NCBI GenBank assembly: GCA_012510325.1 | Contig: JAAZIG010000012.1 | Coordinates: forward strand, 1-35,912 | Length of the DNA: 35,912 nucleotides | Origin: Bacillota bacterium | GTDB lineage: Bacteria; Bacillota; Dethiobacteria; DTU022 | Direction of reading: 5' to 3' | Shown here: positions 1 to 35,912 of the stretch, one piece after another | Position numbering within the stretch: position 1 is the first letter of the stretch | Layout of the letters: the number at the start of each line of letters is the position of its first letter | The notes under the pieces: model-generated | Told to the model about the DNA's origin: nothing | The model's database searches: none | The model's input: only the letters and a program-made list of their open reading frames with translations | Program-made: the position numbers and the translations under genes

Positions 1-2
1 AA

Positions 3-479
3 GAGGCACCCCTTTCTCTCATCGGACAGTTTGGCTTCAACTCGGGCCGGGATCTGGACAAGTTTGCCGGCTTCAATTACGGAACCACGGCCCGGGGCCT
101 GCCTTACCTAAAGGACGATGTTTTGGCTTATCTGGAAGCCAGGCTCATTCAGGAAATCGACGTGAAAACACACTCCATTTTCATCGGAGAGGTCACCGCA
201 GCAGAGATTTTGAAAAAAGGCAACCCCCTGACCTACGCCTATTACCACCAGGCAAAAAAAGGCGCTACACCCCCGACCGCGCCCACCTATATTCAAGGAG
301 GACCAAACAGCAGTTACGGCGAGAGCTACCAATGCACGGTTTGCGGGTACCTCTACGACCCCGCTGAAGGAGACCCGGACAGCAACATCCCGCCTGGGAC
401 CCCCTTTAAAAAACTACCCGACGACTGGGTTTGCCCGCTGTGTAAAGCGGGAAAAGATGCTTTCAAAAAATTAGATTGA
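3..479 (+). CDS. Flavin reductase-like domain fused to a C-terminal rubredoxin (high-molecular-weight rubredoxin, Hrb-like); 5' end lies outside the window
   Basis: Frame 3 is open from base 3 ([21 protein letters not shown]...), so the TTG at 123 in the ORF track is probably not the true start. The last ~50 aa carry two rubredoxin Cys knuckles (CTVCGY ... [10 protein letters not shown]). The preceding part (IFIGEV..., YAYYH) resembles the flavin reductase/flavoredoxin fold. Confidence 0.8.
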
Positions 480-586
480 GGAACTCCGGTAATGGCCGGG
501 GCTCCTTACGTCCCCCCGAAGAGCCCCCGGTGAAAACAGCTGCGGGATAGGCCCCCGGTTTGCCTCCCTCCTCCGACCGCCTCCTC

Positions 587-608
587 GGGGCCGGGTTAAT
601 CCGGCCCC
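587..608. terminator. GC-rich hairpin between convergent genes (weak terminator candidate)
   Basis: GGGGCCGG-gttaat-CCGGCCCC is a perfect 8-bp stem. There is no clear U-run on either strand. Confidence 0.35.
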
Positions 609-623
609 GGAAACACCGCTTCC

Positions 624-1421
624 CTATTCCAGATTGAGTCTTCTTTCCAAAATATAATTGGTCAACACAAAGTAAATGGCACCCAGAACGACAGCCGGCA
701 GCAGCACGTACCAGACTATCCCGAGGTTGATGGCCATGCCGTCGTTGATCACACCGGTGATTTCCTGCAGGGGTGCCCGGATGCGGGTCAGGAAGATAAA
801 CAGCAGGGTGGTTGAAGCAAAGCCGAGGGCGGCGTACCAGGCCAGGGACACCAGTATTTTATGGCGGGGAGAGATGTGTCCCAGAGCAACAGCCGCATAG
901 ATCATCAGGATACCGGAGGCCATGACCGCCAGGAGCGCTCCGGGAAAAACAAAAAAGCCGGTGACTCCGAAGGCGCTCCCGAAGACGCTGACTGCCCTCT
1001 GCAACACCTCCCACATTCCGGCTCTGGCGGTAATGATCATGATGGAGGAGGCGGTGACAAGACCGCTGGCAGTTATCCATACTGCTGCTGCGATAAGCTT
1101 GCTGACGATATGCTGCCGCGGGTGAACCGGCAGGGTAAACATGAGGTAACCCTCATCGCCCAACAGGCTTTTGTAAAAACGCTGAAGCAAGATCAGCAGG
1201 GTCATGACCTGGATGCCAACAACGAGGACAAAATAGAGCAGTCTGGCCAGGAAACCAAACATCTCCAGAACACCGAAACCGAAAACCTGCGCATCAATAG
1301 CGACAAGCTGCTCAAAATCAATGAATCTGTTGACCAGAGCAAAGACAAGGAGAACAAGATAAAAAGGTAAAAACAGCCGGGCGGTCGCTTTGAATTCGTA
1401 TTTCAATAGTTTTGTCAGCAT
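624..1421 (-). CDS. Polytopic membrane protein, probable permease partner of the adjacent ABC ATPase
   Basis: The 265-aa product is strongly hydrophobic with about 6 predicted TM helices. Its start overlaps the stop of the upstream ATPase gene by 7 nt (1415..1421), which is typical of GntR-ABC-permease operons. Confidence 0.6.
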   Translation of the reverse strand: MLTKLLKYEFKATARLFLPFYLVLLVFALVNRFIDFEQLVAIDAQVFGFGVLEMFGFLARLLYFVLVVGIQVMTLLILLQRFYKSLLGDEGYLMFTLPVHPRQHIVSKLIAAAVWITASGLVTASSIMIITARAGMWEVLQRAVSVFGSAFGVTGFFVFPGALLAVMASGILMIYAAVALGHISPRHKILVSLAWYAALGFASTTLLFIFLTRIRAPLQEITGVINDGMAINLGIVWYVLLPAVVLGAIYFVLTNYILERRLNLE

Positions 1422-2116
1422 CTGAATACCTCCCTGAACAGTGAGTCCACCGATTTCCCGCTTTCTTCACGAATCTGCTCAACCGATCGGTGGAACACCA
1501 CCCGACCTTCCTTGAGAAAAACAACCTGTTCCAGGATCTTTTCAATATCGGCAATGAGGTGCGTTGAAAGAATGATGGTTGTAGCAGGATCGTAGTTCTC
1601 CAGGATGATGTCGAGGATGTAATCGCGGGCCGCGGGATCGACGCCGCCGATAGGTTCATCGAGCAGATAGAGCTGCGCTTCGCGGCTCATAACCAGGATT
1701 AGCTGCACCTTTTCCCTGGTCCCCCTGGACATGGTTTTGAGGCGATCTTTGGGGTTAATATTAAGTTTTTCCAGCATGCTGTAAGCCTTCCCGCTATTGA
1801 AATCAGTATAGAAGTCCCCAAAAAACCCGATAATTTCGGAGACCTTCATCCAGTCATTCAGATAGGTCTTTTCCGGCAGATACGAAACCAGTTTTTTGCT
1901 CTCGTTCCCCGGCTTATGGCCGGCGATGAGCACCTCTCCGGCGGTGGGGGTGAGCAGCTTGTTGCAGAGCTTGAGAAACGTGGTCTTGCCACTGGCGTTG
2001 GGGCCGAGCAATCCGACAATATTGCCCCGCGGTATACTCAAGGTGACCTCGTTTACTGCGGCGATCCTGCCGAAAGTTTTCGTCAGGTTCCTGCATTCCA
2101 GAATGGTATCGCTCAT
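1415..2116 (-). CDS. ABC transporter ATP-binding protein
   Basis: Walker A GPNASGKTT, signature-like MSRGTREKV and Walker B LYLLDEP are present. The gene overlaps both neighbours, consistent with translational coupling. Confidence 0.9.
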   Translation of the reverse strand: MSDTILECRNLTKTFGRIAAVNEVTLSIPRGNIVGLLGPNASGKTTFLKLCNKLLTPTAGEVLIAGHKPGNESKKLVSYLPEKTYLNDWMKVSEIIGFFGDFYTDFNSGKAYSMLEKLNINPKDRLKTMSRGTREKVQLILVMSREAQLYLLDEPIGGVDPAARDYILDIILENYDPATTIILSTHLIADIEKILEQVVFLKEGRVVFHRSVEQIREESGKSVDSLFREVFRC

Positions 2117-2484
2117 TTTTCACTCTCCTTCATGATCATTGATAGCGCAGCCATGATCTCTTCATGATCGAATCCCAGCCGCAGCATCTTCGCCAGGAAA
2201 GCCCGCGCATGCTCCCGCACCAGCCTGTGCTTGACCCGCTTCACCAGCTCCCGGTCCTCCGTGACAAACCGGCCGCTGGTGCGCTGCGTGTAAAGCAAAC
2301 CGCTTTCCTCCAGCCCTGCAAGGGCCCGTTGCATGGTATTGGGGTTGACTGAGACCTCCCGGGCCAGTTCCCGCACCGACGGCAACCTTGAACCGGGCGG
2401 GTAGACCCCGGCACAGATCTTTAGCTCAATCTGCTCGATCAATTGAGCGTAGAGCGGACGATCCGCATTTAATTCCCAGGACAT
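2113..2484 (-). CDS. GntR-family transcriptional regulator, YtrA-like short subfamily
   Basis: 123 aa with the winged-HTH motif LPSVRELAREVSVNPNTMQRAL and only a short C-terminal extension. It is the first gene of the operon with the ABC ATPase and permease. Confidence 0.85.
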   Translation of the reverse strand: MSWELNADRPLYAQLIEQIELKICAGVYPPGSRLPSVRELAREVSVNPNTMQRALAGLEESGLLYTQRTSGRFVTEDRELVKRVKHRLVREHARAFLAKMLRLGFDHEEIMAALSMIMKESEK

Positions 2485-2497
2485 GGCATCACCCCCA

Positions 2498-2535
2498 TTG
2501 TATTATTGTATTAGTCATCTAATACAATAATACAA
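2498..2535. promoter_or_regulatory. Probable GntR/YtrA operator overlapping the operon promoter
   Basis: Perfect 16-bp inverted repeat TTGTATTATTGTATTA-GTCATC-TAATACAATAATACAA. Each arm is itself a tandem of TTGTATTA. It lies 14 to 51 nt upstream of the gntR start and contains -35/-10-like hexamers (TTGTAT, TAATAC/TACAAT) on the minus strand. Confidence 0.6.
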
Positions 2536-2593
2536 CATGCCCGGACCCTTGTCAACAGAGAATATCGCAAATATAAAACAGGAACCTGCTGGT

Positions 2594-3005
2594 TTTAGAG
2601 AACCTGTTGACGGAGATGAAGATCTGCTGACGGCACTGCGCAACATCCATCAGAACACTGTGAAATTCGGGATCCACCTGATTGTGCAAGTTACCCCTGG
2701 AGCAGCTACCATTGCCCGGGGAAAAGCAGACAGCGGCTTGATCGATACGGCGTTGGCTCTGGATCATCGGCGGCAAAGCTAGTTTGCCCAATTTCATTTG
2801 ATAATGAGCGGCGCCGCTCTTCCGGACATCGAAGATATAACCGGGGCAGCTGACCTGCCGGCCGCACAGTTGGTAAAACAGGTTCCGGCAGGCAGGTCAA
2901 CGACCGAATTGCTCAATGCCTGCTCCCTGTAGAAATGAGATCCTCCGGGAACTGAAAGCCTGGCCGGGCGTCAGTCAGCGGCAGATTGAGCAAAATGTGG
3001 GATAA
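2594..3005 (+). pseudogene. Degraded, 5'-truncated and frameshifted IS200/Y1 (HUH tyrosine) transposase-like gene (REP-associated transposase type with C-terminal HTH)
   Basis: Family motifs appear in three different + frames. These are FREPVDGDEDLLTALRNIHQNTVKFGI (frame of ORF 2537), YPWSSYH (shifted frame, around 2690) and EILRELKAWPGVSQRQIEQNVG (ends at TAA 3003..3005). The HUH N-terminal half is absent. Local GC is lower than in the flanks. Confidence 0.5.
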
Positions 3006-3012
3006 ACAAAAA

Positions 3013-3100
3013 GATGACTCAAAGAGCTTGCACCATCAGTGAGTCAAAGTCACCGTCCCCTTGACTCGACTCGTCCCCTTGACTCAGTCTCCCTGACTCA
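3013..3100. repeat. Array of five TGA(C/G)TCA-type heptamers, three embedded in a direct repeat GTC(C/T)CCYTGACTC
   Basis: TGACTCA at 3015..3021 and TGAGTCA at 3040..3046. GTCCCCTTGACTC at 3055..3067 and 3073..3085 (18-bp period). GTCTCCCTGACTCA at 3087..3100. The array straddles the stop codon (3084..3086) of the fusion gene. Confidence 0.6.
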
Positions 3101-5807
3101 TGATTCGGGTTTGGCTAATCGCTTCTGCCCTGCGGGCGGCGAGCAGCTGCCGCCAGCGGGGCTCGCCGAGGGGCTGATCGAAGCTGCGCAGAGCGGCGGT
3201 CCTGAAACCGTGGCGGTGGGCCCACTCTCTCGTGAGCAAGATCGATTCCAGGGTGATCCCCGAGGAACCCAGACTAAAATGTTCGTAGCGGTGCTCCAGC
3301 GCCAGCATCACCGTTTCCGCCATGCAGGCGTAGGCCTGCCCCCGGGGAAAACCGAAGCTCCAGCCCAGATTGGGACATCCGGGCAGCTCGACCACACCGC
3401 CGTCGATGACCAGCACATCGGGGCGGAGTTCCTCCACCTCGGCGCTGACATTGGGCGGCCGTGAAATATCGCAGACCACCGCGCCCGGCAGCAGGTCAGC
3501 CGGCCGGATCAGCTTTTCATCACTGCTGGTGGCGCTGATGACGATGCCGCACGAGGAAAGCGCCTCTTGGGCTGAAGTGGTCAGCCGGAGCGGGCCATCG
3601 CGCCGGGAGGCGGAAAGGGCGTAGTCGATAAATGCATCAACCGGGGCCTCCGGGGGCGGCAGCAACTTGCAGCGCGCCAGCTGAGCACCGATGCTGCCGT
3701 CGGGCATCTGCCGACCCGTCTGCAACAGCCCGGCAAGATAGCGATAGATCTCTGCGGCAACCCGCAGCAGCCGCCGGCTGCCGGGAGCGCTGTTTTTACT
3801 GCGCGGATTGCCCACCAGGACCAAACCGCCCACCGTTTCGGAAAGCAACAGAGCCATCCCCTTGCCGATGGAACCGGCCGCCCCGATGATCGCCGCAGTG
3901 TGCTGACAGGGTGATATATCGAGCTTTCTGCAGGCGGTCTGCACCGCTTCGGCCGCCGAAACAACCGTGTAACTGTTGCCCGTGGTCAGGGGAATCCCTT
4001 CATCTTTTAAGTAGAGCCCCCCCATGGAGACAACGGCGGTATAGGCGCCCAGACCGACGATGCCGGCTCCGCCCTCCCGGGCCAGATCCAGCGCTTCCCG
4101 CAGCTCCTGCAGCGCCTCCGCCCGGGGCATCTGCGCCAGCTCCCCGGCGGTGCGCGGCAGAACAATAAATTCGCCGGCAGCGTGACTGCCGTTCCTCGAC
4201 TCCACGTTCACCCGCGAAATCACATACGGCCGCACCAGACTGCTCCATTTTTTTGTCAGGACGGCCAGCTCCGCTTCGCTAAACGAGAGCAGGCTCTGAT
4301 CAAACTGGGAGAAGCTGTTCAGATCAAGCGGATGGACCAGAAAAGCAAAACGCCCGGCAGCAGGCAGGTCATCCGCCTCGCCTGCGGCGGCGCCCCCGTG
4401 ATCCCCCTTTTTTTCGTGGGCTGGTGCCCCCGGGCTGTGCCGACCGTTGGAAGGCGCAGCAGAGGCAACGGCCGACCCCTTTTTGCCGAGCTGCTCCCCG
4501 GAAACTAAAAATGAAAAGAAATTGGCCGTATCGGCTTTATCCAGCTCCGCCAGCATGGCGGCGACGCCTGCCAGCACCCGGCGGCACTGCGCCCCGGAAA
4601 TGATCAGCGGCGGCTCGATGCGGATGACGCTGCCGCCGTTCAGCGTCGGGGCAACCCGGATCCCCTCCCGGTTGAGCAGATAGGCGGAGACCGCCGGAGC
4701 CAGCAGCTCCTGCTCGGCCACAACTTTGAGCAGGGTGCCGGCGAAATGAGACCCGCCGGTGCTGAGCTCCAGACCGAGCATCAGTCCCTTCCCCCGAACG
4801 GCGCGAATAATATGGGGGTATTTCCTTTGCAGAACGCCCAGCCCCTCCTTCAGGATGAGCCCCTGTTTCCTGACGGAATGCAGCAGAGCGCCTTCGTCCG
4901 CGGTCAGCTCCGCCAGCACCTGCAGAGCCACCCGGCAGGCCAGGGAATTGCCGGCAAAGGTTGATGAATGTTTCAAGGCATAAGCAGCGCTGTACGCCGC
5001 AGCGGTGCTCAGACAGGCACCGATGGGGACAAGGCCGCCGCCCAGGGCTTTGGCCAGCAGCAGCACGTCCGGAGTGATCCCCTCCTCTTCACAGGCAAAA
5101 AGCAGCCCGGTTCGCCCCAGGCCGGTCTGGATCTCATCTACCACCAGGAGGACCCCATATCTAGAGCAGATCTTCTTGACCCCGGCAAGATATCCCGGCG
5201 GTGGGACGACGATCCCCCCCTCACCCTGGATCGGTTCGATGAGGAAAGCGGCATAGTCCCGGGGTTTTTGGGAGAGATGCTGTTCCAGAGCGGCGAGATC
5301 ACCATATCCGACAAAATCGAATCCCTCCAGCGGAGCGCCAAAAGGCGTCTGGTAATCGGGATTTCCGGTGGCGGAAAGGGCTCCCAGAGTTTTGCCGTGA
5401 AAGCTGTTCGTCGCCGCCAGGATGCCGCGGCGCCCCGTGGCGGAACGGCAGAGCTTCAGCGCCGCCTCGACCGTTTCGGCACCGCTGTTGGTAAAGGTGA
5501 CGTAGCGCAAACCGGAAGGCGCCAGCTCCACCAGCCGCTGCGCCAGCAAACCGGCTGCATCGAGGTACGAAGGCTGCACAAAATTGGGCTCCTTGGCACT
5601 GTGCAAATCAGCCACCGCCTCCCAGATAGGCGCCGGGTTGTGACCGAAAGGCAGAGCGCCGTACGCGGCGATACAGTCGAGATAGCGCTTCCCGGTGTTG
5701 TCGTAAAGGTGGCAACCCTCCCCCCGGGTAAAAGTTTTGTCCAGGGCAATATTGTGGAGCAGTTCGCCCAGGTACGGATTGAGGTATTCGGCAAATGGAT
5801 GCATCAT
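3084..5807 (-). CDS. Fusion protein: N-terminal class-III (omega) PLP aminotransferase, low-complexity linker, C-terminal acyl-ACP reductase (AAR)-like NAD(P)-dependent domain
   Basis: The N-terminal half has class-III motifs (YLDCIAAYGALPFGHNP, DEIQTGLGRTG, PLP-Lys context LLLAKALGGG). A Gly/Ala/Pro-rich linker lies at about 4354..4490. The C-terminal half parallels cyanobacterial AAR block by block: FAFLVHPLD, GLGAYTAVV, TTGNSYTV, Rossmann IIGAAGSIGKG and catalytic-Cys context YACMAET. Start is set at ATG 5807 (RBS GGTGGGGGGAAG). The track start at 5885 is the TTG of a -35 box. Confidence 0.8.
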   Translation of the reverse strand: MMHPFAEYLNPYLGELLHNIALDKTFTRGEGCHLYDNTGKRYLDCIAAYGALPFGHNPAPIWEAVADLHSAKEPNFVQPSYLDAAGLLAQRLVELAPSGLRYVTFTNSGAETVEAALKLCRSATGRRGILAATNSFHGKTLGALSATGNPDYQTPFGAPLEGFDFVGYGDLAALEQHLSQKPRDYAAFLIEPIQGEGGIVVPPPGYLAGVKKICSRYGVLLVVDEIQTGLGRTGLLFACEEEGITPDVLLLAKALGGGLVPIGACLSTAAAYSAAYALKHSSTFAGNSLACRVALQVLAELTADEGALLHSVRKQGLILKEGLGVLQRKYPHIIRAVRGKGLMLGLELSTGGSHFAGTLLKVVAEQELLAPAVSAYLLNREGIRVAPTLNGGSVIRIEPPLIISGAQCRRVLAGVAAMLAELDKADTANFFSFLVSGEQLGKKGSAVASAAPSNGRHSPGAPAHEKKGDHGGAAAGEADDLPAAGRFAFLVHPLDLNSFSQFDQSLLSFSEAELAVLTKKWSSLVRPYVISRVNVESRNGSHAAGEFIVLPRTAGELAQMPRAEALQELREALDLAREGGAGIVGLGAYTAVVSMGGLYLKDEGIPLTTGNSYTVVSAAEAVQTACRKLDISPCQHTAAIIGAAGSIGKGMALLLSETVGGLVLVGNPRSKNSAPGSRRLLRVAAEIYRYLAGLLQTGRQMPDGSIGAQLARCKLLPPPEAPVDAFIDYALSASRRDGPLRLTTSAQEALSSCGIVISATSSDEKLIRPADLLPGAVVCDISRPPNVSAEVEELRPDVLVIDGGVVELPGCPNLGWSFGFPRGQAYACMAETVMLALEHRYEHFSLGSSGITLESILLTREWAHRHGFRTAALRSFDQPLGEPRWRQLLAARRAEAISQTRIMSQGD

Positions 5808-5856
5808 CTTCCCCCCACCATGGTTGTGCTCATTTTTGTGCACATATTCTTTTCCT

Positions 5857-5885
5857 ATTTTATCCGACTTTTCCGCAGGTGGCAA
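5857..5885 (-). promoter_or_regulatory. Sigma-A-type promoter for the aminotransferase-AAR fusion gene
   Basis: On the minus strand: TTGCCA, a 17-nt spacer, then TAAAAT. It sits immediately downstream of the terminator of the preceding operon and about 50 nt upstream of ATG 5807. Confidence 0.55.
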
Positions 5886-5890
5886 GGGGC

Positions 5891-5925
5891 AAAAAAATTA
5901 AGCCCTCCCCTGGGAGGGGGAGGGC
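5891..5925 (-). terminator. Intrinsic terminator ending the GT4/membrane/M16 operon
   Basis: On the minus strand: GCCCTCCCC-ctccca-GGGGAGGGC (9-bp GC stem) followed by TTAATTTTTTT. Confidence 0.7.
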
Positions 5926-5956
5926 GGGTAGTCGGCAAAACAACCGTCGGCGCGGC

Positions 5957-7273
5957 TCATTCTTCCTGGGCTGCCGGGTGGATGATGGAAACGGCATGCC
6001 TTGCGGGGTTGAGGATCTCTTCAAGAAGCGCCTCGATCTCAGCCAGGCCGATCTGCTGCAGCACCGCCGGGTAGTTGAACAGGTCGGTGCCGCGGAAACG
6101 GTAGGCCAGGTAATTGTGGGCGACAAATTCCAGCGAATTGAAGCGGCGCATGAATCTGCCGAGGCGATCGCGCCGGTGCCGCTCGAATGCTTCACTGCTC
6201 AGACCGTTCTGCTTGGCCCCCTCAACAGCGCTCATGATCCGCTCGTAGAGCCGCTCCGGATCCCTGGTCGTTCCGCCGATCAGGGCGTATCCATAACTTA
6301 ACTCGGCGGTGTAACCGGCATCAAAGCGATCATCGATGAGCGCATCTTCGTAGAGCTCATTGAACAGAGGCTCACTGGGCCCAAATATGATATCGAGCAG
6401 GATCTCCGCGGCGCTCTCGCGGCGCAGCAGGGCATCTCCGTTGAACCCGGTGACCGCCGGATCTTTGAAGCCCAGATTGAAGAGCGGCTCTGAAACAACC
6501 ATTTCACGAGAAATTCGCGGCCGCGTCACCGCTTCCGGTTCCTCGGGATAAAGGCGGATGATCTCCCCGGACTCTTGGTAGTTGCGCCGGGCGAGATTCG
6601 CTTCCACCTGCCGCCAGATCTCATCGGGATCGAGATCGCCCACCACAAAAAGAGCCATATTGCCGGGGTGGTAGAAGCGGCGGTAACACCGGTACAGCAG
6701 ATCCGGAGTGATCCGGGAGATGCTTTCGACAGTACCCGCGATATCCTCGCGCACCGGGTGGTTTCGGTAAAGCGACTGCAGCAGATCGAAAAAGACCCGC
6801 CAGCCGGGATTATCTTCGTACATGCGGATCTCCTGCGCAATGATCCCCTGCTCCTTGCTCACCGAATCGTCGGTGAAATAGGGCTCCTGAACAAAATCGA
6901 GCAGCAGCTCCAGGCATTCGGAAAAGTGATCCGTTGTCGAGAAAAGATAGGTGGTGTGCGTAAAGGTGGTAAAGGCATTGGACGAAGCCCCGTACGCGGC
7001 AAAGCGGTCGAAAACGTTGCCCCGTTCATCCTCGAACAGTTTGTGCTCCAAAAAATGAGCGACCCCTTCGGGAAGCTTGACCGTCTCGCCGCTGCCGTCA
7101 ACCTGAAAATGGTTGTCGATGGAGCCAAAGTTGGTCGAAAAAGCAGCATACTTGTTCTCATATCCGGCTTTCGGCAGAACATAGAGCTGCAGCCCCGGAT
7201 CGATCCGGTAGCTATACAGAGTTTCCTGCAGCTCGGCAAATTCGCGTATCTTTTTGCTGTTCTCAGCGGGCAT
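5957..7273 (-). CDS. M16-family zinc metallopeptidase, catalytic subunit (HxxEH present)
   Basis: Inverted zinc motif in GVAHFLEHKLFE, with an insulinase-like two-domain length. ATG 7273 has the RBS GAGGGGG 9 nt upstream. The alternative start at 7294 (track) lacks an RBS. Confidence 0.85.
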   Translation of the reverse strand: MPAENSKKIREFAELQETLYSYRIDPGLQLYVLPKAGYENKYAAFSTNFGSIDNHFQVDGSGETVKLPEGVAHFLEHKLFEDERGNVFDRFAAYGASSNAFTTFTHTTYLFSTTDHFSECLELLLDFVQEPYFTDDSVSKEQGIIAQEIRMYEDNPGWRVFFDLLQSLYRNHPVREDIAGTVESISRITPDLLYRCYRRFYHPGNMALFVVGDLDPDEIWRQVEANLARRNYQESGEIIRLYPEEPEAVTRPRISREMVVSEPLFNLGFKDPAVTGFNGDALLRRESAAEILLDIIFGPSEPLFNELYEDALIDDRFDAGYTAELSYGYALIGGTTRDPERLYERIMSAVEGAKQNGLSSEAFERHRRDRLGRFMRRFNSLEFVAHNYLAYRFRGTDLFNYPAVLQQIGLAEIEALLEEILNPARHAVSIIHPAAQEE

Positions 7274-8561
7274 CAGGCTGCACCCCCTCTTCATTTTGCA
7301 GCAGATAGACTGTATCCAGGCGGATCTTCTCTGCCGCCGCCACGATCTCGTCTCTGCCGGTCTCTTCGAGGGCCCGGATCATCTCGGCGGGGCTGTATTT
7401 TCTACCGCCGATCTCCCCGTCCAGGTGGCGATTGATCTGCTGGTAGGGGCTGTCCTCCTGGAGCCGCAGCTGATTGATCAGGCCGACGCGGCTGTTTTCC
7501 AGCTCGGCATCGCTGATGCGGCCCCGGGCCATCTCTTCAACCTGCCTTTCGATAATCTCCCGGGCCTGTTCATAGTCGGCCCCGTCGATCCCGGCGGCGA
7601 CAATCATGATCCCTTTATGCTTCGCCAGCCGGGAGTAAGCGTAGTAGGCCAGGCTGGCCTTCTCGCGAACATTGAGAAACAGTTTGGAATGCGGAAAGCC
7701 CCCCAGGATGCCGCTGTAAAGAACCAGAGCAAAATAAAGCGGGTCGTCGTAAGCGATATTGGTCCGGTAGCCCAGGACCAGCTTGGCCTGGCTGAGCGGC
7801 ATCCTTTCCTGAACAAACCTGGTCTCGGCAGGCTCTACATAAACCGCCGTCTCCGGCAGGCTCTTCTCCTGCGCTCCGCGGCTGAAATGGAGCATCTCCC
7901 GGGCGATCTGCTCCACCCTTTCCGCCTCCAGGTCGCCGACTATGTACAGCTCGACGGGATTGCCAAAGAGAATCTCCCGGTAGTAACGCCAGAGTGAGGC
8001 CGGGCTGATCCCGGCAAGGTCTTCCAGCCTTCCGTATTTAAAAACCCCGAATCTTTCATCGGCGCACATGCTCTGCACACATTTTTCAACAGCATAGAGC
8101 GATTTGTTGTTGATCAACCCCTTGATAATCCTGGCAAGCTGCTCTTTTTCCTGCTCCACATAGTCCTCCTTGAAGCCTCCGTTCACCACCAGGGGATCGC
8201 CGATCACCCCGCCAACGATGGCCAGCCCCCGGCGCAGCATCTCCTCATCTGCACCGACATATTTCCCGTGCATCATCTCCAAAGAGCAGGAGATCAGGTG
8301 ACGCTCCCCCTTTTTCTGAACATCGGCGGACATGGCGGCGCCGTAAAGATTTTCCAGTTCGCGCTGCAGGGTGAGGTTGTCGGGATAGCGGCGGCTGCCC
8401 CGTTCCAAAACTGAAGGCAAAAGCGCCGTCAAGCCGGCCGTTTCGGCGGCCAGCTCCTGGTGGATGAAAAGTGCTATGCTGATGGTCTTGAATTTTACCG
8501 CCGGAATAAAGGTTAGCCGGATGCCGTTCGGCAACCGGGTGACGGTACTTTGTTGAGCCAA
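7263..8561 (-). CDS. M16-family peptidase-like protein, non-catalytic partner (no HxxEH)
   Basis: The 432-aa product has the pitrilysin-like fold pattern, but LPSVLERG replaces the HxxEH site. TTG start with a strong RBS (AAAGGAGGAG, 9-nt spacing). It overlaps the catalytic subunit gene, as in YmfF/YmfH-type pairs. Confidence 0.8.
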   Translation of the reverse strand: MAQQSTVTRLPNGIRLTFIPAVKFKTISIALFIHQELAAETAGLTALLPSVLERGSRRYPDNLTLQRELENLYGAAMSADVQKKGERHLISCSLEMMHGKYVGADEEMLRRGLAIVGGVIGDPLVVNGGFKEDYVEQEKEQLARIIKGLINNKSLYAVEKCVQSMCADERFGVFKYGRLEDLAGISPASLWRYYREILFGNPVELYIVGDLEAERVEQIAREMLHFSRGAQEKSLPETAVYVEPAETRFVQERMPLSQAKLVLGYRTNIAYDDPLYFALVLYSGILGGFPHSKLFLNVREKASLAYYAYSRLAKHKGIMIVAAGIDGADYEQAREIIERQVEEMARGRISDAELENSRVGLINQLRLQEDSPYQQINRHLDGEIGGRKYSPAEMIRALEETGRDEIVAAAEKIRLDTVYLLQNEEGVQPDAR

Positions 8562-8616
8562 GTTGAAAACCTCCTCCTTTGAAACTCTACTGGATAGCTA
8601 TTCCATCAAAGAACGG

Positions 8617-10974
8617 CTAATCCTGCCGCTCTCCGGCTTGAGCACATCCCCGGTGCAGATTCTTTTGCATCACGGCAAGCAGCGCCGGGGGAACCGCATA
8701 GAGGAGCAGAGTGGCTGCAGCGACCACCCCCGAATCATTCGTCAGCAGGGCGGCGGCGGCTCCGGCGAGGGCCGCCCCCACACCGACAACGAGATAGGGC
8801 TGCTCGCGGTGAAGCCGTTTCAGGAAGCCCCCGGGATAGAGTGACAGGATGATGCAGAGCCCCGCCAGAGTGAGGAAAGCCCGGCTCCAGATAGAGTAGC
8901 GCATCAACCTCAGGTTCATGGCCAGTTTGCGCAGAGCAGTCTCCTGGAGCACCGCCGGACCGCGCAGGCGCAGCATCTCCCCAAAAAGGCCCACATGCGA
9001 TGGCGCCGGGCCGGAGCGGGGTATGTTGAGCAGCCAGAGCAGCCCCGCAGCAACCAGCAGGAAAAAGAGCACGCTGAGCACAACCCGCCTCCGGAACCGG
9101 CCCTTTTGCTCCGCCGCCGCCTGAGACAATCCTGCCCAGGAAACCCCGAAAGCTACCGCTGCGGTGAGGCAACCGCCAAGGTTGGCCCCGAAATTCGGCG
9201 CGGCCAGAACGAAGATGATGAGGCCGTAAAGGAGCAGGATCGACGGAGACGCCAAAGAGAATATCCTGCTTTTTGCCGGCGTCGCCTTCTCTCCCGCCGG
9301 GGGGGCGAGGCCGGCGGCCAGAGAAACCGTTCCCAAAAGAGCCGCTCCGATGAGCACCCCCATATACTCGTTGCCCACGCCGTAATAGCGGGCACCGCCT
9401 ACGGGATCATAACTGAACAGAGAGAGCTGCTGCAATGGGGCACCGGCAAGGGTGTCAAGCAGCAGTAGCAGGACAATCCCCCAGCCCAGCATCGTCCAGT
9501 ACAGAAGCTGTCCCCTTTCTGCCAGAGGCTGGAACAACAGCGCCGCTGCCAGCGCCGTCCCGCAGAGAAGGAGGCCGCTGAGCGGCGCCGCCGCCAACGG
9601 AAAGGTAAACAGCGCCGGCAGCAGCAGCAGCACCGGCGGAACCAGCAGCAACATCCCGATGAGGTAACGGGCCGGCTTCAGCACCGGGCGGATATGAAGA
9701 CAGATCCCCGCCAGAGCAGCCAGGAGCACCAGCATGAGAAGGGCAATATAAGGTTTCAGAAGGAGAGCCCGCTGCTCGAAAACCAGTCCCGCCCGGCGGT
9801 TAAAGCCCTCCAAAAACATGCGGGGCTCTTCTTCCGGGATTATGCTGAAGTAAGCAGCACTGCGCCCGGGATCGCTTTTTTCGCCGCCCAGCAGGTCCAG
9901 GATCAGCGGAGCCAGATCGGTATTCTGAATTAGACCGGGGCGGCGGGTGGAGGTGCTGCCGAGGAGCCCTCCCGCAGCATTACCGCCGGTAACAAGGAGC
10001 GCAGGGGCGAGATGAGCTCCGCTGTCGGGCCGGTTCTGCGGCAGCGAGGGCACCGCCAGAAGCAGCACATCGTTCTCCCCCAGAGCGGAGCGCAGCTCTC
10101 CGAGCAGCCGGTCCAGATTGCGCAGCGTTTCTCCAAGAAGCGCCGCCCCCCTGACCGGGTTGAGCTGAGGCCAGTACTCGTCGAGGCGGCTGCTGTCCCC
10201 GAATTCAACAAGGTGCAGATCCGCCTCCATCATATTGGCGGCAACGGTTCCGGCCAGCTTGTTCACATCTGTGCACACTCCATAAGGAAACAGGGGGGCC
10301 TCCTGCAGCAGCTCCGCTCCCACGAGTCCGCGGCGAACCTCCCCGGCGGCATTCATCGCCACCAGCACGGCACAGCGGTTGGGCACAGCTCCGTCGGCAT
10401 TGCCCCAGACAGCCGCAGTCAGCCCCCTCTCCCGGAGCGCCTCTCCGAGCAGCCCCACCTTGACCGGATAGGGCAGGGTGCTGTTCTTCTCCTGGAGCGC
10501 CGCCGCCTGAAGATGGAACAGCGTTCCGGAGGGCTCATTTCCGGTACAGCGCTTAAAGACAACGGCGGCGTTCTCCCCGTCGATGAACTCGCCCTCGCCA
10601 AAGGCGCTCCTTCCCTCCGCTCCCGCTGCCGCTCTGGCGGCGGTGCCAATACTCAGATAGCCGCTTTCACTGCCCGCTCTTCCGCTGCGCACATTCATCA
10701 GCGCTACGGCACCCTCCTCCAGAACAGAGGACAGATTCGGTCCGGCACCGTGAAGCAGATCAGTATAAGTAAGGCGATCCGCCAGCAGCAGGATCACCCG
10801 CCCGGTAGCCCCGCCCCCTTCAGCGGCGGCGCTGAAAAGAGACTGCGGCGCCCTCGCCCGGCGGCACCACTGAACTGCTGTGACAAGCAAAAGAGAGAGC
10901 ACCACCGCGCCGGCTGCGACGGCCAACCCTACTTTTAGGGGAAAACCCTTTCCGGAACAGAAGCTCCGCTTCAC
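8617..10974 (-). CDS. Large polytopic membrane protein of unknown function: signal-anchor, ~380-aa extracytoplasmic domain (possibly alkaline-phosphatase/sulfatase-superfamily-like), then ~400 aa with many TM helices
   Basis: N-terminal TM segment (VGLAVAAGAVVLSLLLV), a soluble region ending in TRRPGLIQNTDLAPLILDLLG (reminiscent of the sulfatase-fold DIAPT motif), then a long hydrophobic C-terminal half. GTG start 4 nt after the GT4 stop. The function call is weak. Confidence 0.55.
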   Translation of the reverse strand: MKRSFCSGKGFPLKVGLAVAAGAVVLSLLLVTAVQWCRRARAPQSLFSAAAEGGGATGRVILLLADRLTYTDLLHGAGPNLSSVLEEGAVALMNVRSGRAGSESGYLSIGTAARAAAGAEGRSAFGEGEFIDGENAAVVFKRCTGNEPSGTLFHLQAAALQEKNSTLPYPVKVGLLGEALRERGLTAAVWGNADGAVPNRCAVLVAMNAAGEVRRGLVGAELLQEAPLFPYGVCTDVNKLAGTVAANMMEADLHLVEFGDSSRLDEYWPQLNPVRGAALLGETLRNLDRLLGELRSALGENDVLLLAVPSLPQNRPDSGAHLAPALLVTGGNAAGGLLGSTSTRRPGLIQNTDLAPLILDLLGGEKSDPGRSAAYFSIIPEEEPRMFLEGFNRRAGLVFEQRALLLKPYIALLMLVLLAALAGICLHIRPVLKPARYLIGMLLLVPPVLLLLPALFTFPLAAAPLSGLLLCGTALAAALLFQPLAERGQLLYWTMLGWGIVLLLLLDTLAGAPLQQLSLFSYDPVGGARYYGVGNEYMGVLIGAALLGTVSLAAGLAPPAGEKATPAKSRIFSLASPSILLLYGLIIFVLAAPNFGANLGGCLTAAVAFGVSWAGLSQAAAEQKGRFRRRVVLSVLFFLLVAAGLLWLLNIPRSGPAPSHVGLFGEMLRLRGPAVLQETALRKLAMNLRLMRYSIWSRAFLTLAGLCIILSLYPGGFLKRLHREQPYLVVGVGAALAGAAAALLTNDSGVVAAATLLLYAVPPALLAVMQKNLHRGCAQAGERQD

Positions 10975-10978
10975 CTTT

Positions 10979-12166
10979 TCACCGTCCGCCGGAGGGCAGC
11001 GATACTGTCTCTGCAGAACCCCGGGGGTGCTGCTCGCCGGCCAGGCGGCGGTACAGAAAAGCGGTCCGGGAAAGCATCAGCTCCCGGTTAAACCTCTTTC
11101 CAACCCGTTCAGAGCAGGCGCGGGCGAGCCGGCGCGCCCTTTCCGGATCGCGGGCCAGGGTCGCAACCGCCCGGGCCAAAGCGACTATATCGGCCGGGGG
11201 AACCAGAAGACCGTGCACCCCGTCGGTGATGATCTCGGGGATACCGCCGGATCGGGCAGCCACCACGGCACAGCCTGCAGCGGACGCCTCCAGAACGGTT
11301 TGCAGAGATTCCCCGGCCGCCGTGGGAAAGACAAAGAGATCTATCCCGGCAAACCGGGGCCTCAACCCGGTGCGGCCGCCAAAGGAGAAACGACCGCCCA
11401 GCCCCCGCTGCCGCACCAGCTTTTCCAGAGCCGCGCGGCCGGGCCCTTCGCCAAAGAGCAGAAAGCGCATCTGCGGAAAAAGAGGCGCCAGGACTGCAGC
11501 GGCTTCCACAAAACAGGAGAGCTCTCTCCGGCGATCAAAGTAACCTGCCGCACCGACGGTGAGCCGATCTCTCCACCACTGCCTTGAAAAACGCTCCGCC
11601 GCCGCGCTTTCAAAAAGGGCCGGCTCGATCCCGTTGTGGATCACGCTGATCTGTTCCTCCGGAATCCCCCGGCCGGCCAGTTCAGCGGCCAGCGCGCAAG
11701 AGACGGCGATATAGTGGGCCTCCATCGCTCCCGGCAGTCTGCCGACAGCGGCAAGGTTTTGCCAAAGCCGGTGAGCAGGGCGGCCATGCACCGTAACCAG
11801 AGCGGGAACCCGGGCCAGACGCGCCGCCGGAAGACCAAACAGCGCCGCCCTGAATCCGTGGATATGCAACAGCAGCGGATTGATCGTCCGCAGCGCCCGG
11901 CAAAGACGCTGAAAACTGTGCAGCACACCGCCCGGGAAATCTCCCCCGGCCAGCGCCAGCTCGAAGAAAGAACCTTCCGGAAGGGCGGCCATTTCCGGGT
12001 AACTGTTTTCCGGCGGCGCTCCCAGATAGATGATGTGATCCCGACTGAAGCGGCGCAGCAGCTGCTGTAGATGGCTGCGCATGCCGCCGGCGGCAGGGCC
12101 GCTCAAGTAGAACAGCTTCTTTTCACCGGTTCCCCGGCCAGATTTCCCCGGATCCACCCGCACCAC
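10979..12166 (-). CDS. Family 4 (GT-B) glycosyltransferase
   Basis: C-terminal GT4 signature EGFGLV-equivalent region: FPTAAGESLQTVLEASAAGCAVVAARSGGIPEIITDGVHGLLVPP. The exact start is uncertain (GTG at 12166, 12163 or 12157). Confidence 0.85.
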   Translation of the reverse strand: MVRVDPGKSGRGTGEKKLFYLSGPAAGGMRSHLQQLLRRFSRDHIIYLGAPPENSYPEMAALPEGSFFELALAGGDFPGGVLHSFQRLCRALRTINPLLLHIHGFRAALFGLPAARLARVPALVTVHGRPAHRLWQNLAAVGRLPGAMEAHYIAVSCALAAELAGRGIPEEQISVIHNGIEPALFESAAAERFSRQWWRDRLTVGAAGYFDRRRELSCFVEAAAVLAPLFPQMRFLLFGEGPGRAALEKLVRQRGLGGRFSFGGRTGLRPRFAGIDLFVFPTAAGESLQTVLEASAAGCAVVAARSGGIPEIITDGVHGLLVPPADIVALARAVATLARDPERARRLARACSERVGKRFNRELMLSRTAFLYRRLAGEQHPRGSAETVSLPSGGR

Positions 12167-12261
12167 CCGCCCCTCGCACTGTCTACCGTCATATGTTTAT
12201 ATGGTGCCCATTTACCGCAGATCGATGTGGCCGGGGAGCCTTTTTCCCGCCGCCCGCCGGT

Positions 12262-12290
12262 TTGACTTCACCGGGCTGAAGTGTTATCAT
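12262..12290 (+). promoter_or_regulatory. Sigma-A-type promoter for tRNA-Arg
   Basis: TTGACT, a 17-nt spacer, then TATCAT, ending 20 nt upstream of the tRNA 5' end. Confidence 0.6.
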
Positions 12291-12310
12291 TTTTGATGCA
12301 GCCACTGCAG

Positions 12311-12385
12311 GCGCCCGTGGTGAAAGGGATATCACGCAGGCCTCCGGAGCCTGAAGTCGGGGTTCGAATCCCTGCGGGCGCACCA
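12311..12385 (+). tRNA. tRNA-Arg (anticodon CCG), CCA encoded
   Basis: Manual cloverleaf. Acceptor stem GCGCCCG/CGGGCGC has 7 perfect bp. D stem GUGA/UCAC. Anticodon stem CAGGC/GCCUG with loop CUCCGGA (U33, CCG, G37). T arm CGGGG-UUCGAAU-CCCUG. Discriminator A followed by CCA. Length 75 nt. Confidence 0.9.
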
Positions 12386-12386
12386 G

Positions 12387-12417
12387 GCAACCCTCCTTCT
12401 TGAAGGGTTGCTTTTTT
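12387..12417 (+). terminator. Intrinsic terminator after tRNA-Arg
   Basis: GCAACCCT with a 9-nt loop and AGGGTTGC, followed by TTTTTT. Confidence 0.75.
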
Positions 12418-12434
12418 GTTGGCTGTCCGCGCAC

Positions 12435-12463
12435 TTGCCATTTCCCAAAAAAAAGAATATGAT
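12435..12463 (+). promoter_or_regulatory. Sigma-A-type promoter candidate for mgtE
   Basis: TTGCCA, a 17-nt spacer, then TATGAT. This leaves a leader of about 130 nt before ATG 12597. Confidence 0.5.
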
Positions 12464-12596
12464 CAGACCATCGTGACGATGGGGAAGGAGGTGGGGTTGT
12501 GGAGACGGAAGATATCCCTATTCCTAGTTGCAATCGATCCGGATTACTTATTAAAGCAGCGTTACCGCCGCTAAACCCTGCCAAGGAGGTCCTTCC

Positions 12597-13952
12597 ATGC
12601 CCATTGTTGACATCTCTTTTCTGGATCAGATCCGCAGCCTATTAACAGAGCAAGCCCCTCCCGAAACCATTCGGGAGCTGACCGGGGAACTGCAACCTTA
12701 TGATCTTTCAATTCTGCTGAGCAACCTCACCACCGGCGAACAGCTCCTTCTCTTAGCCGCGCTTCCCCCGGAGACAACGGCGGAGACGCTGGAACATTTC
12801 GAGCCGGTGGAGCAATATCGTTTTCTGGATCATCTGAAGCGCGACATTACCGCCGGCATCCTCAACGTGATGTCCAGCGACGTGATCGTGGAGCTCTTTA
12901 CGGCACTTCACCCCCTGCAAACCGAGCAGCTGGTTGCGCTGCTCCAGGAGCCTTTTCGCACTCAGATTCGCGAACAGATGTCCTACCCGGAAGACAGTGC
13001 CGGCAGCCTGGCCACGGTGGGCTATATCGCCGCCCGCAGCTGGTGGAGCGCGGAGCAGGCCCTTTCACACCTGCGCAAGATCGGCTCGACGGCGGAGTTC
13101 TACAATTATATCTATATCCTGGGCCACCTGGGGGAGCTCGACGGAGTGCTCTCCCTGCGTCAGCTGATCCTGGCCGATCCGGCCACCCGTCTGGAAAAGA
13201 TCATGATCCGCAAACTGATCACCGTTCCTGCAGAACTGGATCAGGAGCAGGCTGCTCAGCTGGTCGCCCGTTACGACCTGACCGCCCTGCCCGTGATCAG
13301 CAGAGCCGGCAAGATGGTGGGCGTTCTCACCGTCGATGATATCATCGACGTAATCGAAGAAGAGGCCACCGAGGATATCCATCTGCTCGGTGGAAGCGGG
13401 CCGGTGGAGACCCCCTATTTGAAAACAGGAATGGGCACCTTTTTCCGCAAGCGAATTGTCTGGCTGCTGGTGCTCTTTGTCGCCGAAGCGTTTACCGGGA
13501 ATATCCTGCGCCACTACGAAAGTCTGCTCACCCAGGTCGTGGCCCTCTCTTTTTTCATCCCCCTTTTAGTCGACACCGCCGGGAACGCCGGCACCCAGAC
13601 CTCGACTCTGGTCATCCGGGCCATGTCCGTCGGGGAGATCCGCGGCAGCGACTTTGTCAAGGTGGTTTGGCGGGAAATGCGCCTGGGACTGGTTCTGGCT
13701 CTGCCGATGGCCGGCATCACCTTCCTGCGGGCGATGATGCTGGACAGCTCGGTAAATCTGGGCCTTACCGTGGCTGCGACGATCCTGGTCATTATCACGG
13801 TCAGCTCCACGCTCGGGGCAATTATGCCCATCGTCGGAAAAAAATTGGGGCTGGATCCCGCCGTCTTCTCTTCCCCCCTGATTACCACCATCGCCGACGC
13901 CGTCGGGCTCCTGATCTATTTCCAGTTCGCCCGCCTGCTGATGGGGCTTTAA
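12597..13952 (+). CDS. mgtE: Magnesium transporter MgtE
   Basis: MgtE N-domain, a CBS pair (LTALPVISRAGKMVGVLTVDDIID) and a TM domain with the conserved PLLVDTAGNAGTQTSTLVIRAM. RBS AAGGAGG. Confidence 0.95.
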   Translation: MPIVDISFLDQIRSLLTEQAPPETIRELTGELQPYDLSILLSNLTTGEQLLLLAALPPETTAETLEHFEPVEQYRFLDHLKRDITAGILNVMSSDVIVELFTALHPLQTEQLVALLQEPFRTQIREQMSYPEDSAGSLATVGYIAARSWWSAEQALSHLRKIGSTAEFYNYIYILGHLGELDGVLSLRQLILADPATRLEKIMIRKLITVPAELDQEQAAQLVARYDLTALPVISRAGKMVGVLTVDDIIDVIEEEATEDIHLLGGSGPVETPYLKTGMGTFFRKRIVWLLVLFVAEAFTGNILRHYESLLTQVVALSFFIPLLVDTAGNAGTQTSTLVIRAMSVGEIRGSDFVKVVWREMRLGLVLALPMAGITFLRAMMLDSSVNLGLTVAATILVIITVSSTLGAIMPIVGKKLGLDPAVFSSPLITTIADAVGLLIYFQFARLLMGL

Positions 13953-14016
13953 CGCTTCGGCAGGGCGGAGAAACGGATCGCCCCCCGGACCGCTTTCCCC
14001 GCTGCTCGGTGAGCGG

Positions 14017-14397
14017 TTAAAAGATATTTCTCAGCGAAGGCAGCTCGGTTTCCTTGATCCTCTTGGCCGTGCGCATCGCCACGGCTATCTCGATCAAAAG
14101 TTCCTCCCGGTTGCGCATCTCGACCAGCTTCCCCACCCGGGTCAGCGATTCATCAAGGCGATCCACCTGGCGGTGATCCATGATCGGGGTCCAGGAGGCA
14201 TCGGTGCGGCTCCAGATCTCCTTCAGCTGCTCCGATTCCCGGTGCGCCTGCCCCCAATCTTCATCTTCTGCAGCCAGGTGAATCCGCTGCAACTGCTCCT
14301 GAAGATGATCGTGCTGCGCATCGGTGTAAAGAAACAAGGCCACCGATCCGGTCAGAACGACCAGGAGAAGAATAACGGCAAGCCATATTCTTTTCAC
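14017..14397 (-). CDS. DUF4363-family small membrane-anchored protein
   Basis: 126 aa with an N-terminal TM helix and a helical W/H-rich body (WGQAHRESEQLKEIW...). It overlaps the upstream DUF421 gene by 4 nt, which is the usual pairing. Confidence 0.7.
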   Translation of the reverse strand: MKRIWLAVILLLVVLTGSVALFLYTDAQHDHLQEQLQRIHLAAEDEDWGQAHRESEQLKEIWSRTDASWTPIMDHRQVDRLDESLTRVGKLVEMRNREELLIEIAVAMRTAKRIKETELPSLRNIF

Positions 14398-15110
14398 GGA
14401 GTTCCCGGTTCCTCCTTTCTCTGCACAAAAAGCTGCCCCTCCGTATCGAGGCTGGCAAAAAGAACATCTTTGGGGTCGTCAACTCCCAGCTTCTTGACCT
14501 CATTTTGCAGCCAGAGCAGATCCAGATTGGTTTTGCCCAGATTCTCATGATTGATATTGCCGTCGACGATCAGCGGGTGAGGCACGCCCTCGTATTGCGT
14601 CTCGATCTGCAGATCGCGGGGCTGCAGCGGGCGGCATTGCGACTTGGGAATGATGCTGAGGTCGCCGTTTGTCTCAAAGATGGCGAACTCGACTTCGGTG
14701 ATATTGGGATAGCCGCAGATGCGCAGCTGCTCCAGCAGATCGTTTATATTCAGGTGCATCGAGCGCAGCTCCGACTCGATGATCTCGCCGTTCTGGATGA
14801 TGATGCTCGGCCGGCCGCAGACCACTGAGCGCACCTTTTCGCTTCTCTGGGCGGCATAGGAGGTGAACACCTGGAAGACAACGAGCAGGGTGATCGGAAT
14901 GATGCTGTAGAAGAGGGGAATGGCGATATCCTCCATGGGGACCGCCGCCAGCGCGGAGACCATGATCAGCACCGCCAGCTCGTACGGCTGCAGCTGGCCG
15001 ATCTGCCGTTTCCCCATGATCCGCATGGAGACGATCACCAGAGCAAACAGGATCAGTGTCCGAAACATCACCACGAACATCTTTCTTCCTCCTTCAGCTA
15101 ACAGCAGCAC
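14394..15110 (-). CDS. DUF421 (YetF/YdfS/YrbG-like) membrane protein
   Basis: N-terminus RTLILFALVIVSMRIMGKRQIGQLQPYELAVLIMV is typical of the YetF family. The C-terminal soluble domain has the expected length. Confidence 0.8.
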   Translation of the reverse strand: MLLLAEGGRKMFVVMFRTLILFALVIVSMRIMGKRQIGQLQPYELAVLIMVSALAAVPMEDIAIPLFYSIIPITLLVVFQVFTSYAAQRSEKVRSVVCGRPSIIIQNGEIIESELRSMHLNINDLLEQLRICGYPNITEVEFAIFETNGDLSIIPKSQCRPLQPRDLQIETQYEGVPHPLIVDGNINHENLGKTNLDLLWLQNEVKKLGVDDPKDVLFASLDTEGQLFVQRKEEPGTP

Positions 15111-15266
15111 GGTTACTGTACTCTATAGCCTAGGGCAAAATAAGATGTTCATACATCCAATAGGGAGCCGGAGAGCACCGCCGCCTCATTCTTTCGTATC
15201 AGGGGCGGGGAAAATCATGTGCCCGGGAGACGCTTCTACCATATGACGGGAAAAGGAGAAATGGAA

Positions 15267-15298
15267 TCCCCTCCTCTGTATACCCCGACAGAGGGGAG
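15267..15298 (-). terminator. Terminator-like hairpin after the PIG-L deacetylase gene
   Basis: On the minus strand: CCCCTCTGT-cggggtat-ACAGAGGAGGGG (bulged stem) followed by a T-rich stretch, TTCCATTTCT. Confidence 0.4.
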
Positions 15299-15337
15299 AA
15301 GAATATTAGGGCAACCGGGCAGGGGGAAAAGCAGCGG

Positions 15338-16102
15338 CTAGCACCGCCAGGCGTCTTCGAAAAAATGCAGCTGGAACGGCGTCAGAACCTTGAACGCTTC
15401 GGCCAACTCAAAACCCCTGCCGGCAGCATGCTCGCGCGCCTTCAAGGTGAGGTAATCGCTGATCGTCTTCAGTTTTTCCGGAGGAAACTGGCTCCGGTGT
15501 TTGGACAAAGCCTCCAGCTTCCGGGGCCAGGTCGCCGTTACATCGATGAAGGTGTTCGGCCGGGAGGTGCCGTAGAAGGCGATTGCCTCCGGCCCATGCG
15601 GGGCCAGGCCTGCCGCCTGATCACGGGGACAGACATGGGGATATCCACCCAGCAAAACAGCTTCCGCCGCCGCCAGGCCGGTGATACGGTGATCGGTATG
15701 AGCCTCATAGGGCAGCCACGGATCCATCACCATCACCACAGCGGGGCGCACCCGCCGCACCGTTTCAAATATTTTTTCGCGCACTGCGCGCAGCTCCGGG
15801 CAGCCGCTGTCCGGAAAATCAAGCCAGATCATCTCGGTCACCCCGAGCAGGGCGGCAGCTTCTTCGCTTTCCCGGCGGCGGATGGCGGCCAGCTCTGACG
15901 GGCGCACCGCCGGATCTCGCGTGCCGGCGCCGCCGTCGGTCACGGTAAGATAGATGACCGCCGCCCCCTCCCGGGTCAGCCTGGCCACCGTCGCCCCGGC
16001 GCCGAGCTCGCCATCGTCAGGATGCGCCTGCACACAGAGAATCCGGCGTGCTTTCATCAGATCGGGAACAGGGAACAAATCTTTTGCTCTGGTTCGGGTC
16101 AT
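15338..16102 (-). CDS. PIG-L/LmbE-family N-acetylglucosaminyl deacetylase
   Basis: AHPDDGELGAG motif, a later HTDH motif and about 250 aa. ATG 16102 is preferred (RBS AAGGAGGG, 8-nt spacing) over the track start GTG 16111. Confidence 0.8.
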   Translation of the reverse strand: MTRTRAKDLFPVPDLMKARRILCVQAHPDDGELGAGATVARLTREGAAVIYLTVTDGGAGTRDPAVRPSELAAIRRRESEEAAALLGVTEMIWLDFPDSGCPELRAVREKIFETVRRVRPAVVMVMDPWLPYEAHTDHRITGLAAAEAVLLGGYPHVCPRDQAAGLAPHGPEAIAFYGTSRPNTFIDVTATWPRKLEALSKHRSQFPPEKLKTISDYLTLKAREHAAGRGFELAEAFKVLTPFQLHFFEDAWRC

Positions 16103-16558
16103 CCGCGGCACCCTCCTTACGGCAATAGCGCCTCTTTATTCTGCGGAGATCTTGAAATGCTGCCCCCCGGAGCTACGGCTGATTCTTGTAGCGCTCCTCC
16201 GGAGCGGTCCGGGACCTTGTCAAGCGGTTCCCCGGCATCACCGGGTCAGCAACAACTGCTGTTGTCATCACCCCATGCTTGGGATACGGGAGCACTTCGT
16301 CCCCGATCACCAGATCGCTTTCAGCAGCACTTTCTTTTTCCGGGTCAACTCTGCAAAGCCGGCGCCCATCTCGCCGGCCCGGCGGATATTTTCCCGATCA
16401 TCGACAAGTCTAACCAAACTCACTTTCGCCAAATCCATTCACGGGCAAGCCCCCAAATATTGAGGGAATGTTTTGTTTCCGGTTAAATTTTAACAGCTTC
16501 CCCAAAGTTGTTCAACCCGCCGCCGTCCGCGCTGACAGTTTGTCCTGATAGCACCGCA

Positions 16559-18292
16559 CTAGAGCTGAATGAAGCTGAAGCTGTCGACATCGAAAAGACC
16601 GCGGTCGGTGATCTTTAAATGCGGAATTACCGGCAGAGCGAGGAAGGATAGCGTCAGAAACGGCTGAGCCGGCACCGCTCCGAGAGCATGCGCCGCCGCG
16701 GTGACCTCCTCCAGAGCTGCGGCCACCCTGGCAGCGGGCTCCGGAGAAATTAATCCGGCCACCGGCAGGGGCAGCAGAGCAGCCGGTCCGGCAGGCTCAT
16801 CGATCACGACAAAACCGCCCCCGCTGCGAGCCAGAGCATTGACCGCCGCCGCCATGGCCCTCTCGCTGACCCCGGCGACAATGATATTATGGGAATCATG
16901 CGCCACGCTGGAGGCGATCGCGCCCCGGCGCAGTCCCAGCCCCCGGAGCAAACCCAGGGCAATCCGTCCGCTCCGCCGGTGGCGCTCAACCACGGCCACC
17001 TTGACGATATCGCGCTGCGGATCAGCCTGCACCAACCCCTTTTCATCGCGCCGGGGCTCAAGGAAAAGTTTCTCTGTGATAATCTGCTCCGGGACGATCC
17101 CGATGACCGGGACCGCCCCGGGCCCGGCCGCCATCGCGAAGTCGTCCGGCCCCATCTCCCGCGCCAGGCGGACTGTCCGAAGAAGCGCTTCCCCCGGCGG
17201 GTGAGCCGGTATCTCCACCGCGGGGGCCCCCTCCCGGGCCGCCACCCGGCCGTCTTTGAGCACCAACCGAACCCGAAAACCCTTCAGATCGTCGACCACA
17301 ACCAGATCGGCCCGGTATCCCGGAGCCACCGCCCCGCGTCGCTTCAGACCATAATGCAGCGCCGGATTGAGCGTCGCCATCTCCACCGCAGCAAAGGGAT
17401 CCAATCCCTGCGCCACCGCCCGGCGCAGGATCTCATCGATATGGCCGGCGGCAAGCAGCTCCGCCGCCTCCTTGTCGTCGGTACCGAACATAAACCAGCG
17501 GCTTCCCGCCGCCCTGACCGCGGGAAGCAAAGCAGAGAGATTGCGGGCAGCGGAACCTTCGCGAATGATTACCCGCATCCCCCTGCCGACCTTCTCCAGC
17601 GCTTCAGCCGCGGAGACAGCTTCGTGATCGGTGGAGATACCCGCAGCCAGATAGGCCTGCAGAGCCCTTCCCCCCATCGCCGGCAGATGCCCGTCGACGG
17701 GCTTCCCCCGCCGCCGCGCCGCCGCTATCTTCGCCGCAACCGCTTCATCACCATGGATCACTCCCGGGAAATTCATCATCTCCGCCAGCCCCAGCACCCG
17801 CGGATGATCCAGCAGCCGCTCCACCTGCTCCGGATTAAGCTCCCCCCCGGCGGTCTCCATATCCGTGGAAGGAACGCATGAGGGCGCCATAAAAAAGAGA
17901 TCGAGAGGCAGCTTCTCCGCCGCTTCGAGCATATAATGCACCCCCGCCTCACCGAGAACGTTGGCGATCTCGTGGGGATCGGCAATCACAGCAGTGGTCC
18001 CGTGAGGCAGCACCACAGCGGCAAACTGCGCCGGTAGAAGGAGGGTGCTTTCCAGGTGAATATGGGCATCGATGAGCCCGGGGATAATGTAACCGCCCGC
18101 GAGGTCGATAACCCTCTCTCCCGCCGGATAATCCGTTCCCAGCGCCGCCACCATCCCGCCCTCGATGAGCAGATCGGCCTCCCCTATTTCCCGGGTAAAG
18201 ATATTGAGCACCCGGCCTCCCCGGAGCATCAGCTCAGCCGGTCTCTCCCCCCGGGCCACTTCGCTGGCCGCCGTCAATTTTTTAGCAAACAT
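16559..18292 (-). CDS. ade: Adenine deaminase
   Basis: 577-aa amidohydrolase with PGLIDAHIHLES metal-binding motif near the N-terminus. The overall length and layout match the AdeC/Ade family. Confidence 0.9.
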   Translation of the reverse strand: MFAKKLTAASEVARGERPAELMLRGGRVLNIFTREIGEADLLIEGGMVAALGTDYPAGERVIDLAGGYIIPGLIDAHIHLESTLLLPAQFAAVVLPHGTTAVIADPHEIANVLGEAGVHYMLEAAEKLPLDLFFMAPSCVPSTDMETAGGELNPEQVERLLDHPRVLGLAEMMNFPGVIHGDEAVAAKIAAARRRGKPVDGHLPAMGGRALQAYLAAGISTDHEAVSAAEALEKVGRGMRVIIREGSAARNLSALLPAVRAAGSRWFMFGTDDKEAAELLAAGHIDEILRRAVAQGLDPFAAVEMATLNPALHYGLKRRGAVAPGYRADLVVVDDLKGFRVRLVLKDGRVAAREGAPAVEIPAHPPGEALLRTVRLAREMGPDDFAMAAGPGAVPVIGIVPEQIITEKLFLEPRRDEKGLVQADPQRDIVKVAVVERHRRSGRIALGLLRGLGLRRGAIASSVAHDSHNIIVAGVSERAMAAAVNALARSGGGFVVIDEPAGPAALLPLPVAGLISPEPAARVAAALEEVTAAAHALGAVPAQPFLTLSFLALPVIPHLKITDRGLFDVDSFSFIQL

Positions 18293-18412
18293 AGTTCTCC
18301 CTTCCTTTGCCGTATTCCCGCGAAAGCCCCCCGCAAGCAGGAACCCCCTCCCCCTTTAGCGAATAAGATTCAGGTCAACTCCTGTTAATTTTTACTGTGG
18401 AGGTTTAAAACA

Positions 18413-18877
18413 ATGACCTTAACTGCTAGAGAAATCATGACTGCCGCTGTTTTCAGCATCGCCAAGCAGCAAACTCTCCAGGAAGCCCTCGCGATAATGG
18501 CCAAACACAATATCAGCGGTCTTCCCGTTACCGAAGCCGACGGGACTCTCGTCGGCATTATCTCCAACACCGATATCATTAACTATGCCCAAAAAGAGAA
18601 CGTGGTCCCCCTGTTCGACCTCTCCGGATGGATCTCCCCCCATGCGGAGATTAAGGATTTGACCTCGATCAAGCGGGGCATCGATCTGCTGGCGCAAACA
18701 ACCGTCAGCCGGCTGATGAAAAGAAAGGTGCACACAGCCGGCGAAGATACCGCCATCCTGGCCATCGCCGGACTGATGAGCCGGCACCAGGTTAACCGGG
18801 TGCCCATTGTCGACGGGGAAAACAGACTTCGCGGCATCGTCACCCGCAACGACCTGGTGCGCAGCATCGCCCGGTAG
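18413..18877 (+). CDS. CBS-pair domain protein
   Basis: 154 aa containing two CBS motifs (ISGLPVTEADGTLVGIISNTDII and VNRVPIVDGENRLRGIVTRNDLV). Confidence 0.85.
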   Translation: MTLTAREIMTAAVFSIAKQQTLQEALAIMAKHNISGLPVTEADGTLVGIISNTDIINYAQKENVVPLFDLSGWISPHAEIKDLTSIKRGIDLLAQTTVSRLMKRKVHTAGEDTAILAIAGLMSRHQVNRVPIVDGENRLRGIVTRNDLVRSIAR

Positions 18878-19005
18878 CACGACTCCATTAAACCATAAAC
18901 AGGGGCATATTAAAAGAGTGCACTTCCGGGCCGGCAGACTGATAATAGCCCCCGGCCGGGCATAAACTAGCAATAGCGAAGTAAATTGACAATCCGGTGA
19001 GCAGA

Positions 19006-19033
19006 GCGGCACAACAGCTGCCGCACCATTTTT
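19006..19033 (+). terminator. Hairpin plus T-run between the CBS gene and murT (terminator or attenuator candidate)
   Basis: GCGGCA-caacagc-TGCCGC followed by ACCATTTTT. Confidence 0.35.
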
Positions 19034-19051
19034 CCAAAAGGGGACTGGAGA

Positions 19052-20482
19052 TTGACCAGAGCACAGAGGGACCCTTCCACCGGCCGGGCCGGCTGGCGCA
19101 ATCGCAGCGCCGTCTTCCTGGGCAAAACGCTCATCGGAACGACCCGCCTGCTCAAGCAAGGCGGCACGACCCTGCCCGGGAGAGCCGCCCTGATGATTTC
19201 ACCGGAGCTGATCTCGTTTCTTTCCGGACAGCTAACTGCAGGAGCCGCTGTCATCACCGGAACCAACGGCAAGACCACCACCGCCTCGCTGCTGGCGGCA
19301 ATCTGCAAAGGAGGCGGCCGCCCCTGCATCCACAACGCAGCGGGCGCCAATCTGGCCTGGGGAATCGCCTCCACCCTCATCGAAGCGGCCACCTGGCAGG
19401 GACAGCTTCCCGGGGAGAGCGCAATCCTGGAGGTCGACGAGGGCGCTTTCCCGGCGCTGAGCAAAAGCCTGCGCCCCCACCTGGCAGTGATCACCAACAT
19501 TTTCCGGGATCAGCTGGACCGTTTCGGCGGGGTTGAGCAGGTCCGGGCGGCGCTCCAGAAAGGGGTGTCGGCTCTGCCCCCGGAAGCGCTGCTCCTGTTA
19601 AATGCGGATGATCCCCTCGTCGCCTCCCTCGACGGAGGGGCTCGGAAAACTCTTTGCTTCGGCCTTGACCTGCCCTCTTACGCCGCCGCCGACCTCACCC
19701 CGGCGGAAAAATCGATGCCGCCCTGCCCCCGCTGCTGCCGGGAGCTGCAGTACACCCGGATCTACTTTGCCCATCTGGGCCGCTACCGCTGCCCTTACTG
19801 TGGTTTTCACCGGCCGGAACCGGAATACAAACTGCGCCACTTTGAGCCCAACCCCGAAACGGGCAGCACCATGATCATGAGCCTGCGCGGCCGTCCCCTG
19901 GAGGCGGTGTTGCCCCTTCCGGGGATCTACAACCTCTACAACGCCCTTGCCGCCGCGGCGGCTGCAGCGGCGGTTGCCCTGCCGGATTCTGCCATCAAGG
20001 ACGCGCTCGGCAAAGCGGAGCCCCCCTCCGGCAGAATGGAGCACCGGCAGGTCGCTTCGCGGGAGCTGCTCATCGCCCTGATCAAAAACCCGGCAGGGGC
20101 AAATCAGGTGCTCGCCACCCTGCTCGATCCGGCGCAGGTGCAAGGACAGCGCCTTCACCTGCTCATCGCCATCAACGACCACCCCGCCGACGGCGCCGAC
20201 CTCTCCTGGCTTTGGGAAACAGATTTTGAACGGCTGGCTGCCGCCCGCGCTCACATCGCCGCCATAACCCTTTCCGGAACGGGAGTCTCGGAGCTGGCCC
20301 GCCGTCTAAAAAAAGCGGGCTTTGCCGGAGCCGTGATCACCGCAGAAGCAGCCCTGCCGCGGGCTCTGCACCGGACCGTCGCCCAGGCCGCACCCGGCGA
20401 TAAAGTGATCATCCTGCCCAATTACACAGCCATGCAGCAGGTGCGGCAATACCTCGACCGGTTAAGCGAGAGCTCGCTGTAA
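19052..20482 (+). CDS. murT: Mur-ligase-family lipid II isoglutaminyl synthase subunit MurT
   Basis: P-loop ITGTNGKTTT, a MurT-specific Cys4 ribbon (CPRCCRELQY...YRCPYCGF), and a C-terminal DUF1727-like NPAGANQVL...AINDHPADGADLSWLWETDFE. TTG start. Confidence 0.85.
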   Translation: MTRAQRDPSTGRAGWRNRSAVFLGKTLIGTTRLLKQGGTTLPGRAALMISPELISFLSGQLTAGAAVITGTNGKTTTASLLAAICKGGGRPCIHNAAGANLAWGIASTLIEAATWQGQLPGESAILEVDEGAFPALSKSLRPHLAVITNIFRDQLDRFGGVEQVRAALQKGVSALPPEALLLLNADDPLVASLDGGARKTLCFGLDLPSYAAADLTPAEKSMPPCPRCCRELQYTRIYFAHLGRYRCPYCGFHRPEPEYKLRHFEPNPETGSTMIMSLRGRPLEAVLPLPGIYNLYNALAAAAAAAAVALPDSAIKDALGKAEPPSGRMEHRQVASRELLIALIKNPAGANQVLATLLDPAQVQGQRLHLLIAINDHPADGADLSWLWETDFERLAAARAHIAAITLSGTGVSELARRLKKAGFAGAVITAEAALPRALHRTVAQAAPGDKVIILPNYTAMQQVRQYLDRLSESSL

Positions 20483-20613
20483 CCAAGCCACCCCTTCAGG
20501 CAAACATTTAAACGATTGCTGCTGTGTCATAGGCAGGAACATTATTGCAATTTAGCGAATTTTAAAGAAAGTCGCTTTTGTGCGGATTTGGAACCGATTA
20601 TTTTTGAAAGAAG

Positions 20614-21402
20614 GTGATGGAAGTGAACCGGGAGCAATCCATGGTGCTGGCGCGTTTGCATCTGGAGGCCATCCTTCCCCTTCTCCAAGATATCGCCGCC
20701 CACGATGCCGCCGTCCGGGAAACTATCGCGACCTGGGATTTTCCCCTGCAATTCCGCCTCGCCGAAGGCGGTGCGACAACCACCCTGATTTTCAAAAAAG
20801 GAACGGTGACGGCCCGCTGCGGATCATTCAGCGGATTCACCCCTGCCCTGACCTTCAGGGACTCCGCCTTTCTCAACGAAGTTTTTCAGGGTAAAACAGA
20901 GAAAAATCCCACACCAAACCTGCCCGGCATCTTCAAAGCAAAGCAGCTGATGCAGGTCGACAAAGTCCTGGGCAGGCTGGAGCACTACTTGAAACCGGGC
21001 CCGGAGCAGCTTGGCGACCCCGGGACTTTTGCTTTCTGTGTCCGGATAACCCTTTTTGCCATGGCTTTCGGGATCAAGGTGGTGGGCGAGCATGACCCTG
21101 AAACGAGGCCCATAGCCCTGAATCTGCCGGACGGCACGGTGGAGATGCGAATAGCCGGCGGCGACCCCGCCGCCCACCTCAAGATTGCCGGCGGCCTCTT
21201 TGAAGCACAGCGCGGGCCTGCCGACAAGCCGAATGCTGTCCTTGAATTCAGTGATCTGCAGACGGCCTGGGATACCTTCCAGGGCAATCTCGATACTTTT
21301 GCCGCTGTCGGAGGGGGCCGGGTCAGACTGCGCGGGTTTATTCCCCTGCTGGAAGGGATTAACCCCCTGATGGACAGATTGGCCTTCTACCTTTCCGATT
21401 AG
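20614..21402 (+). CDS. Hypothetical protein, first gene of a five-gene operon; C-terminus weakly SCP2-like
   Basis: Good RBS (GAAAGAAGG) and a coding-like composition. The C-terminal FQGNLDTFAAVGGGRVRLRGFIPLLEGINPLM resembles the SCP2 helix-strand pattern. It is a distant paralog of the product of 24742..25641. The start may be ATG 20617. Confidence 0.6.
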   Translation: MMEVNREQSMVLARLHLEAILPLLQDIAAHDAAVRETIATWDFPLQFRLAEGGATTTLIFKKGTVTARCGSFSGFTPALTFRDSAFLNEVFQGKTEKNPTPNLPGIFKAKQLMQVDKVLGRLEHYLKPGPEQLGDPGTFAFCVRITLFAMAFGIKVVGEHDPETRPIALNLPDGTVEMRIAGGDPAAHLKIAGGLFEAQRGPADKPNAVLEFSDLQTAWDTFQGNLDTFAAVGGGRVRLRGFIPLLEGINPLMDRLAFYLSD

Positions 21403-21435
21403 GTAAAGCCACAGTGGACAAGGAGGAATGAGGTC

Positions 21436-22683
21436 ATGAGCAAGGCCGAAAAAATATACAGTTTTGATAAATCGATGGAGCTTTTCCACAGGGCCGCCCG
21501 GACCATTCCGGGAGGAATCTACGGCCACTTTTCGCCCACGATTACCGTGCCCGGTTCATTTCCTTACTACACAGCCGAAGCCAAAGGGTGCCGCTATCTC
21601 GATGTAGACGGCAATGAGATGATCGATTATATGTGCGCTTTCGGACCGATGGTCCTCGGTTACCGCAATAAGACGGTCGATTCGGCGGCGGCGACTCAGC
21701 AGGCCCTGGCCGATTGCACCACCCATCCCGGAGTGGTCATGATCGAGCTGGCCGAGCGCCTGGTGGAGCTGATCCCCACCGCCGACTGGGCCTTTTTTGG
21801 AAAAAACGGCGGCGATATGACCACCTACGCCATCCTGGCCGCACGAGCCCACACCAATCGCAAAAAGATCGTCATGGTGCGCGGTCACTATCACGGCGTC
21901 GCCCCCTGGTGCACGGCGCTCGGTTTTGGTGGAATTATCCCCGAAGATCATTATCAGATCATCCAGGTGGACTGGAACGACCTCGATGAATTCGAAAAAG
22001 TGGTTGCAGAGCACCGGGGCGATATCGCCGGTTTTATCGCCCAGCCCTATCACCATATCAATTTTGGCGACCAGATCATGCCCGCCGCCGGCTACTGGAA
22101 GGGCATCGAGCAGATCTGCCGCCGCGAAGGGATTGTCCTGATCCTGGATGATGTTCGCGCCGGTTTCCGCCTCAGCATGAAAGGCTCCGGCGATTACTTC
22201 GGTTTTGAGCCCGATCTCAGCTGCTACTGTAAAGCCATCGCCAACGGGTACGCCCTGTCGGCCTGCGTCGGGCGCCGGGAGCTGATGAATGCCGCTTCGA
22301 AGGTTTTCTTCACCGGCTCCTTCTGGACCTCCCAGGTGCCGATGGCCGCTGCTCTGGCCACACTAAGCGAGCTGGAAAGAACAGATGCTCCCGGGAGGAT
22401 GAAGGAGACGGGAACGCTGCTGGGTGACGGGCTCAAAGAGCTGGGCCGCCAATATGGACTCGAGGTAACCTTTTCCGGTCCCCCGGCGATCCCGTTCATG
22501 CGCTTCACTGAAGACCGCGATTTCTACTGGCAGCAGATCTTCTGCTCCGAGGTAACCAAAAGAGGCTCCTTCTTCCACCCCCACCACAACTGGTTCATCT
22601 CGACGGCGCATGAGCAAGAAGATATCGAAGAGACCCTGAATCACGCTGAAGCAGCGATCAAGGTGGTGAAAAGGGAGATTTAA
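21436..22683 (+). CDS. Class-III PLP aminotransferase, glutamate-1-semialdehyde aminomutase-like
   Basis: N-terminal RTIPGG motif, ILDDVRAGFR, and Lys context YCKAIANGYALSA. 415 aa. RBS AAGGAGGAA. Confidence 0.85.
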   Translation: MSKAEKIYSFDKSMELFHRAARTIPGGIYGHFSPTITVPGSFPYYTAEAKGCRYLDVDGNEMIDYMCAFGPMVLGYRNKTVDSAAATQQALADCTTHPGVVMIELAERLVELIPTADWAFFGKNGGDMTTYAILAARAHTNRKKIVMVRGHYHGVAPWCTALGFGGIIPEDHYQIIQVDWNDLDEFEKVVAEHRGDIAGFIAQPYHHINFGDQIMPAAGYWKGIEQICRREGIVLILDDVRAGFRLSMKGSGDYFGFEPDLSCYCKAIANGYALSACVGRRELMNAASKVFFTGSFWTSQVPMAAALATLSELERTDAPGRMKETGTLLGDGLKELGRQYGLEVTFSGPPAIPFMRFTEDRDFYWQQIFCSEVTKRGSFFHPHHNWFISTAHEQEDIEETLNHAEAAIKVVKREI

Positions 22684-22859
22684 CCCTTGCCGGAGAAATG
22701 CGGTGAACCGCAGCCGCAGCGGCGGGCAAACTTTTCTCCAGCGGGGGATCCCCGGGGAAACCCTGTGTGTACCGCCGGCGCAATCACTGGCCGGGTTCTC
22801 GGCGACACACTGATCTCTCCGCAAGATTATCTCATTTCCTGAAGGAGGGCGAGGCGAAA

Positions 22860-23687
22860 ATGCCAAAAGACGTTTCTGTGGAAGAGCTCAAGGCAAAGGC
22901 AAAAGAGCTGCGGCTCAACATCCTCAAAACAGCCAAATCTGCCGGGAGCGGTCATTTTGGTGGATCTCTGAGCAGTGCGGATATCTTCACCGCACTATAT
23001 TTCAAGTATCTCCATGTGGATTCCGAAAAACCGGCGATGCCCGAACGAGATAAGTTTGTTCTCAGCAAAGGGCACGCCGCTCTCGCTTATGTGCCCTGTT
23101 TGGCCATGAAAGGATTTGTCCCCATGGAGTCGCTCGAATCATTTAACCATTACGAATCCGCTTACGGAATGCACCCCGATGCCGGCAAGATCAGCGGTTG
23201 CGACGCTTCCACCGGATCACTGGGCCATGGACTATCAATTGGTGTGGGTATGGCTCTGGGCGACCGCTATCAGAACCTGGACACCAAAGTGGTGGTTTTG
23301 ATGGGCGACGGCGAGCAGAATGAAGGCAGTATCTGGGAAGCCGCCATGGCCGCCAGCCATTTCCAATTAAACAATCTCATTGCCATCGTCGATCGCAACC
23401 AGTTCTCCATCGACGGGAATACCGAAGAGATCATGTCCCTTGAACCTTTGGACAAAAAATACGAGGCTTTCGGATTCAAGGTGATCCGATGCAACGGCAA
23501 TGATCTGGCCGAGCTAGACAAGGCTCTGGCGGAAGCCTGGGGAGAAAAAGAAAAACCCGTCTGCATAATCGCCAGGACAAAAAAGGGCTTCGGGGTAAAA
23601 AGATTCCAGGGTGCAGTTGAGTGGCACTACGGAGCCATGGATGTCGAAATGTACAAAGAGGCTTTGGCCGACATTGAGGCGCTCTAA
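22860..23687 (+). CDS. Transketolase, N-terminal (TPP/PP-domain) subunit of a split enzyme
   Basis: GSGHFGGSLSSADI, SKGHAA and the TPP motif MGDGEQNEGSIWEA. ATG 22860 follows RBS GGAGGG. The upstream 31 codons in the track lack support. Confidence 0.9.
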   Translation: MPKDVSVEELKAKAKELRLNILKTAKSAGSGHFGGSLSSADIFTALYFKYLHVDSEKPAMPERDKFVLSKGHAALAYVPCLAMKGFVPMESLESFNHYESAYGMHPDAGKISGCDASTGSLGHGLSIGVGMALGDRYQNLDTKVVVLMGDGEQNEGSIWEAAMAASHFQLNNLIAIVDRNQFSIDGNTEEIMSLEPLDKKYEAFGFKVIRCNGNDLAELDKALAEAWGEKEKPVCIIARTKKGFGVKRFQGAVEWHYGAMDVEMYKEALADIEAL

Positions 23688-23716
23688 GGATTCCATCGGA
23701 AAAGGAGGAGCCGACG

Positions 23717-24730
23717 ATGGGTAAAGATGCCGGAACCGTCTGGACGGTCCATGATGCCAACAAGATGACCTCAAAAGAGATCTATGGACGGGTGCTTGCT
23801 GATTTGGGAGAGAGAAACGATAAAATAGTGGGGCTCACCGCCGACCTGGCGAAATCCACAAACATTGGCATATTCGGGGATAAGTTTCCCGAAAGAATGT
23901 TCAACGTGGGCGTGGCCGAACAGAATCTTTTTGGGATCGCCGCGGGACTGGCCGCAACGGGCTTAATTCCCTTCGCCTCAACCTTTGCCACCTTCGCTTC
24001 ACTGCGTGCCGCAGAGCAGGTCAGAACAGATATTGCCTACCAGAATTTGCCGGTGAAGATCATCGCCACCCACAGCGGCCTCAGTTTCGGTACTGCCGGA
24101 ACAACCCACCATGCCACTGAAGATCTGGCAGTGATGCGCGCACTGGCCAATATGACCGTGGTGGTGCCTGCAGACGGTTGGGAGACGGCCAAAGCGGTTC
24201 GCGCCTGCATTGATATTCCGGGGCCCTTTTACATGAGGGTGGGCCGGGGATTTGAACCGCCCCTGCATGAGAATGAAGACTTTGCGTTTGAAATCGGCAC
24301 AGCCATTACCGTAAAGGAGGGTTCAGATATCACCGTCATCACCTGCGGCATTCCTGTTCTCCAGGCCCGGGATGCCGCCAGGGAATTGGAAGATGACGGT
24401 ATCTCCGTCAGAGTGATCAATATGCACACCATCAAACCCATTGACCGGGAGATCATTGTTCAAGCAGTGCTGGAGACCAGAAGGATCGTCACCGTGGAGG
24501 AGCACAATATCATCGGCGGGCTGGGGGATGCCGTTGCCTCCGTCATTGCGGAAAGTGGAAAAGCCTGCGCTTTCACCAAGGTTGGCATCCCGGACGAATA
24601 CAGCGTTATCGGATTCCCGGAAGATCTCTATGCCAGATATAAATTGGACTCAACGGGAATTGCCGAAACCATAAGGGAACTTCTCGGAAAAGAGATCGAA
24701 GCGGACGAAGACTGGACCGATGAAGATTGA
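23717..24730 (+). CDS. Transketolase, C-terminal (Pyr plus C-domain) subunit
   Basis: FNVGVAEQNLFGIAAGLA and HSGLSFGTAGTTHHATEDLAVMRALANM. RBS AAAGGAGGAG. Confidence 0.9.
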   Translation: MGKDAGTVWTVHDANKMTSKEIYGRVLADLGERNDKIVGLTADLAKSTNIGIFGDKFPERMFNVGVAEQNLFGIAAGLAATGLIPFASTFATFASLRAAEQVRTDIAYQNLPVKIIATHSGLSFGTAGTTHHATEDLAVMRALANMTVVVPADGWETAKAVRACIDIPGPFYMRVGRGFEPPLHENEDFAFEIGTAITVKEGSDITVITCGIPVLQARDAARELEDDGISVRVINMHTIKPIDREIIVQAVLETRRIVTVEEHNIIGGLGDAVASVIAESGKACAFTKVGIPDEYSVIGFPEDLYARYKLDSTGIAETIRELLGKEIEADEDWTDED

Positions 24731-24741
24731 GGAGGCCAAAG

Positions 24742-25641
24742 ATGAACAAAGCCAGTGCAGAGGACGTGTTGGCCGCGCGCTTGTTTTTACGGGCCGCTTT
24801 CCCGGCGATGAGGATTCCTCTGACAGAGGATCCTAAGTTTGTCAAAAAATTTGAGAACCTTAATCTTGTCGTTGAATTTAAAGCAAAAGATGCGGAAAAC
24901 CCTCTGGCGGCACATCTGGTTTTCTTGACTGAAGAGAGGGCCAAGGCGATCGCCGAAGGCCAACGCTTCAAAGTGTATGAAGGAGTCTATAGCGGCGCTT
25001 TCGGTGAGATCAAAGTGATCCGGATGCACTTTAAGAGCATTGAGAGCCTGCTCGGCGTATTCAAGGGGAATACACCGCTGGAGATGATGGGCATCGTCCC
25101 TTCTGTCCTGAAAAACATGTTTACAAAAGGCTTCTTTAGCTTTCTGTTCCTGATGCTGTCGCTGATGAAAATGATGCCCGATTTCGTTCCCGGCGTCGAT
25201 GAACCGTTTGAACAATATCTCAAGGTCAAAATGTCACTCTACATGATCACCACGGCCATGTCCCGGGCCACAAAATCAGGCTATGAGCCCATGGTAAAAT
25301 GGACCGAAAAGCAAACCGATAGAATCTATCAGTTCAAAGTTGGTCCGACCATCGTTGACGGAAAAGAGATCTATCCCGAAATTGGCGCTTACTTAAGGGT
25401 GAAGTACGGTCAGACCAAGGCGGGCCGGGGGGTCTATTCCAGAAAAAGCCCCTTCGTTCTGCTCAGCTTCCCCAATCCCGCCGGCTGCATCGCCATCTTG
25501 AGCGGCAAACCGTTTGTCGAGGCCGTTGTAGAAGGCTGCGTGGAGATCATCGGAGCCGGCGACAGTTACGCCATCACCTTCAACGATCGGATGATGGATA
25601 TTCAGGATAAACTGGTCCCCTCGAAATTTTTGAAACATTAA
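24742..25641 (+). CDS. Hypothetical protein, last gene of the operon; distant paralog of 20614..21402
   Basis: ATG 24742 follows RBS GAGGAGG. Shared blocks with the first gene: F(R/K)(D/S)..(F/L)L..VF(Q/K)G(K/N)T, a central hydrophobic segment, and an SCP2-like C-terminus (ILSGKPFVEAVVEGCVEIIGAGD). Confidence 0.6.
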   Translation: MNKASAEDVLAARLFLRAAFPAMRIPLTEDPKFVKKFENLNLVVEFKAKDAENPLAAHLVFLTEERAKAIAEGQRFKVYEGVYSGAFGEIKVIRMHFKSIESLLGVFKGNTPLEMMGIVPSVLKNMFTKGFFSFLFLMLSLMKMMPDFVPGVDEPFEQYLKVKMSLYMITTAMSRATKSGYEPMVKWTEKQTDRIYQFKVGPTIVDGKEIYPEIGAYLRVKYGQTKAGRGVYSRKSPFVLLSFPNPAGCIAILSGKPFVEAVVEGCVEIIGAGDSYAITFNDRMMDIQDKLVPSKFLKH

Positions 25642-25667
25642 CCCCCTTCAAGCGCAGCGCTGCGCAC

Positions 25668-25703
25668 AAGAAAGCACCCGGGCTCTCCGGGTGCTTTCTT
25701 TTT
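25668..25703. terminator. Bidirectional intrinsic terminator between convergent operons
   Basis: AAGAAAGCACCCGG-gctct-CCGGGTGCTTTCTT is a perfect 14-bp stem, flanked by a T-run after it on the + strand and an A-rich stretch before it. Confidence 0.75.
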
Positions 25704-25725
25704 CCGGGACACTGTTTAGGCGGAT

Positions 25726-26634
25726 TTAATCGCGATAATCGATGACCGCCTCTTTTTCCAACCGCTCGATCAGTTCATGGATCAACAGGGGCACCTTCTC
25801 CCCCCTGATCTCCTCCTTAACCTTTTCCGCGACCTCTTCATAGGTCACCGCGCGCCCTTCCTTGCGCTCAAGGGTCTCGATGATATGGTAACCGTGGGTG
25901 CTCTTTACCGGTTCGCTTCTCTCACCATCGCCGAGAGCAAAGGCAACCTCCTCGAACTCCTTGACCATCCGTCCCCGCGGAAAGAAACCCAGATCGCCGC
26001 CCTGATCCTTCGATCCGGGGTCTGTGGAAAGCTCTTTGGCCAGCTCGGCGAAATCTTCCTCTTTCTCCAGGCGGGAGATCGCCTCCAGGGCTTCTTCCTC
26101 GGTTTTCACGAGGATATGGCGTGCCCTGACCTCTTCGGGAATATCATAATTTTCCTTGTTTTCATTAAAATATTCAAGGGCATCGGCTTCGCTGATCTCG
26201 AGGTCCGCTTCGACAATCTTTCTGGCCATAATATTGATCCGGGCATTGTCCTGGATCATCTGCAAAGAATAGCCCTGCTGCGCCAGAAAGGAGTCAAATT
26301 GTTCTTTCGCCCCCATGAAATGCTCGCCGATAACGGTGTCGATCTCCGCATCGATCTCCTCGTCGCTGACTGTAACACCACATTTTTTGGCTTCCTGTAT
26401 GATCAGCTGCCGGAAAACAAGGCCCTCCAGGGTCTCCTTGCCGCCCTCTGTATACATCGCCTCGTAGAGTTCGCTGCGCTTGATCTTCTTCCCGTTGACC
26501 ACCGCAACAGTCGGGTTGAACTGCATGGAGATAATCACCGCCGCCGCCCCCAGGATCACCAGAGCCAAAACCGCCAAAATAATGTTTTGCGGTTTTAGAA
26601 AAGCGCTCTCCCTCTTCTTCTCCATTGTATCCAT
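25726..26634 (-). CDS. prsA: PrsA/SurA-like parvulin peptidyl-prolyl isomerase (membrane-anchored foldase)
   Basis: N-terminal TM anchor and a parvulin core: ARHILV ... [21 protein letters not shown] ... STHGYHII. Confidence 0.85.
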
Positions 26635-26692
26635 ATCGGGAACCTCTTTTCTATCAAAAGTAAGTGCATCTCTGACCGTTTGATCACCACAA

Positions 26693-26723
26693 ATTATATC
26701 ACGACCGGCGCCGGCACCGTCAA
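26693..26723 (-). promoter_or_regulatory. Promoter candidate for prsA with extended -10
   Basis: On the minus strand: TTGACG, a 19-nt spacer, then TATAAT preceded by TGA (TGnTATAAT). The spacer is long but the extended -10 compensates. Confidence 0.5.
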
Positions 26724-26786
26724 CTTGTTAAAATACCCTTTATTCAGCAGAATTTCCGGTGATCCGGGTAAATTCCCCCGAGGGGC

Positions 26787-27659
26787 TCAGGGGATAATTT
26801 TGTTCAGTGGAAATTCCACAATCCCCTCGGCTCCCGCTTCTTTCAGCTTGTAGACCAGGTCACGGACGGTCTTCTCCTCGACGACGCTTTCCACCGCCAC
26901 CCACTTGTCCTCGCTGAGGGTGGAGACGGTCGGCTTGCGCAGAGCCGGCAGGCTGGCGATAACTTTCTCCAGATTGTCGCGGTGTACATTCATCTTCAGC
27001 ATAACTTTCTGCTCCGCCAGCAGCGCTCCCCGCAGCAGGGTGATCATATGCTCCACTTTTTTCCTTTTCCAGGAATCGCTCCAGCTGGCCTCATTCATGA
27101 TCACCCGCGGGGTGGACACCAGAATGGTTTCGATCACCCGCAGGTTGTTTGCCTTCAGAGAACGCCCTGTTTCGGTGAGCTCGGCGATGGCATCGGCCAG
27201 AAGAGGCGGCTTGACCTCCGTCGCCCCCCAGGAGAAGAGCACCGTTGCGCTGACCCCCTGACCTTGCAGATAGCGCCTGGTGGTCTCCACAAGCTCCGTG
27301 GCCACCCGCTTCCCCTCAAGATCGGCAACAGTGTTTATCGCCGAATCCCGGGGCACCGCCAGCACCAGGCGCACCGGCCGCAGGCCCCTTTTGGAAAAAG
27401 CCAGCTCGGCCATCTCTTTGACCTCGACCCCGGTCTCGACAATCCAGTCTTTGCCGGTGAGCCCGACATCGAGAACCTCTTCGGCAACATATTTGGCGAT
27501 CTCCTGGGCGCGGATCAAAACGCATTCGATCTCGTCATCGTCTATGTAAGGATAGTATGAACGCTCGCCGATACTGATATTGTAGCCCGCCTTCTTAAAG
27601 ATCTCCATGGTCGATTCTTGCAAACTTCCTGCCGGAAGCCCCAATTTAAGCTTGTTCAA
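26787..27659 (-). CDS. hisG: ATP phosphoribosyltransferase, long form with C-terminal regulatory domain
   Basis: LKLGLPAGSLQE..., GLTGKDW, the LVAVPRD-equivalent LVLAVPRDS, and a C-terminal HisG_C-like PTVSTLSEDKWVAVESVV. 290 aa. TTG start. Confidence 0.9.
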   Translation of the reverse strand: MNKLKLGLPAGSLQESTMEIFKKAGYNISIGERSYYPYIDDDEIECVLIRAQEIAKYVAEEVLDVGLTGKDWIVETGVEVKEMAELAFSKRGLRPVRLVLAVPRDSAINTVADLEGKRVATELVETTRRYLQGQGVSATVLFSWGATEVKPPLLADAIAELTETGRSLKANNLRVIETILVSTPRVIMNEASWSDSWKRKKVEHMITLLRGALLAEQKVMLKMNVHRDNLEKVIASLPALRKPTVSTLSEDKWVAVESVVEEKTVRDLVYKLKEAGAEGIVEFPLNKIIP

Positions 27660-27707
27660 CCCTGTTCCTCTTCCCTTCGCTTTTGATGCTGTTGCATGGC
27701 TGCATCT

Positions 27708-27736
27708 ACGCTATCATCTATGGAAGTTGCTGTCAA
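27708..27736 (-). promoter_or_regulatory. Weak promoter candidate for hisG
   Basis: On the minus strand: TTGACA, a 17-nt spacer, then TAGCGT preceded by TGA (extended -10-like). Confidence 0.35.
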
Positions 27737-27895
27737 CAGCTTTTCAGCACCCCCATTGGGTCCGCTTGCAGGAGGGCAGCTCCGGGAAATGCCGAATTGG
27801 GGGAATGCCGTGAGACCGGCAGGATTTAGCAGAACCCAAGGCGAATCTTCTTAAAGTATCGAAATTTCCGTTAAACAAAAAAGGAGGTCCAGCCT

Positions 27896-29227
27896 ATGTC
27901 CTCCAGTGAGATGAAGCGTGCCAAACGCCACCTGGAGACCACCCGTAAAATGAAAGATATGCTGCCGCGCTTCTTTATGCGCACCTTCGAAAGGCGCTTC
28001 AGCAATGAGCCGCTGGCCTGGTGTATGGTCGGAGTGCCGCCGGAGCTGTTGAAGGCGTTTGACCTGCTCTGGGAATGGCCGGAAAACTTCGGCACCCTCT
28101 GTGCCAGCCGCCTTGTCGCCCCCGATTTTATTAAAACAGCCGAAGGAGACGGCTACTCTCCGGAGCTCTGCACCTATGTCACCAATACGATGGGCTACTG
28201 CAAGCGCTGGATCGAAGCCGGGGAACCTCCCGAGGAATCGCCCATGCCCGGCGGAATGGGCAACCCGACCATGCTTTTAGGATCGGGATTTCTCTGTGAA
28301 CCGCGCTACAAGTGGTTCCAGGCCATCGCCACCCGTTTTCTCGATGTCCCCGTCTACAGCAGCGATCCCCTGGCCCCGCCCTGGGATGTCGATCCCCACG
28401 ACCCCCGCATCGCCGCTCATTACAAGGATCTGCTGCGCGAAGACCTGCACGGCCAGGTTGAATTTCTGGAGCGGCACACGGGCAAAAAGTTGGATCTGGA
28501 CCTTTTGCGCGAGATCATGGCTCTCTCCCATGAAGCGCTGGCCTACTGGCGGGATACGCTGATGCTGCGTCAGGCTGTCCCCTGCCCCATGGGCTCCACC
28601 GACTACTTTTCCGCGATCATCCCGCAGATGTATATGGTCGGCGAACAGGACGCTGTCGATTTTTACCGGGAGATGTATCACGAAGTCAAGGACCGGGTCG
28701 AGCGCAAAGTGGGTATCGTCGAAGAAGAAAAATACCGCCTGGTCTGGTTCGGGCTGCCCCCCTGGTTCAACCTGGGCTTCTTCAACTATCTTGAATCGCT
28801 TGGGGCGGTCGTGGCTCTGGAGTCTACGTACAACGTCGGCGATTGGTTTGAGGTGGAGCTGGATGATCCGCTGGAAGCCATCGTCGAGCGGGCCTGGGCG
28901 CGCACCGTGCGGATGCATGAGTATGGAACCGAGGCCATGCCCGAGCTCTGCAACCCCGCAGTCTTCGGCGGTTTTGTCGGCAGCGATATTCTTAAGGAAT
29001 TTGTTGACCAGTTCCACCTCGATGGAGCAGTGATGCACCTGACCCGCTCATGCCGCGCCGTCTCTTTTGGCGAGGTCCATACCCGAAATCGTCTGGCGGA
29101 GTTCGGGGTGCCCTCACTGATTTTTGAAAGTGATATGGCTGATCCCCGTCTCTGGTCCGATGCCCAGATCAAGACAAGGGTGCACGCCTTTATCGAAACC
29201 CTGGCCGGCAGGGCGGCCAAACGCTGA
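27896..29227 (+). CDS. 2-hydroxyacyl-CoA dehydratase/benzoyl-CoA reductase (HGD-D) family subunit
   Basis: LAWCMVGVPPELLKAFDL is an N-terminal motif typical of the family. Conserved Cys positions are present. 443 aa. RBS AAGGAGG. Confidence 0.75.
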   Translation: MSSSEMKRAKRHLETTRKMKDMLPRFFMRTFERRFSNEPLAWCMVGVPPELLKAFDLLWEWPENFGTLCASRLVAPDFIKTAEGDGYSPELCTYVTNTMGYCKRWIEAGEPPEESPMPGGMGNPTMLLGSGFLCEPRYKWFQAIATRFLDVPVYSSDPLAPPWDVDPHDPRIAAHYKDLLREDLHGQVEFLERHTGKKLDLDLLREIMALSHEALAYWRDTLMLRQAVPCPMGSTDYFSAIIPQMYMVGEQDAVDFYREMYHEVKDRVERKVGIVEEEKYRLVWFGLPPWFNLGFFNYLESLGAVVALESTYNVGDWFEVELDDPLEAIVERAWARTVRMHEYGTEAMPELCNPAVFGGFVGSDILKEFVDQFHLDGAVMHLTRSCRAVSFGEVHTRNRLAEFGVPSLIFESDMADPRLWSDAQIKTRVHAFIETLAGRAAKR

Positions 29228-29287
29228 GCTCGAGCCGGCCGGAAGGCGTCTCCGGGCTATATCTTACTGTAAGGAGAGATCACAGGA

Positions 29288-30421
29288 ATGCAAAAATTAT
29301 CAGGGCTGGCTCGCGCGGCAGCGATCGCCTCGCAACCGGAAGCGCGGGTTAAGGAACTGCGGCGGGAAAGCGGCAAACCGGTAATCGGCTATCTCTGCTG
29401 CTTCGCCCCGCCCGAGATCATCAGCGCCGCCGGAGCAATCCCGTACCGGATTACCGGCCGTCCCGGCGAACCGACCGCTGAAGCAGATGCCTACATAGAG
29501 CCATACGGCTGCACCTATGTGCGCAATGTCTTCACTCAGGGTCTCAAAAAGCGCCTCGATTTCCTGGACGGGCTGGTTATCCCACACAGCTGCGATATGA
29601 TCCAGCGCCTTTACGGGATCTGGACCTACTACCATCCTTTCCCCTATTCGCGTCTCTTCAATGTCCCGCACCAGGTGACCCCCTGGGCGGAACGCTTTTT
29701 AAAACGTGAGTTCATCTTTTTCCAGGAAAGCCTGGAACAATATACCGGAGAGAAGGTCACCGAAGAGAAACTGCGCCGGGAGATCGAGCTGACCAATCGC
29801 AACCGCGCCCTCATCCGTGAACTTTACCGCCACCGGCTGGAGAACCCCCCGCTGATCAAGGGCAGCGAAATGCTCAGTCTGCTGCTGGCCGGCGGATGGC
29901 TCCCCCCGGAGGACTTCAATGGGTTGCTGACCGAAGCGCTGGCGGAAGTGGAGAAGAGAACCCCCGAGGGGCCGGCGCGCCCGCGGATCCTGGTCTGGGG
30001 CAGCCTGCTCGATGATGTCGCCTTCTACCGGATGATCGAAGAGGCCGGCGGAGACGTTGTCGCCGACGATATCTGTATCGGTATGCGCCTTTTCGAAAAG
30101 GATATCGATATCTCCGGCGATCTTTACGATGGGTTGAAAGAACATTACTTCGTCAATTTCCAGTGTCCCCGCACCGACCGCGGTCCGGGCCTGACGCGTT
30201 TCGACTATCTTCTGGAAAGAGCCCGCGAATATAATATCGACGGAGTGATCGCCTACATCATCTCATTCTGTGATCCCCATAAATTTGATTACCCGGATTT
30301 ACGGGATTACCTCAAGGAAGCGGACTACCCGATGCTGCTTATCGATGACAACTACAGCTTTACCCCCGCCGGGACCATTCAGACCAGATTGGAAGCCTTT
30401 ACCGAGCTGTTAGGGTCTTAG
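29288..30421 (+). CDS. 2-hydroxyacyl-CoA dehydratase (HGD-D) family subunit, partner of the preceding gene
   Basis: VIGYLCCFAPPEIISAAGAIPYRITG and later CPRTDRG and SFCDPHKFDYP, typical of the family. RBS AAGGAGAG. Confidence 0.8.
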   Translation: MQKLSGLARAAAIASQPEARVKELRRESGKPVIGYLCCFAPPEIISAAGAIPYRITGRPGEPTAEADAYIEPYGCTYVRNVFTQGLKKRLDFLDGLVIPHSCDMIQRLYGIWTYYHPFPYSRLFNVPHQVTPWAERFLKREFIFFQESLEQYTGEKVTEEKLRREIELTNRNRALIRELYRHRLENPPLIKGSEMLSLLLAGGWLPPEDFNGLLTEALAEVEKRTPEGPARPRILVWGSLLDDVAFYRMIEEAGGDVVADDICIGMRLFEKDIDISGDLYDGLKEHYFVNFQCPRTDRGPGLTRFDYLLERAREYNIDGVIAYIISFCDPHKFDYPDLRDYLKEADYPMLLIDDNYSFTPAGTIQTRLEAFTELLGS

Positions 30422-30441
30422 ATTTTTATCGGCTTATGGAG

Positions 30442-30489
30442 CGGAGGATCCCCGCCTGCACCGCAGGCAGGAGGGGGATCCTCCGTTTT
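30442..30489 (+). terminator. Intrinsic terminator after the dehydratase pair
   Basis: CGGAGGATCCCC pairs with GGGGATCCTCCG (12 bp) around an inner hairpin GCCTGC-acc-GCAGGC, followed by TTTTG. Confidence 0.7.
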
Positions 30490-30723
30490 GCCTGGGTTTT
30501 CTCCACCAACCTGAAGCCCTGCGCAGGCGTCGCTTTTTAGTCAAGTCGCTCTCCGGTGATACCGCCCCCCGTTCGAAAAAGCGGTAACCATCACCTCCCG
30601 AAGCCCCCTCTCCCGGGGGAAAATACCCTTGTCACCCCTGCACACATATGAGAGAATAGAGCCATTAACCTGGTAGAAACAGAAGCAGGCAGAACATTCG
30701 CAGGCAAAGGTGTGTGATCGTCG

Positions 30724-31965
30724 ATGGCACTAATTGTTCAAAAATTCGGAGGCAGTTCCCTGGCAACAGCAGAACATCTCCGGCGGGTCGCCCATATAAT
30801 TGCCAGGACCAGGAATAACGGCCACTCCGTTGTGGTCGTGGTCTCGGCCATGGGCGGTGAAACCGACCGGCTTTTAAATCTGGCCGCTGAGATAACTGCG
30901 GTGCAGCCCCCCCGGGAGCTCGATGCTCTCCTATCCACCGGCGAGCAGGTTAGCGCCGCCCTTCTGGCGATCACCCTTGAAAGTATGAAGATTCCCGCCC
31001 GCTCCTATCTGGGGCTGCAGCTGCCCCTGCGGACGGACTATAACCATACGCGGGCACGCATTGTCGAACTTCCTACCGAACAGCTTCAGGAAACCCTGAC
31101 CCGGGGAATTATTCCGATAGTCGCCGGCTTTCAGGGGGTCAGCCCCGGCGGTGATATCACCACTCTGGGCCGGGGAGGATCCGACACTTCGGCGGTGGCG
31201 CTGGCCGCAGCGCTGCGAGCGGACCGCTGTGAGATTCACAGCGATGTCGACGGGGTCTACACCGCCGACCCGGCGATCTGCCCGCGGGCCCGCCATCTGC
31301 GCCGGATCAGCTACGGCGAGATGCTGGAGATGGCCGATATGGGCGCCAAAATATTGCAGATCCGCTCCGTGGAGCTGGCCCGTAAATTCAAGGTCCCCCT
31401 GCTGATCAAGTCTTCTTTTGGCGGTGACCGGTGCACCTGGATCGTAGAGGAGGAAGAAAACGAAATGGAAAGTGCAGTGATTAGCGGTATCATCCTGAGC
31501 CACAACGAGGCCAAACTGTCCGTTATCCGGGTCCCCGACCGCCCCGGAATCGCCTACCAGATCCTCTCCCCCCTGGCGGAGGCGGATATCAATGTGGATA
31601 TGATCATTCAAAATGCGAGCATCGACGGCCACACCGACTTTACCTTTACTGTTCCCAAAAGCGAACTGACCAAGGCGAGAGAGCTGGTCGAGGAAGTCAT
31701 CCCGAAAATCGACGCCCGGGAGCTCTCCACCGACGACGGCATCGTCAAGATATCCGCGGTGGGACTGGGGATAAAAAACTGCCCCGGCGTCGCCGCCCGG
31801 ATGTTCCAGACCCTGGCCGACGAAGGGATCAATATCCAGATGATCAGCACCTCCGACATCCGTCTCTCCTGCGTCATCGAAGCAAAATATGGGGAGCTGG
31901 CCGTGCGGGTGCTGCATGACCTCTTCGGCCTGGAGAAGAACAACAACCTTGATTCGTTCAGGTAG
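30724..31965 (+). CDS. lysC: Aspartate kinase (monofunctional, two ACT domains)
   Basis: MALIVQKFGGSSL, VVVVSAMGGETD, TLGRGGSDTSAVALA and a C-terminal ACT pair. Confidence 0.95.
   Translation: MALIVQKFGGSSLATAEHLRRVAHIIARTRNNGHSVVVVVSAMGGETDRLLNLAAEITAVQPPRELDALLSTGEQVSAALLAITLESMKIPARSYLGLQLPLRTDYNHTRARIVELPTEQLQETLTRGIIPIVAGFQGVSPGGDITTLGRGGSDTSAVALAAALRADRCEIHSDVDGVYTADPAICPRARHLRRISYGEMLEMADMGAKILQIRSVELARKFKVPLLIKSSFGGDRCTWIVEEEENEMESAVISGIILSHNEAKLSVIRVPDRPGIAYQILSPLAEADINVDMIIQNASIDGHTDFTFTVPKSELTKARELVEEVIPKIDARELSTDDGIVKISAVGLGIKNCPGVAARMFQTLADEGINIQMISTSDIRLSCVIEAKYGELAVRVLHDLFGLEKNNNLDSFR
31447..31467 (+). promoter_or_regulatory. Internal RBS plus in-frame ATG, candidate start of an aspartate kinase beta subunit
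   Basis: GAGGAGGAAG, 8 nt, then ATG (codon 248, MESAVISGI...) at the beginning of the ACT region. Confidence 0.4.
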
Positions 31966-32039
31966 CCCGGTGGCGGCGCACACGCCCCCCCACCGGTCCG
32001 GGGAAACAACTCCCCATCTGTAAAATATCGGCCCACCGG

Positions 32040-32062
32040 TGCGGGGTGGGCCAATATTTCGG
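32040..32062. terminator. Bidirectional terminator between lysC and the HesB-like gene
   Basis: GGCCCACC-ggtgcgg-GGTGGGCC, flanked by AAAATATC on the left and AATATTT on the right. Confidence 0.6.
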
Positions 32063-32107
32063 CACGATCTTTTTGCGAAGCTGCCGCAGACGTGGCGCAG
32101 AGCTGTT

Positions 32108-32416
32108 TTAGCAGCTGCAACCGCCACCTGAACAGTCCGGCTCTGCGGCGGTGACGGTGAAACCAGGGTGAACACCACTTTGGTAATCGATCGCTTTGCC
32201 GTTCACAAATGGAGCGATCCCTTTCCGATAGGTAAACACAAGCCCATCTATCTTGGCAACCATATCGTACTCCTCATCGATTGACTCATCCAGAGCCAGC
32301 CCCAGGCGGGGGCCGCCTCACCCTGCGCCCTTCAGGTAAAGGCGGATTGCATGGTTCTCTTTACCCGTCAGGATCTCCCTCAGCTGCCGGGCGGCTGCTT
32401 CTGTTACCGTGATCAT
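32108..32416 (-). CDS. HesB/IscA-like selenoprotein (in-frame TGA read as selenocysteine at codon 33)
   Basis: This gene is absent from the ORF track. The minus-strand translation is MITVTEAAARQLREILTGKENHAIRLYLKGAG-U-GGPRLGLALDE...PGFTVTAAEPDCSGGGCSC (102 aa). It aligns with IscA/HesB (LRLGVRTSGCSGMAY... and a C-terminal CxC), with TGA (32318..32320) exactly at the first conserved Cys. Strong RBS AAGGGGGAAGGG. A GC hairpin lies directly 3' of the TGA. Confidence 0.8.
32285..32317 (-). promoter_or_regulatory. Candidate bacterial SECIS element
   Basis: The RNA immediately after UGA is GGCGGCCCCCGCCUGGGGCUGGCUCUGGAUGAG. It can form GCCCC-cgccu-GGGGC or GGCGG-ccc-CCGCC hairpins. The exact fold was not computed. 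Confidence 0.45.
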
Positions 32417-32701
32417 TTCCCTTCCCCCTTTTCTTTTTCAGAGACGAGAGACGAAGGGTTATATTCGGCCTGATTTCGAGAAATCCTGCTCCCGTTGCCT
32501 AAAGGGCAACAGTAGATAACGCTGCCACGCTTGACAGTGAATCAGACCGGCTCCGCTTCCGTTTATCCCGTACAGAAATGATTGCCGATTCTAAGCCCGG
32601 CGGGAACGGCATATAGATTAGCATGGCTCTGCACCGGGCCGGGCAGTCCATTCTCGACAACGGCAACGCCGGCCCCACCCCCCGTAAAAGAGGCGTTGGC
32701 T

Positions 32702-33478
32702 GTGTCCTTTTTCCGTAATGTCAGCGTGATTTCCCTTCCTTCATCTGTCTGGCCCTTCCTGGCCCTGCTGGGGCTGGCGCTGGCGCTGGCGGTTTATCCG
32801 GCCCCCCTCTCAAACCCTGTCTCCCTCTACTTCGGCAGCCCGATCAAGGGGATCATCGTAGCGCTGGATCCCGGCCACGGCGGAATCGACTCCGGGACTC
32901 ATTACGAAGCGATCTTGCTGGAAAAAGAGATCGTTTTGGAGGTGGGGCTGGAGCTGCGCCGCCTGCTGGAGCAGGCCGGCGCGCAGGTGATGATCACCAG
33001 GGTGAAAGATGAAGAGCTGAGTTATCATTTTCCTGACAGCGGCCTCGCCCGCCACCGCCGTGACATCCGGGGACGGGTCAAGCTGATCAACAGCTCACAG
33101 GCCGATCTGCTGATCAGTCTTCATGTCAATTCCATCCATGATCCCACTGTCAGGGGGCCTATCGCCTTTTACAGCGCCGGAAATCCGGAGAGCAAACGCC
33201 TCGCCGCGGCGGTCCATAATGCGCTCAATCCGCTTTTCAGCACCGACGCCAAACCGGGCCAGCTGGTCCATCAGGATCCGCAGGAGAGCAGCGCCTACTA
33301 TCTTCTCAATGAGACCGCCATGCCCGGCATTATCCTGGAGATCGGCTTTATGACCAACACCGACGATCGCCGGATGCTGGAAAAGGGATCATCCCGCCAT
33401 GAGATCGCCCGGGCAATTTTCCTCGGTGTTTTGGACTATGTCTATGGGAACACAGAGCCCGCAGAAGGGAGCCCCTAA
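32702..33478 (+). CDS. cwlD: N-acetylmuramoyl-L-alanine amidase (Amidase_3), CwlD-like germination-specific type
   Basis: Signal anchor, then VALDPGHGGIDSG, LISLHVNS and ILEIGFMTNTDD. GTG 32702 follows RBS AAAGAGG and gives 258 aa. The 40 upstream codons in the track are unsupported. Confidence 0.8.
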   Translation: MSFFRNVSVISLPSSVWPFLALLGLALALAVYPAPLSNPVSLYFGSPIKGIIVALDPGHGGIDSGTHYEAILLEKEIVLEVGLELRRLLEQAGAQVMITRVKDEELSYHFPDSGLARHRRDIRGRVKLINSSQADLLISLHVNSIHDPTVRGPIAFYSAGNPESKRLAAAVHNALNPLFSTDAKPGQLVHQDPQESSAYYLLNETAMPGIILEIGFMTNTDDRRMLEKGSSRHEIARAIFLGVLDYVYGNTEPAEGSP

Positions 33479-33487
33479 TTTACCACT

Positions 33488-34336
33488 TTACCGTTTCTGC
33501 TCCAGATATTTACATAGCGGCAGTCCCGATTCCTTCCATTCCCCCGCCGCCTCGACCCCGATGTAACGGTAGTGCCAGGGCTCAAACTTATATCCGGTAA
33601 TCTCCTGGGCACCCCGGGGATAGCTCAGGGCAAAGCCGTACTCATGAGCGTGCTCCGCCAGCCAGACGTGCTGTGCGGCGCCGGCGGAGATATCGATATT
33701 AAAATCGAGGGTTGTGCCCAGCTGGTGTTCCGACTGTCCGGCCCGGGCGCTGTATGTCACCGCTTTCGCTTCACCGTCTTTTTTGACCCAGTAGTTGAAA
33801 GTACTGACCTGTGTGTCGTAACTGCGATAGGCCGAGGTCACTGTCAGCTGCACCCCGTCGTTCTCTTGGGCGGCCTGCCACATCTGTTTCAAGTGCTGCA
33901 GCGGTTCACGGCGCAGGTAGTACTTTCCGCCGCGACGGTCCGGATGAACAATTTCGGCGGGGATCTGTTCAAGATCGGTCGGCGCATAGCGGCCCAGAGT
34001 GGTCTCTTTGGTCACCAGAGCAAAATAATCATCGCCGTCAACCGGCACAAATGAGTCCTTTTTCGGAGAAGGCGGCTCCGGTACCGGCTCGGGATCCGGC
34101 GCATCGAGCTGCTCTCCCTCCGGCTCGGGCTGGACCACCGGTTTCTCCACGGGCTCGGGGAGCTCCTCAGGCGGATCCGGTTCCTGTTCTTCAGCTCCGG
34201 GATCCGGTTTGAACATAGCCAGCAGCTCTGCGCGGTAGAGATATCCGGAAAGGATCAGCAAGGCACAGAATAGGATGATGGCGAAACGTCCAATCCGGTG
34301 AATTCTTCTTCTTGGGGTGCCCCGGCCGCGAACCAT
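33488..34336 (-). CDS. M15-family (VanY-like) D-alanyl-D-alanine carboxypeptidase, membrane anchored with a Pro/Glu-rich linker
   Basis: SAYRSYDTQ, SEHQLGTTLD and EPWHYRYIG form the VanY zinc-site pattern. An N-terminal TM helix is followed by a PEPxPEP low-complexity linker. Confidence 0.85.
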   Translation of the reverse strand: MVRGRGTPRRRIHRIGRFAIILFCALLILSGYLYRAELLAMFKPDPGAEEQEPDPPEELPEPVEKPVVQPEPEGEQLDAPDPEPVPEPPSPKKDSFVPVDGDDYFALVTKETTLGRYAPTDLEQIPAEIVHPDRRGGKYYLRREPLQHLKQMWQAAQENDGVQLTVTSAYRSYDTQVSTFNYWVKKDGEAKAVTYSARAGQSEHQLGTTLDFNIDISAGAAQHVWLAEHAHEYGFALSYPRGAQEITGYKFEPWHYRYIGVEAAGEWKESGLPLCKYLEQKR

Positions 34337-34517
34337 CCCATTACCGCCCTTCCTTCATTTTGCACTGATGATAAATTATTGCCAGCATGGATAATTCGAC
34401 ATTTTTCTTGCTAATTCCTGTTGGACAAATAAAATTACCCCTCTATGGTGAACCTTTACCCGGCAGCCTATTCTGATCGCCCCAAAGGCGCTCCGCTCCC
34501 GGAAAACACGAGACACC

Positions 34518-34550
34518 GGAGAAAGTGAAGGGGCGGCCTGCTGCCGCCCC
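34518..34550 (-). terminator. Intrinsic terminator after the heptad-repeat protein gene
   Basis: On the minus strand: GGGGCGGC-agcag-GCCGCCCC followed by TTCACTTTCT. Confidence 0.65.
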
Positions 34551-34579
34551 TCTGCTGGTGAGGATGTTAGACGGGGTGT

Positions 34580-35912
34580 TTATGCCGAGGCGCTGCTCCC
34601 TGAAGAGGCTTTGGCCCTGACAGAGCGGCCGATTAAGATTCCCACAACCAGAAAAACAACCATGGAGACCAGCCAGATGGCCAGCAGCAGCAAGCTGACC
34701 TTGTTAAAGCCGGGCTGCAGTTCTCCGGTGATCCCGGTGATCATCTGCTCCAGCCCGGGGATGATCTTCGTGACAATGCCGCCCTTGAGCTCGCCGATAC
34801 CGCCGAGCACGTCGGTGCGAATACCGCTGATGACCAGTCCAAGGCCGTCGCTGACCCCCGGATCACCGCCGGGGTTGGGGGTGAAAGCGGGGTTGGCCAG
34901 ACCGCGGCTAATCTTGGTCAGCCCTTCAATGATCCCCGATTCGCCCTCCACCCGCTCGGTCTTGTTAAAACCGGCGAGCAGCTTGTACGTTCCCGGAATC
35001 ATGATCTCATCCATGCCCTCTTTGATCTCACCCAGCCCGGGGACAATCTCCATGGAGAGGCCGGTGACAATCCCGTCAAGCCCATCGCCGACCGGTCCGG
35101 CCAGCCCGCCGCGGAGCTGGGTGAGACCGCCGACCACGGTGCCTTCTGTCGCGGCATCACCAAGACCGGTTAAAACAGTACCCAACACTTCACTAACCCC
35201 GGGACTGCTCGGATCACCGGTCCCCGATAGACCATAACGAACCTGGGTCAAACCGCCAACGACAGTGCCGTCTGTCGTGGTATCACCAAGACCGGTTAAA
35301 ACAGTCCCCAACACCTCGCTGACACCAGGATTGGCCGGATCTCCGACCCCCGATAGACCATAACGAACCTGAGTCAAACCGGCAACGACAGTACCGTCTG
35401 TTGCGGCATCACCAAGACCGGTTAAAACAGTCCCCAACACCTCGCTGACACCAGGATTGGCCGGATCACCGACCCCGGACAAGCCGTCCTGAATTTTAGT
35501 CAGACCGGGAATAATGGTATCCTCGGCACCATCCAGATAAGCCAACATCATATCAAGACCTGCCAGCATGCCCTCATCTTCATTGATCTTGACTAACAAT
35601 GCATTGAGATATACTTTAGCCTGCGCCAACTTTTGCGCAGCTTCGTCGGGATCTGAAGATGATTCTGCTGCCTCGATTAAACTTATGGCCCCCTGAAGTG
35701 CAGGCACCCCTCCGGTCGTCAGCTCATCCTTAATCTCCGAAATACCACCTTTGATTCCGCTGAGTCCTGGAATGATTTTTTCATCCAGATTCTTAACCAT
35801 AAGGCCGTCAATGGCAGCTTTGATGGAACTAAGACCAAAGATCATCCCCGCGGAAGAATCCGTCAACCCGCCAAGAATCTGATCCAAACCGCCAACCATC
35901 TGGCCGTCAATG
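34580..35912 (-). CDS. Repeat-rich envelope protein with xxxLxxG heptads (YhgE/Pip-like repeats) and a C-terminal TM anchor; 5' end outside the window
   Basis: The frame stays open to the window edge (…IDGQMVGGLDQ). There are repeated GL(T/S)xIxxG(L/I) heptads, three 42-aa tandem units, and a C-terminal hydrophobic helix LLLAIWLVSMVVFLVVGILIG. Confidence 0.7.
   Translation of the reverse strand, partial: IDGQMVGGLDQILGGLTDSSAGMIFGLSSIKAAIDGLMVKNLDEKIIPGLSGIKGGISEIKDELTTGGVPALQGAISLIEAAESSSDPDEAAQKLAQAKVYLNALLVKINEDEGMLAGLDMMLAYLDGAEDTIIPGLTKIQDGLSGVGDPANPGVSEVLGTVLTGLGDAATDGTVVAGLTQVRYGLSGVGDPANPGVSEVLGTVLTGLGDTTTDGTVVGGLTQVRYGLSGTGDPSSPGVSEVLGTVLTGLGDAATEGTVVGGLTQLRGGLAGPVGDGLDGIVTGLSMEIVPGLGEIKEGMDEIMIPGTYKLLAGFNKTERVEGESGIIEGLTKISRGLANPAFTPNPGGDPGVSDGLGLVISGIRTDVLGGIGELKGGIVTKIIPGLEQMITGITGELQPGFNKVSLLLLAIWLVSMVVFLVVGILIGRSVRAKASSGSSASA
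35100..35470. repeat. About 2.9 tandem copies of a 126-bp (42-codon) unit inside the heptad-repeat gene
   Basis: The motif ATCACCAAGACCGGTTAAAACAGT recurs at 35156, 35282 and 35408, an exact 126-bp period. Units 2 and 3 are almost identical over their first ~60 nt. The encoded unit is GVGDPANPGVSEVLGTVLTGLGDAATDGTVVAGLTQVRYGLS. Confidence 0.8.

What the first reader, a model, noticed from the sequence alone, without database searches (positions are those of the whole stretch)
3084..5807. Single-polypeptide fusion of a class-III aminotransferase with an acyl-ACP-reductase-like domain (possible thioester-to-amine module)
**Seen in the sequence**
- One uninterrupted 907-codon frame.
- The N-terminal ~430 aa carry class-III aminotransferase motifs, including the PLP-lysine context LAKALGGG.
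- After a Gly/Ala/Pro-rich linker, the C-terminal ~390 aa parallel my recollection of cyanobacterial acyl-ACP reductase (Synechococcus elongatus orf1594) block by block.
- The matching blocks are FAFLVHPLD vs FGLIGHLTS, TTGNSYTV vs TTGNTHTA, GAAGSIGKG vs GATGDIGSA and YACMAET vs FACFAEA. The last one contains the catalytic Cys.
- The gene is insulated by its own terminator upstream (5891..5925) and its own promoter (5857..5885).

**Inference**
- AAR reduces an acyl thioester to an aldehyde, and omega-aminotransferases turn aldehydes into primary amines.
- The fusion could therefore channel acyl-ACP/CoA to aldehyde to alkyl or functionalised amine, or run the reverse direction catabolically.
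- I am not aware of a characterised enzyme with this architecture, and the substrate is unknown.
Basis: partly seen in the sequence, partly recalled or inferred. Interest (0 to 1): 0.8.

Follow-up and report, generated by a model that had tools for sequence, protein, structure and literature searches.

The report
TamH-like thioester reductase–transaminase fusion enzyme
This gene really does encode an aminotransferase fused to an acyl-thioester reductase that should turn an activated carboxylic acid into a primary amine, but the same two-domain enzyme is already published (TamH and PigE), so what is new is only an uncharacterised branch of it in uncultured Bacillota.

Summary
One 907-codon minus-strand ORF (3084..5807) encodes an N-terminal class-III aminotransferase (Pfam E 3.6e-86). 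A Gly/Ala-rich linker joins it to a C-terminal acyl-ACP-reductase (AAR)-like domain. That domain matches AAR at E about 1e-18 to 1e-20, against about 0.01 for GluTR and shikimate dehydrogenase. Foldseek puts AAR first (E 2.8e-21).

The PLP lysine (K253), the Rossmann glycines and the catalytic cysteine (C828) are invariant in 22 homologues.

Both halves match PigE best, and TamH of Pseudoalteromonas has the same domain order. TamH has been shown to convert acyl-carrier thioesters to aldehydes and then to amines.

The window protein belongs to a large uncharacterised clade (more than 120 full-length homologues, 53-99% identity) in uncultured Bacillota. It sits in a core-genome setting, not a pigment gene cluster. 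It usually lies just downstream of a YmfF/YmfH-type M16B peptidase pair.

A relative that is 53% identical over the whole unit is fused to a FadD-like adenylation domain plus a carrier domain. This supports the route acid, acyl-carrier thioester, aldehyde, amine.

The substrate is unknown. Verdict: new member of a known kind, moderate interest.

The parts
3084..5807 (-). Whole gene: 907-aa transaminase-thioester reductase (TA-TR) fusion, including the stop codon
   Evidence: More than 120 full-length homologues.
4563..5732 (-). Class-III PLP aminotransferase domain (aa 26-415)
   Evidence: Pfam PF00202 E 3.6e-86. Best PDB match is the PigE transaminase domain 4ppm, E 1.8e-93, ahead of putrescine aminotransferase at 7e-83.
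5049..5051 (-). Codon of Lys253, the predicted PLP Schiff-base lysine in LAKALGGG
   Evidence: Invariant in 22 of 22 homologues. Position verified.
4353..4502 (-). Gly/Ala-rich inter-domain linker (about aa 436-485)
   Evidence: Composition: 12 Ala and 10 Gly in 50 residues. No conserved columns there in the alignment.
3129..4352 (-). AAR-like thioester reductase domain (aa 486-893)
   Evidence: TIGR04058 E 6.5e-20. The PigE profile (positions 206-360 of 837 for the best stretch) scores E 5.6e-48. PDB: PigE 4ppm 3.3e-30 and AAR 6jzq 2.8e-18. AF2 model pLDDT 86.9. Foldseek top hit is AAR 6jzy, E 2.8e-21, TM 0.75.
3864..3884 (-). Nucleotide-binding motif G642-A-A-G-S-I-G648 (GxxGxxG)
   Evidence: G642, A643, G645 and G648 are invariant. 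The motif aligns with GATGDIG of AAR.
3324..3326 (-). Codon of Cys828, the predicted acyl-enzyme nucleophile in YACMAET
   Evidence: Invariant in 22 of 22 homologues. Aligned with AAR Cys294 and with the Cys of PigE's GCMAET, which PMC8341465 gives as Cys296.
3558..3809 (-). Stretch after Rossmann strand 2 (aa 667-750) that carries about 50-60 extra residues relative to AAR and PigE, modelled as helices
   Evidence: This stretch is not aligned to PigE or AAR. It is present in clade members and in the A-ACP-TA-TR relative P0122. Helices in the AF2 model.
5857..5885 (-). Sigma-70-like promoter match upstream of the gene (TTGCCA-17-TAAAAT)
   Evidence: Consensus match only.
5902..5925 (-). Intrinsic-terminator-like hairpin plus T-run, ending the upstream ymfH-like gene
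5957..7294 (-). YmfH-type M16B peptidase subunit, a recurrent upstream neighbour
   Evidence: NCBIfam NF047421, 536 bits against a cut-off of 250. Synteny.
7263..8561 (-). YmfF-type M16B peptidase subunit, a recurrent upstream neighbour
   Evidence: NCBIfam NF047422, 440 bits against a cut-off of 285.

Best explanation
The gene encodes a TamH/PigE-type bifunctional enzyme.

**Proposed mechanism**
1. The C-terminal AAR-like domain takes an acyl group from a thioester donor onto Cys828. The donor is most likely an acyl-phosphopantetheinyl carrier protein loaded by an adenylating enzyme, less likely acyl-CoA.
2. It reduces the acyl-enzyme with NAD(P)H bound at the G642xxGxxG648 Rossmann site and releases an aldehyde.
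3. The N-terminal class-III transaminase, with PLP on Lys253, converts that aldehyde to a primary amine. The amino donor is an alpha-amino acid such as glutamate.

The net conversion is activated carboxylic acid to primary amine, probably an aliphatic one.

**Shown here**
- Domain identities, and conserved catalytic residues.
- Fold of the reductase domain.
- Homology of both halves to PigE.
- Existence of fused adenylation-carrier-TA-TR relatives.

**Inferred**
- Activity and direction of the reaction.
- Carrier dependence, cofactor and amino donor.
- Any channelling of the aldehyde between the domains.

**Unknown**
- The acyl substrate and the biological role.
- In this clade the gene is a core-genome gene next to a YmfF/YmfH peptidase pair, not part of a pigment cluster.
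For: **Domain identities**
- Aminotran_3 E 3.6e-86.
- The transaminase half matches PigE 4ppm best, at 1.8e-93.
- The reductase half matches PigE at 3.3e-30 and AAR at 2.8e-18, and the AcACP_reductase model at 6.5e-20.
- The AF2 model has pLDDT 86.9. Foldseek returns AAR structures as the top seven hits, best E 2.8e-21, target-normalised TM 0.75-0.76. The carmabin TAD comes next. Shikimate dehydrogenase and FolD reach only E about 1e-3 to 1e-4 with TM below 0.45.

**Conserved residues**
- K253, R396, G642/G645/G648 and C828 are invariant in 22 homologues of 54-75% identity.

**Published biochemistry**
- PigE reduces a thioester and transaminates the resulting aldehyde (PMC8341465).
- PtTamH has the same domain order. 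It makes C12 amine from acyl-TamA-ACP with NADH and L-Glu, and has a catalytic Cys887 (PMC9594044).

**Fused relatives**
- P0122 (1599 aa) is 53% identical to the window protein over 893 residues, including the reductase-domain insertion.
- P0122 carries an N-terminal AMP-binding domain and a PP-binding domain. The first is most like long-chain fatty-acid-CoA ligases, the second like FAS-type ACPs.
- Other architectures found: TA-TR-adenylation, TR-adenylation, and adenylation-AONS-adenylation-carrier-TA-TR.
Against: - No adenylation enzyme, acyl-CoA ligase or carrier protein lies within the 36-kb window or in the 7-10 kb flanks of the loci whose genes were inspected. The thioester donor is therefore unidentified.
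- The protein scores below the curated cut-offs of both the PigE model (557.7 against 850) and the AAR model (71.7 against 449.7). It is not an orthologue of either.
- Purified PigE showed no clear NAD(P)H consumption, and TamH did not accept acyl-CoA. Activity in this family depends on partners that are not known here.
- In one Dethiobacteria contig (L089) the same genomic slot holds a 462-aa transaminase without the reductase domain.
- The structurally related carmabin TAD may use the same fold for amidation rather than reduction.
Confidence: 0.7

Rival explanations
1. Same two chemistries run in the catabolic direction. The transaminase deaminates a primary amine (such as a diamine or an omega-amino acid) to an aldehyde. 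The AAR-like domain then oxidises the aldehyde to an acyl-CoA or acyl-carrier thioester, acting as an acylating aldehyde dehydrogenase in an anaerobe.
For: - After PigE, the transaminase domain is closest to the catabolic putrescine aminotransferase YgjG: PDB 7e-83, NCBIfam 3.4e-95.
- The gene sits among housekeeping and fermentative genes, not in a biosynthetic cluster.
- Thioester/aldehyde interconversion by NAD(P) enzymes is reversible in principle (general biochemistry, my own knowledge).
Against: - All characterised members (AAR, PigE, TamH) act reductively.
- The nearest non-orthologous relatives are fused to adenylation and carrier domains. That only makes sense for acid to thioester to aldehyde to amine.
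- No amine-uptake or downstream beta-oxidation genes are conserved nearby.
Confidence: 0.1
2. The enzyme belongs functionally with the adjacent YmfF/YmfH pair. NCBI labels that pair 'EF-P 5-aminopentanol modification-associated'. On this reading the enzyme supplies the terminal amine, or a precursor, of an EF-P Lys modification in Bacillota. It would occupy the slot held by the reductase gene ymfI in Bacillus subtilis and replace GsaB (a class-III aminotransferase) plus a reductase.
For: **Neighbour identity**
- The upstream genes pass the NCBIfam equivalog cut-offs for YfmH_fam and YfmF_fam.

**Synteny**
- The M16B pair lies directly upstream of the TA-TR gene in the window, L084, L085, L081/L082, L004, L090, L091 and L092.
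- It lies 1.5-5 kb upstream in L088, L086 and L001.
- The flanks differ between these loci.
- Among the 120 best fusion homologues and the 120 best YmfH homologues, 26 'longest contig' lengths coincide. Five of these contigs are only 4.8-7.6 kb long.
- Three YmfH homologues picked without regard to the fusion all had a class-III aminotransferase gene downstream.

**Pathway knowledge**
- The B. subtilis pathway needs a class-III aminotransferase paralogue (GsaB) and an NADPH reductase (YmfI), and is still not fully deciphered (PMC5885033, PMC10221552, PMC13602936).
Against: - Neither paper read on YmfF/YmfH mentions EF-P. One treats them as an M16B peptidase pair that can cleave lanthipeptide precursors. 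The other lists them as putative inner-spore-membrane metalloproteases. Only the NCBIfam name ties them to EF-P.
- A strong terminator and a separate promoter lie between ymfH and the fusion gene.
- The syntenic genomes also share MurT/GatD and other neighbours, so shared ancestry may explain the adjacency.
- Homologues at 55-56% identity, and one at about 64% over a cut gene, lack the pair within 8-10 kb: L083, L087, L002, L005.
- YmfI is a ketoreductase, which is different chemistry from thioester reduction. The proposed B. subtilis intermediates do not require an aldehyde.
- No efp, ymfI, gsaB or ynbB orthologue was identified in the window.
- That ymfI follows ymfH in B. subtilis is from my own memory and was not checked here.
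Confidence: 0.06
3. The C-terminal domain is not a thioester reductase. It would be a shikimate-dehydrogenase, GluTR or amino-acid-dehydrogenase-type domain (JGI annotates homologues as 'predicted amino acid dehydrogenase'). Or it would be a TAD-like domain that uses NAD for non-reductive chemistry such as amide formation.
For: - Weak Pfam hits to THF_DHG_CYH_C (E 3.7e-4) and Shikimate_DH (E 1.4e-3).
- JGI names.
- The carmabin TAD is the second-best structural neighbour, E 1.5e-15, and its chemistry is unresolved.
Against: - The Pfam hits are below the gathering scores and cover only parts of the Rossmann region (aa 607-672 and 744-795).
- AAR and PigE reductase matches are 15 or more orders of magnitude better.
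- Foldseek gives TM 0.75 to AAR, against less than 0.45 for shikimate dehydrogenase and FolD.
- Sequence identity in the Foldseek alignments is 22-23% to AAR and 15-16% to the TAD.
- Fusion to a transaminase supplies a use for an aldehyde product.
Confidence: 0.04

Closest known systems
PtTamH (Pseudoalteromonas tunicata, tambjamine YP1 pathway; PMC9594044)
   Same: - Same domain composition and order: N-terminal class-III PLP transaminase, a linker of about 50 aa, then a C-terminal AAR-like thioester reductase.
- Similar size: 941 aa against 907 aa.
- Both have a GxxGxxG motif and a catalytic Cys near the C-terminus (C887 against C828).
- Same predicted chemistry: acyl-carrier thioester to aldehyde to primary amine.
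   Different: - TamH lies in a bipyrrole pigment cluster beside its dedicated adenylation-ACP partner TamA. The window gene has no such partner or cluster nearby and lies in a core-genome region of an uncultured Bacillota organism.
- I did not have the TamH sequence, so direct identity was not measured. TA-TR representatives of about 940-950 aa are 34-40% identical in the reductase domain, and their origin is unknown.
- The window clade's reductase domain has about 50-60 more residues after Rossmann strand 2 than AAR or PigE. Whether TamH has them was not tested.
PigE (Serratia, prodigiosin MAP branch; PDB 4ppm; NCBIfam NF053554; PMC8341465)
   Same: - Best database match for both halves: transaminase 1.8e-93, reductase 3.3e-30.
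- Bifunctional thioester reductase plus transaminase.
- The catalytic Cys aligns (GCMAET against ACMAET).
   Different: - Domain order is reversed: PigE has the reductase at the N-terminus and the transaminase at the C-terminus.
- The window protein scores 557.7 bits against the equivalog cut-off of 850.
- No PigD or PigB partners were found in the window.
Cyanobacterial acyl-ACP reductase (AAR; PDB 6jzq, 6jzu, 6jzy; TIGR04058)
   Same: - Same fold (Foldseek E 2.8e-21, TM 0.75).
- Aligned catalytic Cys and NAD(P)H motif.
- Ping-pong acyl-enzyme mechanism, expected by homology.
   Different: - AAR is a stand-alone protein of about 340 aa that hands its aldehyde to the deformylating oxygenase ADO.
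- Here the domain is fused to a transaminase and is about 80 aa longer.
- It scores 71.7 bits against the cut-off of 449.7.
- No ADO-like hit appeared among the ORFs that were scanned.
GluTR-GSAM (HemA-HemL) pair
   Same: Same logic: a Cys-dependent reduction of an activated carboxyl to an aldehyde is coupled to a class-III PLP enzyme. PMC8341465 draws this analogy for PigE.
   Different: - Only marginal sequence similarity to GluTR (E 0.015-0.04).
- The transaminase domain is putrescine/acetylornithine-aminotransferase-like, not HemL-like.
- A separate HemL-like gene exists elsewhere in the window (21436..22683).
Carmabin terminal amidation domain (TAD; PDB 9e4s; bioRxiv 10.1101/2024.10.28.620694)
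   Same: AAR-like two-subdomain fold with an invariant Cys next to the nicotinamide. It acts on carrier-bound thioesters. It is the second-best structural neighbour.
   Different: - Only 15-16% identity.
- The TAD sits at the end of NRPS modules and is linked to amide, not amine, products.
- It is not fused to a transaminase.

Membership tests
TamH/PigE-type bifunctional thioester reductase-transaminase | Class-III PLP aminotransferase domain with a Schiff-base lysine | tested here: met
   PF00202 E 3.6e-86. K253 is invariant. PigE is the best PDB match.
TamH/PigE-type bifunctional thioester reductase-transaminase | AAR-like reductase domain with GxxGxxG and a catalytic Cys, in the same polypeptide | tested here: met
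   C828 and G642/G645/G648 are invariant. The frame is uninterrupted in more than 120 homologues.
TamH/PigE-type bifunctional thioester reductase-transaminase | Domain order transaminase (N-terminal) then reductase (C-terminal), as in TamH | tested here: met
   Transaminase aa 26-415, reductase aa 486-893. TamH order from PMC9594044.
TamH/PigE-type bifunctional thioester reductase-transaminase | [quoted passage not shown] | not testable with these tools
   Needs an enzyme assay. Inferred only from homology and from the fused adenylation-carrier-TA-TR relatives.
PigE equivalog (NCBIfam NF053554, prodigiosin MAP biosynthesis) | Score at or above the curated cut-off, with PigE domain order | tested here: not met
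   557.7 bits against 850. The match is split into 4 stretches in permuted order.
PigE/TamH pathway context (bipyrrole pigments) | Location in a prodiginine or tambjamine cluster, with PigD/PigB or TamA/TamT-type partners | tested here: not met
   No AMP-binding, PP-binding or amine-oxidase Pfam hit among the ORFs scanned in the window. The only thiamine-diphosphate enzyme is a split transketolase 17 kb away. None of these families appears in the gene tables of the inspected clade loci either.
Long-chain acyl-ACP reductase (TIGR04058, alkane pathway) | Score at or above the equivalog cut-off; stand-alone protein of about 340 aa; partnered with aldehyde-deformylating oxygenase | tested here: not met
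   71.7 bits against 449.7. The domain is fused. No ADO-like hit among the scanned window ORFs.
Shikimate/quinate dehydrogenase or glutamyl-tRNA reductase | Significant match to the family models over the catalytic domain | tested here: not met
   Shikimate_DH 19.1 bits against a cut-off of 24.3, covering only aa 744-795. hemA E 0.015, 14.3 bits against 209.55. Foldseek TM below 0.4 for shikimate dehydrogenase.
EF-P Lys32 5-aminopentanol modification system (B. subtilis YmfI/GsaB/YnbB) | Orthology to YmfI (SDR), GsaB (HemL paralogue) or YnbB | tested here: not met
   The transaminase is PigE/putrescine-aminotransferase-like, not HemL-like. The reductase is AAR-like, not an SDR.
EF-P Lys32 5-aminopentanol modification system (B. 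subtilis YmfI/GsaB/YnbB) | Conserved adjacency to the YmfF/YmfH pair | tested here: inconclusive
   Adjacent or within 5 kb in 11 inspected loci. 26 contig lengths are shared between the two hit lists. Absent in 5 loci. Shared ancestry of the syntenic genomes is not excluded.

The most novel reading that the evidence does not exclude
In this Bacillota lineage the TA-TR enzyme is not a secondary-metabolite tailoring enzyme. It would be a housekeeping partner of the YmfF/YmfH M16B pair, building the amine-bearing side chain (or its precursor) of a post-translational modification such as the EF-P Lys 5-aminopentanol-type modification. It would do this by a thioester to aldehyde to amine route that replaces GsaB and YmfI of Bacillus subtilis. 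That would fill in a pathway that reviews up to 2026 still call incompletely deciphered.
Probability: 0.06. Interest if true: 0.8.

Novelty: new member of a known kind. Interest (0 to 1): 0.4.

Why it matters
**Biocatalysis**
- Natural thioester-to-amine, and with a partner acid-to-amine, enzymes are sought for fatty and functionalised amine synthesis. Only TamH and PigE have been studied.
- This clade adds more than 120 diverse sequences, apparently from anaerobic and alkaline environments.
- The relatives include single-chain adenylation-carrier-TA-TR proteins, which would be self-contained acid-to-amine catalysts.

**Biology**
- The gene is a conserved core-genome gene in uncultured Bacillota with no pigment cluster around it. 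An unknown primary amine is therefore probably being made, possibly a lipid amine, a polyamine-like compound or a modification precursor.
- Its persistent adjacency to the functionally obscure YmfF/YmfH peptidase pair is a lead worth testing.

**Annotation**
- These proteins are currently labelled only as 'class III aminotransferase'. That label misses the reductase half.

Tried and rejected
**Searches that gave little**
- The genome-contig scan with the full-length alignment chose generic aminotransferase peptide patterns. It returned mostly unrelated class-III aminotransferases.
- The listing of cluster members on 10 representatives, including candidates of TamH-like size, returned no names or taxa. 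I could not place TamH itself among the hits or measure identity to it.
- Exact look-up of the window protein found nothing. Near-identical contigs were reached through the YmfH protein instead and showed no partner genes further downstream.
- The Hummels 2017 paper on YmfI was not held. The statement that ymfI follows ymfH in B. subtilis therefore rests on my own knowledge.
- The Rfam scan found only one tRNA.

**Ideas rejected**
- A shikimate-dehydrogenase, GluTR or THF-dehydrogenase identity for the C-terminal half.
- A frameshift or two-gene artefact.
- Orthology to the PigE or AAR models.
- A HemA/HemL replacement: the transaminase is not HemL-like, and a separate HemL-like gene exists.

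**Considered but given little weight**
- ProRS lies immediately downstream in five related loci. This is probably lineage synteny, and it is absent in the window.

Full report
**1. What is in the sequence**

The feature is a single minus-strand ORF. Its longest frame is 3084..5885. The first ATG is at 5807, behind a GGTGGGGGG ribosome-binding-like run, which gives 907 aa.

| Motif | Residues |
|---|---|
| LAKALGGG | 251-258 |
| FAFLVHPLD | 487-495 |
| TTGNSYTV | 608-615 |
| GAAGSIGKG | 642-650 |
| YACMAET | 826-832 |

The linker (about aa 436-485) has 12 Ala and 10 Gly in 50 residues.

A 9-bp G+C-rich hairpin with a T-run (5925..5902) follows the upstream gene. A TTGCCA-17-TAAAAT promoter-like site (5885..5857) precedes the ORF. 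These are consensus matches, not proof of function.

More than 120 database proteins of 858-916 aa align over 96-100% of the length at 53-99% identity. The fusion is therefore real and conserved, not a frameshift artefact.

**2. Identity of the two halves**

- *Transaminase half.* Pfam assigns aa 26-415 to Aminotran_3 (E 3.6e-86). Its best solved relative is the transaminase domain of PigE (4ppm, E 1.8e-93). Putrescine aminotransferase (7e-83) and acetylornithine or ornithine aminotransferases follow.
- *Reductase half, by sequence.* The C-terminal 422 aa match the PigE profile (best stretch at profile positions 206-360; E 5.6e-48) and the long-chain acyl-ACP reductase model TIGR04058 (E 6.5e-20). 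GluTR reaches only E 0.015-0.04.
- *Reductase half, against PDB sequences.* The order is PigE (3.3e-30), AAR 6jzq/6jzu (about 3e-18), then GluTR (0.04).
- *Weak Pfam hits.* The hits to THF_DHG_CYH_C and Shikimate_DH are below the gathering scores. They cover only short stretches of the Rossmann region.
- *Reductase half, by fold.* An AlphaFold2 model of residues 480-907, built on a 22-sequence alignment, has mean pLDDT 86.9 and pTM 0.87.
  - Foldseek against the PDB returns AAR structures as the top seven hits, best E 2.8e-21, target-normalised TM 0.75-0.76.
  - The carmabin 'terminal amidation domain' follows at E about 1e-15.
  - FolD, shikimate dehydrogenase and malic enzyme appear only at E about 1e-3 to 1e-5 with TM below 0.45.
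- *Conserved residues.* In 22 homologues (54-75% identical) these are invariant: the PLP lysine K253, R396 in the IRIEPPL motif, G642/A643/G645/G648, the TTGNSYT motif and C828. C828 aligns with AAR Cys294 and with the Cys of PigE's GCMAET.

The half is closer to AAR than to shikimate dehydrogenase or GluTR, the Cys is conserved, and there is no frameshift.

**3. The architecture is already published**

- NCBIfam's top hit for the whole protein is 'prodigiosin MAP biosynthesis aminotransferase PigE'. It scores 557.7 bits, below the 850 cut-off. The match is split because the domain order is permuted.
- Couturier et al. (PMC8341465) showed that PigE has an N-terminal AAR-like thioester reductase domain with Cys296, plus the C-terminal transaminase. 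With cell lysate it reduces a thioester and transaminates the aldehyde.
- PMC9594044 characterised PtTamH (941 aa). It has an N-terminal class-III transaminase, a linker of about 50 aa and a C-terminal AAR-like reductase with GxxGxxG and Cys887.
  - It converts acyl groups tethered to the TamA carrier into aldehydes and then fatty amines.
  - It uses NADH and L-Glu, and does not accept acyl-CoA (also summarised).

The biochemical inference was right, but the novelty claim was not.

**4. What distinguishes the window protein**

- *Clade.* It belongs to a clade found in uncultured Bacillota. Source labels include Dethiobacter, Limnochordia, Halanaerobiales, Syntrophomonadaceae and 'Bacillota bacterium'. 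Its members are annotated only as 'aminotransferase class III'.
- *No known partners.* The window holds no prodiginine or tambjamine-type partners. No AMP-binding, PP-binding or amine-oxidase hit appeared among the ORFs scanned, and the only thiamine-diphosphate enzyme is a split transketolase 17 kb away. The gene tables of related loci show none of these families either.
- *Neighbourhood.* The surrounding genes are core-genome-like. They include a GT4 glycosyltransferase, an unannotatable 785-aa membrane protein, MgtE, MurT, HisG, aspartokinase and cell-wall hydrolases.
- *Extra residues.* Compared with AAR and PigE, the reductase domain carries about 50-60 extra residues after Rossmann strand 2 (within aa 667-750). 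They are modelled as helices and are conserved in the clade.

**5. Evidence about the substrate**

A HMMER scan of 1.84 billion representatives with the reductase domain found 2742 relatives at E up to 1e-3, of which 534 reach 1e-30. Their architectures are varied:

| Representative | Length | Architecture |
|---|---|---|
| many | about 840-1000 aa | reductase domain at the C-terminal end, length consistent with TA-TR (Pfam not run on these) |
| P0126 | 427 aa | reductase-domain-sized, no Pfam hit |
| P0128 | 1423 aa | TA-TR-adenylation |
| P0266 | 949 aa | TR-adenylation |
| P0122 | 1599 aa | adenylation-carrier-TA-TR |
| P0134 | 2624 aa | adenylation-AONS-adenylation-carrier-TA-TR |

P0122 is 53% identical to the window protein across 893 residues, including the insertion. 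That is as close as the more distant members of the Bacillota clade itself. P0128 is 45% identical over 902 residues.

The adenylation domain of P0122 is most similar to long-chain fatty-acid-CoA ligases, such as FadD13 (9e-21) and PRK06187 (3e-43). Its carrier domain resembles FAS-type ACPs.

These fusions strongly suggest that the family converts a carboxylic acid to a primary amine. The acid would first be activated and loaded on a phosphopantetheinyl carrier. The fusions also suggest that the reaction runs in the reductive direction. The acyl donor for the stand-alone window enzyme is not encoded nearby and remains unknown.

**6. The recurrent neighbour**

The two genes immediately upstream (7263..8561 and 5957..7294) pass the NCBIfam equivalog cut-offs for YfmF_fam and YfmH_fam. 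NCBI names these 'EF-P 5-aminopentanol modification-associated'. They are M16B peptidase subunits.

*Where the pair is found*
- Directly upstream of the TA-TR gene in the window, L084 (74% identity), L085 (60%), L081/L082 (58%), L004 (67%), L090 (59%), L091 and L092.
- About 1.5 to 5 kb upstream in L088, L086 and L001.
- The flanks differ between these loci.

*Supporting counts*
- Among the 120 best fusion homologues and the 120 best YmfH homologues, 26 'longest contig' lengths coincide. Five of these contigs are only 4.8-7.6 kb long.
- Three YmfH homologues chosen without regard to the fusion all had a class-III aminotransferase gene downstream. In one of them (L089, Dethiobacteria) it is a 462-aa transaminase without the reductase domain.

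*Where the pair is missing*
- Absent within 8-10 kb in L083, L087, L002, L005 and the distant Metabacillus homologue L013.

*Weighing the association*
- In B. subtilis (my own recollection, not checked here) the gene after ymfF-ymfH is ymfI, the reductase of the EF-P Lys32 5-aminopentanol pathway. That pathway also needs the class-III aminotransferase paralogue GsaB and is still called incompletely deciphered.
- This makes an EF-P-related role an attractive but weak hypothesis.
- Neither paper read on YmfF/YmfH mentions EF-P. One treats them as an M16B peptidase pair able to cleave lanthipeptide precursors. The other lists them as putative inner-spore-membrane metalloproteases.
- A terminator separates ymfH from the fusion gene.
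- The syntenic genomes share other neighbours (MurT/GatD, ProRS), so vertical inheritance may suffice as an explanation.
- The chemistry of YmfI, ketone reduction, differs from thioester reduction.

**7. Verdict**

- The mechanistic interpretation is supported by homology, conserved catalytic residues, predicted fold and fused-domain relatives. In it, an acyl-thioester is reduced at Cys828 with NAD(P)H, and the aldehyde is transaminated by PLP on Lys253.
- The architecture is not new. It is that of TamH, and of PigE in permuted order.
- The window protein is a new, uncharacterised member of this known kind, in a different lineage and in a non-pigment, core-genome context. Its substrate is unknown.
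- I put confidence in the TamH-like mechanism at about 0.7, a catabolic reverse reaction at about 0.1, a functional link to YmfF/YmfH and EF-P modification at about 0.06, and a non-reductase C-terminal domain at about 0.04.
- Interest is moderate (0.4). It is useful for biocatalysis and for annotation, with one intriguing genomic association, but it is not a new kind of enzyme.

Noticed in passing
window 5957..8561 (-): A YmfF/YmfH-type M16B peptidase pair passes the NCBIfam cut-offs for 'EF-P 5-aminopentanol modification-associated' proteins. It lies directly upstream of the fusion gene, and this adjacency recurs in many related contigs.
   Followed up: yes
window 8617..12166 (-): A 785-aa protein with many predicted transmembrane stretches has no Pfam or NCBIfam hit. 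It follows a GT4 glycosyltransferase. The same GT4, unknown protein and M16B pair order is conserved in L084, L085 and L089.
   Followed up: partly
window 21436..25641 (+): A second class-III aminotransferase, HemL/GntE-like but below all cut-offs, is followed by a split transketolase (N-terminal half 22767..23687, C-terminal half 23717..24730). An unannotatable 304-aa ORF comes next. This may be a separate small amino-sugar or amino-ketone cassette.
   Followed up: no
window 3054..3099: Three near-tandem copies of a 14-nt unit (GAGTCAAGGGGACG on the coding strand) straddle the stop codon of the fusion gene.
   Followed up: no
window 2498..2555: A perfect 17-nt inverted repeat (2498-2514 / 2519-2535) overlaps an 11-of-12 promoter match. 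It lies in front of the GntR, ABC-ATPase and 265-aa unknown operon, which is PmtR/PmtA-like. It is probably the GntR operator.
   Followed up: no
window 12311..12382 (+): A tRNA gene (Rfam, 62 bits) lies inside the mechanical ORF 12189..12584, which is therefore probably spurious.
   Followed up: no
L089 8429..9817: In a Dethiobacteria contig the slot after the M16B pair holds a 462-aa transaminase only. It is 45% identical to the window's transaminase domain, has no reductase domain, and is followed directly by ProRS. This is a natural reductase-less variant or paralogue.
   Followed up: partly
L081, L086, L088, L089, L090 (downstream of the fusion gene): Prolyl-tRNA synthetase follows the TA(-TR) gene directly in five related loci. 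5-formyl-THF cyclo-ligase follows ProRS directly in four of them and after one intervening PALP gene in L089. This arrangement is not present in the window.
   Followed up: no
L013 8271..16214 (Metabacillus rhizosphaerae chromosome): A distant TA-TR homologue (about 34-35% identity) sits in a different apparent operon. The order is FAD amine oxidase, TA-TR, DUF3419, Glu/Leu/Phe/Val dehydrogenase, MFS transporter and TetR. This looks like a small amine-product pathway with its own amino-donor regeneration.
   Followed up: partly
P0122, P0128, P0134, P0266 (representative library): Single-chain adenylation-carrier-TA-TR, TA-TR-adenylation, TR-adenylation and adenylation-AONS-adenylation-carrier-TA-TR proteins exist. 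They are potential self-contained acid-to-amine enzymes. I found no paper describing them.
   Followed up: partly

What the first reader, a model, noticed from the sequence alone, without database searches (positions are those of the whole stretch)
32108..32416. Unannotated HesB/IscA-like selenoprotein gene with in-frame UGA at the cluster-ligand cysteine position
- The ORF track shows nothing real here, because a TGA splits the frame into two short pieces.
- Reading through TGA 32318..32320 (minus strand) gives a 102-aa protein with a strong RBS.
- Its layout matches the A-type Fe-S carrier family. The G-A-G-U-G-G-P segment sits where IscA has S-G-C-S-G, and the C-terminus keeps the Cys pair (CSGGGCSC).
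- A GC-rich hairpin follows the UGA, as expected for a bacterial SECIS.
- A HesB-like selenoprotein family is known from anaerobes (a TIGRFAM for HesB-related selenoproteins exists, as I recall), so the family is not new.
- It is nevertheless an easily missed recoding event. It implies the organism carries selA/selB/selC/selD, and it is biochemically barely studied.
Basis: partly seen in the sequence, partly recalled or inferred. Interest (0 to 1): 0.7.

Follow-up and report, generated by a model that had tools for sequence, protein, structure and literature searches.

The report
Missed HesB-like selenoprotein gene
A small gene that standard gene callers cut in two at a TGA codon almost certainly encodes a 102-residue IscA/HesB-type protein with selenocysteine in place of a metal-cluster cysteine; it is a new, somewhat divergent member of an already known selenoprotein family.

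Summary
On the minus strand, ATG 32416 to TAA 32108 is one 102-codon frame interrupted only by TGA 32320..32318 (codon 33).

- **Domain.** Both halves align to a single IscA/HesB domain. The TGA sits on the first conserved cysteine (GGGCSG) of solved IscA-type proteins.
- **Ortholog.** A syntenic ortholog keeps the TGA. dN/dS is about 0.25 on both sides of it.
- **Homologs.** Among 71 distinct homologous genes, 54 have TGA and 17 have TGC/TGT at this codon, and none has anything else.
- **RNA structure.** TGA-bearing genes, but not Cys-bearing ones, keep a conserved structure downstream. It has a small UGA-proximal hairpin (window 32313..32299) and a second hairpin with an invariant UGGAY loop (32298..32282). 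Only the second fits the published bacterial SECIS consensus, with 25 nt of spacing.
- **Genetic code.** TGA is an ordinary stop in 11 of 29 window genes, so the code is not reassigned.
- **Family.** This is the known HesB-like (UxGP) selenoprotein family. The protein scores below the curated cut-offs of TIGR01911 and NF038090.
- **Limit.** The window matches only metagenome-assembly contigs, and no sel genes lie in it or in the extension examined, so Sec machinery could not be checked.

Verdict: real, and a new member of a known kind, of modest interest.

The parts
32417..32431 (-). Ribosome-binding region AAAGGGGGAAGGGAA immediately upstream of the ATG
   Evidence: Read directly from the sequence. 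The same AAAAGGGGGAGTGGAA-ATG arrangement occurs in ortholog L001, although the rest of the upstream flank is only about 31% identical without gaps.
32108..32416 (-). Full coding sequence of the HesB/IscA-like selenoprotein (102 codons plus TAA), read through UGA at codon 33
   Evidence: Translation. Full-length HMM matches to NF038090 and PF01521. dN/dS against L001 is 0.27 before and 0.24 after the TGA.
32318..32320 (-). In-frame UGA, inferred selenocysteine codon (U33), in the motif G-A-G-U-G-G-P
   Evidence: It aligns with the Cys of GGGCSG in 2apn and 1nwb. The same codon is TGA in 54 and TGC/TGT in 17 of 71 distinct homologs. It matches the family motif UxGP (PMC13188914).
32299..32313 (-).
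   Evidence: The core pairs 10-12/18-20 (counted from the U of UGA) are 92% paired in TGA genes. Pair 12-18, formed by two synonymous third-codon positions, covaries (CG 34, GC 12, UA 2) but is paired in only 3 of 17 Cys genes. The loop starts only 9 nt after the UGA, which is outside the 16-37 nt rule.
32282..32298 (-). Hairpin HP2 (UGGCUC-UGGAU-GAGUCA), the best SECIS candidate; apical loop at 32292..32288
   Evidence: RNAalifold finds it in the TGA set only. It is 97% paired with compensatory changes in TGA genes against 72.5% in Cys genes. The loop positions U29 G30 G31 A32 are invariant in 54 of 54 sequences. It has a 6-bp stem, a 5-nt loop, G at loop position 2 and 25 nt of spacing, so it fits the bSECIS model. 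A covariance model built without the window scores it at 62.5 bits, E = 4e-11.
32111..32134 (-). C-terminal cysteine cluster C95-SGGG-C100-S-C102
   Evidence: C100 and C102 align with the CGC motif of Aquifex IscA 1nwb. Cys-rich C-termini are present throughout the family.
32021..32052 (-). Intrinsic-terminator-like hairpin plus T-run (GGCCCACC-CCGCACC-GGTGGGCC-GATATTTTA), 56 nt after the stop codon
   Evidence: Terminator scan and direct reading. A similar GGCCCA...GGTGGGCC-AATTCTTTTT follows the ortholog in L001. It lies between the convergent aspartate kinase gene and this gene.

Best explanation
Window 32416..32108 (minus strand) is a single, functional, monocistronic gene for a 102-residue A-type (IscA/HesB-fold) protein of the known HesB-like selenoprotein family.

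**Shown by comparison:** the UGA at codon 33 is conserved, and the frame is under purifying selection on both sides of it.

**Inferred mechanism:** the UGA is decoded as selenocysteine by SelB-GTP-Sec-tRNA(Sec), recruited by an mRNA structure inside the coding sequence just downstream. That structure has two parts. The first is a short UGA-proximal hairpin (HP1, nt +8 to +22). The second is a 6-bp hairpin with an invariant UGGAY loop (HP2, nt +23 to +39). HP2 is the part that fits the bacterial SECIS consensus and is the probable SelB-binding site. HP1 probably shapes or shortens the spacer, or masks the UGA before the ribosome arrives.

**Inferred function:** in the protein, U33 replaces the first of the three cluster-ligand cysteines of IscA-type carriers, and C100 and C102 supply the other two. 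The most likely role is therefore binding and transfer of an Fe-S cluster (or iron) with a selenolate ligand. No member of the family has an experimentally defined function.
For: - **One domain.** The full-length match to NF038090 IscA_HesB_Se covers residues 1-102 against profile 1-101, and each half hits the matching part of the profile. PF01521 scores above its gathering threshold.
- **Sec at the ligand cysteine.** U33 aligns with the ligand Cys, and C100/C102 with CGC, in solved IscA-type structures.
- **Ortholog.** Syntenic ortholog L001 is 85% identical in DNA. It keeps TGA at codon 33, with dN/dS of 0.27 and 0.24 on the two sides, and its flanks are unalignable.
- **Homologs.** TGA appears in 54 and Cys codons in 17 of 71 distinct homologs, at one and the same codon.
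- **Structure in TGA genes.** The two hairpins are 95.4% paired, with covariation above all 500 shuffles and far above slid controls.
- **Structure in Cys genes.** Pairing is 71.9% and no better than shuffles. Mean structure energy is -10.25 against -1.77 kcal/mol, Mann-Whitney p = 1.7e-8.
- **Held-out test.** A covariance model built without the window and L001 scores the window at 62.5 bits, E = 4e-11, above every Cys-form gene searched (18-55 bits).
- **SECIS consensus.** HP2 meets the published rules for loop, stem, G position and 16-37 nt spacing.
- **Genetic code.** TGA terminates 11 of 29 other window genes, and none of them has an in-frame TGA.
- **Gene boundaries.** An RBS precedes the ATG, and a terminator follows the full-length stop.
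- **Literature.** HesB-like (UxGP) is an established selenoprotein family, confirmed by 75Se labelling in M. maripaludis.
Against: - No selA, selB, selD or tRNA-Sec is present in the 36-kb window, in a ~9-kb extension, or in related loci. The only matching public records are metagenome-assembly contigs, so possession of the Sec machinery is unverified.
- The protein is below the curated cut-offs of NF038090 (67 against 85), TIGR01911 (26 against 66) and TIGR00049 (43 against 58.8).
- No Rfam family, SECIS or other, gave a meaningful match in 32150..32450 at E <= 10.
- In the window's own sequence the thermodynamic optimum (-21.2 kcal/mol) is an extended UGA-proximal hairpin that uses the CUC of HP2. 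The two-hairpin state is at -16.9.
- HP2 alone is only -6.5 to -7.5 kcal/mol, at the edge of the consensus energy rule.
- Selenium incorporation and Fe-S binding were not and cannot be tested here.
Confidence: 0.87

Rival explanations
1. The gene is a pseudogene: an IscA/HesB gene inactivated by a nonsense mutation (TGC/TGT to TGA) at the cysteine codon.
For: A single base change converts a Cys codon to TGA. Gene callers report only fragments.
Against: - The TGA is retained in a diverged ortholog, with equal purifying selection downstream (omega 0.24) and upstream (0.27).
- 54 distinct homologs from unrelated lineages carry TGA at the same codon, with intact frames.
- A Sec-specific RNA structure is conserved.
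Confidence: 0.03
2. The TGA is a true stop. The locus makes a 32-aa peptide and, separately, a C-terminal fragment started at the internal ATG (M52).
For: Both pieces are listed as ORFs. Databases hold many 52-66-aa C-terminal fragments.
Against: - The two pieces are the N- and C-terminal parts of one small domain, and neither could fold alone.
- Codons 34-51, between the TGA and M52, include the invariant GGPRLGLALDE motif.
- Where present, the internal Met in homologs lies at other positions: residue 40 in L001/P0001, and 38-40 in the fragment calls. Many homologs have none between the TGA and the window's M52 position.
Confidence: 0.03
3. UGA is read through without selenocysteine. Either the code is globally reassigned (code 4 or 25), or a near-cognate tRNA inserts Trp or Cys, with the RNA structure acting as a generic read-through stimulator.
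For: Some database relatives are stored with W at this site (GxGWGGP). Sec machinery could not be shown for this organism.
Against: - TGA ends 11 of 29 window genes and never occurs in-frame in them, so the code is standard.
- The W entries are most simply TGA translated with code 4 by metagenome gene callers (inference).
- TGA alternates only with Cys codons, never with TGG or Gly codons, in 71 homologs. This is the signature of Sec.
- The hairpin fits the SelB-type SECIS consensus, and the family is a proven selenoprotein family.
Confidence: 0.05

Closest known systems
HesB-like selenoprotein family (motif UxGP; TIGR01911 HesB_rel_seleno / NF038090 IscA_HesB_Se; Kryukov, Zhang and Gladyshev selenoproteome surveys; M. 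maripaludis HesB-like protein)
   Same: - Small (about 100 aa) IscA/HesB-fold protein.
- A single Sec in U-x-G-P at the first conserved cysteine position.
- Sec/Cys homolog pairs, and Cys forms that retain remnant SECIS elements.
- The gene context here also suggests an anaerobe (2-hydroxyacyl-CoA dehydratase genes in the window; a glycyl-radical enzyme and its activase in matching contig L119).

   Different: - It scores below both curated HMM cut-offs (67 against 85 and 26 against 66).
- No relative above about 45% identity was found other than one metagenomic ortholog.
- Its C-terminus is CSGGGCSC.
A-type Fe-S cluster carriers IscA / SufA / ErpA (PF01521; PDB 1nwb, 2apn)
   Same: Same domain over its full length. 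The positions of the three cluster ligands are conserved: the first Cys of GGGCSG, and the C-terminal C-x-C.
   Different: - The first ligand is Sec rather than Cys.
- The motif after it is GGPRLG rather than SGFQYG.
- The protein is below the TIGR00049 cut-off.
- It is not in an isc, suf or nif operon, but monocistronic between the aspartate kinase and cell-wall amidase genes.
Bacterial SECIS elements (E. coli fdhF type; bSECISearch consensus model)
   Same: A stem-loop inside the ORF just 3' of the UGA. HP2 has a 6-bp stem, a 5-nt loop with G at position 2 followed by G, and 25 nt between the UGA and the loop.
   Different: - There are two adjacent hairpins rather than one long one.
- The loop UGGAY is invariant because it overlaps the conserved Leu-Asp codons.
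- No Rfam family matches it.

Membership tests
HesB-like selenoprotein family | In-frame UGA at the position of the first conserved Cys of the IscA/HesB domain, with Cys-containing homologs at the same position | tested here: met
   The PDB alignments place U33 on the Cys of GGGCSG. The same codon is TGA in 54 and Cys in 17 of 71 homologs.
HesB-like selenoprotein family | UxGP motif (PMC13188914, Table 1) | tested here: met
   U33-G34-G35-P36.
HesB-like selenoprotein family | Score at or above the curated cut-off of TIGR01911 (66.35 bits) | tested here: not met
   26.1 bits, covering residues 2-69 only.
HesB-like selenoprotein family | Score at or above the curated cut-off of NF038090 IscA_HesB_Se (85 bits) | tested here: not met
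   67 bits. This is the best hit and is full length. Of 10 TGA-bearing relatives scanned, only L003 passes, at 107.5 bits.
HesB-like selenoprotein family | Selenium actually incorporated, and Sec-decoding genes (selA, selB, selC, selD) present in the genome | not testable with these tools
   The only matching public records are metagenome-assembly contigs. No sel genes or tRNA-Sec occur in the window, the extension or the related loci.
Bacterial SECIS (bSECIS consensus model) | Apical loop of 3-9 nt, upper stem of 4-16 bp, G in the first two loop positions, and 16-37 nt from the UGA to the loop | tested here: met
   HP2 has a 5-nt UGGAU loop, a 6-bp stem, G at loop position 2 and a 25-nt spacing. 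HP1 fails the spacing rule at 9 nt.
Bacterial SECIS (bSECIS consensus model) | MFE of -7.5 kcal/mol or lower | tested here: inconclusive
   HP2 is -7.5 in context and -6.5 in isolation. HP1 plus HP2 extended is -16.9. The competing single long hairpin is -21.2.
Bacterial SECIS (bSECIS consensus model) | Structure conserved in Sec-encoding genes and relaxed in Cys-encoding homologs | tested here: met
   Pairing is 95.4% against 71.9%. Covariation exceeds 500 of 500 shuffles in the TGA set against 401 of 500 shuffles as high in the Cys set. The energy difference has p = 1.7e-8. The held-out covariance model gives 62.5 bits.
Bacterial SECIS (bSECIS consensus model) | Match to a curated Rfam SECIS family | tested here: not met
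   No SECIS family appeared among hits at E <= 10 in 32150..32450, and none at gathering score in the window.
A-type Fe-S carrier (IscA/SufA/ErpA, PF01521) | Pfam PF01521 above its gathering score | tested here: met
   34.8 bits against a cut-off of 26.3.
A-type Fe-S carrier (IscA/SufA/ErpA, PF01521) | Three conserved ligand residues (Cys in GGGCSG, plus the C-terminal C-x-C) | tested here: met
   U33 replaces the first. C100-S-C102 aligns with CGC of 1nwb.
A-type Fe-S carrier (IscA/SufA/ErpA, PF01521) | NCBIfam TIGR00049 cut-off (58.8 bits), or an equivalog model (IscA, SufA, ErpA) | tested here: not met
   TIGR00049 43 bits, ErpA 38 against 117, SufA 32 against 136, IscA 25 against 151.
A-type Fe-S carrier (IscA/SufA/ErpA, PF01521) | Binds and transfers Fe-S clusters | not testable with these tools
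   Requires biochemistry.

The most novel reading that the evidence does not exclude
The recoding signal of this family may be more than a plain single-hairpin bacterial SECIS. It may be a conserved two-part or switching element.

The invariant CUC (nt 26-28) can pair in two ways. It can pair with the GAG that overlaps the UGA (nt 2-4), giving a long hairpin that buries the stop codon. Or it can pair with the downstream GAG (nt 34-36), giving the SelB-type hairpin HP2. HP1 is maintained by covarying synonymous sites in both states. If real, ribosome-driven refolding would present the SECIS only when the UGA reaches the decoding centre.

Separately, the window protein and its one ortholog may define a Firmicute-type (inferred from gene content) subclade that the curated models do not capture.
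Probability: 0.2. Interest if true: 0.45.

Novelty: new member of a known kind. Interest (0 to 1): 0.27.

Why it matters
- **Annotation.** The gene is absent or fragmented in the public gene calls for this contig and its ortholog. It also falls below the cut-offs of the HMMs that NCBI's annotation uses to name such proteins, so divergent members of this clade are probably missed systematically.
- **Physiology.** It marks the source organism as a probable selenium user. From gene content, that organism is likely an anaerobic, spore-forming Gram-positive bacterium.
- **Dataset for SECIS work.** The comparative set assembled here is 54 TGA forms, 17 Cys forms, fossil SECIS elements and tandem Sec/Cys paralogs. 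It gives a clean natural experiment on which nucleotides a bacterial SECIS needs.
- **What it does not change.** The family, the recoding mechanism and the Sec-for-Cys position were already described. The biochemical role of HesB-like selenoproteins remains unknown.

Tried and rejected
- **Single-sequence folding.** Folding the 66 nt after the UGA gave z = -0.12 against shuffles, so the hairpin alone proves nothing.
- **Rfam.** Neither the gathering-threshold scan nor the permissive scan found a SECIS family.
- **Read-through protein as a query.** The same restriction applies to structure prediction, so no structure was predicted. The C-terminal half was used for the search instead.
- **Species-representative genomes.** The scan found no close relative; the best was 40% identical. 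The organism could not be named, and its Sec machinery could not be inspected.
- **Extending the contig.**
  - Walking right with the last window ORF found nothing on record.
  - Walking left added about 9 kb with a glycyl-radical enzyme, its activase and other genes, but no sel genes.
- **tRNA-Sec.** A search in the window and 58 loci found none.
- **Other split genes.** A scan of the window for other TGA-split frames outside annotated genes gave 10 candidates. None has a Pfam hit, and all look non-coding.
- **Alternative hairpin.** The long hairpin 2-12/18-28 was tested. It is compatible with the data (86% paired), but its distinguishing outer pairs are invariant. Its pairs 6-24 and 8-22 are no better kept in Sec genes than in Cys genes, so it is neither supported nor excluded.
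- **Rejected readings.** Pseudogene, two separate ORFs and global code reassignment were considered and rejected.

Full report
**1. The observation**

On the minus strand an ATG at 32416 is preceded by AAAGGGGGAAGGGAA. It opens a frame that runs to TAA at 32110..32108 and is interrupted only by TGA at 32320..32318, which is codon 33. The mechanical ORF list shows just a 32-aa piece and a 51-aa piece that starts at an internal Met. Public gene calls on contigs carrying the same or orthologous DNA show the same breakage: a lone 32-aa gene in L118, and 32 + 63 aa in L001. The read-through product is 102 aa: MITVTEAAARQLREILTGKENHAIRLYLKGAG-U-GGPRLGLALDESIDEEYDMVAKIDGLVFTYRKGIAPFVNGKAIDYQSGVHPGFTVTAAEPDCSGGGCSC.

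**2. One domain, with the UGA at a ligand cysteine**

- With Cys substituted for the stop, the best NCBIfam match is NF038090 IscA_HesB_Se. It scores 67 bits and covers residues 1-102 against profile positions 1-101.
- The next matches are the generic A-type carrier model TIGR00049 (43 bits), then ErpA, SufA and TIGR01911 HesB_rel_seleno (26 bits).
- The N-terminal and C-terminal pieces, scanned separately, hit the corresponding halves of the same NF038090 profile.
- Pfam PF01521 is above its gathering threshold, at 34.8 against 26.3.
- Against solved structures, the protein aligns over its length with H. influenzae HI1723 (2apn) and Aquifex IscA Aq_1857 (1nwb).
- Residue 33 falls exactly on the Cys of GGGCSG. 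C100-S-C102 falls on the C-terminal CGC.
- By established knowledge of A-type carriers, these are the three cluster-ligand positions.

**3. Comparative evidence that the UGA is translated**

- *Ortholog.* A syntenic ortholog lies next to aspartate kinase and two HGD-D genes in L001, a Logan assembly. It is 85% identical in DNA across the gene and has TGA at the same codon. Nei-Gojobori dN/dS is 0.27 for codons 1-32 and 0.24 for codons 34-102. The 120-nt flanks are only about 22-31% identical without gaps. Purifying selection therefore continues unchanged past the stop.
- *Genome scan.* A scan of species-representative genomes found mostly ordinary GGGCSG IscA genes. Three genes carry TGA at codon 33: one each from a Desulfovibrionaceae MAG, Firmicutes UBA2595 and a Thermincola MAG.
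- *Metagenome scan.* A scan with a profile of these sequences returned 80 loci.
- *Codon tally.* Extracting the motif [U/C]-x-G-P-x5-L-D-E gave 71 distinct DNA sequences. Of these, 54 have TGA, 17 have TGC or TGT, and none has any other codon. Alternation of TGA with Cys codons only is the classical signature of a selenoprotein.
- *Exhaustive HMMER search.* A search with the C-terminal half found mainly 52-66-aa C-terminal fragments, which are truncated gene calls. It also found full-length entries with W at the site (GxGWGGP). I interpret the W as TGA translated with code 4 by metagenome gene callers; this is inference.

**4. The genetic code of the organism is standard**

Of 29 confidently placed genes in the window, 11 end in TGA, and none contains an in-frame TGA. 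Ten other TGA-split frames outside annotated genes have no Pfam match and look non-coding.

**5. The recoding signal**

*Single-sequence folding.* This is uninformative in such GC-rich DNA. The MFE is -22.3 kcal/mol and z is -0.12.

*Conserved structure.* The ungapped alignment of 54 TGA-bearing sequences is numbered from the U of UGA. It shows two elements.
- HP1 pairs nt 10-12 with nt 18-20. In the window it extends to GCCCC/GGGGC at 32313..32299.
- HP2 pairs nt 23-28 with nt 34-39 around an invariant U29-G30-G31-A32-Y33 loop. In the window this is UGGCUC-UGGAU-GAGUCA at 32298..32282.

*Pairing in TGA genes.* 95.4% of cells are paired. Covariation is 0.270 against 0.149 in shuffles, with 0 of 500 shuffles as high. 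Slid controls give 23-53% pairing.
- Pair 12-18, formed by two synonymous third-codon positions (Pro and Leu/Phe), is CG 34, GC 12 and UA 2.
- Pair 25-37 is GC 37, AU 11 and GU 5, with no mismatch.

*Pairing in Cys genes.* The 17 Cys-encoding homologs encode the same GGPRLGLALDE peptide, yet the same structure is only 71.9% paired and no better than shuffles.
- Pair 12-18 is paired in 3 of 17.
- Pair 27-35 is paired in 8 of 17.
- The Ala codon is GCU in all 54 TGA genes, but GCU 8, GCC 8 and GCG 1 in the Cys genes.

*Energy.* Mean structure energy is -10.25 kcal/mol in TGA genes against -1.77 in Cys genes, p = 1.7e-8.

*Codon choice in the window.* GCU is a minority Ala codon in the window (15%), and UCA a minority Ser codon (9%), yet both are used in HP2.

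*Held-out test.* A covariance model built without the window or L001 scores the window at 62.5 bits (E = 4e-11) and L001 at 60.4. Both are above all Cys-form genes, which score 18-55 bits.

**6. Which hairpin is the SECIS?**

The published bacterial consensus has four rules (PMC13188914):
- a 3-9-nt loop;
- a 4-16-bp stem;
- a G in the first two loop positions, usually followed by G or U;
- 16-37 nt between the UGA and the loop, with MFE of -7.5 kcal/mol or lower.

HP2 fits. It has a 5-nt loop, G at position 2 followed by G, a 6-bp stem and 25 nt of spacing. Its energy is -7.5 in context and -6.5 in isolation, which is borderline.

Its loop starts only 9 nt after the UGA, so it fails the spacing rule. 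It is nevertheless a selected structure in most TGA genes.

There is one caveat. In the window the thermodynamic optimum (-21.2) is an extended HP1 in which G2-A3-G4 pair with C26-U27-C28. This excludes HP2; the two-hairpin state is at -16.9. Across the family this long hairpin is 86% paired. However, its distinguishing outer pairs are invariant and therefore uninformative. Pairs 6-24 and 8-22 are no better kept in Sec genes than in Cys genes. A refolding switch is possible but unproven. A ribosome positioned on the UGA would in any case have melted HP1 and left HP2 at the mRNA entrance; this is inference from general ribosome footprint geometry.

**7. Context**

- The gene is monocistronic. 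It converges on aspartate kinase (30724..31965, plus strand), with a terminator-like hairpin and T-run at 32052..32021.
- It diverges from an Amidase_3 gene (32582..33478).
- The window has 58% GC. It carries housekeeping and cell-wall genes typical of a Gram-positive spore-former: MurT, an N-acetylmuramoyl-L-alanine amidase (Amidase_3), VanY, YetF/DUF421, DUF4363 and a PrsA-like rotamase. It also carries two HGD-D-type dehydratase genes.
- No sel genes and no tRNA-Sec are present.
- The only matching public records are metagenome assemblies (ENA ERZ4239849, NCBI GCA_046128275.1). A ~9-kb extension adds a glycyl-radical enzyme and its activase but no Sec machinery.

**8. Comparison with what is known**

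- HesB-like protein is an established prokaryotic selenoprotein family with motif UxGP, listed under TIGR01911 (PMC13188914).
- Eleven bacterial members and Sec-to-Cys conversions with remnant SECIS elements, such as in D. hafniense, were described in 2006 (PMC1794560).
- The M. maripaludis member was confirmed by 75Se labelling, and its function is still unclear (PMC11097638).
- The window protein has the defining UxGP motif at the defining position and a SECIS of the family's type.
- It falls below the curated cut-offs of both NCBIfam selenoprotein models. So do 9 of the 10 TGA-bearing relatives I scanned.
- It is therefore a divergent new member of a known kind, not a new kind.

**9. Mechanism, with levels of support**

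- *Shown by comparison:* the UGA is conserved, the frame is selected on both sides, and a Sec-specific RNA structure is present.
- *Inferred from established knowledge:* SelB-GTP-Sec-tRNA(Sec) binds the HP2 loop and delivers Sec to the UGA.
- *Inferred from homology:* U33, C100 and C102 form the ligand set of an A-type carrier. The protein therefore binds and passes on an Fe-S cluster or iron, with a selenolate ligand.
- *Not known:* the physiological client, and why Sec is preferred.

**10. Verdict**

The details to correct are the identity of the SECIS hairpin and the HMM membership. Interest is modest. It lies in an annotation gap and in a useful natural dataset for SECIS constraints, not in a new biological principle.

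Noticed in passing
L045:1112-1561 (TGA at 1328) next to the Cys form at L045:1923; L093:3334-3786 (TGA at 3553) next to the Cys form at L093:3097: Two metagenomic contigs carry tandem paralogs of the HesB-like gene about 450-600 nt apart. One has TGA (U-R-G-P-R-L-A-L-A-L-D-E) and the other has Cys at the same codon. This looks like a Sec/Cys isogene pair of the kind known for methanogen selenoenzymes.
   Followed up: partly
L044:3103-3153, L046:3103-3153, L048:3103-3153, L061:925-975, L064:86-136: Five Cys-encoding homologs keep the HP2 sequence GCTCTGGATGAGTC. They score 45-55 bits with the SECIS covariance model, far above the other Cys forms (18-41 bits). They look like fossil SECIS elements left by recent Sec-to-Cys conversions.
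   Followed up: partly
window 32293..32319 (nt 2-28 from the UGA): An alternative long hairpin pairs the GA of the UGA plus the next G with the invariant CUC of HP2. It is the MFE structure in the window (-21.2 against -16.9 kcal/mol) and is possible in every TGA-bearing homolog. It cannot form together with HP2, so it may be a refolding switch.
   Followed up: partly
P0004, P0009, P0016, P0017 (protein representatives): Full-length database relatives have Trp at the Sec position (GIGWSGP, GLGWGGP, GVGWGGP, GYGWGGP). They are probably selenoprotein genes that metagenome gene callers translated with genetic code 4. Their DNA could not be retrieved to confirm this.
   Followed up: no
window 3084..5885 (-): This is a 933-aa ORF (909 aa as called in L119). 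The class-III aminotransferase domain covers only residues 52-441, and the C-terminal ~490 residues have no Pfam match.
   Followed up: no
window 8617..10974 (-), 34580..35899 (-), 624..1421 (-), 20614..21402 (+), 24727..25641 (+): These long ORFs have no Pfam family at E <= 1e-5. The 439-aa ORF at the right end is not on record as a called gene. By my coordinate reckoning, two public contigs covering this locus end at about window 34.9 kb, inside that ORF, which would suggest a repeat or variable element there.
   Followed up: no
L119:14236-18198 (left of the window in matching contigs); L121:4876-7893: Just beyond the window's left end lie a 1005-aa glycyl-radical (PFL-like) enzyme and its radical-SAM activase, behind a TetR regulator. 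In one assembly (L121) the enzyme is split into 703 + 258 aa pieces.
   Followed up: no
window 123..479 (+) and L119:11638-12321: This is a flavin-reductase-rubredoxin fusion protein (227 aa in full), cut by the window's left end. Like the two HGD-D genes at 27896..30421, it is typical of anaerobes.
   Followed up: no
window 30422..30723 and 27660..27895: Two untranslated regions of about 300 and 240 nt lie upstream of the aspartate kinase and HGD-D genes. Neither has an Rfam match at gathering score. A lysine riboswitch might have been expected before a Firmicute aspartate kinase.
   Followed up: no
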